Assembly (NCBI GenBank): GCA_045636665.1
Contig: JAZTXY010000138.1
Coordinates: 1-40,723 of the forward strand
Length of the DNA: 40,723 nt
Direction of reading: 5' to 3'
Source of the DNA: Eubacteriales bacterium
GTDB taxonomy: Bacteria; Bacillota; Clostridia; Oscillospirales; CAG-382
Shown here: piece after piece, positions 1 to 40,723 of the stretch
How positions within the stretch are numbered: the first letter of the stretch is position 1
Layout of the letters: each line of letters starts with the position of its first letter
Made by a program: the position numbers and the translations under genes
Notes under the pieces: model-generated
What the model saw: only the letters and a program-made list of their open reading frames with translations
Database searches by the model: none
What the model was told of the DNA's origin: nothing

Positions 1-1
1 A

Positions 2-553
2 TTATATTTCCATGATTTCCTTATCTTTTTTAGCGATAACAACGTCAACTTCCTTGATGATCTTATCGGTAAGATCCTGAATCTTCTTTTCAGCATCCTT
101 AAGGTCATCTTCGGTAATGGTCGAATTCTTCTTCAATGCCTTTGCGTTATCGTTTGCTTCGCGGCGGATGTTACGAATTGCAACCTTGCAGTCCTCGCCC
201 ATTTTTGCGGTCTTCTTGGTAAGCTCTTTTCTGCGTTCCTCGGTAAGTGCGGGGAAAACAAGACGGATGCATTTGCCGTCGTTGGTGGGGGTGATGCCTA
301 CGTCGGAAGCAAGGATTGCCTTTTCGATTTCCTTGAGCATATTGGTTTCCCAAGGAGTGATTACAAGAGTTCTTGCGTCTGTTGCCTTGATGGTTGCAAC
401 GCCGTCAAGACCTGTGGGGGTGCCGTAGTAAGGTACGGTGATCTTATCGAGAACCTTCGAGCTTGCTCTGCCTACTCTTATAGTGCCAAAATCCTCCTCG
501 AGGACGCTGATGGATTTTTTCATTTTTTCTTCAAAGGGTTTAATGTCGAACAT
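2..553 (-). CDS. frr: Ribosome recycling factor
   Basis: 183 aa with IRVGRA, NDGKCIRLVFPALTEERRKEL and VAIRNIRR motifs; downstream of pyrH; TAA at 2-4. Confidence 0.97.
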   Translation of the reverse strand: MFDIKPFEEKMKKSISVLEEDFGTIRVGRASSKVLDKITVPYYGTPTGLDGVATIKATDARTLVITPWETNMLKEIEKAILASDVGITPTNDGKCIRLVFPALTEERRKELTKKTAKMGEDCKVAIRNIRREANDNAKALKKNSTITEDDLKDAEKKIQDLTDKIIKEVDVVIAKKDKEIMEI

Positions 554-592
554 TTTTGTTACCTTCCTTGTTTTTGTTATATATCTTATTTT

Positions 593-1306
593 TTATTTAT
601 GGAGTAATGTGCCGATTGTTTCGCCTTTTGCGGCAGAAATTATGTTTTGAGGATCGGAAAGCGGGAAAATTACGGTTTTTATGTCGCATTCCTCACCGAT
701 GGTTGCGGCGCTTTGGTCGATTGCTTTGAGTCCGCGCGAAAGAAGCTCTTGATAAGTAAGCTCGTCAAACTTAACGGCATCGCTGTATTTTGCAGGGTCC
801 TTATCGTAAACGCCGTCAACGTTCTTTGCAGAAAGAACAGCATCGCACTTAAGCTCTGCCGCGCGCAGCATCATGCCCGTATCCGTTGAAAAGAAGGGAT
901 AACCGACGCCGCACGAAAGAATTACGACCTCGCCCTTTTCAAGATATTCAATGGCTTTATACTGTGCGTAGGGTTCGCAGAATTGTTGGATTTGTACCGC
1001 GCTCATAACGTGCGCGTTAACACCCGTTTTGAGTATGTAATCCTGCATTGCAAGAGAGTTGATAACGGTTGCGAGCATTCCCATATGGTCGCCGCGCACA
1101 CGGTCAACGTCAAGTCCGTTTTGTCTTGCGCCGCGCCAGATATTACCTGCGCCGATAACTATACTCACCTGAACGCCGTCGTTAACGAGCGTTGCAATCT
1201 TTTCGGCAACCGACGAAAGCATATCTCCGTCGAGAATACCCTTTTTCTCACCGGCAAGCGCTTCGCCGCTGAGCTTGATAAGTACGCGTTTGTATTGATT
1301 AGCCAT
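593..1306 (-). CDS. pyrH: UMP kinase
   Basis: KRVLIKLSGEAL, GAGNIWRG, DHMGMLAT, PFFSTD and VDGVYDKDP motifs; pyrH-frr synteny. Confidence 0.97.
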   Translation of the reverse strand: MANQYKRVLIKLSGEALAGEKKGILDGDMLSSVAEKIATLVNDGVQVSIVIGAGNIWRGARQNGLDVDRVRGDHMGMLATVINSLAMQDYILKTGVNAHVMSAVQIQQFCEPYAQYKAIEYLEKGEVVILSCGVGYPFFSTDTGMMLRAAELKCDAVLSAKNVDGVYDKDPAKYSDAVKFDELTYQELLSRGLKAIDQSAATIGEECDIKTVIFPLSDPQNIISAAKGETIGTLLHK

Positions 1307-1323
1307 TTTAAGTTTCCTCGCTT

Positions 1324-2649
1324 TTATTGTCCGAAATAGAATATGCTATTGATACGGTCAAGAGAATCGATCAATCCGCAAGCGTATGCAGTTACGGGTG
1401 AAACGTTTGAATCTGCAAGACTGCCGGAAATCACAACGTCTTTTTTGTAGTAAGCGTGATAAAGTAATTCGATATACGGGTCGCAAATACCTTCGTCAAA
1501 AGCGTATGCGCCCGATGTTTTAAACATAGAAGCACAGATTTCGGCAGGTGTTGTTTTGTTGCCGATAATCGCACGTTCGCCGTAGTAAAAACGTGTTTGG
1601 TCGGTGTTTCTGAACATCTCGCAGGAGCTTTCGACCTCTTTATCAAGGCAGACAACGAAAACGTAATTATCGTACTGCGAAAGGTCGAAATTCGCTTCGG
1701 CAAAGTCCTTTAACGTACCGAAGCCCGTATCGGCAAACATAATATCAAAATCCAACGAGCGCGAGCCGAGAATACCGTCGTGCGCAAAATAAGCCTTTTT
1801 AAAGGCAGGTTCAAGCGTTTTGCCGTATTCTGCCGCGGTATCGACAAGATAATCGATTGCGGTTGAAATGCGTCCGTGATATTCCTGTTCTTCTTCGTAA
1901 GTAAATTCGGTCTGCTTATCGGTTACAAAAAATTCAATAACGAGCAAGCTGCCCGAAAGCGATTTGAACGATCCGACGTTTGAAAACGGAAACGGTTGGG
2001 TATACTCAAATTCTTCAAAGGGCTTAAGCTGAAAAAGTCCCTTTTCAAGACGCCATCTTCCCTTTTCGAGCACCGCGTTAAAGGTTACCGTATCCGAATG
2101 AACGGTGGTTGCCGTAATGGTTTTTACGGTTGCCGCTTCGGTATCCGAAACTGTTACCGTATCAAGTTTTACGGAATCGAAGAACCGTTCGGTCGGATGG
2201 CGAAAGACATAGGTTCTTCCTCCCTTTTCGGTTACAGCGGCAGGCAGTCCTTGGGGATAGCTTAAAAATTCATCGATACATCCGCCGCTTGACGAATAGG
2301 TGTTTTCGAGCAACGCCATAACAGCTTTGAAATTCACATATTCGTTTTCAACGGGCAGACCTTGATATTCGGCAGATTCATCCCTTTCATCGCAAAGCGA
2401 CTGATTGATGAAAATGTCGGTAACAAGCTTATCCGCTTCAAGAAGCTCGATTGCTTCCTCTTTCGTTAAATAGCCATCGTCCTCGGGAAGCTCTTCCTGA
2501 GAAAAATCGGGAAGCACAAAGCTTTCTTCCGATATTTCCTCGCTGCTTTCCTCAATTTCGTCCGAACAAGCGCAAAAAGCAAGAACGAGCGAGACCGAAA
2601 GAAGTAAAATTATTAACTTCGTCGAAAAATCTGATTTTAAACATTTCAT
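1324..2649 (-). CDS. Hypothetical lipoprotein
   Basis: 441 aa; hydrophobic N-terminus ending in lipobox-like AFCAC, then an acidic linker; no clear family. Confidence 0.75.
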   Translation of the reverse strand: MKCLKSDFSTKLIILLLSVSLVLAFCACSDEIEESSEEISEESFVLPDFSQEELPEDDGYLTKEEAIELLEADKLVTDIFINQSLCDERDESAEYQGLPVENEYVNFKAVMALLENTYSSSGGCIDEFLSYPQGLPAAVTEKGGRTYVFRHPTERFFDSVKLDTVTVSDTEAATVKTITATTVHSDTVTFNAVLEKGRWRLEKGLFQLKPFEEFEYTQPFPFSNVGSFKSLSGSLLVIEFFVTDKQTEFTYEEEQEYHGRISTAIDYLVDTAAEYGKTLEPAFKKAYFAHDGILGSRSLDFDIMFADTGFGTLKDFAEANFDLSQYDNYVFVVCLDKEVESSCEMFRNTDQTRFYYGERAIIGNKTTPAEICASMFKTSGAYAFDEGICDPYIELLYHAYYKKDVVISGSLADSNVSPVTAYACGLIDSLDRINSIFYFGQ

Positions 2650-2658
2650 ATCATTATG

Positions 2659-2687
2659 ATTATAGCAAACAATATGCTTAATATCAA
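2659..2687 (-). promoter_or_regulatory. Sigma-A promoter (TTGATA-N17-TATAAT, extended -10)
   Basis: Minus strand TTGATA 2687-2682, TGC-TATAAT 2667-2659, just upstream of the ATG at 2649. Confidence 0.6.
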
Positions 2688-2697
2688 TAGAAAATTG

Positions 2698-3303
2698 TTA
2701 AAATATAATATTCTCGCGAACCACTCTTTTAATTTTTACTCTGTCACCGAAAAACGCGGCTACGTAGGACGGATTCAGGTAATCGTTGCCTGCGGCATTA
2801 AGCTCGACTCGCAGCGTTGCAATACCGTTTTCCGAACGGGAAGAAACGAATCTTACCATAGGCGAGATATCAACGGTCTTTTCACCCGTTTTCGAGCGTT
2901 TAACGACCTTCATTTCGCCGTTTAATGCGGTTTTAAACTCTTCATCGCTTATTTCGGTTTCAAGCTCAAGACGCCAAATCGCGCGCTTTGTTGTAAGCTT
3001 GCGGTCGGCAATTTCGACCGAAACGATATCAAGTCCCGGAAATGCGGCAGACTGAAGCTTGCTTTTTACGGCTTCGATATCGACTTCTTCGGTCAAGCGG
3101 AAATCGAAAAGCTCTCTTTCGCCCTCTTGATAGATAGAAAGCGGAAGCGCGATGTTAAGACGGGGATGAGGATTGAAGCCCTCGCTGTAGGAAATGGGCA
3201 GACCGCTTCTTACAAGCATTCTGTGAATAGCGCGTTGAAGGTCAAGATGGGAGATATATTTTAAATTACCGAGCTTTGTAAAGCATACGCGAATATCAGC
3301 CAT
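2698..3303 (-). CDS. Radical SAM-linked protein (TIGR03936/DUF2344-like)
   Basis: KYISHLDLQR and SEGFNPHPRL motifs; start moved to ATG 3303 after a GGAGGT RBS; overlaps the end of the radical SAM gene. Confidence 0.88.
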   Translation of the reverse strand: MADIRVCFTKLGNLKYISHLDLQRAIHRMLVRSGLPISYSEGFNPHPRLNIALPLSIYQEGERELFDFRLTEEVDIEAVKSKLQSAAFPGLDIVSVEIADRKLTTKRAIWRLELETEISDEEFKTALNGEMKVVKRSKTGEKTVDISPMVRFVSSRSENGIATLRVELNAAGNDYLNPSYVAAFFGDRVKIKRVVRENIIF

Positions 3304-5161
3304 TGTTTTCACCTCCGTCGCAAACGCATTTGCCGTTGCAGAGCGATTTTGCACCGCAGCCCGAGCACTTTGTGCGGCAATCGGGAGTGGTTTCGGCATT
3401 AAGCGAGCGCGCATATTCGTTCTTCATAAACTTTTTGGTTACACCGATATCGATAAAGTCCCAAGGAAGTATTTCATCGATACCGAAACGGCGGTTTGCA
3501 TAGAATGCGGGGTCGATTCCGCAAGCTTCAAACACGCTTATCCACTTGTCGTAGCTGAAATATTCATCCCAGCCGTCAAGCATCATATTGCGGTTATATG
3601 CTTCGAGCAAAGCCGCGCCTAATTTTCTGTCGCCGCGCGCAAACACCGCTTCGATTCGCGAAACGCGTGCATCGTGATATTTATAGGATATTTTCTTTGT
3701 TTTGATTTCGGAACGCAAAAGCGCTTGCTTGCGTTCAAGCTCCTCAAAGCTGTCCTGCGGCTCCCATTGGAAGGGGGTGAAGGGCTTGGGCACGAAGCAG
3801 GAAACGCTCACGGTAACGTTTACGCCTCTGCCGCCGCCAAAGCGCTTTTTGGAGTAATATGTATCGACAATATTCTGACCGAGCGAAGCGATACCCTTGA
3901 TGTCCTCGTCGGTTTCGGTGGGAAGACCGTTCATAAAATAAAGCTTTAAGCTGCTTCTTCCGCCGTCGAACGCCTTTTCGCAAGCCGAAATGATTTCTTC
4001 CTCGGTGATGTTCTTGTTAATAACGTCACGAAGTCTTTGGGTACCTGCTTCGGGCGCAAACGTAAGACCGCTTTTACGAACCGACGAAACCTTTTCGAGC
4101 AATTCCTCATAGAAATTATCGATTCTCATCGAGGGAAGCGAAAGGTTTACCTTCTTATCGTCGGTCCATTCCAAAAGTCCGTTTATAAGCTCACGAAGAT
4201 GAGTATAGTCGCTTATCGAAAGCGAGGTGAGTGAAATTTCCGAATAACCGCTGTGTTCGATCGAAGCGCGTGCGTTTTCATTAAGCACCTCGGGCGATTT
4301 TTCACGGTAGGGACGGTAAATCATACCTGCCTGGCAGAAACGGCATCCGCGAATACATCCGCGGAAAACCTCGAGCATTACGCGGTCGTGAACCGTTTCA
4401 AGAAAGGGTACCGAGCACTTGCAGGGGAAATATGCCTTATCAAGGTCCTCGATTATGCGTTTTCTGACGGTTACGGGTACGTTTTCGCGGTTGGGCGCAA
4501 ACGAGGCAATCGTTCCGTCTGCGTTATATTCAACGGTGTAAAGCGAGGGTACGTAAAAGCCTTCAAGCTGTGACGCGCGGTAAAGTATTTCTTCCCTGCC
4601 AACGCCCTCTTTTTTGCAATCTCTGATAAGAGAAGCAAGCTCAAGCAGAGCCTCTTCGCCCTCTCCTATCGAAAAAATATCGATAAAATCGGCAATCGGC
4701 TCGGGATTATACGCGCAGGGACCGCCTGCGATGATTATGGGATCGGATTCGCTTCTGTCCTTCGAAAGAAGGGGTATTCCGCCCAAGCCGAGCATTGCGA
4801 TAACGTTTGTATAGGAAAGCTCATACTGAAGCGTAAAGGCAACTATATCGAACTTATTTAATGCATCGCCGCTTTCAAGCGCGTACAAAGGAAGATTGTG
4901 CTTTATTAACTGCTCGCGCATATCGGGCCAAGGCATATAGCTTCGCTCACAGCTGATATATCCGCTGTTGTTAAAGTTTCCCTGAAGTATTTTCATACCG
5001 AGGTTGGACATACCGATTTCGTAAATATCGGGGAAGCAGAAGCAGACTCGTAGGTCGGCATTTTCGGGATTGGGAACGTCAGACGAATATTCGCCGCCGA
5101 CGTATCTGCCCGGCTTTTCAACGCATTCAAGCAGAGGCGCGTATTTTTCGTAATTGCTCAC
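3296..5161 (-). CDS. B12-binding-type radical SAM protein (TIGR03960-like)
   Basis: CIRGCRFC CxxxCxxC motif, FPDIYEIGMSNLG, FAPEAGTQRLR, C-terminal Cys cluster; GTG start. Confidence 0.9.
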   Translation of the reverse strand: MSNYEKYAPLLECVEKPGRYVGGEYSSDVPNPENADLRVCFCFPDIYEIGMSNLGMKILQGNFNNSGYISCERSYMPWPDMREQLIKHNLPLYALESGDALNKFDIVAFTLQYELSYTNVIAMLGLGGIPLLSKDRSESDPIIIAGGPCAYNPEPIADFIDIFSIGEGEEALLELASLIRDCKKEGVGREEILYRASQLEGFYVPSLYTVEYNADGTIASFAPNRENVPVTVRKRIIEDLDKAYFPCKCSVPFLETVHDRVMLEVFRGCIRGCRFCQAGMIYRPYREKSPEVLNENARASIEHSGYSEISLTSLSISDYTHLRELINGLLEWTDDKKVNLSLPSMRIDNFYEELLEKVSSVRKSGLTFAPEAGTQRLRDVINKNITEEEIISACEKAFDGGRSSLKLYFMNGLPTETDEDIKGIASLGQNIVDTYYSKKRFGGGRGVNVTVSVSCFVPKPFTPFQWEPQDSFEELERKQALLRSEIKTKKISYKYHDARVSRIEAVFARGDRKLGAALLEAYNRNMMLDGWDEYFSYDKWISVFEACGIDPAFYANRRFGIDEILPWDFIDIGVTKKFMKNEYARSLNAETTPDCRTKCSGCGAKSLCNGKCVCDGGENNG

Positions 5162-5176
5162 TTTTATTTCTCCAAA

Positions 5177-7987
5177 TTACAAATTCTTAAGTTTTTCTCT
5201 TAAATAATGTCCCGTATAGCTGTCTTCGTTTGCGGCAACCTCCTCGGGTGTGCCCTTTGCGATGACTTTGCCGCCTGCATCGCCGCCGTCGGGACCTAAA
5301 TCGATTATATAATCGGCGGTCTTAATGAGGTCTAAATTATGCTCGATAACCACTACCGAGTTGCCTGCATCGACAAGCTTTTGCAAAACGCTCACAAGCT
5401 TGTTTACGTCGTCGGTGTGCAAGCCCGTCGTCGGCTCGTCGAGCACATAAAGCGTTTTGCCCGTTGCTCGGCGCGAAAGCTCGTTTGCCAATTTTACGCG
5501 CTGTGCCTCACCGCCCGAAAGGGTTGTCGAGGGCTGACCGATTTTGATATATCCGAGTCCGACGTCGCACATCGTATCCAATTTGCGCTTTATCGAGGGG
5601 TAGTTTTGGAAGAATTCCCTACCCTCGTCGCAGGTCATTTCAAGAACGTCGTAAATCGATTTGCCTTTATATTTGATTTCAAGCGTTTCGTGGTTATATC
5701 TTCTGCCCTTGCAGACGTCGCAGGTAACGTAAACGTCGGGTAAGAAGTGCATTTCGATGGTAAGAGTACCGTCACCCTTACAGGCTTCACATCTGCCGCC
5801 CTTGACGTTAAACGAAAATCTGCCGTCGTTATAGCCGCGCGCCTTTGCATCGGGTGTGGACGCAAACACCGCGCGAATATCGTTGAAAAGACCGATATAG
5901 GTTGCGGGGTTCGAACGGGGATTACGGCCTATCGGCGATTGGTCGATTTGAATTATCTTGTCAATATCGTCTGCGCCGACGATTTCCTTGTGCTTACCCG
6001 GAATTACCGAAAGCTTGCCGAGCTTACGCGCAAGCGTGTTGTAAAGCACTGCGTTTACAAGACTCGATTTGCCCGAGCCCGAAACACCGGTTACACATAC
6101 GAGCTTGCCCAAGGGGAAGGTAACGTCAACGTCTTTAAGATTGTTTTCGCTCGCGCCGACAACGGTAATTAATCCGCCGTTGCCCTTTCTGCGAGTGGTG
6201 GGAACCGAAACGACCTTTTTGCCCGAAAGGTACTGTCCCGTTATCGATTCCTTGCATTTTTTTATCTGCGCGGGAGTGCCCGTAAAAATTACGTTGCCGC
6301 CGTGGATACCTGCGCCGGGGCCTATATCGACGATATAGTCGGCTTCTTCAATGGTTTCCTCGTCGTGTTCGACAACAAGAACCGTGTTTCCGATATCGCG
6401 CAGCTTTTTAAGTGTGTTTATAAGCTTTTGGTTGTCGCGTTGGTGCAATCCGATGCTCGGCTCGTCAAGAACGTACATAACGCCTACAAGCGCGCTGCCG
6501 ATTTGAGTTGCAAGACGGATGCGCTGTGCTTCACCGCCCGAAAGCGAGCCTGCCTTACGCGAAAGCGTGAGATAACCGAGTCCGACGTTTTCAAGGAAGG
6601 AAAGTCGGGAATTTATCTCTTTAAGTATCTCTTTCGCAATTTCGGATTCGGTTTGGCTTAATTTCAAGGTCGCAAAGAATTTGCGAACGTCGATAACCGA
6701 TTTCGAGCAAAGGTCGGAAATATTAAGTCCGCCGACGGTTACCGCCAAGGATTCGTTTTTAAGGCGCTTTCCGTGACATTCGGGACAGGGGATATAATCC
6801 ATAAACTGCTCGTAGTATTCACGCGTTTCATAACCGCCGCCCATTTTATAACGGTGGTCGATCATACCGATAATACCCTTGAACGACGGCTCGGAAACCG
6901 ATTTGCGTTTGCGTTTATTACCGTACATAAGGATATTAAACGCTTCTTCGGAATAGTTTGCGATAGGAGTGTGAATATCAAAGCCGTGATATCTGCCGAC
7001 CGAATTTATAAGCTCGGCAAAATATCCGCCCGGCTCGGCGCTTTTAAAGCCGTTGCATATTACCGCGCCGCCGAAAAGCGAAAGGCTTTTATCGGGAATA
7101 AGCTTTTCTTCGGAAAATACGTTGTTTTCACCCAAGCCGCCGCACGCCTCGCAGGCACCCGACGGGTTATTGAACGAGAACATACGCGGTGTAAGCTCGC
7201 CGACCGATATACCGTGGGTCTTACACGCATAATTTTGCGAAAAGGTTATTTCGTTATCCTCTTCCGCATCGGGGAGAAGAATTTTTATTATACCGTTTGC
7301 AAGCTTCGATGCCGTTTCAAGACTTTCGGCTAATCTCGAGCGCATTTCCTCGCCCTTCATTACAAGACGGTCGACGATTATTTCAATATCGTGCTTCAGA
7401 TTTTTATCGAGATTTATCGTTTCGGAAAGGTCATACATATTTCCGTCGACACGAACGCGAACATAACCGCTTTTACGCGCGCCTTCAAAAACCTTTTCGT
7501 GCATACCCTTTTGCGCCGAAACCACGGGCGCAAGCACCATAAAGCGAGTGCCCTGAGGCAATTCGCATACACGCGCAACGATTTCATCGACAGATTGCTG
7601 TTTGATCTCCTCGCCGCATATCGGACAGTGCGGCACACCGATTCGCGCATAAAGCAAACGGAGATAATCGTAAATTTCGGTTGCGGTACCGACGGTAGAG
7701 CGCGGATTGCGCGAGGTTGTTTTTTGGTCGATGGATATCGCGGGCGACAAGCCCTCGATCAAATCAACGTCGGGCTTATCAAGCTGTCCCAAAAACATTC
7801 TTGCATAGGACGAAAGCGATTCGACGAATCTTCTGTGTCCCTCGGCATAAAGAGTATCGAAAGCAAGACTCGATTTACCCGAACCCGAAAGACCCGTGAA
7901 AACAACGAGCTTGTCACGGGGGATGGTAACGTCGATATTCTTTAAGTTATGGACGCGAGCGCCCTTTACAACGATTTTGTCCGACAT
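5177..7987 (-). CDS. uvrA: Excinuclease ABC subunit A
   Basis: Two Walker A motifs ([18 protein letters not shown]), two LSGGEAQR signatures, zinc fingers, 936 aa. Confidence 0.98.
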
Positions 7988-7999
7988 AGTTTTCTCCTG

Positions 8000-9955
8000 C
8001 TACATCAATCTTCTTATCTTATCGCGAATGAATGCCGCGGTTTCGAAATCGAGGTCCTTTGCGGCGCGCTTCATATCGGCGGTAAGCTTATCGATAAGCT
8101 TCTTCTTATCTTCTTTACTTAAATTCTTGTTCTTTTCTAATTTTTCGGCTTCCTTCTTCGAGGTTATTTCGATAGGAGCACGAATATCCTTTACAATGGT
8201 TTTGGGCGTGATGCCGTGCTTTTCGTTATACGCCTGCTGAATACGTCTGCGGCGGTTAGTTTCATCGATAGCGCGCTTCATCGAGCCTGTTTCGGAATCG
8301 GCATACATTATAACCGTACCCTCGGCATTACGCGCGGCGCGGCCGATGGTTTGCACAAGCGAAATTTCGCTTCGCAAAAAGCCCTCTTTATCGGCATCGA
8401 GGATGGCGACGAGCGATACCTCGGGCAGGTCAAGACCTTCACGCAGTAGGTTGATACCGACAAGCACGTCGAATTCGCCTGCACGCAGACCGCGCAGAAT
8501 ATCCATTCTTTCCATCGTGTCGATATCGTAGTGCATATATCTTGAGCGGATACCCGAAAGCTCGAAAAATTCGGTAAGGTCCTCCGCCATTTTTTTGGTA
8601 AGCGTTGTGACTAAAACGCGCTCCTTCCTTGCGGCGCGGATGCGTATCTCGCCCGCAAGATCATCGATTTGTCCTTTTGTCGGGCGCACCTCGACGATAG
8701 GATCGAGCAGACCCGTCGGGCGGATTATCTGCTCGACAAGGCGCGTGGAAAGGTTGCGCTCGTATTCCTTCGGCGTTGCGCTGACGTAAACCGTTTGACC
8801 GCGTTTTTCATCGAATTCATCGAAAACGAGCGGTCGGTTATCGTAAGCGGAGGGCAAACGGAAGCCGTAATCGATAAGATTTTGCTTTCTTGCGCGGTCG
8901 CCTGCCGCCATACCGCGTATTTGCGGAAGCATTACGTGGCTTTCATCGACAAACACAAGATAATCCGAGGGAAAATAATCGAGAAGCGTATAGGGCGCAC
9001 TTCCCGGCTCACGGCCCGAAAGCACGCGCGAATAGTTTTCGACACCCGAGCAAAATCCAATCTCGCGTATCTGCTCAACGTCGAACATCGTACGTTCGCG
9101 GATGCGTTGCGCCTCGATAAATTTATTCTGACTTTCAAAATATGCGATTCTTTCGTCAAGCTCGGCAATTATATCGTCAAGTGCCTTTTTGCGCGTTTCC
9201 GACGAGGTAACGTAGTGCGATGCGGGATATATCGCAACGTGCGACATATCGGCAACCGCTTCGCCCGTAACGACGTTGATTTTGCAAATTCGGTCGACCT
9301 CGTCACCGAAAAATTCCACTCTTACTGCATCGGTATCGGTGTTTGACGGGAAAATATCAAGCACGTCACCGCGAACGCGGAAGTTGTTACGCTCAAAGCC
9401 GATATCGCTTCTTGCATATTGCAATGCAACAAGACGCTTGATGACGTCATCGCGCGCAAAGGTCGAGCCGCGGCGGATTGAAAGCACCTGTTGGGAATAT
9501 TCCTCGGGGTCACCCAACGAATAAATACAGCTTACCGACGCAACGATTATAACGTCGCGTCTTTCAAAAAGCGCACTCGTTGCGGAATGGCGGAGCTTAT
9601 CGATTTCGTTATTGACAGCCGCGTCCTTTTCGATATAAACGTCCTTACCGGGGACGTATGCTTCGGGCTGATAGTAATCGTAATAACTGACAAAAAACTC
9701 AACGGCGTTGTTCGGGAAAAATTCGCGCATTTCGGAACAGACCTGCGCCGCAAGAGTTTTGTTGGGTTCAAGTATGATTGCAGGGCGGTTTGCACGCGCG
9801 ATAACGTTTGCCATAGTAAAGGTTTTACCCGAGCCTGTTACGCCGATAAGAGTTTGGTCGCGGTCGCCGTTTATTATGCCCGAAACAAGCGCCGATATCG
9901 CTTCGGGTTGGTCGCCCGTAGGCGCAAAATCAGACACAAGATCGAACTTATCCAT
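8000..9955 (-). CDS. uvrB: Excinuclease ABC subunit B
   Basis: [27 protein letters not shown] beta-hairpin, C-terminal UVR domain ([11 protein letters not shown]). Confidence 0.98.
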
Positions 9956-10064
9956 ACAAAAAACGCCCCCTTTTTTGAGATTTCGTTGATTTTCTTCGTA
10001 AATCGTATTATTATATCACATTTTCCTTTAAATTAAAAGGGGATATAAAGAATTTCTTTATTTT

Positions 10065-11360
10065 TTACACCAATCGGTTATCGATTGCAGACGCGATTTG
10101 AACCGCGTTTTTCCCAAACCGCTTGCGGATAGAATCGACGGCGGTTTCAAGAGAATGTCGGCTTTCGTATTTTTTCTCCCACGCTTCGGGAAACAGCTTT
10201 TGCTGATAGCCGAAATCGCCCTCGGGCGTCAATTTTTCGGCGTGTACCGTTACCGAATATATTTCCTTCCACATCGCCTTTTTCGCATACACGAGCGAAA
10301 GCGCAACCTTGGATATTTCGTCGTAAAGGCAGGTCGGGTGAGCAAGTGACACCGAATGCGAAAATGACGTCAGGTCGGGTAATCTGACCGTTACGGCGAC
10401 GTTGTTACAGCACAGCTTATGCCGTCTTAAACGCTCTGCCACCGACATTGAAAGATAGGTTATCGCAAACGAAATATCGTCGGAGGTTTTAAGATTGTCG
10501 CGGAAGGTCATACCGTTGCTTACCGATTTCGGCGTGGGCTCATAACCGCTTACCGTGACCTCGGAAAAATCGTTGCCTCGGGCAAATTCACGAAGCATAA
10601 CACCGTTTTTGCCGAGGTTTTTCTTTACGGTCGATTCGTTACAGCACGCCAAATCGCCGATGGTATAAATTCCCACGTGATTCAACACCTTTGCCGTAGA
10701 CGAGCCGACGAAAAGAAGGTCGGTAACCGGCAGAGGCCAAACTATCGACGCAAAGCGGTCGCGCGGGATGACCGTCGTTGCGTTTGGCTTTTTCATATCG
10801 CTTCCGAGCTTTGCAAAAACCTTGTTAAAGGAAACGCCGACCGAAACGGTTATGCCGAGCTCGTTTTTCACCCTTTCACGAATCGCATCCGCAATGCTTT
10901 TTCCGTTTCCGAAAAGCTTGAAAGAGCCGCTTACGTCAAGCCAGCTTTCATCGATTCCGAACGGCTCGACCTTGTCGGTATAATCGTAAAATATCTTGTT
11001 CATTTTTTCGGACATTTCGGAATAAAGCCCGTAGGTAGGACGAACAGTAAGCAGCTGAGGGCATTTCTTTTTCGCCTGCCAGACCGGCTCGGCTGTCGTA
11101 ACTCCGTATTTTTTCGCAAGCTCGTTTCGGGCAAGTACAATGCCGTGTCTTTCCTCAACACTGCCGCAGACCGCCATGGGAAACGAGGCATATTCGGGAT
11201 GAATCGCCGTTTCGCAGGAGGCAAAAAAAGAATTCGCATCGCAATGTAATATCGTGCGAATTTTTTGATTTTCGTTTGCTTTTGCATTTGCCTTCTCGCG
11301 GAAATTCGACGTTTTCATCAGTGCCGAGCCGTCGTTATAGCCCATATACATATCCTTCAC
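10065..11360 (-). CDS. dinB: Y-family DNA polymerase IV
   Basis: ILHCDANSFFASCE, FGIDESWLD, AKLGSDMKKP, DSIRKRFG; exact start uncertain. Confidence 0.93.
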   Translation of the reverse strand: MKDMYMGYNDGSALMKTSNFREKANAKANENQKIRTILHCDANSFFASCETAIHPEYASFPMAVCGSVEERHGIVLARNELAKKYGVTTAEPVWQAKKKCPQLLTVRPTYGLYSEMSEKMNKIFYDYTDKVEPFGIDESWLDVSGSFKLFGNGKSIADAIRERVKNELGITVSVGVSFNKVFAKLGSDMKKPNATTVIPRDRFASIVWPLPVTDLLFVGSSTAKVLNHVGIYTIGDLACCNESTVKKNLGKNGVMLREFARGNDFSEVTVSGYEPTPKSVSNGMTFRDNLKTSDDISFAITYLSMSVAERLRRHKLCCNNVAVTVRLPDLTSFSHSVSLAHPTCLYDEISKVALSLVYAKKAMWKEIYSVTVHAEKLTPEGDFGYQQKLFPEAWEKKYESRHSLETAVDSIRKRFGKNAVQIASAIDNRLV

Positions 11361-11382
11361 TCCCCTTTTTTACTCTCATAAT

Positions 11383-11424
11383 ATCATAACACCCGAACAT
11401 CTGTTTGTCAAGAACAAATGTTCT
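11383..11424 (-). promoter_or_regulatory. dinB sigma-A promoter with two LexA (SOS) boxes
   Basis: TTGACA 11411-11406, N17, TATGAT 11388-11383; AGAACAAATGTTCT 11411-11424 (perfect GAAC-N4-GTTC) and CGAACATCTGTTTG 11394-11407. Confidence 0.85.
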
Positions 11425-11433
11425 AAAGGGAGT

Positions 11434-11470
11434 AAAAAAACAAGTCCGAGAGCTTAATACCTCGGACTTG
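11434..11470 (-). terminator. Intrinsic terminator of the GT2 gene
   Basis: CAAGTCCGAG/CTCGGACTTG 10-bp stem followed by a U-run on the minus strand. Confidence 0.75.
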
Positions 11471-11478
11471 TAAAACGT

Positions 11479-12765
11479 TTATTCTTCTGTGGTCGACTGA
11501 ACGTCGTCGATAGATTTCGTTACGCTGTGCTTAATGGGAGTCCATTCAACCTTTTTGAAGATTGCCGCTATTGCGATGGGGCAATAGGAAAGCATAAATA
11601 TCGGGAAGGTGAAGAGATATTTTATCATCTTGCCGGGAGGACAATCGATAACGTCCCATTCGGTTATCAGCGTGATAAAGCCGACAATAAATATAAGCAT
11701 ATAGATTATCGAGCAGAAATAGAGCAGCGGAACCATACAGAATTCAAAGAATACCGAAAATTCGGGATAATCGACAAATATCGTCATACCGTAAATAAAT
11801 TCCGCGATACAGCAGCAAAGCGAAAGAATGGTAAACATAAGCGCAGGGAAAATCGTCATAAGCATATCATAGCAAGCGAATTTACCCTTGAAAATGCCCT
11901 TGAAAAGCTTTCCGCCGTATTTACCGAATACCTGATAGAAGCCCTTTGACCAACGGAGACGCTGGTTCCAGGATTGCTTAAAGGTTTCGGGCTGTTCATC
12001 GTAAACTATCGAGCCGCCGCTGTAACCTATCTTAACACCGCGAACCGCCATATCGGTTGAAAATTCGATATCCTCGGTAAGAAGGTGATAGGGCCAACCG
12101 CCGTTGCTTTCGATAATTTCGCGGCTGATACAAAAGCCGGTACCAGAAATCGCGCAAGAGGTGTTGAAACGCATTCTTGCGTGGTTAAGATATTTTGCTT
12201 CACGCAGGAACCAAAGCGAATAACCTGCGGAAATCCAGTTGGTTCCGTAGTTTTTGGAGTTACGGTAGCTGGTGAGCGCTTTGTAGCCGCGGTTGAAGTT
12301 GATATTCATTTCCTTAACGAAATTCTTATCAACAAGGTTATCGGCATCGAAAACGATATAAGCATCGCAATCGTCCTTTTCGGCAATAAGCTTTTTGAAA
12401 AGGAAATCGAGCGCATAGCCCTTGCCTATAAGCTCTTTATTGTTACGTTCAAGAACTATCGCACCGTGATCTCTGCCGACCTGCGCGGTATTATCGGTAC
12501 AGTTATCGGCGATAAGGAAAATTTTAATAAGCTCTTTGGGGTAATCCTGACGGTTAATACTTTCCAAAAGGTGCCCGATAACGTTTTCTTCGTCACGCGC
12601 ACTGATTATAACGCCGAATTTATTAAGCTTATCGCTTTGCACCGGTTGAGATTTATCTTTTCCGAGAAATACCCAGAAAATATAGAAAAACTGATAGATA
12701 TAGCAGATAACAAACGATGCCGTAAGCACGATATTACATATTGTAAATATATCCTGAATATCCAC
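11479..12765 (-). CDS. Membrane GT2 family glycosyltransferase
   Basis: ADNCTD, GKGYAL, FDADN, LTEDIE and QRLRWSKG (QxxRW) motifs with flanking TM helices; promoter TTGACT(12826)-N17-TATAAT(12803). Confidence 0.9.
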   Translation of the reverse strand: MDIQDIFTICNIVLTASFVICYIYQFFYIFWVFLGKDKSQPVQSDKLNKFGVIISARDEENVIGHLLESINRQDYPKELIKIFLIADNCTDNTAQVGRDHGAIVLERNNKELIGKGYALDFLFKKLIAEKDDCDAYIVFDADNLVDKNFVKEMNINFNRGYKALTSYRNSKNYGTNWISAGYSLWFLREAKYLNHARMRFNTSCAISGTGFCISREIIESNGGWPYHLLTEDIEFSTDMAVRGVKIGYSGGSIVYDEQPETFKQSWNQRLRWSKGFYQVFGKYGGKLFKGIFKGKFACYDMLMTIFPALMFTILSLCCCIAEFIYGMTIFVDYPEFSVFFEFCMVPLLYFCSIIYMLIFIVGFITLITEWDVIDCPPGKMIKYLFTFPIFMLSYCPIAIAAIFKKVEWTPIKHSVTKSIDDVQSTTEE

Positions 12766-12835
12766 GATTATCCTCCGTGGGCATTAATATTTGCAAAATT
12801 ATACCACATATTATTACAAAAGTCAACCCCGACAA

Positions 12836-12864
12836 GTCATTGTGTACCAGAGGTACACAATGAC
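12836..12864. repeat. Perfect 13-bp palindromic hairpin, REP-like
   Basis: GTCATTGTGTACC-AGA-GGTACACAATGAC with no U-tail on either side. Confidence 0.6.
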
Positions 12865-12942
12865 AGTTATATTCGCTTCGCGAGTTTAATAAAAAACAGC
12901 CGATACGGGAGGGACCGTACCGGCTTACTGTTTTGATAAATA

Positions 12943-14139
12943 TTAAAGTCTTGAAGCGATCGCTTCCAAAAATTCGGTTGTATTTACCTGCGTTTTGTTT
13001 TCAAGCGTGGAAATAAGGTAAAGGTCCTTGGTCATAACGCCGCTTTCGATAGTGTCGATACAAGCATGCTCAAGCTTATCGGCAAATTCGCAAAGCTCGT
13101 CGATTCCGTCCAATTCACCGCGTTTTCTCAAAGCGCCGGTCCATGCGAATATCGTCGCAACAGAGTTGGTGGAGGTGGGCAAGCCCTTTAAGTGGTTGTA
13201 ATAGTGGCGTTGAACCGTGCCGTGAGCCGCTTCGTATTCATAAATTCCGTCGGGCGAAACAAGCACGCTCGTCATCATTGCCAACGAGCCGTATGCGGTG
13301 GAAACCATATCGCTCATAACGTCGCCGTCATAATTCTTACAAGCCCAAATAAAGCCGCCCTCCGAACGGATAACGCGCGCAACGGCGTCATCGATAAGGG
13401 TGTAGAAATATTCGATTCCGTTGGATTCGAACTTTTCTTTATATTCGGTTTCATAGATTTCGGCGAAAATATCCTTGAATCTGTGGTCGTAGGTTTTGCT
13501 TATGGTATCCTTGGAGGAGAACCAAAGGTCCATTTTCATATCAAGCGCGTAATCAAAGCAGCTTCTTGCAAAGCCCTGAATGCTCTTTTCAAGGTTGTGA
13601 ACGCCTTGGATAATGCCGTCGGTCTTGAAATCGTGGATAAGCGCACGGGTTTCGCTTCCGTCGGGTGCGGTAACGACAAGCTCTGCCTTGCTTCCTGCGT
13701 TGACCTTCATTTCGGTCGCTTTATAGATATCGCCGTATGCGTGACGAGCGATGGAAATGGGCTTTGTCCAATTACGCACGTAAGGAGGAATGCCCTTAAC
13801 GATTATCGGGGTACGGAACACAGTGCCGTCGAGAATCGCACGGATGGTACCGTTGGGGCTTTTCCACATTTCTTTAAGGTTGTATTCGGTCATTCTTGCC
13901 GCGTTGGGTGTAATTGTCGCACACTTAACGGCAACGCCGTATTTCTTTGCGGCATTTGCAGAATCGACAGTGACTTGGTCATTCGTTTCGTTACGGTGTT
14001 CAAGACCGAGGTCGTAATATTCGGTTTTGAGGTCGATATAGGGATTAAGAAGAATATCCTTTATCTGTTGCCAGATTATTCTCGTCATTTCGTCGCCGTC
14101 CATTTCCACGAGCGGCGTATTCATCTGTATCTTTGCCAT
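12943..14139 (-). CDS. icd: NADP-dependent isocitrate dehydrogenase (type II)
   Basis: [47 protein letters not shown]. Confidence 0.96.
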
Positions 14140-14178
14140 TTTTATTCTCCTTTTTGGTAGATTTTAGAGAGATTTTTA

Positions 14179-14227
14179 CTTAAGAACCTTTTTGAAAAAA
14201 GGTTCTTAAGAATCTCCAAAAACTTTC
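14179..14227 (+). repeat. Hairpin + AAAAACTTTC intergenic repeat, copy 1
   Basis: CTTAAGAACCTTTTT/AAAAAGGTTCTTAAG stem then CCAAAAACTTTC; related copies at 25683, 29228 and 29880. Confidence 0.6.
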
Positions 14228-14332
14228 AATACAATAAAATCATATATTTTTCGGCGACATGTGCATCGAAAAATATACCTATGATGTTCGCAACCTTGGA
14301 CAAGCCGAAGGCGCGCACAAGGTTGGCGCGAG

Positions 14333-14366
14333 CATGGGTTCCCTGAAAATGCTTGCATTTTTGGGG
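14333..14366 (-). repeat. CCCCAAAAA...GG(A)ACCCATG intergenic repeat, copy 1
   Basis: Minus strand CCCCAAAAATGCAAGCATTTTCAGGGAACCCATG; related copies at 21427 and 27579. Confidence 0.55.
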
Positions 14367-14372
14367 AGTTTT

Positions 14373-16295
14373 TTATCCCTTCGTATATTCAAGCAGACCG
14401 CCCGCAAGGATTATATCGCGGTCGCGTCCCGAAAGCGAGGAAACAAGCTTGATTTCCTTGCCGTTTGCATTAAGGGTGATTTCTCTGCCCTCTTTAATGC
14501 AATTTCTCAAATCGGTAAGCCTTAGCTTATCGCCGAGCGAGATGGAATCGTAATCTTCGGTATTTGCGAAGGTAAGCGGAAGAATACCTGCGTTTACGAG
14601 GTTTGCCGCGTGGATACGGGCAAAGCTCTTTGCGATGACCGCTTTTACGCCGAGATAAAGGGGAACAAGAGCCGCATGCTCACGTGAGCTGCCTTGACCG
14701 TAGTTTTCGCCGCCGATGATAATACCGCCGTTCTTTTCCTTTGCGCGAGAAGGAAATTCCTCGTCGCAAACCTCAAAGCAGAAGTTGGAAAGATAAGGAA
14801 TGTTGGAGCGGTAGGGCAAAATTTTCGCGCCTGCAGGCATAATGTGGTCGGTGGTGATGTTGTCGCCGACCTTGAGGATACATTCGCAATCGATATTATC
14901 CGCAACGGGACGGCTTTCGGGGAAGGGCTTGATGTTGGGGCCGCGAACGACCTCGACTTCTGCCGCATCATCAACGCTTGCGGGCTTGATGACCATATTA
15001 TCGTTTATCATAAACTTATTGGGCATTTTGATTTCGGGCATTTCACCGATAGTTCTCGGGTCGGTAAGCACACCGGTAAGCGCGGAAATTGCCGCTGTTT
15101 CGGGGCTTACAAGATATACCTGAGCATCCTTGGTGCCGCTTCTTCCCAAGAAGTTGCGGTTGAAGGTACGCAAGGAAACACCTGCCGATTGAGGCGATTG
15201 TCCCATACCGATGCAAGGACCGCACGCAGATTCGAGAATTCTTGCGCCCGCATCGATCATCCAAGAAAGAGCACCGCTTTCGGCAAGCATATTATAAACC
15301 TGCTTACTGCCGGGAGCGATGGAAAGACTTACGTTATCGTGAACGGTTTTGCCCTTCAAAATGTGCGCGACCTTCATAAGATCGACGTAAGACGAGTTTG
15401 TGCAGGAGCCGATACATACCTGATCGACCTTGATAGCACCGATTTCCTCGATAGATTTTACGTTGTCGGGGCTGTGAGGACAAGCCGCCGCAGGAACGAG
15501 CGAGGAAAGATCGATATCGATAACGAGATCGTAAACGGCATCGTCATCCGCCTTAAGCTCGACGTATTGGTCTTCTCTTCCCTGCGCCGCAAGGAAAAGA
15601 CGGGTGTTTTCATCAGAGGGGAATACCGAGGTACTTGCGCCCAATTCCGCGCCCATATTCGTGATAGTTCCGCGTTCGGGAACGGTGAGAGTTTTAACGC
15701 CCTCTCCGCCGTATTCGATAATTCTGCCGACGCCGCCCTTTACGCTCAAACGGCGAAGAACCTCAAGAATTACGTCCTTTGCGGAAACCCAATCGTTTAA
15801 TTTTCCGGTAAGATTAACGCGAACCATTTCGGGCATGGTGATGTGGTAAGCGCCGCCGCCCATTGCAACGGCTACGTCCAAACCGCCTGCACCGAATGCA
15901 AGCATACCCAAGCCGCCGCCCGTGGGGGTGTGGCTGTCCGAGCCGATAAGGGTTTTACCGGGCACACCGAAGCGTTCAAGGTGTACCTGATGGCAGATGC
16001 CGTTACCGGGACGCGAGAAATAAAGACCGTACTTTTTCGCACAGGTGCGGATATAAAGATGGTCGTCGGCATTCATAAAGCCGTTTTGAAGTGTGTTATG
16101 GTCGATATATGCTACCGAAAGCTCGGTTTTTACACGCGGAATACCCATTGCCTCGAATTCGAGATAAGCCATGGTACCGGTTGCATCCTGAGTAAGCGTT
16201 TGGTCGATTCTGAGGCCGATGGGCGAGCCCTTGACCATTTCACCTTCAACAAGGTGAGCTTTGATTATTTTTTGAGCTATTGTAAGTCCGGACAT
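14373..16295 (-). CDS. Aconitate hydratase (640 aa)
   Basis: DQTLTQDATG, GSDSHT, IGSCTN, CGPCIG, ITTDHI, NYGQGSSREHA; lies between citrate synthase and icd. Confidence 0.93.
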   Translation of the reverse strand: MSGLTIAQKIIKAHLVEGEMVKGSPIGLRIDQTLTQDATGTMAYLEFEAMGIPRVKTELSVAYIDHNTLQNGFMNADDHLYIRTCAKKYGLYFSRPGNGICHQVHLERFGVPGKTLIGSDSHTPTGGGLGMLAFGAGGLDVAVAMGGGAYHITMPEMVRVNLTGKLNDWVSAKDVILEVLRRLSVKGGVGRIIEYGGEGVKTLTVPERGTITNMGAELGASTSVFPSDENTRLFLAAQGREDQYVELKADDDAVYDLVIDIDLSSLVPAAACPHSPDNVKSIEEIGAIKVDQVCIGSCTNSSYVDLMKVAHILKGKTVHDNVSLSIAPGSKQVYNMLAESGALSWMIDAGARILESACGPCIGMGQSPQSAGVSLRTFNRNFLGRSGTKDAQVYLVSPETAAISALTGVLTDPRTIGEMPEIKMPNKFMINDNMVIKPASVDDAAEVEVVRGPNIKPFPESRPVADNIDCECILKVGDNITTDHIMPAGAKILPYRSNIPYLSNFCFEVCDEEFPSRAKEKNGGIIIGGENYGQGSSREHAALVPLYLGVKAVIAKSFARIHAANLVNAGILPLTFANTEDYDSISLGDKLRLTDLRNCIKEGREITLNANGKEIKLVSSLSGRDRDIILAGGLLEYTKG

Positions 16296-17653
16296 TATAA
16301 ATTATCCTTTCTGTCATCAAGTTCGATATAAGGCAATTTTCCGTGGAAGGTACGGTATGCGGGACGCATTATGCGACGGCAGGTGATGATTTCCTCAAGA
16401 CGGTGAGCGCACCAGCCCGAAAGACGGGCGATTGCAAACAACGGGGTGAACAGCTCTTGAGGGATGCCGAGCATACGGTAAACAAGGCCCGAATAAAGGT
16501 CGACGTTTGCACAGATTGCGTTACCGTAATGCATTTTGTTCTGCAAAAGCTCGGGCGCAAGCTTTTCAACTGTATGTAAAATGTTGAAGTCCTCACGCAT
16601 ACCGAACATATCGCAATGCTCCTCTGCCGCTTTACGCAATATCGTCGCACGCGGGTCGCTTAACGTATAGACCGCATGTCCCATACCGTAGATAAGACCG
16701 CTTCTGTCACCGGCTTCTTTGTTAAGAAGCTTTTTAAGGTAGGAAGCAATTTCGTCCTCATCCTTATAATCTCCGACGTTTGCTTTGATATCGTCAAGCA
16801 TTTTAACTACCTTTATATTAGCGCCGCCGTGACGGGGGCCCTTGAGTGCGCCGATACCTGCGGCGATCGCTGAGAAAGTATCGGTTCCCGATGAGGTGAG
16901 CGCACGAACCGCAAAGGTCGAGTTGTTACCGCCGCCGTGCTCGGCGTGGAGTATCAAGCATTTATCGAGCAGCTTTGCTTCCTCACGCGTGAACTTGCGG
17001 TCGAAGCGAAGCATCGAAAGTATGTTTTCCGCCATACTCTGTCCGGGAATCGGAGAGTGAAGGAAGAAGCTTTCATTATCGTAATAACGCTTTTTGACCT
17101 GATATGCCGCCGTCATTATCATCGGCATACGCGCGATTATCATAAGCGACTGACGAAGCACGTTATCGATAGAATTATCGTCGGGGTTATCGTCATAGCT
17201 GTAAAGAGCAAGCACGCTTCTTGCAAGCTTGTTCATAATATCGGGACTGGGCGCGCGCATTATCATATCCTCGATAAAGGACATGGGCGGATCGCTGTAT
17301 TCATCGATTATGGTATCGTAAAAATCAAGCTCGTTTTTTGTGGGGAGCGAGCCGAAAAGAAGAAGCCAAGATGCTTCGTCATAACCGAAACGGTCGTTAC
17401 GGTCGGTCGCATCGATAATTTCGTTGATGCTTATACCGCGGTAAAAAAGCTCACCCTCGCAGGGGACTCGCTCATATTCGTTTATAACGTAACCGTGTAC
17501 GTTACTTACCTTGGTAATACCCGCAAGCACACCCGTGCCGTCGGGATTACGAAGTCCGCGCTTTACACCGTATTTTGTATGCAGCTGTTCATCGAAAACG
17601 CTGTTTTCGGTCAGGTTCCTCGCAAGCGCTTCGATATTTAATTTATTGTTCAT
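16295..17653 (-). CDS. gltA: Citrate synthase (Si-type family)
   Basis: LHAEHGGGNNSTF, GPRHGGAN, GMGHAVY, ANVDLYSG; promoter TTGACA(17709)-N17-TATAAT(17686). Confidence 0.9.
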   Translation of the reverse strand: MNNKLNIEALARNLTENSVFDEQLHTKYGVKRGLRNPDGTGVLAGITKVSNVHGYVINEYERVPCEGELFYRGISINEIIDATDRNDRFGYDEASWLLLFGSLPTKNELDFYDTIIDEYSDPPMSFIEDMIMRAPSPDIMNKLARSVLALYSYDDNPDDNSIDNVLRQSLMIIARMPMIMTAAYQVKKRYYDNESFFLHSPIPGQSMAENILSMLRFDRKFTREEAKLLDKCLILHAEHGGGNNSTFAVRALTSSGTDTFSAIAAGIGALKGPRHGGANIKVVKMLDDIKANVGDYKDEDEIASYLKKLLNKEAGDRSGLIYGMGHAVYTLSDPRATILRKAAEEHCDMFGMREDFNILHTVEKLAPELLQNKMHYGNAICANVDLYSGLVYRMLGIPQELFTPLFAIARLSGWCAHRLEEIITCRRIMRPAYRTFHGKLPYIELDDRKDNL

Positions 17654-17819
17654 ATCATATCCATCCTTCCGTTTCCTGCAATTATATCAACTAAGTAATG
17701 CCTTGTCAATAAAAAATGCAACATTTTTAAAGTTTGTTGCATTTTCATCGCCTTTTAATCTCGATTAAATGTCTTTTTAGTGATATTTTTGCAATTTTCG
17801 GAATAAGAAATTGCATTTT

Positions 17820-18593
17820 TTATTTTGCAGGGGCAGATGCAGATTCGGAAAGCAGGTTCTTCATCGAGTAAAGTCCCTTTTGCTTTTTCGAAATATATTC
17901 CGCCGCTTTAAGCGCGCCTTCGGCAAACAATGCGCGTGTTTCGGCAGTGTGCTTGATGCTTAACGTTTCGCCGTTTCGGCTCAAAATCACTTCGTGTTCG
18001 CCGAAAATACCGCCGCAACGAATCGAAGAAATGCCGATTTCGTTGTCGGGACGCACACAGCGTCGCGCGGTTCTGTCGGTAACAAATTCGGTTTCATCGG
18101 GCATAAGCTCCTTTATTCCCTCGGCAATCATAAGAGCAGTGCCGCTGGGTGCATCGAGCTTATTACGGTGATGCTTTTCGATGATTTCAATATCGCATTC
18201 TCCGCCGAAAGCGGTATAAGCGCTTCTGCAGAGGTCGATAAGCAAATTGATACCAAGCGACATATTGCGCGAGAAGAACACGGCAAAATCCTTGGAAAGC
18301 TCGTTCATCATCGTGCGTTCGCTTTCGGTATGTCCGGTTGAAGCGATAACGCAGGGGATTCCGCTTTTACGCACAAATTCGCAAATTTCGGGAAGCGCCG
18401 TATGATTGGTGAAATCGATAAGAGCGTCTGCCGATTCCTTTACATCGCCAAGCGAGGAGTAAAAAGGAACGTTATCGAAATCGGGTGTGCCGAATTTATC
18501 GACGGCAGATACGATTTCCACGCCGTTTCTGTTTGCGGCGGCAATGATTTCCTTGCCCATTCTTCCGCAAGCGCCGTTAAGTATGATTTTCAT
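17820..18593 (-). CDS. dapB: 4-hydroxy-tetrahydrodipicolinate reductase
   Basis: GACGRMG, IDFT, IIEKHHRNKLDAPSGTA, FAEGALKAA. Confidence 0.95.
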   Translation of the reverse strand: MKIILNGACGRMGKEIIAAANRNGVEIVSAVDKFGTPDFDNVPFYSSLGDVKESADALIDFTNHTALPEICEFVRKSGIPCVIASTGHTESERTMMNELSKDFAVFFSRNMSLGINLLIDLCRSAYTAFGGECDIEIIEKHHRNKLDAPSGTALMIAEGIKELMPDETEFVTDRTARRCVRPDNEIGISSIRCGGIFGEHEVILSRNGETLSIKHTAETRALFAEGALKAAEYISKKQKGLYSMKNLLSESASAPAK

Positions 18594-18614
18594 AGTTGAT
18601 TTCCTTACGTTTAA

Positions 18615-19508
18615 TTACTTGATAAGGCCTTGCTCACGCATAAGCGCGAAAAGCTTTTCGTCGTCTGCCGCATCCATAGGACAAAGGGGCATACGGAATT
18701 CGTTGCTGCAGAATCCCATTTTTGCAACCGCAGTCTTTACGGGTATGGGATTTACCTGCATAAACAAGCCGTTCATAAGGCGGAGATACTTAAGCTGGAG
18801 AGAAGCGGCGGTTTTGAAATCGCCGTCAAGACAGAGCTTTGCGATACGGTGTGCTTCGGAGGGCATAATGTTCGAAAATACCGAAATAACGCCGATTGCG
18901 CCCATCGACATAAGAGGAACGATTTGCTGATCGTCGCCGCTGTACATATTAAGGTCGTCGCCGCACGCTTCGAGCACCTCCATCATAAGAAGGAGGTTGC
19001 CGCTTGCTTCCTTCGTCGCAACGATATTTTCGTGCTTCGAAAGCTGCTTATACGAATCTACGGAAATGCAGAATCCTGTTCTTCCGGGTACGTTATAAAC
19101 GATACAAGGAATATTTACCGAATCGGCAACGGTATTGAAGTGGCTGACAATGCCCTTTTGAGAGCATTTGTTGTAATAAGGAGTAACGAGCAACAAGCCG
19201 TCGGCACCCGCACGTTCGGCAAAACGCGAAAGGTCGATAGCATACTGTGTATTATTAGAGCCGGTGCCCGCAATTACGGGAACGCGCTTGTTAACTTTTT
19301 CTATTGCAAATTCAAGAACACGCTTGTGTTCATCGTCATCCAAGGTTGCAGGTTCACCCGTAGTACCGCAGATAACGAGAGCATCGATACCGCCGTTAAT
19401 TTGAAATTCAAGCATATTTTCAAGTGCGGCATAATCAACCGCGCCGTCCTTGAAGGGGGTGATAAGCGCGGTAGCGGCTCCCTTGAATATGGTATTACTG
19501 ATAGACAT
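18615..19508 (-). CDS. dapA: 4-hydroxy-tetrahydrodipicolinate synthase
   Basis: TALITPF, GTTGE, TPYYNK, YNVPGRT, KEAS, NPIPVK; start at ATG 19508 after GGAGG; promoter TTGACA(19575)-N17-TACAAT(19552). Confidence 0.95.
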   Translation of the reverse strand: MSISNTIFKGAATALITPFKDGAVDYAALENMLEFQINGGIDALVICGTTGEPATLDDDEHKRVLEFAIEKVNKRVPVIAGTGSNNTQYAIDLSRFAERAGADGLLLVTPYYNKCSQKGIVSHFNTVADSVNIPCIVYNVPGRTGFCISVDSYKQLSKHENIVATKEASGNLLLMMEVLEACGDDLNMYSGDDQQIVPLMSMGAIGVISVFSNIMPSEAHRIAKLCLDGDFKTAASLQLKYLRLMNGLFMQVNPIPVKTAVAKMGFCSNEFRMPLCPMDAADDEKLFALMREQGLIK

Positions 19509-19709
19509 AAAAATTTCCTCCGCGGATAAAAAAATGTATTCATTGTATTGTAACACCGAAATTGTCAATTGTCAATGTTTTGGCTGTGATTTGAGCAAGA
19601 AAAAGTTCTTTTTATTTATCACGTTACTTTGATATTGATAAAGCTATTGACTTTTTGCTTTAATATATGTATAATGACAAATAAATCTTTGAAAAGTGAG
19701 GTTTCATTT

Positions 19710-21245
19710 ATGAAAAAGTTCGCACGCACACTTGCTTTTTTGCTTTGTGCTGTAATGATGTTCTCGGTTTTCGCGGCTTGTGAGGACAGCGGCTCTGTTT
19801 CTGTTGAAGATTCGAACGCTGCCAACGAATCGGCAAACGCAGAATCTTCATTCGATGACGAAAAAGGCTTTTATGGATACGAAGGCGTTCCCGAAGGCAC
19901 TGATTACGAAGGTAAACTGGTCAGAGTTCTCACCTTGGCTTCTTACCAAGTAAAGCCCGAGGATGCTCCCGGGTATGATGAAAATAACGTTTCTACTGTA
20001 CTTGCAACAGCATCTGAATGCACCCGTTTGGTTGAACAGCTTTTGAACGTTACTGTTGAAGAAGAAGGTATTTCAACCGGCTCCCGTTACGGCGGCCCCT
20101 TCTATAAGCGCGTTCAAACGGATGCAATGAGCGACACCGCTGACTATTTGTTCATTATGCCCGCACTTACCGAAGCTGCTATGCTCGCTTCCGACGGCAT
20201 TCTTTACGACTTGAACACTCTCGTTGACCTTGACAACCCTTGGTGGTGTAAGGAATTTAACGATGCGGTTACCATCGCAGGCAAGACTTATTTTGCCGCA
20301 AGCGATATAACCACCGTAAGCGTTGCTTCCACAATGTTCGTTCTCTTTAACAAGGAACTTGAAAAGAAGAACGGTCTTGCAAGCAAATACGGCTATGAAT
20401 CCATGTATGATATGGTTGACAAAAAGGCGTGGACTCAAGACGTTATGTTTGAAATGGCAAAATCCGTTTACAACGATACCAACGAAAACAACATTTCCGA
20501 CCCTGCTGATATGGTCGGTATTTCCGCTCAGCACAACGTAGTCTTCTGGCTCCTCCGTTCGGGCGGCATTAACGTTTGTACTCTTGACGGCGAAGGCTAT
20601 CCCGAGCTTACCGTTAACAACGAACGCGCAATTTCGCTTATCACCAAGGCTCAGGAATATTGCCAGGATCCCGTTTCCGGTCTTGTTATTGCCGACGAAC
20701 ATAAGGACGGCGGCGAAGCTGTAAATCCCTGCACTCAGGCATTTATCGACGGCAGAGGTCTCTTCTTCTTCAACGCGATCAGCGCAATGGATGCTGTCCG
20801 TACTATGGAAGATGACTTCGGCGTTCTTCCCTGCCCTATGTATGACAACACTCAAGAAAACTACACCTGCAACGTTGGTGCGTGGACCTCTAACTGTATC
20901 GCTATCCCCACCTTCATTACCGGCGAAGACCTTGATCTTGCAGTTCAATTTATCGAATCTCTCGGCGCAGTTTCCCGCAAGAAGCTCACCCCCACCTATT
21001 TCGAACAAAATCTTCAATATCAAATCTCGCGCGATGACGAATCGATGAGAATGCTCGAGCTTATTAACCAAAACCGCGTTCCCGACCTTTCGGAAATGTA
21101 CCGTTGGGGTGCAATGATGCAAACCATCGCTGATTTGCGTACCGCACCTGTCGGCACCTTCGTTTCGGCTTACGATGCAATCGATGAACAAACCATTCTC
21201 GAAATCGAAGCAACTGTCGAAAAGTTCAAGAGCAGCCAAAAATAA
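19710..21245 (+). CDS. Extracellular solute-binding lipoprotein (carbohydrate-ABC-like)
   Basis: MKKFAR...VFAAC lipobox; DLDNPWW and DFGVLPCP motifs; promoter TTGACT(19647)-N17-TATAAT(19670). Confidence 0.8.
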   Translation: MKKFARTLAFLLCAVMMFSVFAACEDSGSVSVEDSNAANESANAESSFDDEKGFYGYEGVPEGTDYEGKLVRVLTLASYQVKPEDAPGYDENNVSTVLATASECTRLVEQLLNVTVEEEGISTGSRYGGPFYKRVQTDAMSDTADYLFIMPALTEAAMLASDGILYDLNTLVDLDNPWWCKEFNDAVTIAGKTYFAASDITTVSVASTMFVLFNKELEKKNGLASKYGYESMYDMVDKKAWTQDVMFEMAKSVYNDTNENNISDPADMVGISAQHNVVFWLLRSGGINVCTLDGEGYPELTVNNERAISLITKAQEYCQDPVSGLVIADEHKDGGEAVNPCTQAFIDGRGLFFFNAISAMDAVRTMEDDFGVLPCPMYDNTQENYTCNVGAWTSNCIAIPTFITGEDLDLAVQFIESLGAVSRKKLTPTYFEQNLQYQISRDDESMRMLELINQNRVPDLSEMYRWGAMMQTIADLRTAPVGTFVSAYDAIDEQTILEIEATVEKFKSSQK

Positions 21246-21252
21246 ACGCATT

Positions 21253-21330
21253 AAGAGGACGGATACACCGTCCTCTTTCTTTTTTGTTCGTTCGAAAAAA
21301 TAAAACGGCACCCGAAAGTGCCGTTTTTTT
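21253..21330 (+). terminator. Two tandem intrinsic terminators
   Basis: AAGAGGACGG/CCGTCCTCTT plus U-rich tail, and AAAACGGCAC/GTGCCGTTTT plus U-run. Confidence 0.75.
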
Positions 21331-21335
21331 ATTGC

Positions 21336-21640
21336 TTGTGCGATATGCGCCGTTATGCAAGCACGATGCAATCAACCGAAGAATAATCGATGCAGATTGC
21401 AAAAAATCGAATGACGCTGCATTTCGCCCCAAAAACGACAAGCGTTTTCGGGGACCCCATGACCTACTGCGAGGATGCCGATTTTTTATAGCATAAATTT
21501 TAATTTATGTGTTCTGCGCTATTATGCATACATTTTGAGTGCGCGGCAGAACGGATGCAGATTGCGCAAACGCAAGCGCAGCTGTAGAAACCTACTGCAA
21601 GCGCGCGTTTGTGCGATATGCGCCGTTATGCAAGCACGAT
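21336..21640. repeat. Composite intergenic repeat bounded by an exact 32-bp direct repeat
   Basis: TTGTGCGATATGCGCCGTTATGCAAGCACGAT at 21336-21367 and 21609-21640; GATGCAGATTGC and CCTACTGC each occur twice inside; GGGACCCC element at 21427-21461. Confidence 0.8.
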
Positions 21641-22690
21641 CTCCTTGCCCTGTTCGGAGGAGTCATACATAGCCTGCATCATAGTTGCGGTGATGATTGC
21701 CTTGTCGATGTGAGAAGGAAGCTTTTCGCCGGTCTTGATGCAACGGATGAAGGAATCGATTTCGTTCTGGAACATTGCGTTCGCCTTGAACTTGGGCTTG
21801 AATTCGATAAGAGTATCGCAGGAGGTGGTATACATGGTGAAGTCGCCGCCGTAGGTAAGACGGATACCTGCCTTGGTACCGATAAAGTCGATAAAGGTTT
21901 CTTGGATACCGATGTTTTGTGCCCAAGCGCCGTTGAAGGTAATGGTGGGACCTTCGGTACGAACGAAGCCGGTAACGAAGTCGTCAACGTCGTAAACGCC
22001 GTTGAGGTCCTTGGTATCTTCAGACCACATGCCGTTGTAAACGTAGTTAGGCATATCTACGCCGAGCTTGGAGAAAGCTTTTGCGGAAACGGTGAGAGGC
22101 TTGGGGTCATCGGTACAGTACATAACGATGTCGAGGTAGTGAACGCCCCAGTCGATAAGAACGCCGCCGCCTGCAATGGATTTATCGGTGAATGCACCGC
22201 CGAGGCCGGGGATGGAGCGATGAGCGCGGAAGCTTACGTAAACGTGGTAAACTTCGCCAAGCTCGCCTGCTTGAATAAGCTCGCGAACCTTATTAACTGC
22301 TGCATTGAAGCGGTTAACAACGCCGATATTGAGAACCTTGCCGGTTACGTGCTGTGCTTTTTGCATTTCAAGAGCTTCGGGAAGAGTTCTTGCAGAAGGC
22401 TTTTCGCAAAGAACGTTCTTGCCTGCTTTGAGGAAGTCGATGGTAATGGTGCTGTGCATTTTGTTGGGGGTACAAACCGAAACTGCTTCGATTTCGGGGT
22501 CGTTAAGGATATCGTGATAATCCTCAACAGCAGTACCGCAACCGTACTTTTCAACAGCTGCTTCTGCTTTAGACTTGATAACGTCGCAGAAATACTTAAT
22601 TTCTACTTCTTCGTTTGCCATATACGCGGGGATGTGCGCGCTGTTGGCGATGGTACCGCAACCGATAATTGCGATCTTCATTTTAGACAT
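21626..22690 (-). CDS. Gfo/Idh/MocA family oxidoreductase
   Basis: IIGCGTIA Rossmann motif, VCTPNKMH, LCEKP, GGGVLIDWGVH. Confidence 0.92.
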   Translation of the reverse strand: MSKMKIAIIGCGTIANSAHIPAYMANEEVEIKYFCDVIKSKAEAAVEKYGCGTAVEDYHDILNDPEIEAVSVCTPNKMHSTITIDFLKAGKNVLCEKPSARTLPEALEMQKAQHVTGKVLNIGVVNRFNAAVNKVRELIQAGELGEVYHVYVSFRAHRSIPGLGGAFTDKSIAGGGVLIDWGVHYLDIVMYCTDDPKPLTVSAKAFSKLGVDMPNYVYNGMWSEDTKDLNGVYDVDDFVTGFVRTEGPTITFNGAWAQNIGIQETFIDFIGTKAGIRLTYGGDFTMYTTSCDTLIEFKPKFKANAMFQNEIDSFIRCIKTGEKLPSHIDKAIITATMMQAMYDSSEQGKEIVLA

Positions 22691-22812
22691 AATACTTTCC
22701 TCCGAAATTTATGTTTTAAAGGATATTGGCATATCACCAAATAGTTACTCTTATATTACCATAAAGAATTCTCTTTTTCAATAGATTTTTCCAACAAAAC
22801 TCAAAAAAACAC

Positions 22813-22841
22813 TTGACACAACCGCACTTTATGTTTATACT
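22813..22841 (+). promoter_or_regulatory. Sigma-A promoter of the T-box-type leader
   Basis: TTGACA 22813-22818, N17, TATACT 22836-22841. Confidence 0.8.
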
Positions 22842-22852
22842 AATGTAACAAA

Positions 22853-23090
22853 AGCTATGAAGGGGACAAAGCGTCCGATTTTTCACTTTTCAGAGAGCCG
22901 TCGTTTGGTGCGAGACGGTAGGTGTTGCGGATTGTGAACTCACCCCGGAGCTGCCGTTCCGAGGATTTTTTTCGTTAGGTTCGGTCGGGTTTCTCGCCGT
23001 TATCAGGAGAGCGCGCTGTTTGGCGTTGCGATGATAATATTGATTTACCCATGCTCGGTCTATGCTTTTTGCTTTGACCGAGTTTTTTTA
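22853..23090 (+). promoter_or_regulatory. T-box-type leader, Leu (CUC) specifier, antiterminator motif not recognisable
   Basis: Stem I GA motif (GCTATGAAGGGG...CCCCGGAGC), CAGAGAG and GGTGCGA motifs, GAA-CTC-A specifier loop (22939-22941), CCGTTA stem IIA/B motif, terminator-like CTCGGTC/GACCGAG+T7; no TGGNACC. Confidence 0.75.
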
Positions 23091-23120
23091 TTCTTTATTA
23101 TCCCATAAGGAGCAAACACA

Positions 23121-25655
23121 ATGAAATTATCCTTCTCAACACTTGCCTGCCCCGAATACAGCTTTTCGGATATGTACGCTATGGCGAAGGACCTTGGATT
23201 TGACGGTATCGAGGTGCGCGGCCTTGGCAACGATATATTTGACAACAAGCACAATATGCCCTTTTCAAGCGCAAACATCGCCGAAACGGCAAAAATGCTT
23301 AAATCTGTCGGATTGGAAATTTCGATTCTTTCGTCCGACTGCTGCTTGAGATACAAGGAGCTTGCCGACGAAAACAAAAAAATCGTTTCGGAATATATTC
23401 AAGCGGCAAAGGCATTGGGCACGAAATACGTGCGCGTGCTCGGTGACGACGGCCCCGCCCCCACCGACGGCGGCAACGATGAAGAGGTTATACGTCAGCT
23501 TTTGGACCTCACCCCCGTTGCGGAAGAAGCGGGTGTTACGCTTCTTATCGAAACGAACGGTGTTTACAGCGATACCGCGCGTCTTAAATCTCTGCTCGAT
23601 AATATCCACAGCGACAACGTAGCCGTACTTTGGGATATTCACCACCCCTACCGCTTTATGCACGAATCGCCCGAGCAAACCGTTCAGAATTTGGGTATGT
23701 ATATCGCGCACGTTCATATTAAGGACAGCATCGAAGAAGACGGCGAAATCCTTTACAAGCTTATGGGCGAAGGCGATATGCCGATAGAGGATATGATAAA
23801 CGCTTTGCGCTCGATCAATTTCGAGGGTTATCTTTCGCTTGAATGGGTTAAGCGCTGGGCTCCTTATTTGCAGGATGCGGGTATTATCTTCCCCAACTAT
23901 ATCAACTATATGAGCGCATTTACGGGAAGAAGAAGCGGAAGCGATACGCTTATCGACGACCTTCGCGGAAACGGCAAGTATATTTGGCAAAAGAATATGC
24001 TTATCGACCTCACCTTCCCCCAAGTGCTCGACCGTGTTTGCGAAGCATTCCCCGACCAATATGCATTCCGTTTCACCGAATGCGATTACACCCGTACCTA
24101 TCCCCAATTCCGCGATGACGTTGACAGATTCGCACGCGCGTTGATATCGCTCGGCGTTAAACGCGGCGACCACGTTGCGGTTTGGTCGACAAACCTGCCG
24201 CAGTGGTATATTGCTTTCTGGGCAACCACAAAAATCGGCGCGGTTTTGGTTACCGCAAACACCGCTTATAAAATTTACGAAATCGAATATCTGCTCCGTC
24301 AGTCCGACACTCACACGCTTATTATGTGCGACGGATATAAGGACAGCGATTACAACGCTATTATTCACGAGCTTTGTCCCGAATTGAACGAGCATCAAGC
24401 GGGCAAGCCGCTTTACACAAAGCGTCTTCCCTTCCTTCGCAACGTAATTACGCTGCAAAGCGAACAAAAGGGCTGTCTTACTTGGGATGCCGCGCTTGAA
24501 TATGCCGAAAACACCCCGATTGAAGAGGTTTACCGCCGCGCATCGCTTATAAGCAAGCACGACGTTTGCAATATGCAATACACCTCGGGCACAACGGGAT
24601 TCCCCAAGGGCGTTATGCTCACCCACTACAACGTTGTTAACAACGGCAAAAACATCGGCGACGGTATGGACCTTTCGTCCGCAGACCGTATGATGATTCA
24701 AGTGCCGATGTTCCACTGCTTCGGTATGGTGCTTGCGATGACCGCATCGGTCACCCACGGCGTAACGATGTCGCCGCTTTCCTATTTTTCACCGAAGCGC
24801 GCGCTTGATTGCATCAACAAGGAAAAAATCACCTGCTTCCACGGTGTGCCGACAATGTTTATTGCGTTGCTCGAAAACGAAAAGTTCAAGGACACCGATT
24901 TTTCACATATGCGTACGGGCATTATGGCAGGCTCGCCTTGTCCCGTTAAGGTAATGCAGGACGTTGTCGAAAAGATGAATATGTCCGAAATCACCATCGT
25001 TTACGGTCAGACCGAGGCTTCGCCCGGATGTACTATGAGTCTTACCACCGACAGTCTTGAGGCGCGTGTTAACACGGTTGGCGGCGCGATGTTCGGCGTT
25101 GAATGCAAAATCGTCGACCCCGAAACGGGCGAAGAGCTTCCCAACAACGTCGACGGCGAATTTGTCGCACGCGGATATAACATAATGAAGGGTTATTATA
25201 AAATGCCCCAAGCGACCGCGCTTGCTATCGACGAAAACGGCTGGCTTCACACGGGCGACCTTGCAAGAAAGACCGACGAGGGTTATTTCAAGATAACCGG
25301 CAGAATAAAGGATATGATCATCCGCGGCGGCGAAAACATTTACCCCAAGGAAATCGAGGACTTTATTTACACCCACGAAAAGGTAAAGGACGTTCAGGTC
25401 ATCGGCGTTCCCGACGTTCAGTACGGCGAGGAAATTATGGCTTGGATAGTACCCAAGGAGGGCGAAACCATTACCGAGGACGAAATTAAAACCTACGTCA
25501 AGGAGCATATGGCGAAGCACAAAACACCCAAATACGTTAAGTTTGTAAGCGAGTTCCCGATGAACGCGGCAGGCAAGATACTTAAGTACAAGATGCGCGA
25601 AATGTCGGTCGAGGAGCTTAACCTTAAAAAGGCGGCTTCGATTGAAACGGCGTAA
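23121..25655 (+). CDS. Fusion of xylose-isomerase-like TIM barrel and AMP-forming acyl-CoA synthetase
   Basis: N-terminal ~265 aa with GFDGIEVR, LIET, WDIHH, HVHIKD, LSLEW; C-terminal QYTSGTTGFPKG, YGQTE, GWLHTGDL, IIRGGENIYP. Confidence 0.9.
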   Translation: MKLSFSTLACPEYSFSDMYAMAKDLGFDGIEVRGLGNDIFDNKHNMPFSSANIAETAKMLKSVGLEISILSSDCCLRYKELADENKKIVSEYIQAAKALGTKYVRVLGDDGPAPTDGGNDEEVIRQLLDLTPVAEEAGVTLLIETNGVYSDTARLKSLLDNIHSDNVAVLWDIHHPYRFMHESPEQTVQNLGMYIAHVHIKDSIEEDGEILYKLMGEGDMPIEDMINALRSINFEGYLSLEWVKRWAPYLQDAGIIFPNYINYMSAFTGRRSGSDTLIDDLRGNGKYIWQKNMLIDLTFPQVLDRVCEAFPDQYAFRFTECDYTRTYPQFRDDVDRFARALISLGVKRGDHVAVWSTNLPQWYIAFWATTKIGAVLVTANTAYKIYEIEYLLRQSDTHTLIMCDGYKDSDYNAIIHELCPELNEHQAGKPLYTKRLPFLRNVITLQSEQKGCLTWDAALEYAENTPIEEVYRRASLISKHDVCNMQYTSGTTGFPKGVMLTHYNVVNNGKNIGDGMDLSSADRMMIQVPMFHCFGMVLAMTASVTHGVTMSPLSYFSPKRALDCINKEKITCFHGVPTMFIALLENEKFKDTDFSHMRTGIMAGSPCPVKVMQDVVEKMNMSEITIVYGQTEASPGCTMSLTTDSLEARVNTVGGAMFGVECKIVDPETGEELPNNVDGEFVARGYNIMKGYYKMPQATALAIDENGWLHTGDLARKTDEGYFKITGRIKDMIIRGGENIYPKEIEDFIYTHEKVKDVQVIGVPDVQYGEEIMAWIVPKEGETITEDEIKTYVKEHMAKHKTPKYVKFVSEFPMNAAGKILKYKMREMSVEELNLKKAASIETA

Positions 25656-25682
25656 GTTAATTTAAGGATATAAAAGGATAGT

Positions 25683-25736
25683 GCGAGAAAAAACTTTTAA
25701 AAAAGTCTTTTCTCGCGCTCTTTTTCAAAAGCTTTT
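25683..25736 (+). repeat. Hairpin + AAAAGCTTTT intergenic repeat, copy 2
   Basis: GCGAGAAAAAACTTTT..AAAAGTCTTTTCTCGC-GCTCTTTTTC-AAAAGCTTTT, same architecture as the 29228 and 29880 copies. Confidence 0.6.
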
Positions 25737-25836
25737 AATAAATTTGTTCAATAATAGCAATAGCTTAAAATCTTGACACAAATTAAGGTTTGTGTTAATC
25801 TAAACAGGTAAGAACTGTATTTACAGGAGTAATTTT

Positions 25837-26916
25837 ATGAACGGAAGAAAGATTTTTGACGACATAACAAAGGCGGGCTTTGACTGCGCGTTGTTTCTTG
25901 ACGAAAACAGTCAATACTATTTAAGCGATTTTTACACCACCGACGGCGCGGTTATCGTTGCTAAGGACGAAACGGCGTTATTGACCGATTCGCGCTATAT
26001 CGAAGCGGCGGAAAACGACAAAAAGGCGGGCAAGCTATCACCCGACGTCAGCCCTTACCTTTTCAAAAAGGGACTTTATCCCGATATTGCCGATTATTTT
26101 GCGAATATAAACGCAAAAAAGGTTGCGCTTGACCCTGCACTCGTTACGATAAAGCAGCTTCAGACGCTTAACAAGCTTTGCGAGGGGGTTGAATTCGGTT
26201 ATATTTCCGACGTTTGCCTTAAGCACAGACAGGTAAAGACTGCCGAAGAGGTTGAAAAGATTCGCCGCGCGCAGAGCATTACCGACAAGGCTTTTTCGCA
26301 CATTTTGGGCTTCATCAACGGTGACAGAACCGAGCTTGAAGTTGCCGCAGAGCTTGAATATTTTATGCGCTCGAACGGTGCGAACGGATTGGCGTTTGAC
26401 ACCATTGCCGTTTCGGGCAAAAATTCCTCGCTTCCCCACGGTGTGCCGACCGATGCGAAGCTGACACAAAATTCCTTTTTCACAATGGACTACGGCGCGA
26501 AATTTGCAGGTTATTGCTCGGATATGACGAGAACCGTCGTTTTGGGCAAGGCAGACGACGAAATGAAGCGTATTTACAACACCGTTCTTACCGCGCAATC
26601 CGAGGCGATGAAATATATTCGCGCAGGCGTTACCGGCAAGGAAGCCGACAAGGTCGCGCGCGACGTTATTACCGATGCGGGCTACGGAGCATATTTCGGT
26701 CACTCCTTGGGACATTCGTTGGGACTTGAAATTCACGAGCTTCCCTCGGTATCGCCCAAGAGCGAGGCTGTTTTGGTTGAAGGCAACATTGTAACCGTTG
26801 AGCCGGGCATTTACATCCCCGGAAAATACGGTGTGAGAATCGAAAATATGGTGCTTGTTACCGAAAACGGTTGCATTAACCTTACAAACAGTGAAAGACA
26901 GTTGATTGAACTTTAA
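25837..26916 (+). CDS. Xaa-Pro aminopeptidase (M24 family)
   Basis: TDSRY, SLPHG, YCSDMTRT, HSLGHSLGLEIHE, TVEPGIY, GVRIE; typical position before efp. Confidence 0.93.
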   Translation: MNGRKIFDDITKAGFDCALFLDENSQYYLSDFYTTDGAVIVAKDETALLTDSRYIEAAENDKKAGKLSPDVSPYLFKKGLYPDIADYFANINAKKVALDPALVTIKQLQTLNKLCEGVEFGYISDVCLKHRQVKTAEEVEKIRRAQSITDKAFSHILGFINGDRTELEVAAELEYFMRSNGANGLAFDTIAVSGKNSSLPHGVPTDAKLTQNSFFTMDYGAKFAGYCSDMTRTVVLGKADDEMKRIYNTVLTAQSEAMKYIRAGVTGKEADKVARDVITDAGYGAYFGHSLGHSLGLEIHELPSVSPKSEAVLVEGNIVTVEPGIYIPGKYGVRIENMVLVTENGCINLTNSERQLIEL

Positions 26917-27008
26917 AATAGGGCTTGACAAAAAGCGTTCTATAATATAAAATAAATTAGATATAATATTTTGTCTTAAAAATAGGACATAAATCAGGAG
27001 GATACATT

Positions 27009-27566
27009 ATGATTTCGGCAGGCGATTTCAAAAACGGTCTGACCTTTGAAATGGATGGCCAGCTTATGCAGGTTATCGAATTCCAGCACGTAAAACCCGG
27101 TAAAGGCGCGGCTTTCGTTAGAACCAAGATGAGAAACATCATCTCCGGCGCAGTTATCGAAACTTCTTTTAACCCCACCGCAAAATTCCCCTCCGCTCTC
27201 GTTGAGAGAAGAGATATGGAATACAGCTACACCGATGGCGATCTTTATTACTTTATGGATCCCGTTACCTACGATCAAGAACCCCTTAACGCTGAACAGC
27301 TTCCCGATAGCTTTAAGTTCGTTAAAGAAGGTATGACCTGCAGACTTATGTCTTACAAGGGCAAGGTCTTCTCGGTTGAACCTCCCATTTTCGTTGAGCT
27401 TGAAGTTACCGCTACCGAACCCGGCGTTCGCGGCAACACCGCTACCAACGTTACCAAGCCCGCTACCGTTGAAACCGGTGCTGAGGTTAAGGTTCCGATA
27501 TTCATCAACGAAGGCGACGTTATCAAGATTGATACCAGAACCTGCGAATATCTTGAAAGAGTATAA
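27009..27566 (+). CDS. efp: Translation elongation factor P
   Basis: [32 protein letters not shown]; promoter TTGACA(26925)-N17-TAAAAT(26948). Confidence 0.98.
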
Positions 27567-27578
27567 TCGCTCCGCTCT

Positions 27579-27613
27579 CCCCAAAAAACACACGGTTTTT
27601 TGAGGACCCCATG
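27579..27613 (+). repeat. CCCCAAAAA...GGACCCCATG intergenic repeat, copy 3
   Basis: CCCCAAAAAACACACGGTTTTTTGAGGACCCCATG just after the efp stop. Confidence 0.55.
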
Positions 27614-27832
27614 CCCGCGTGGCACTCTGAGGTATAAAAATCCACGCACATGTCGCGGATTTTTATAAGTATTTTAATTGTATATTTGGTTAATACTAAT
27701 TTGTAAACAACCGTGCATGTAGTATGGTAGATTTATACCGTTACGACCTGCAAGAACAAAACATCCACGCGGAGAGAACGAATCAACTACATTCAACCTC
27801 TACCGTGTGAACCAAAAAAAGGAGCTAATAAT

Positions 27833-28330
27833 ATGAACGTATCTGAAAAGGCTGCATATATCAAGGGTCTTATGGAAGGTATGGAAATCGATACCTCTAA
27901 GGGCGAAGGCAAGCTTTTGGCAGTTATGGCTGATTTGCTTGAAGATCTCGCGCTTTCCGTTCAGGATCTTGAAGATGAAAACGCTACTCTTCGCGAATAT
28001 ATCGAAGAAATCGATGAAGATCTCGGCGCTGTAGAAGAAGATTTCTATTGCTGCGACGATGACGATTGCGATTGCGACTGTGATTGCGACTGCGACTGCG
28101 ATGACGAAGATTATTGCGATTGCGATGATTGCGATGACGATTGCGATTGCTGCGACTGTTGCGAATGCTTGGAGCTTGAATGCCCCGCTTGCGGCGAACC
28201 CGTTTATATCGACGAATGCGATATCGAAGACATCGATGAGCTTGAATGCCCTTCCTGCGGCAAGGTTCTTACCATCGTTGAAACCGACGCTGAAGACGAA
28301 TGCGAATGCGGTTGCTGCGACGCTGAATAA
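27833..28330 (+). CDS. CD1247-like protein with Cys/Asp-rich tract and zinc ribbon
   Basis: EKAAYIKGLMEG...IDEDLGAVEEDFY N-terminal coiled coil, CPAC and CPSC motifs; position after efp. Confidence 0.82.
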   Translation: MNVSEKAAYIKGLMEGMEIDTSKGEGKLLAVMADLLEDLALSVQDLEDENATLREYIEEIDEDLGAVEEDFYCCDDDDCDCDCDCDCDCDDEDYCDCDDCDDDCDCCDCCECLELECPACGEPVYIDECDIEDIDELECPSCGKVLTIVETDAEDECECGCCDAE

Positions 28331-28390
28331 GCAAACTATTTTAAAAAAGAACGCGGTAGGGTTTCCTGCCGCTTTCATTTTAGGTGAACT

Positions 28391-29200
28391 ATGAGCATTT
28401 CACGAGAAATTATTGACGTACACACACATATTTGGCCCGACAAGATTGCTTTGCGCGCGGCGGACAATATCGTCAACTACTATTCGCTTCCCCGTCAAGG
28501 CGACGGCTCGATCGAGGGTATTTTCAAGGGCGCAGAAGGGCTTGACAACGTCAGATTCGTTATTTCCTCCGCAACCTTAAAGCCCGACGTTGCACACGCG
28601 CAGGTCGGCAACGATTTCCTTATCAACACTGCCAATGCGGACAAGCGTTTTATCCCCCTCGCATCCTTCCATCCCTTTATGGGCTTTGACGAGGCGGTCG
28701 GCGAGCTTGAGCGTTGCAAGGCGCTCGGCGCAAGGGGTATCAAGATACATTCCGACTTTCAGCGCTTTAATATCGATGATGAACGCGCCATGGCTATTTA
28801 CAAAGAATGCGCGCGGCTTAACTTCCCCATTCTTTTCCACGTTGGCGACAAGAATACCGAATTTTCGACTCCGAAAAAGGTTTTGGGCATTTTGGAAAAG
28901 CTTCCCGAATTGACTGTCATCGCGGCGCATATGTGCGGCTACAGCGTTTGGGACGAGGCAGAGGAATATCTTATCGGCACGCCCGTTTATACCGACACGA
29001 GCGAAGCGCTTATCGGTATGGACGGCAAAGGTCTTTACCGCCTTATCGAAAAGCACGGTGTTGAAAAAGTGCTTTTCGGTTCGGATTATCCGCTTTGGAA
29101 CACTCGATTTGCCTTTGACCAAATTGAATCGATCGGCTTGTCCGAGTCCGAAAAGGACGCGATTTACTCGGGCAACGCAAAGAGAGTTTTCGGTGTTTGA
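28391..29200 (+). CDS. Amidohydrolase family protein (Amidohydro_2-like)
   Basis: IDVHTH, GIKIH, LFHVG, IAAHM, VLFGSDYP. Confidence 0.9.
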   Translation: MSISREIIDVHTHIWPDKIALRAADNIVNYYSLPRQGDGSIEGIFKGAEGLDNVRFVISSATLKPDVAHAQVGNDFLINTANADKRFIPLASFHPFMGFDEAVGELERCKALGARGIKIHSDFQRFNIDDERAMAIYKECARLNFPILFHVGDKNTEFSTPKKVLGILEKLPELTVIAAHMCGYSVWDEAEEYLIGTPVYTDTSEALIGMDGKGLYRLIEKHGVEKVLFGSDYPLWNTRFAFDQIESIGLSESEKDAIYSGNAKRVFGV

Positions 29201-29227
29201 TAGGTTTTGTTTAAGTATAGATTATAA

Positions 29228-29285
29228 CGAGAGAGGAGCTTTTTGCAAAAAGCCCCTCTCTCGTGCTCTCTCCCCAAAAACTTTC
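29228..29285 (+). repeat. Hairpin + AAAAACTTTC intergenic repeat, copy 3
   Basis: CGAGAGAGGAGCTTTTT-GC-AAAAAGCCCCTCTCTCG-TGCTCTCTCCCC-AAAAACTTTC. Confidence 0.7.
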
Positions 29286-29397
29286 GATATAATATTATTT
29301 ATAATACTTTAAAAACAGAATCAACTAATAGTAATATATCAAGGGGTTGACTTCGCAAAGTGTTTCATCTATAATAAAATCGAAAGAGGTGAATAAA

Positions 29398-29841
29398 ATG
29401 CTCGTTCAGACCTTTACAAAAGAAAATTTCTTCGATATGGACGCAATGCACGATTGCTATATTACTCAATTTTCGTTCGAAGATAAAACGCTTGTTATTA
29501 CCTACGATAACCTTGATGAAGGACTCGTTGATCTCAACGGTAAACCGATATACAAGCATAAAAGGGTCGTTATCAGATACGAATTCGAATCGTATTGCGA
29601 CGTAGTTTGGCGCGGCAAAAAGAAATACGGCGTTGTTGATTTTTTTGAGAATCCCGAAGACTTTCATAAAAAATTCAAAAACCACACCTTCCGCAGCTAC
29701 AAATATTCGATAGATTGTTTTAATGAACTGTCGCTTTATATAGACTTATACAAGCTAAAAAAGGACAAGGTGCAAAGTTCTAAGTTCTTTGAATTAAAAA
29801 TTATGCTTGATGCAAAAAAGATAACCTATACTTGGGAATAA
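29398..29841 (+). CDS. Hypothetical protein, AT-rich orphan
   Basis: Own promoter TTGACT(29347)-N17-TATAAT(29370), GAGGTG RBS, ATG 29398, terminator at 29847-29874. Confidence 0.75.
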   Translation: MLVQTFTKENFFDMDAMHDCYITQFSFEDKTLVITYDNLDEGLVDLNGKPIYKHKRVVIRYEFESYCDVVWRGKKKYGVVDFFENPEDFHKKFKNHTFRSYKYSIDCFNELSLYIDLYKLKKDKVQSSKFFELKIMLDAKKITYTWE

Positions 29842-29846
29842 ATATT

Positions 29847-29874
29847 AAAAAGGCACTCGCTTGAGTGCCTTTTT
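29847..29874. terminator. Bidirectional intrinsic terminator
   Basis: AAAAAGGCACTC-GCTT-GAGTGCCTTTTT. Confidence 0.8.
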
Positions 29875-29879
29875 GTTTT

Positions 29880-29939
29880 GAAAGTTTTTAAAGAAAGAGC
29901 GCGAGAGAGGAACTTTTTTCCAAAAAGTTCTTCTCTCGC
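29880..29939 (-). repeat. Hairpin + AAAAACTTTC intergenic repeat, copy 4 (inverted)
   Basis: Minus strand GCGAGAGAAGAACTTTTT..AAAAAGTTCCTCTCTCGC-GCTCTTTCTTT-AAAAACTTTC. Confidence 0.7.
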
Positions 29940-29947
29940 AAAACATC

Positions 29948-31888
29948 TTACTTTCGTGCCTCTTTTAATTTAGCATAGCCGTCGCGGAATGCCTCGAGCG
30001 CTTTGGGTACGCCCGTATCGAGGCGCAGGTAGTTGATTACCTTGTCAACGCCGTCTACGTTTGCATAGTCGTTGCAGGAGAACCAAGCCGCCGCTTTGAT
30101 ATTCTTCGCGAATTCATAACCCGCTTCTTGATTATTCATAAAGCATTCGAACATACCCTTTATCCAATCAGCCTGCCATTGCTTTTTGGTTTCAAGGTCG
30201 GGAACGGGAACGTAGCCGCCCTTACCCCAGTCATAAACGACCTCGCCGCCTGCGCCGCAAGCAAATTCGCCGATGATTGCGGGGAAATTATCGAAATAAG
30301 GGGTGTTGGTCTTATAAAGCTTGGTGTACATATCCTTGAACGATTCGATTTGCGAGTCGTTGTTCATTTGATAGAAGGTAAGACCGAGCATTTGAACGTA
30401 ATCGGAGCCGGGCCAATAGCAAAGCTGATCGCCCCAATTGCTGTAGGGACAGCCTGTTGCTTCGATATCAATGCCTGTTGAAATGGGGTTCCAGATCCAA
30501 ATGCAGTTGTCAACGCCCTCTTCCTTGAAGATATCGTAAAGTCTGCGCCAGGTGTCGATGAAGATATCGGGGTCGTTAAGCGTTTGCATACCGCAATAGG
30601 AGGTCCAGTCGGTATTCATTTCGTTGTTAAGACGGAAAAGAACGGGTTTGCCGTACGTTTTAATATCATTTGCGAGGCGGCGGAATTGCGAATCGAGCTT
30701 GCCGCGGCAGATGTCGAACATCGGGGTATAACCGCCGAGTGTGTTGTTTGTGGTTGTGAACTGATAAGTAAGCTCGAGCACAGGCTTGCCGTTAAAGCCG
30801 TTACCGCCTGCGTGCTCGTTCATATATTCGACGTCAAGCGAATTTTCGGAATAGTTCGAGCCGTACCAACCGATATGGAGATAGTCCATATAGATATCCA
30901 AATTGCTGTTGATACCCTCCTCGGAAACGAACCAATCCATATAAGTTTCGTCACGGCCTTGGAAGAACGCGCCGAAATCAACGGTGGTTTGGTTGAGGAG
31001 CTTGTTATAATACGCCTTGGTTTCCTCGTTCCAAAATTCGGGAATCTTAAGCTCGTAAGCGCCGACGTTATTAACGGGTGTGCCTTCTTTGTCAAGCTCC
31101 TTAAAGGAGGAAACGATTGCATCCATTTCTTCGGTCATAATTTCATCGGATTTAAGCACGAAGAACCAGAAATATTTATAGCTGTTGGCAGGGCGCACGA
31201 TTGCGATGCTGTAGCAATCGTATTTCATTTTCGATGCGACGTTAATACGGAAATCGAAATAATTAACAACGTAGCCATTTAAAAGGTCCTTTGTTTCACC
31301 GTATTGACGTGTACGGCGGATGCTGTTTTCCATAAGGAAATCGTTGCTTACGAAATAACGGGCAAGCCATTCATCGTAATAGGTCTTCCAGCCGTTTGGG
31401 TTTGCTCCATACGGATTCTTATTTTCATAAGAAACGGTTAAAACATAGTTTTTGCCCTCGTATTTACTTTTTAACGCGCCGAGCGAGAAATCGGGTGTAA
31501 TGCCGTTGCCGGGGAGAGTTAATGCATATCCCTCGGACAAAACGACCGCGCGGGAAGCTTCTTTTCCTTCAAAAACGAAACGGGTATCGCCCGAAGGAAG
31601 CGATTTGTAATCATCGGTAGAATTGCCGTCCTTAAACGCTTGGAGCTTATAAACGTCGTTTGCCGATTTGATAGCTTCGCTTGAATATTCATCCTTCCAG
31701 ACTATTGTTGCGTTAGCATCGGGGTCCATATAAATCTCCTCCGAGGTGGTTGAATCGGTATCGCCGCTTGATTCGGCACCGTTATCGGGTGTATTGCTTG
31801 AAGCATCGGTCGAGCTTGTGTCTTCGCACGCCGCAAGCATGGGTAAAACCATTGATATGAGCAGTAAAACAATTAAAAATTTTTTCAT
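29948..31888 (-). CDS. GH26-family glycoside hydrolase lipoprotein
   Basis: MKKFLI...LAAC lipobox after GGAGGT; C-terminal VLFRLNNEMN (acid/base Glu), YWPGSDYV, IIGEFA (nucleophile). Confidence 0.82.
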   Translation of the reverse strand: MKKFLIVLLLISMVLPMLAACEDTSSTDASSNTPDNGAESSGDTDSTTSEEIYMDPDANATIVWKDEYSSEAIKSANDVYKLQAFKDGNSTDDYKSLPSGDTRFVFEGKEASRAVVLSEGYALTLPGNGITPDFSLGALKSKYEGKNYVLTVSYENKNPYGANPNGWKTYYDEWLARYFVSNDFLMENSIRRTRQYGETKDLLNGYVVNYFDFRINVASKMKYDCYSIAIVRPANSYKYFWFFVLKSDEIMTEEMDAIVSSFKELDKEGTPVNNVGAYELKIPEFWNEETKAYYNKLLNQTTVDFGAFFQGRDETYMDWFVSEEGINSNLDIYMDYLHIGWYGSNYSENSLDVEYMNEHAGGNGFNGKPVLELTYQFTTTNNTLGGYTPMFDICRGKLDSQFRRLANDIKTYGKPVLFRLNNEMNTDWTSYCGMQTLNDPDIFIDTWRRLYDIFKEEGVDNCIWIWNPISTGIDIEATGCPYSNWGDQLCYWPGSDYVQMLGLTFYQMNNDSQIESFKDMYTKLYKTNTPYFDNFPAIIGEFACGAGGEVVYDWGKGGYVPVPDLETKKQWQADWIKGMFECFMNNQEAGYEFAKNIKAAAWFSCNDYANVDGVDKVINYLRLDTGVPKALEAFRDGYAKLKEARK

Positions 31889-32021
31889 TGCTACCTCCGA
31901 AAATAAACGTATCGTTTTATTATAACCTACGGCAGATAAAAAATCAATAAGAAAACAAAAATACAACGGATGAACCGTTGTATTGTTTGTATTTTGTTTT
32001 AAATTAACAAAATTCAGAAGC

Positions 32022-32198
32022 TTATCTGAACTTGCGCTTGCGAGCCGCTTCGGACTTCTTCTTGCGCTTTACGCTGGGCTTTTCGTAATGTTCTCTCTTA
32101 CGAATTTCAGCAGGTACGCCGCTTCTGAGATAAGATCTTTTAAATCTGCGGAGAGCGCTATCGATGGTTTCGTTCTCCTTAACTCTTACCTCTGCCAT
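32022..32198 (-). CDS. rpsU: 30S ribosomal protein S21
   Basis: [21 protein letters not shown]...[14 protein letters not shown]; start ATG 32198; promoter TTGACA(32281)-N17-TATAAT(32258). Confidence 0.97.
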
Positions 32199-32332
32199 TT
32201 TGTAACCCTCCCTTACATAGGTTTCCGAGGAAACAAGCATTCTAATGCAGACATTATATCAAACAATTCGACACATGTCAACAAAAGATTTAAAGAAATT
32301 TTAATAATCTTTTAAAACTTATTTCGAATTAA

Positions 32333-32686
32333 TTAAAGAGCTTTCTTTGCGGTTTCAACGAGAGAAGCAAAAGCTGCCTTATCGTTGATAGCGAGTTCGG
32401 AGAGCATCTTACGGTTGAGTTCGATGCCGCTCTTCTTAAGGCCGTACATAAAACGGGAGTAGTTGATACCTTCGATCTTGCATTGTGCAGAGATACGGGT
32501 AATCCAAAGAGAACGGAAATCTCTCTTCTTCTGTTTTCTGCCGGCAAAAGCATAGTTACCGCTCTTGAGAACGGCTTGCTTAGCCATCTTAAAGTGTTTG
32601 CTCTTTGCGCCCCAGTAACCCTTGGCGAGCTTGAGCATTTTATTTCTTCTTTTTCTGGTCGCGAGTGCGCCTTTAATTCTTGCCAT
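32333..32686 (-). CDS. rplT: 50S ribosomal protein L20
   Basis: [36 protein letters not shown]. Confidence 0.98.
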
Positions 32687-32705
32687 CTTTACAAACCTCC
32701 GTCAA

Positions 32706-32903
32706 TTATTTATAGGGGATCATTCTCTTAAGATCGTCGTAGCGAGCGTCGCTTACGTAAGAAGCCTTGCGAAGAGCTCTTTTGGTTTTGCTGGGTTTAA
32801 GACCGGTCTTGTGACGCTTGCCGGGGTGGTTCATCTTGATCTTACCGGTAGCGGTAAAAGAGAAACGCTTTGCGGAAGCCTTGTGTGTTTTGATTTTTCC
32901 CAT
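32706..32903 (-). CDS. rpmI: 50S ribosomal protein L35
   Basis: KIKTHKASAKRFSFTATGK; lies between infC and rplT. Confidence 0.96.
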   Translation of the reverse strand: MGKIKTHKASAKRFSFTATGKIKMNHPGKRHKTGLKPSKTKRALRKASYVSDARYDDLKRMIPYK

Positions 32904-32921
32904 TGTTATAATTCCTTTCGG

Positions 32922-33443
32922 TTATTTTGTCTTTTTCGGGGCGAGGATCATCGTCATATTTCTTCCGTCGAGCAAAGGCTTTTTCTCGATAACCGCTGCT
33001 TCTTCGCAGCCCTCTGCGAAGCGGTCGAGAAGCTGAGCGCCAAGTTCGGTATGCGCCATTTCACGGCCGAAGAACTTAACGATAACTTTTACCTTGTTGC
33101 CCTGTGCGAGAAACTTGAGCGTGTGATTGAGTTTAGTGTTGAAATCGTGCGTGTCGATTCGGCACTTCAATTGGATTTCTTTAAGCTCGATGATCTGACG
33201 TTTTTTGCGTTGTTCCTTTTCGCGCTTTTCCTTTTCGAAACGGAATTTACCGTAGTCCATAATTTTGCATACGGGCGGTACCGAATCGGGCGCGATTTCT
33301 ACAAGATCAAGCTCTGCTTCGTTTGCAAGATTCAAAGCTTCTTGAATTTTCATAACGCCGAGCTGTTTGCCGTCTGCGCCGATAACGCGGACTTCGCTTG
33401 CTCTGATTTCTTCATTGATTGAGGAAGATGCTTTAGTGGCGAT
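32922..33443 (-). CDS. infC: Translation initiation factor IF-3, non-canonical ATC start
   Basis: In-frame extension gives INEEIRASEVRVIGADGKQLG upstream of the ORF-track ATG; GGAGGTG RBS 7 nt before ATC at 33443; PPVCKIMDYGKF. Confidence 0.93.
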   Translation of the reverse strand: MATKASSSINEEIRASEVRVIGADGKQLGVMKIQEALNLANEAELDLVEIAPDSVPPVCKIMDYGKFRFEKEKREKEQRKKRQIIELKEIQLKCRIDTHDFNTKLNHTLKFLAQGNKVKVIVKFFGREMAHTELGAQLLDRFAEGCEEAAVIEKKPLLDGRNMTMILAPKKTK

Positions 33444-33469
33444 GAGAGGACACCTCCAAATTAAAGTTT

Positions 33470-33612
33470 ACTTATTTTTACAAAAAGAAAAGCAAAGCAG
33501 ACAACCCGCTTTGCACAGCCAAAAACAACATTGGCATAACTATACCAACGTAACGATATTGACCGAGCTTGGCTTATTGCCGCAGGGTGAGAGCAACGCT
33601 CTACTTCTTTGT
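33470..33612 (-). promoter_or_regulatory. L20 ribosomal leader of infC-rpmI-rplT
   Basis: AGAAGTAGAGC..GCTCTCACC 5' motif and GCAAAGC/GCTTTGC+U-rich attenuator hairpin; promoter TTGACA(33649)-N17-TATTAT(33626). Confidence 0.65.
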
Positions 33613-33721
33613 GCCCAAACATAATACCACATAATACCGCCGTTGTCAATACTTTTTTCGGAAATTTTTGTCTGTTTTCGCTTGTTTCTCATATACTGCC
33701 GTTGAAGGGAGAGTTTTTTAT

Positions 33722-34465
33722 ATGCCAATGTTATTTTTAAGCCCGTCTACACAGGAATTTAACAATTATTACGACGGCAGCGGAAGTGAAGAATATTACA
33801 TGAACCTTATTGCCGATTATATGGAGCCCTATCTTACGGCAAGCGGTATTACCTTTACACGCAACAATCCCGAAGGCTCGGTCGGCGATTCGGTACGGTT
33901 GTCAAACGCAGGCGATTACGCGTTGCACCTTGCGCTTCATTCAAACGCTTCGGGCAGTGCGAATTACGGCAGACAGTACGGAAGCGATATTTATTACTAC
34001 CCAACGAGCGTTAACGGAAAACGGGCGGCGGACATTATTGTCGCCAACCTAAAGCGCATCTACCCCGACCCGAGCAGAGTACGCGCGCTTGCAACTACGA
34101 GCCTTTATGAATTAAATAACACCCGTGCGCCGTCTGTGCTTGCGGAATTGGCTTATCACGATAACGAGCAGGACGCCGAATGGATAAAAAACAACCTTAT
34201 GCTTATTGCCGAAAACCTTTCGCAATCGGTCGCCGATTACTTCGGCATTACGCTCGTCGACCCGAATCCGACTCAAACGGGTACGGTACACACCGAGGGC
34301 GGACGGCTTAACATTCGCGTTGCGCCCGACCTTAACGCAGAAATCATCGGTCACATCCCAAACAAAAGCATTGTGAATATAAAAGGACAAAGCGGCGAAT
34401 GGTATTTGGTGACCTACAACGGCATCGAGGGCTACAGCTACGGGCGCTATATTCGTCTTAACTGA
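33722..34465 (+). CDS. N-acetylmuramoyl-L-alanine amidase with C-terminal SH3 domain
   Basis: LSPSTQE, HLALHSNA, SVLAELAYHD (Amidase_3); LNIRVAP...WYLVTYNGIEGY (SH3b). Confidence 0.88.
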   Translation: MPMLFLSPSTQEFNNYYDGSGSEEYYMNLIADYMEPYLTASGITFTRNNPEGSVGDSVRLSNAGDYALHLALHSNASGSANYGRQYGSDIYYYPTSVNGKRAADIIVANLKRIYPDPSRVRALATTSLYELNNTRAPSVLAELAYHDNEQDAEWIKNNLMLIAENLSQSVADYFGITLVDPNPTQTGTVHTEGGRLNIRVAPDLNAEIIGHIPNKSIVNIKGQSGEWYLVTYNGIEGYSYGRYIRLN

Positions 34466-34466
34466 C

Positions 34467-34500
34467 AAAAAGAGAGAGAAGCTTTTTCGGCTTCTCTCTT
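34467..34500. terminator. Bidirectional terminator between amidase and htrA
   Basis: AGAGAGAAGC/GCTTCTCTCT stem between convergent genes. Confidence 0.7.
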
Positions 34501-34510
34501 AATGATTAAA

Positions 34511-35815
34511 TTACTTTGCGGCATCGAGCTTGAAGGTTATGGTTACGTATTCGCCCGAGGATAGCTCGCGGTTGAAACGGAAAACCTTAACCGTAACGGT
34601 TTCGCCTGCGCGGTGCCCTGCGAGAGCATCGGTGAGGGATTGACGGTCTTTAACCGTTTTACCGTTAAATTCGGTGATCACGTCATAGCGTGAAAGACCT
34701 GCGCGGTATGCCGAGCTGTTGAAATCGATATCGGCGATAAGCACACCTTCGGGATATTCGCATCTGGGATTCATACCGAAGTAATCAAGACCGTCCTCGA
34801 CGTCATAAACGGTAATGCCGATTTGAGGAGATGCAACGGCAATATCGCTTCCGTCGATGGTTTCACCTGCGATAAGCTTTTTGAAAACCTCGACTGCGCT
34901 TGTTATGGGAATCGCAAAGCCGATATTTTCAAATTCTTCACTTGCTATTTTAAGACTGTTAATGCCGACAACGTTGCCCGACATATCGATAAGCGGGCCG
35001 CCGCTGTTACCGGGGTTTATTGCACAGTCGGTTTGGATAAGCGTCATTGTCTTTACGACCTTGCCAGAATCGTTGGTAATTTCGATATCGCGCGCAATAC
35101 CGCTGACGATACCGGTTGTCATCGTACCTGCAAGTCCTTCGTCGTAAGGAGTGCCGATTGCCATTACCTGCTGACCTATTTTAAGCTTTGACGAATCGCC
35201 CATGCCGAGCTCAGGAAGATTTTTAACGTCAACGTGAAGCACCGCAAGGTCGGTCGTAGAATCGCTTCCGACAACGGTTGCCTTGAATTCCTGACCGTTG
35301 TAAAACTTAACGGTTATATCGTCGCCGCCCTCGATAACGTGGTGGTTTGTTGCAATATATCCGTTTTCCGAATCGATAACGAAGCCGCTTCCGATTGCAT
35401 ACGCAGAGCCGCGATAGCTTACGCTTACGGTACAGCAAGCAGGCGAGCATTCCTCGTAAATCTTTGTAAGATCGGTGGAAAGGTCAACGTCGGAATCGGG
35501 CGCAAGGCTGAAATCGGGAACACTGTATTCCTCGGAACGGGAATATTCAAGCGAAGCGCTTGTATCGGTGTTCAAGCTTCCTTGCGATTCGGCATTGCTG
35601 TTCGTAGGCATTTCGAACGAAAAATCGCCGTAAAGCGCACCTATAACAACAAGCGCGACAAGAGCCACCGCGCCGACAGCCGCCGCGATTATCGCAAATA
35701 TTTTTTTACCGCCGCCCTTTTTGTTGCCGTTGTCCGATCCGTTCCAGCTGTAGGAATAATCGGGACGGAAGCCGTTAGGGCCTTGATTGTCAAAATTAAA
35801 ATTGTTTTCAGACAT
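34511..35815 (-). CDS. htrA: HtrA/DegP-like membrane serine protease with PDZ domain
   Basis: TM helix, GSGF, ATNHHV, TDLAV, AINPGNSGGPL triad, C-terminal PDZ; start 35815 or 35821. Confidence 0.9.
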   Translation of the reverse strand: MSENNFNFDNQGPNGFRPDYSYSWNGSDNGNKKGGGKKIFAIIAAAVGAVALVALVVIGALYGDFSFEMPTNSNAESQGSLNTDTSASLEYSRSEEYSVPDFSLAPDSDVDLSTDLTKIYEECSPACCTVSVSYRGSAYAIGSGFVIDSENGYIATNHHVIEGGDDITVKFYNGQEFKATVVGSDSTTDLAVLHVDVKNLPELGMGDSSKLKIGQQVMAIGTPYDEGLAGTMTTGIVSGIARDIEITNDSGKVVKTMTLIQTDCAINPGNSGGPLIDMSGNVVGINSLKIASEEFENIGFAIPITSAVEVFKKLIAGETIDGSDIAVASPQIGITVYDVEDGLDYFGMNPRCEYPEGVLIADIDFNSSAYRAGLSRYDVITEFNGKTVKDRQSLTDALAGHRAGETVTVKVFRFNRELSSGEYVTITFKLDAAK

Positions 35816-35852
35816 ATTCATTCTCCCCGGATATATATTTATTGTAGACTTA

Positions 35853-37325
35853 TTAACCGATTCTTCTCGGCGCGATTTCGACGGTTGCGATGGGCAGTGT
35901 GAAGCTGAATTGCGTGTAGCTGTCCACAACCGATTCGACGGTTATTTCTTCGCCGTGATTTTCTATTGAGGTTTTTGCGATATAAAGACCGAGTCCCGTA
36001 CCGCTTTTATCGAGTCCGCGTGAACGGTCGGTTTTGTAAAAACGATCGAAAACGTGCGGAAGCTCTTCCTTGGGGATGCCTTGACCGCTGTTGCGAATCA
36101 CAAACTGCGCTTTGCGGTTTTTCTTTCCGTCAGAAACGAAGCCGAGCTTTATCGATATCGTTCCCTTTTCGGGGGTAAACTTGACCGCGTTATCCATAAG
36201 GTTGAATATTACGCGGTGGATAGAATCGGGGTCGGCATTGACAAAAATATCATCCTCGCCCGTGTCGAATTCGATTTCGATATGCTTCCTGCTTATTTTG
36301 GATTCGAGCGAAATAAGAACCGTTCTTGCGGTTTCGGAAAGGTTGAAATCCGACATTTTAAGGTCCTTGCCGCTTTCAAGACGCGAAACCTCAAGCAAAG
36401 TATTGACAAGACGCGAAAGGCGTTTTACCTCTTGCGATATAATATTAAGGTACTTTTCGTGCTGTTCGGGCGGTATCGTTCCGTCCAAAATACCGTCGAC
36501 AAAGCCCGAAATCGTCGTCATGGGGGTGCGAAGGTCGTGGCTTACGTTGCCGAGGAAGGAATTTCTTGCCTCGTCGATTTGTTTAAGCGAAGCCGCCATA
36601 TCGTTGATAGCAACAGCCAATTCCGCAACCTCATCCTGACCGTCATATTCGATTTTTGTGTCGAATCTGCCCTTGGAATAGTTTTTCGCCGCAGAAATGA
36701 CCTCGCTTAACGGGTCGGTGGTGCGTTTCGAGATAACGTAGAGCGAAACCATCGCCGCAAGGAACATCCAAAGCGAAACGGTTACCGCAACGATAACGAT
36801 ATCCTTTGAAAAGATGACCGAGGAATAGTTGCTCATGCTGACAAGCACGATAAACGGCTGTTGACCGACATAGGCAACCTGATAGTTGTTCATTCGGTTG
36901 CTTTTAAAAAAGCTGTCGATGTTGCTTATCAAATAGCTGTCGGTTGTCGAGAGCATTTGACCGAGCGACGTTTCGGAAAGATAAAACCTGCCCGTTGTAT
37001 AATTCTTATCCGACGTTCCGACAAGTCTTCCGCCGAGATCGAAAACATAAATATCGGCATCGACCTTCGAAGCGGAATAATTAAGTATCTGTTGAAGGTC
37101 GCTGTATTCACCAAACGAATCGTAAATGCGGTTATATCCTTCTTCTTCAAGATAAATATCAATCAAAAGCGCGGTCGTACCTGCCGAGCCCGACATCGTT
37201 TCGTGCTGGATATTATAGCTGTCGGCGGCAATACGCGAGGAAACGGCAAAAAGTATTGCGGTGATACACGCAATGAGTATTACCGTAAAAGTGGCAAGAT
37301 ATTTTCCGAAAATACTCTTAAACAC
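35853..37325 (-). CDS. HAMP-domain sensor histidine kinase
   Basis: Two TM segments, HAMP, NVSHDLRTPMT, NLMDNAVKF, FDRFYK, GTGLGL. Confidence 0.93.
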   Translation of the reverse strand: MFKSIFGKYLATFTVILIACITAILFAVSSRIAADSYNIQHETMSGSAGTTALLIDIYLEEEGYNRIYDSFGEYSDLQQILNYSASKVDADIYVFDLGGRLVGTSDKNYTTGRFYLSETSLGQMLSTTDSYLISNIDSFFKSNRMNNYQVAYVGQQPFIVLVSMSNYSSVIFSKDIVIVAVTVSLWMFLAAMVSLYVISKRTTDPLSEVISAAKNYSKGRFDTKIEYDGQDEVAELAVAINDMAASLKQIDEARNSFLGNVSHDLRTPMTTISGFVDGILDGTIPPEQHEKYLNIISQEVKRLSRLVNTLLEVSRLESGKDLKMSDFNLSETARTVLISLESKISRKHIEIEFDTGEDDIFVNADPDSIHRVIFNLMDNAVKFTPEKGTISIKLGFVSDGKKNRKAQFVIRNSGQGIPKEELPHVFDRFYKTDRSRGLDKSGTGLGLYIAKTSIENHGEEITVESVVDSYTQFSFTLPIATVEIAPRRIG

Positions 37326-37513
37326 TTAATTTTCCGCCTTTCTCACATTTACTTCATAATCTTATCATATAAAAATGAATAATACAAGAATTAAATATTA
37401 ATTTTCTTGTAAACGAATAAAGGCAAAAGAGCCATTCCGCTTAATGCACAACGACCGACGAGGATAGGCTCTTATATAAATCATTTAAGCCCTTTTAGCG
37501 TTTTACAGCCCTT

Positions 37514-37661
37514 GACCGCAATTTATTGCGGTATATCACCAATGCGGAGCATTGTATATCATCGTTGCGAAAGCGGTATACAGCCTGCGGCTGATGATAT
37601 ACACGCTACGCGTGATGATATACGCCTAACGGCGATGATATACCATTGCTTTCGCAATGGA
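37514..37661. repeat. Array of GATGATATAC motifs separated by small hairpins (REP-like)
   Basis: GTATATCACC 37531, GTATATCATC 37554, GATGATATAC at 37593, 37614 and 37634, each next to a short GC-rich stem-loop. Confidence 0.75.
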
Positions 37662-37662
37662 T

Positions 37663-37698
37663 AAAAAAAAGAACGAAGCGATTGCTTCGTTCTTTTTT
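37663..37698 (-). terminator. Terminator of the tRNA operon
   Basis: AAAAAAGAACGAAGC-GATT-GCTTCGTTCTTTTTT abutting the tRNA-Glu CCA. Confidence 0.85.
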
Positions 37699-37773
37699 TG
37701 GTGACCCGTAGGAGAATCGAACTCCTGTTACCGCCGTGAAAGGGCGGTGTCTTAACCGCTTGACCAACGGGCC
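37699..37773 (-). tRNA. tRNA-Glu (TTC)
   Basis: GGCCCGTTGGTCAAGCGGTTAAGACACCGCCCTTTCACGGCGGTAACAGGAGTTCGATTCTCCTACGGGTCACCA cloverleaf. Confidence 0.97.
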
Positions 37774-37778
37774 ATTAA

Positions 37779-37855
37779 TGGTAGCGGAAGTTGGACTTGA
37801 ACCCACGACCTATCGGGTATGAACCGATTGCTCTAGCCAACTGAGCTATTCCGCC
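37779..37855 (-). tRNA. tRNA-Met (CAT), elongator type
   Basis: GGCGGAATAGCTCAGTTGGCTAGAGCAATCGGTTCATACCCGATAGGTCGTGGGTTCAAGTCCAACTTCCGCTACCA; paired G1-C72. Confidence 0.93.
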
Positions 37856-37888
37856 ATGTTTTCGCGCATTTTCCGCGACAGCTTGGTT

Positions 37889-37917
37889 AGTATAGCAGAT
37901 GAAAAACGATTTGTCAA
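37889..37917 (-). promoter_or_regulatory. tRNA operon sigma-A promoter
   Basis: TTGACA-N17-TATACT with extended TG and an upstream A/T tract. Confidence 0.8.
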
Positions 37918-37971
37918 TAGGTATTTTGAATTTTTTTGTAATTTTTTCAAAAAAAATTTTTGCGTTCCTTA

Positions 37972-38000
37972 TTGACAGATTTATAAGCGCGTGATATTAT
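37972..38000 (+). promoter_or_regulatory. metK sigma-A promoter
   Basis: TTGACA 37972, N17, TATTAT 37995 with TG extension. Confidence 0.8.
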
Positions 38001-38009
38001 ATATGTGCA

Positions 38010-38174
38010 TTCTTATCCAGAGTGGCGGAGGGAACTGCCCGACGAAGCCACGACAACCTACAATTTATGCAAGGTGTCAATTCAGTAGTTTATTTAAACG
38101 AAGATGAGATGTTTCAAGAGTTTCGGTTTATAACTATGCCCTTTGAACATCTTGTCAAAGGGTATTTTATTTTG
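38010..38174 (+). promoter_or_regulatory. SAM-I (S-box) riboswitch with terminator
   Basis: CTTATCCAGAGTGGCGGAGGGAACTGCCCGACGAAGCC..CAACC..AAGGTGTCAATTC..AAGATGAG; terminator ATGCCCTTTGA/TCAAAGGGTAT+U; upstream of metK. Confidence 0.92.
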
Positions 38175-38210
38175 CAAAAAAAATTACTTACATAACAAGG
38201 AGAACAAAAA

Positions 38211-39386
38211 ATGAGAAAATTTTTCACCTCTGAATCCGTAACCGAAGGACATCCCGATAAGATCTGCGACCAAATTTCCGACGCAGTGCTTGACTCGATA
38301 CTTTCCGTTGACCCCATGGCTCGCGTTGCTTGTGAAACCGCTTGCACCACCGGTCTTATTCTCGTAATGGGCGAAATCACCACCACCGCAAAGCCCGATT
38401 TCCAAAGCATCGCGCGTGAAACCGTTCGCAATATCGGATACGACCACAGCGACAAGGGCTTTGACTGCGACACCTGCGGCGTTATTACCGCAATTCACGG
38501 TCAATCTCCCGACATTGCAATGGGCGTTGACAAGGCGCTTGAAGCAAAGACAGGCGAAATGAAGGACGACAAGGACACCGGCGCAGGCGACCAAGGTATG
38601 GTTTTCGGCTTTGCTTGTAACGAAACTCCCGAGCTTATGCCTATGCCCATCTCGCTTGCACAGCATATGTCCAAGCGTCTTTCCGAGGTTCGCAAGAACG
38701 GCACTCTCCCCTATCTCCGCGCAGACGGCAAAACTCAGGTTACCGTTGAATACGAGGATAATAAGCCCGTTCGTGTTGACGCTATCGTAGTTTCCTCTCA
38801 ACACGCAGAAGAAATCAGCCTTGAACAGATTCGCGAGGACATCATCCGCGAGGTTATTATCCCCTCTGTTCCTGCTGAATATATGGACGATAACACCAAG
38901 ATTTACGTTAACCCCACCGGACGCTTCGTTGTCGGCGGCCCTCACGGTGACAGCGGTCTTACCGGCAGAAAGATTATCGTTGATACCTACGGCGGATATG
39001 CTTCCCACGGCGGCGGCGCATTCTCCGGTAAGGACCCGACAAAGGTTGACAGAAGCGCGGCTTATATGGCTCGCTACGTTGCAAAGAACATCGTTGCTTC
39101 CGGCGCTGCAGACAGATGTGAGGTTCAAATCGCTTACGCTATCGGCGTTGCAAGACCTCTTTCGGTTCTTATCAACACCAACGGCACCGGCAAGGTAAGT
39201 GACGAACGTCTTGCAGAAATCGTTAACGAGGTATTCGACCTCCGTCCCGCAGCTATCATCGAAACGCTCGACCTCCGCAAGCCCATTTACAAGAATCTTG
39301 CGGCTTACGGTCACTTCGGACGCGAAGAGCTCGGCGTAAAATGGGAAATCACCGATAAAGCAGACGAAATCAAGGCAAGAATTTAA
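38211..39386 (+). CDS. metK: S-adenosylmethionine synthetase
   Basis: [49 protein letters not shown]. Confidence 0.99.
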
Positions 39387-39398
39387 GTATAAAACAGC

Positions 39399-39438
39399 AA
39401 ACCGCGTGAGGTTAACCCCTTGCGCGGTTATTTTTTTG
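39399..39438 (+). terminator. metK intrinsic terminator
   Basis: AACCGCGTGAGG/CCTTGCGCGGTT stem plus T-run. Confidence 0.8.
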
Positions 39439-39440
39439 CG

Positions 39441-39506
39441 AAAAACTTGGGAAAATATTGGGAAAAACTTGGGAAAAACTTGGGAAAAAGTTGGGAAAAA
39501 GTTGGG
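39441..39506 (+). repeat. Six tandem 11-bp direct repeats (AAAAAC/GTTGGG)
   Basis: AAAAACTTGGG, AAAATATTGGG, AAAAACTTGGG x2, AAAAAGTTGGG x2; TATAAT follows at 39530-39535. Confidence 0.9.
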
Positions 39507-39541
39507 ATGAAGTTATGCTCCTGCGGGTGTATAATATCACC

Positions 39542-39866
39542 GTGGTCGGCAAAAGAAGAAAGAAGGAAGAGAAGAAAAAAAGAAACAAAGAAAAGAACCA
39601 AAAGAAAATAAAGAAAAAAAGAAGAGAAGCAAGAAAGAAGAAAACGACAGAACACAGAGAGAAAAAAACAAAAACAAAGAAAAATAAAAAAAAGAAAGTT
39701 GTGTTGTTTGTCAACTGTGTTGTTGCCAAACAACACAACTAAAGAAAAAGAGGGACAGACAGAGAACAGAACAAGACAAGAACAGAAAAGACGCGTGACA
39801 GGCACGGGACAAACGGTATACAGACTTTTAAAACACCTGACACAACACAAACAACAATTACTTTTT
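39542..39866 (+). ncRNA. Candidate A-rich non-coding RNA (unclassified)
   Basis: Downstream of TATAAT; only 2 T in 39551-39698; 14-bp hairpin 39697-39740; no RBS-led ORF; boundaries are estimates. Confidence 0.4.
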
Positions 39867-40020
39867 AATAATCATTGATTATTATGCGGCTAAGACGTTT
39901 TTTCGGCTTTACGATGCCGCTTTCAATCAACCGCCGTTTTGCTTTTATGCGCGCAAGCAAAAACGGTTCGCAAAGCGGATAAAAAAAGAGCCTCCCTTTC
40001 GAGAAGCTCTTTGAGAAATT

Positions 40021-40723
40021 TTATTTCTTGATGTACTTGGGTCTGGGAATGTAGTGAGTGTGGAGAAGCTCGTGTGCCTTGTGGGAGTTCGGTTCGCCGA
40101 GGTATTCCTTGTAAAGGGTCTTAACTTCTTCGTTTTCGTGCGATTTACGCTTTGCCTTGCCTGCATCTTCGCCGTAAAGCGCCTTTGCACGTTCGGTCTT
40201 AAGGTCGATATAGGAAAGGGTGGTAGCATCAACAATAGGAGTACCGCCGCCGGTTACGCAGCCGCCGGGACAGCCCATAATTTCGATGAACTGATAATCC
40301 TTTTCGCCGCGCTTAACCATATCGAGAAGGTCTTTTGCATTGCCGGTGCCGTGAGCGACAGCAACGCGAACCTTTGTGCCGTTAAGGTCGATTTCAGCTT
40401 CCTTGATGCCGTCGGTGCCGCGAACACACGCGAATTCAACGTTTTCAAGAGTGTTGCCGGTTACTACCTCGTAAACGGTACGGAGAGCCGCTTCCATAAC
40501 GCCGCCGGTTGCGCCGAAGATAACGCCTGCGCCGGTGGATTCACCGAGAATAGAATCGAAATCTTCATCGGGGAGACGCTTGAAGTCGATACCTGCGTTC
40601 TTGATCATTCTTGCAAGCTCGCGAACGGTAAGAACAGCGTCAACGTCCTGAAGTCCGTCAACAGAAAGCTCTTCTCTGCCTGCTTCGAACTTTTTAGCGG
40701 TACAGGGCATTACCGATACAACG
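40021..40723 (-). CDS. [FeFe]-hydrogenase catalytic subunit, C-terminal part (5' end outside window)
   Basis: H-cluster motifs MPCTAKKFE and EIMGCPGGCVTGGG, FGATGGVMEAALRT, AHELLHTHY. Confidence 0.93.
   Translation of the reverse strand, partial: VVSVMPCTAKKFEAGREELSVDGLQDVDAVLTVRELARMIKNAGIDFKRLPDEDFDSILGESTGAGVIFGATGGVMEAALRTVYEVVTGNTLENVEFACVRGTDGIKEAEIDLNGTKVRVAVAHGTGNAKDLLDMVKRGEKDYQFIEIMGCPGGCVTGGGTPIVDATTLSYIDLKTERAKALYGEDAGKAKRKSHENEEVKTLYKEYLGEPNSHKAHELLHTHYIPRPKYIKK

Follow-up and report, generated by a model that had tools for sequence, protein, structure and literature searches.

Upstream of the acyl-CoA synthetase gene P0001 lies an RNA leader derived from a leucine-specific T-box. 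On a balance that tips slightly in favour of this reading, we propose that the leader gates, by transcription termination, a fusion of a TIM-barrel domain with an acyl-CoA synthetase that activates a branched short-chain acid, probably isovalerate, for leucine synthesis by VorBAC and IlvE. With such a system this anaerobe of the gut or rumen could probably use isovalerate, an acid formed in fermentation, to regenerate its leucine. The window, that is the whole stretch of 40,723 nucleotides analysed here, contains the leader with its leucine codon and its terminator; the leucine T-box is conserved in the gene family, and the gene is linked to VorBAC and IlvE through operons and through its phyletic pattern. 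We infer isovalerate as the substrate of the ligase and uncharged tRNA-Leu as the inducer in this lineage. In the proposed route the leucine T-box derivative would control the fusion gene via termination, and the synthetase half would convert the branched acid, probably isovalerate, into its CoA ester. VorBAC, a 2-oxoacid:ferredoxin oxidoreductase, would then reductively carboxylate the ester to 2-oxoisocaproate, which IlvE would transaminate to leucine. The features of the locus are collected in Table 1.

Table 1. Features of the fusion gene, its leader and its neighbours, in positions of the window
Feature	Position	Strand	Basis or remark
Divergent Gfo/Idh/MocA oxidoreductase, membership uncertain	21626..22690	-	Pfam; NCBIfam all below cut-offs
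Sigma-70-like promoter TTGACA-17-TATACT	22813..22841	+	consensus scan, 11/12 matches
T-box leader overall	22848-23089	+	Stem I, GAA-CUC-A, Stem II, IIA/B F-box, terminator
T-box leader, 5′ two thirds, Stem I to Stem IIA/B and F-box	22848..23021	+	RF00230 alignment
Stem I AG bay AGAGAG	22892-22897	+	aligned to RF00230
Stem I distal loop UGGUGCGAGA	22906-22915	+	aligned to RF00230
Specifier codon CUC (Leu) within GAA-CUC-A	22939..22941	+	Rfam alignment and sequence
Stem IIA with F-box GGGUUUCUCGCCGUUAUCA, then GGAGAG	22987..23011	+	Rfam alignment
F-box CCGUUA	22997-23002	+	RF00230 alignment
Conserved hairpin, 6-nt loop UGNNNG	23011..23030	+	RNAalifold, 22 leaders
Segment UGAUAAU...UGAUUUACCC, in place of Stem III and T-box sequence	23032..23050	+	complementary to Stem IIA/F-box
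Intrinsic terminator, CUCGGUC/GACCGAG and U7 tract	23054..23089	+	sequence and MFE fold
Ribosome-binding site AAGGAG, 8 nt before ATG	23107..23112	+	read from sequence
Gene P0001, TIM-barrel::acyl-CoA synthetase fusion, 844 aa	23121..25655	+	ORF and translation, Pfam
Xylose-isomerase-like TIM-barrel domain, residues 21-245	23181..23855	+	PF01261, E 8.8e-32
AMP-forming acyl-CoA synthetase domain, residues 304-819	24030..25577	+	PF00501 and PF13193
Amidohydro_2 protein, 269 aa	28391..29200	+	PF04909; often adjacent to the fusion in other genomes

An earlier note on this DNA had read a T-box with a GAA-CUC-A leucine specifier upstream of an AMP-forming acyl-CoA synthetase. Both are confirmed, the synthetase by its PF00501 and PF13193 domains and the T-box by a match of 69.9 bits to the Rfam model RF00230 (E 3.9e-15 in a scan of 22650-23250), although this score is below the gathering score of 93 bits. 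A scan of the whole window at the gathering score lists no T-box, and all four T-box matches of the genome (90.2, 90.1, 69.9 and 29.2 bits) fall below it. The AG bay, the distal loop and the specifier loop, with its codon followed by a purine, align to the model, and 24 of 29 close loci share them. The base before the specifier varies between A, G and U in orthologous leaders while CUC is constant, and the genome encodes a tRNA-Leu(GAG) with A73 and an encoded CCA (C86:74704-74786). The pairs of Stem IIA are invariant in 22 of 22 sequences, and by eye GGAGAG can pair with the IIA loop UUCUC to give the IIB pseudoknot. The UGNNNG hairpin, which canonical leaders have too, has six pairs, five of them with compensatory changes in the RNAalifold alignment of 22 leaders. 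The terminator stem is G+C-rich, with 7 bp that are kept in 22 leaders; a simple terminator scan misses it, since its loop exceeds 8 nt. The promoter is retained at close orthologous loci. As a whole the leader folds no more stably than shuffled sequences (z -0.76), and it is thus the covariance model and conservation, rather than folding energy, that support it.

The leucine specifier extends well beyond this locus. With the locus itself excluded, a leader with CUC occurs at 23 of 28 family loci. Among 80 loci of named assemblies a T-box was found at 40, directly upstream of the fusion in 25 cases and upstream of a preceding LeuA-like gene in 15, with CUC as specifier in 38 and CUG in 2. The gathering score is passed by 10 of the 11 named-assembly loci tested (94.7-118.4 bits), an Rfam T-box is present in 12 of 20 further upstream fragments, and orthologous loci of other lineages have full canonical leucine T-boxes with AGAGUGGUACCGCGG. 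The earlier note had named the absence of Leu, Ile or Val T-boxes from the orthologues as an outcome that would speak against it, and on this point its reading is borne out: every T-box read upstream of a fusion orthologue or its operon carries a leucine codon, CUC or CUG. No T-box was found at 5 of 29 close loci, in 8 of the 20 upstream fragments or in Ruminococcus flavefaciens Y1. For loci L055-L094 the search was for motifs within the roughly 650 nt before the gene. It is blind to a T-box preceding an intervening LeuA-like gene, so that their 40 negatives are not evidence of absence.

The leader is not an ordinary T-box, because the canonical acceptor-binding T-box sequence is absent. UGGNACC, which the genome's three other T-box leaders (pheS, trp and thrS) do carry, is missing between the F-box and the terminator. 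Homology with canonical leaders stops after the UGNNNG hairpin and the 3′ third of the RF00230 model is unmatched. Judged from its sequence, the switch in this lineage appears to have lost the part that normally checks tRNA charge, and charge sensing is here a putative property. The segment found instead forms a predicted duplex of -13.1 kcal/mol with the IIA/F-box (z -2.73 against shuffles), a pairing also seen in MFE folds; duplexes with z below -2 occur in 17 of 27 variant leaders versus 0 of 15 canonical ones. RNAalifold gave no covariation-supported antiterminator, neither inspection by eye nor MFE folding of truncated leaders gave a convincing canonical one, and no convincing pairing emerged when duplexes were sought between the 3′ end of tRNA-Leu and the 3′ domain of the leader. 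The UGG in the hairpin loop is not conserved. The 5′ strand of the terminator pairs strongly with the 3′ base of Stem I in one clade (L028-L036, z about -4), but in this window such pairing is not significant (z -0.42).

We suggest, tentatively, that the T-box has here swapped Stem III and the UGGN bulge for the segment that pairs with the IIA/F-box. Competition between a tRNA-stabilised IIA/B pseudoknot and the long-range helix might then set the switch, with tRNA-Leu being read by the decoding module alone, without NCCA pairing. A T-box expression platform of this kind would be new, and it would control the gene that supplies the missing step of leucine salvage, the activation of isovalerate. 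On the other hand, the leader could be a T-box that has decayed in this lineage, an attenuator without charge sensing that is constitutive or otherwise controlled, whose link to leucine would be historical for this copy. The absence of the UGGN-ACC bulge and the unmatched end of the Rfam model fit such decay, as do the weakness of any small alternative fold open to the 3′ segment (-1.8 kcal/mol at best), the further loss at related loci (L025 has the 3′ part only; L015, L023 and L029 have nothing) and the presence of leuA, leuC and leuB in the genome. We nevertheless rate decay as rather unlikely: Stem I, CUC, Stem II and IIA/B are intact in 29 distinct variant leaders from four genera, and the replacing segment is itself conserved and, in 17 of 27 variant leaders, complementary to the IIA/F-box, which looks like selection for a new switch.

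The enzyme encoded behind the leader has full-length relatives of about 70% identity across Clostridia; Ligaoa zhengdingensis, Petroclostridium sp. and Hydrogenispora ethanolica have relatives at this level. Its TIM-barrel domain scores 111 bits with PF01261 against a cut-off of 31, and its AF2 model has a pLDDT of 91. The best Foldseek matches of this domain are AsbF (3dx5), the isomerase Art22, ketose 3-epimerases and IolI, at 12-22% identity, and such fold matches permit no substrate assignment. Of the putative metal ligands, whose role is taken from the family, E144 and E241 do not vary among 30 sequences, and at least 90% of these sequences also have D172 and H199. In the ligase half, PF00501 covers residues 304-693 (E 1.9e-93, 313.8 bits) and PF13193 residues 744-819 (68.2 bits), and it therefore contains both the AMP-binding and the AMP-binding_C domain of the ANL superfamily. 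The best NCBIfam model, NF009233/PRK12583, aligns to residues 291-836 with 691.4 bits, under its cut-off of 832, and the MbcS model NF047394 is outside the best 25 models for P0001. The nearest solved structures of the ligase are feruloyl- and fatty-acyl-CoA synthases (E about 1e-76); a sequence search of solved structures returned no specific relative for the TIM domain, the ligase or the Amidohydro_2 protein. The substrate specificity of the ligase cannot be read from its sequence.

The partners of the fusion point to leucine. At two loci (L150 and L153) the operon has the order T-box(Leu)-LeuA-like-fusion-IlvE-P-loop-VorB-VorA-VorC, and at a third (L172) the order VOR-IlvE-LeuA-like-fusion-Amidohydro_2; VorB of these operons reaches 537 bits (cut-off 399) and IlvE 508 bits (cut-off 307). 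Further loci also join the ligase to VOR and IlvE in one operon. In the genome of the window, VorB-beta-gamma are on contig C109 (VorB 548 bits, cut-off 399) and ilvE is on C98. Hence, of the salvage set of acid-CoA ligase, VOR and IlvE, the latter two are present in the same genome and are linked to the ligase elsewhere. Over 151 family genomes, VorB occurs in 104 of 119 with the fusion versus 5 of 32 without it, and the fusion in 89 of 97 genomes without a leuB match versus 30 of 54 with one, counts that overstate the association because related genomes are not independent. The 15 of the 119 fusion genomes with no VorB match are mostly from one genus (g5). The patterns of VorB and leuB together with the operons support isovalerate-to-leucine salvage, with isovalerate as the predicted substrate. 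The LeuA-like gene upstream of the fusion in other genomes was also considered as a working isopropylmalate synthase and rejected on its catalytic residues: the Asp of RDGxQ is missing in 23 of 23 proteins (9 retain the Arg and 6 have Lys), as are the HxH metal ligands (23 of 23). As a separate observation, L015, L046, L050 and L051 have, ahead of the fusion and on the other strand, a putative coding stretch resembling the divergent oxidoreductase of the window (...GGTACCGCAGCC...).

The leucine-salvage reading of the earlier note therefore holds in part. The leucine specifier, the T-boxes of the orthologues and the branched 2-oxoacid:ferredoxin oxidoreductase that it called for, present on C109 and in fusion operons elsewhere, speak for it. 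Its expectation that leuABCD would be missing fails, as leuA, leuC and leuB are on contig C79; salvage is thus not needed to explain the leucine supply here. In addition, the leader is not an ordinary T-box, and the TIM half of the protein has no role in the route.

The three-enzyme route has no place for the TIM domain or for the Amidohydro_2 protein, so that what the ligase really acts on could be a compound made by them. The two might convert a precursor, by dehydration, isomerisation or decarboxylation, into an acid such as 3-methylcrotonate or another C5 acid that the ligase would activate toward isovaleryl-CoA, or the ligase might activate isobutyrate for 2-oxoisovalerate; leucine supply would still be the purpose. 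All four putative metal ligands of the TIM domain are retained across the 30 sequences, and the domain remains fused or adjacent to the ligase even where the gene order is reversed. The Amidohydro_2 gene is directly downstream of the fusion at 13 of 80 loci, and the copy in the window is 32% identical to a fusion-adjacent one; relatives are found in 106 of the 151 family genomes, follow the same genus pattern as VorB and the fusion, and are syntenic within the genus of the window. Its nearest solved structures are, weakly, ACMSD decarboxylases, and in fold the TIM domain comes closest to the dehydratase AsbF. However, no precursor can be named from these data, the fold matches are generic at their low identity, and the reductase that such a scheme requires is absent from the operons. 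Moreover, an isoleucine-specific twin system, in which an HTH-cupin-MbcS-like ligase adjoins VOR and an Ile (AUC) T-box was found at the five loci read, consists of ligase and VOR only, from which we argue that plain activation of an acid is enough. One such system is present in the genome of the window, on C42, and its MbcS-like genes (on C66 and C42) are separate from P0001. We consequently judge activation of another acid to be unlikely and retain isovalerate as the probable substrate. Still less probable is that the enzyme spares leucine by converting external isovalerate, under leucine scarcity, into isovaleryl-CoA as primer of iso-odd branched-chain fatty acids. MbcS shows that acyl-CoA synthetases are able to supply fatty-acid synthesis with primers, as it does with other ones in Staphylococcus aureus (PMC10026030), and DegV and FakA genes lie downstream at two loci (L124 and L133). 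However, it is VorBAC and IlvE, not genes of fatty-acid synthesis, that recur beside the fusion in operons, and the greater frequency of the fusion in genomes without a leuB match fits a leucine-making role.

A leucine-specific RNA switch on one conserved enzyme family, alongside VorBAC and IlvE, makes this family a testable candidate for isovalerate activation, and one that is commoner where leuB is not found. Many rumen and gut anaerobes require branched short-chain acids, as known from labelling work. Allison, Bryant and co-workers reportedly used labelling to follow how rumen anaerobes convert isovalerate to leucine by reductive carboxylation. The parts of this route that act after activation, VorBAC and IlvE, are found in the present genome and beside the fusion in others. 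The classical rumen scheme, however, has no place for a TIM-barrel domain or an Amidohydro_2 protein, while the candidate described here carries the one and is partnered by the other. We found no assignment of a gene for isovalerate activation in the literature searched; the main text of Wels et al. 2008 contains neither 'CoA' nor 'acyl', and two supplements of PMC3766115 had no match to the five terms searched.

Several known enzymes bear comparison with the fusion. The PRK12583/NF009233 family is its best-scoring curated family, yet the fusion misses the cut-off and the members of that family have no TIM-barrel domain. This family is presumably linked to YngI and ACSF2. With AsbF, the 3-dehydroshikimate dehydratase of Bacillus anthracis (3dx5), and with ketose 3-epimerases the TIM domain has a metal-dependent TIM-barrel fold in common (TM 0.73, E 4.8e-14), but identity is only 12-22% and many unrelated activities score alike. 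The candidate can also be likened to MbcS (PMC10026030), an ATP-dependent enzyme that salvages short branched-chain acids from outside the cell as their CoA esters; MbcS belongs, however, to a different subfamily from P0001, lacks the TIM domain and feeds lipid synthesis. According to the same paper, MbcS of Staphylococcus aureus activates 2-methylbutyrate and isobutyrate and is poor on isovalerate, which would leave isovalerate to a different ligase. The MbcS-like ligases of the genomes considered here are separate genes under Ile T-boxes.

The leader has Stem I, the specifier loop, Stem II, the IIA/B F-box, the terminator and the promoter in common with canonical leucine T-boxes (RF00230), such as those of leuS and ilv-leu of Bacillus subtilis. 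The specifier of both these Bacillus leaders is also CUC. Canonical leucine T-boxes control an aminoacyl-tRNA synthetase, a leu/ilv gene or a transporter, whereas the present leader precedes an acyl-CoA synthetase fusion; and where they have Stem III and UGGN-ACC, it has neither, but a segment complementary to the IIA/F-box. It thus keeps the tRNA-decoding half of a T-box without the sequence that gave the T-box its name and, if it still switches, would represent a second way of coupling tRNA binding to transcription termination.

The earlier note had described a T-box Stem I with a GAA-CTC-A leucine specifier upstream of an AMP-forming acyl-CoA synthetase. This was right, as judged from a match to the Rfam T-box model RF00230, the specifier, the promoter, the terminator and a tRNA-Leu(GAG), with A73 and CCA, encoded in the same genome. 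The match (22848-23021 on the + strand, 69.9 bits, E 3.9e-15) came from a permissive Rfam scan of 22650-23250 and falls short of the gathering score of 93; a scan of the window at curated thresholds listed a SAM riboswitch and two tRNAs only, and no T-box. All four T-box matches in the assembly (1.8 Mb, 80% complete) are under the Rfam threshold, with 90.2, 90.1, 69.9 and 29.2 bits. The SAM riboswitch (RF00162, 74.8 bits, 38010-38110) lies upstream of a 391-aa ORF at 38211-39386.

Features of the T-box leader and of the fusion gene and protein
Feature	Position	Strand	Remark
Promoter TTGACA-17-TATACT	22813-22841		
Stem I AG bay, AGAGAG	22892-22897	+	RF00230 alignment
Stem I distal loop, UGGUGCGAGA	22906-22915	+	RF00230 alignment
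Specifier loop GAA-CUC-A, codon CUC (Leu)	22939-22941	+	RF00230 alignment
Stem II		+	RF00230 alignment
Stem IIA F-box CCGUUA	22997-23002	+	RF00230 alignment
UGAUAAU...UGAUUUACCC	23032-23050		between hairpin and terminator
Terminator hairpin CUCGGUC/GACCGAG + U7	23054-23089		
AAGGAG, then ATG	ATG at 23121		downstream of terminator hairpin
Fusion gene	23121-25655	+	844 aa
Xylose-isomerase-like TIM barrel	residues 21-245		PF01261
AMP-forming acyl-CoA synthetase	residues 304-693		PF00501
AMP-forming acyl-CoA synthetase	residues 744-819		PF13193

Full-length relatives of the fusion, with ~70% identity, are widespread in Clostridia and annotated just as 'AMP-binding protein' or similar, and some genomes encode the TIM and synthetase halves as two neighbouring genes, in one order or the other. 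The top curated family, PRK12583, is not reached (691 bits vs a cut-off of 832). The predicted structure of the TIM domain is confident (pLDDT 91) and resembles AsbF, the isomerase Art22, ketose 3-epimerases and IolI about equally, with 12-22% identity; its putative metal ligands are kept across 30 sequences. A perfect 15-bp palindromic hairpin at 25683-25716, 28 nt past the fusion stop codon and listed on the minus strand by the scan, may end the transcript, so that pepQ (25837-26916) and efp (27009-27566) are probably separate units. Elsewhere in the window, a minus-strand cluster (12943-17653) holds citrate synthase, a 640-aa aconitase and an isocitrate-dehydrogenase-like gene, dapB and dapA come next (17820-19568), and at 19629-21371 long ORFs of 538 aa (+) and 432 aa (-) overlap on opposite strands with no Pfam match.

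The RNA parts and the leucine codon are established, and leucine T-boxes are conserved on this gene family. A survey upstream of orthologues bore out the expected specificity, with leucine codons in all specifiers read, though some loci are without a T-box. Among 29 close family loci with the fusion N-terminus in view, 24 have the leader (23 of 28 when the own locus is excluded), invariably with CUC preceded by A, G or U. One locus (L018) retains Stem I and has no F-box, another (L025) retains just the 3′ part, and no leader was found at L015, L023 and L029. An Rfam T-box precedes 12 of 20 further family fragments, two of them canonical and above threshold (115.6 and 107.5 bits); a motif search of ~650 nt upstream in 40 more distant family fragments, with a leader beyond an intervening gene out of its reach, found nothing. 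In a survey of 80 loci from named assemblies, 77 show the fusion N-terminus, and in 25 of these the T-box profile matched immediately before the fusion; 23 loci have a LeuA-like gene immediately 5′ of the fusion, and in 15 of them the profile matched upstream of that gene. The specifiers of these 40 T-boxes are CUC (38) or CUG (2), with UGGU wherever the canonical bulge is present. Tested against the Rfam gathering score, 10 of 11 loci pass it ahead of the fusion or of the operon containing it; in Ruminococcus flavefaciens Y1 the fusion gene comes with no T-box. Gut-1 RNA (RF01706) matches were also seen near salvage loci of other genomes (L039:619-666, L105:2-74, L164:146-222), two of the three exceeding the gathering score.

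The fusion is linked to branched 2-oxoacid:ferredoxin oxidoreductase (VOR) and to IlvE. Neighbour clustering across the 80 loci placed oxidoreductase alpha, beta and gamma subunits near the fusion in 9, 7 and 7 loci, a class IV aminotransferase in 6 and a large single-chain PFOR in 3, with Amidohydro_2 directly downstream in 13. By NCBIfam the alpha subunit is VorB (537 bits, cut-off 399) and the operon aminotransferase is IlvE (508 bits, cut-off 307). Among the typical operons, that of L150 and L153 reads T-box(Leu)-LeuA-like-fusion-IlvE-P-loop ATPase-VorB-VorA-VorC, and that of L172 VOR-IlvE-LeuA-like-fusion-Amidohydro_2. The MinD/ParA/Mrp-like P-loop protein (~220 aa, weak Pfam and NCBIfam matches) is always 5′ of the VorB-beta-gamma operon (noted at C109:3660-6910, which is L192, and at L150:9618-10286) and could be a factor for the iron-sulfur clusters or the maturation of VOR.

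Among 151 family genomes, the own genome included, the fusion was matched in 119, VorB in 109 and leuB in 54. VorB was found in 104 of 119 genomes with the fusion and 5 of 32 without it (not found in 15, mostly of one genus, and 27), and leuB in 30 of 119 and 24 of 32 (not found in 89 and 8), counts which describe a pattern and are no statistical test, given the relatedness of the genomes and the incompleteness of many of them. The earlier note had proposed a check for missing leuABCD; leuA (long form), leuC and leuB are in fact present, on contig C79 of the own genome, where the ~500-nt gap separating leuC from leuB could hold leuD, and salvage would therefore run beside the de novo pathway. 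The oxidoreductase that the note also proposed to look for is present as a P-loop-VorB-beta-gamma operon on contig C109, and ilvE is on contig C98.

We consider it most likely that scarce leucine would lead to read-through of the leader, that the ligase would then produce isovaleryl-CoA, which VorBAC with reduced ferredoxin would carboxylate to 2-oxoisocaproate, and that IlvE would form leucine from it; isovalerate is the substrate we infer. One rival is a longer route employing the TIM barrel and Amidohydro_2. Relatives of the window Amidohydro_2 gene (28391-29200) occur in 106 of the 151 genomes, with the same genus pattern as the fusion and VorB; within the own genus they show synteny with the fusion. 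Another rival is that the ligase supplies primers for branched-chain fatty acids.

The LeuA-like gene lies directly upstream of the fusion in 23 of 80 loci (L150:4536-5999 and 22 others); no such paralogue was found in the own genome, which has a single LeuA_dimer match. All 23 of 23 proteins have lost the RDGxQ Asp as well as the two His of the HxH metal site; 9 retain the Arg and 6 have Lys, and the C-terminal LeuA_dimer is the best-conserved part. A leuB match was absent from the three carrier genomes searched (L150, L172, L125), and a LeuC-sized aconitase-family protein was not found in four (these and L166). Judging by these residues, the protein would be a catalytically dead LeuA, which may serve the fusion as a leucine-sensing subunit or pseudoenzyme.

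The studied leader is a non-standard T-box. It leaves the 3′ third of the RF00230 model unmatched and has no UGGNACC, unlike the three other leaders of its genome (before pheS, a trp gene and thrS), which have GGUGGUACCGCG, GGUGGCACCGCG and GGGUGGAACCGUG. After the F-box comes GGAGAG, which by eye could form a IIB pseudoknot with the IIA loop UUCUC, followed by a hairpin (23011-23030; compensatory changes in 5/6 pairs across 22 leaders), the UGAUAAU segment and the terminator. In alignment with canonical relatives, homology runs through the hairpin, beyond which another segment takes the place of Stem III and AGAGUGGUACCGCGG. This segment shows complementarity to Stem IIA/F-box (-13.1 kcal/mol in the window, z -2.73 vs shuffles), a pairing also seen in MFE folds, with z < -2 in 17 of 27 distinct variant leaders vs 0 of 15 canonical ones. 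No covariation-supported antiterminator was found in the leader, and the terminator 5′ strand pairs strongly with the base of Stem I on its 3′ side in one clade, but not in the window leader (z -0.42). In that clade of the own genus, L028-L036 (e.g. L028:1057-1183), the terminator 5′ strand AGCUCUGUCGGUG shares 12 bp of complementarity with CACCACAGAGCU, the Stem I 3′ strand directly after the specifier (-15.0 to -16.3 kcal/mol, z about -4), which suggests an antiterminator formed by swapping the lower Stem I helix. Leaders of the variant type are present in four family genera (the own genus, g6, g8 and g12), those of the canonical type in a fifth (g13) and in many other Clostridia. The variant would presumably still respond to leucine; that the switch has decayed in the own lineage is the remaining rival.

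A leucine T-box on the fusion or an acyl-CoA synthetase is without precedent in the literature searched: no full text tied either of them to such a T-box or to the carboxylation of isovalerate, the main text of Wels et al. 2008 contains neither 'CoA' nor 'acyl', and two supplements of PMC3766115 gave no match. The novelty may be affected by Vitreschak et al. 2008 and by the supplementary material to Wels et al., both outside that scope. A second ligase, HTH-cupin-MbcS-like and ~755 aa long, precedes P-loop-VOR in several loci; it has a T-box of its own, whose specifier is AUC (Ile) at each of the 5 loci read. The own genome has an HTH_3 + Cupin_2 + MbcS-like synthetase of 782 aa (contig C42:1-2532, L193), whose T-box, cut by the contig start, shows AUC, UGGU and GAGUGGUAUAAUGC where UGGNACCGCG is usual; it is probably this system's counterpart for isoleucine / 2-methylbutyrate. 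Purified MbcS activates 2-methylbutyrate and isobutyrate and takes isovalerate poorly (PMC10026030), which is consistent with the ligases dividing the work, isovalerate falling to one other than the MbcS-like ligase.
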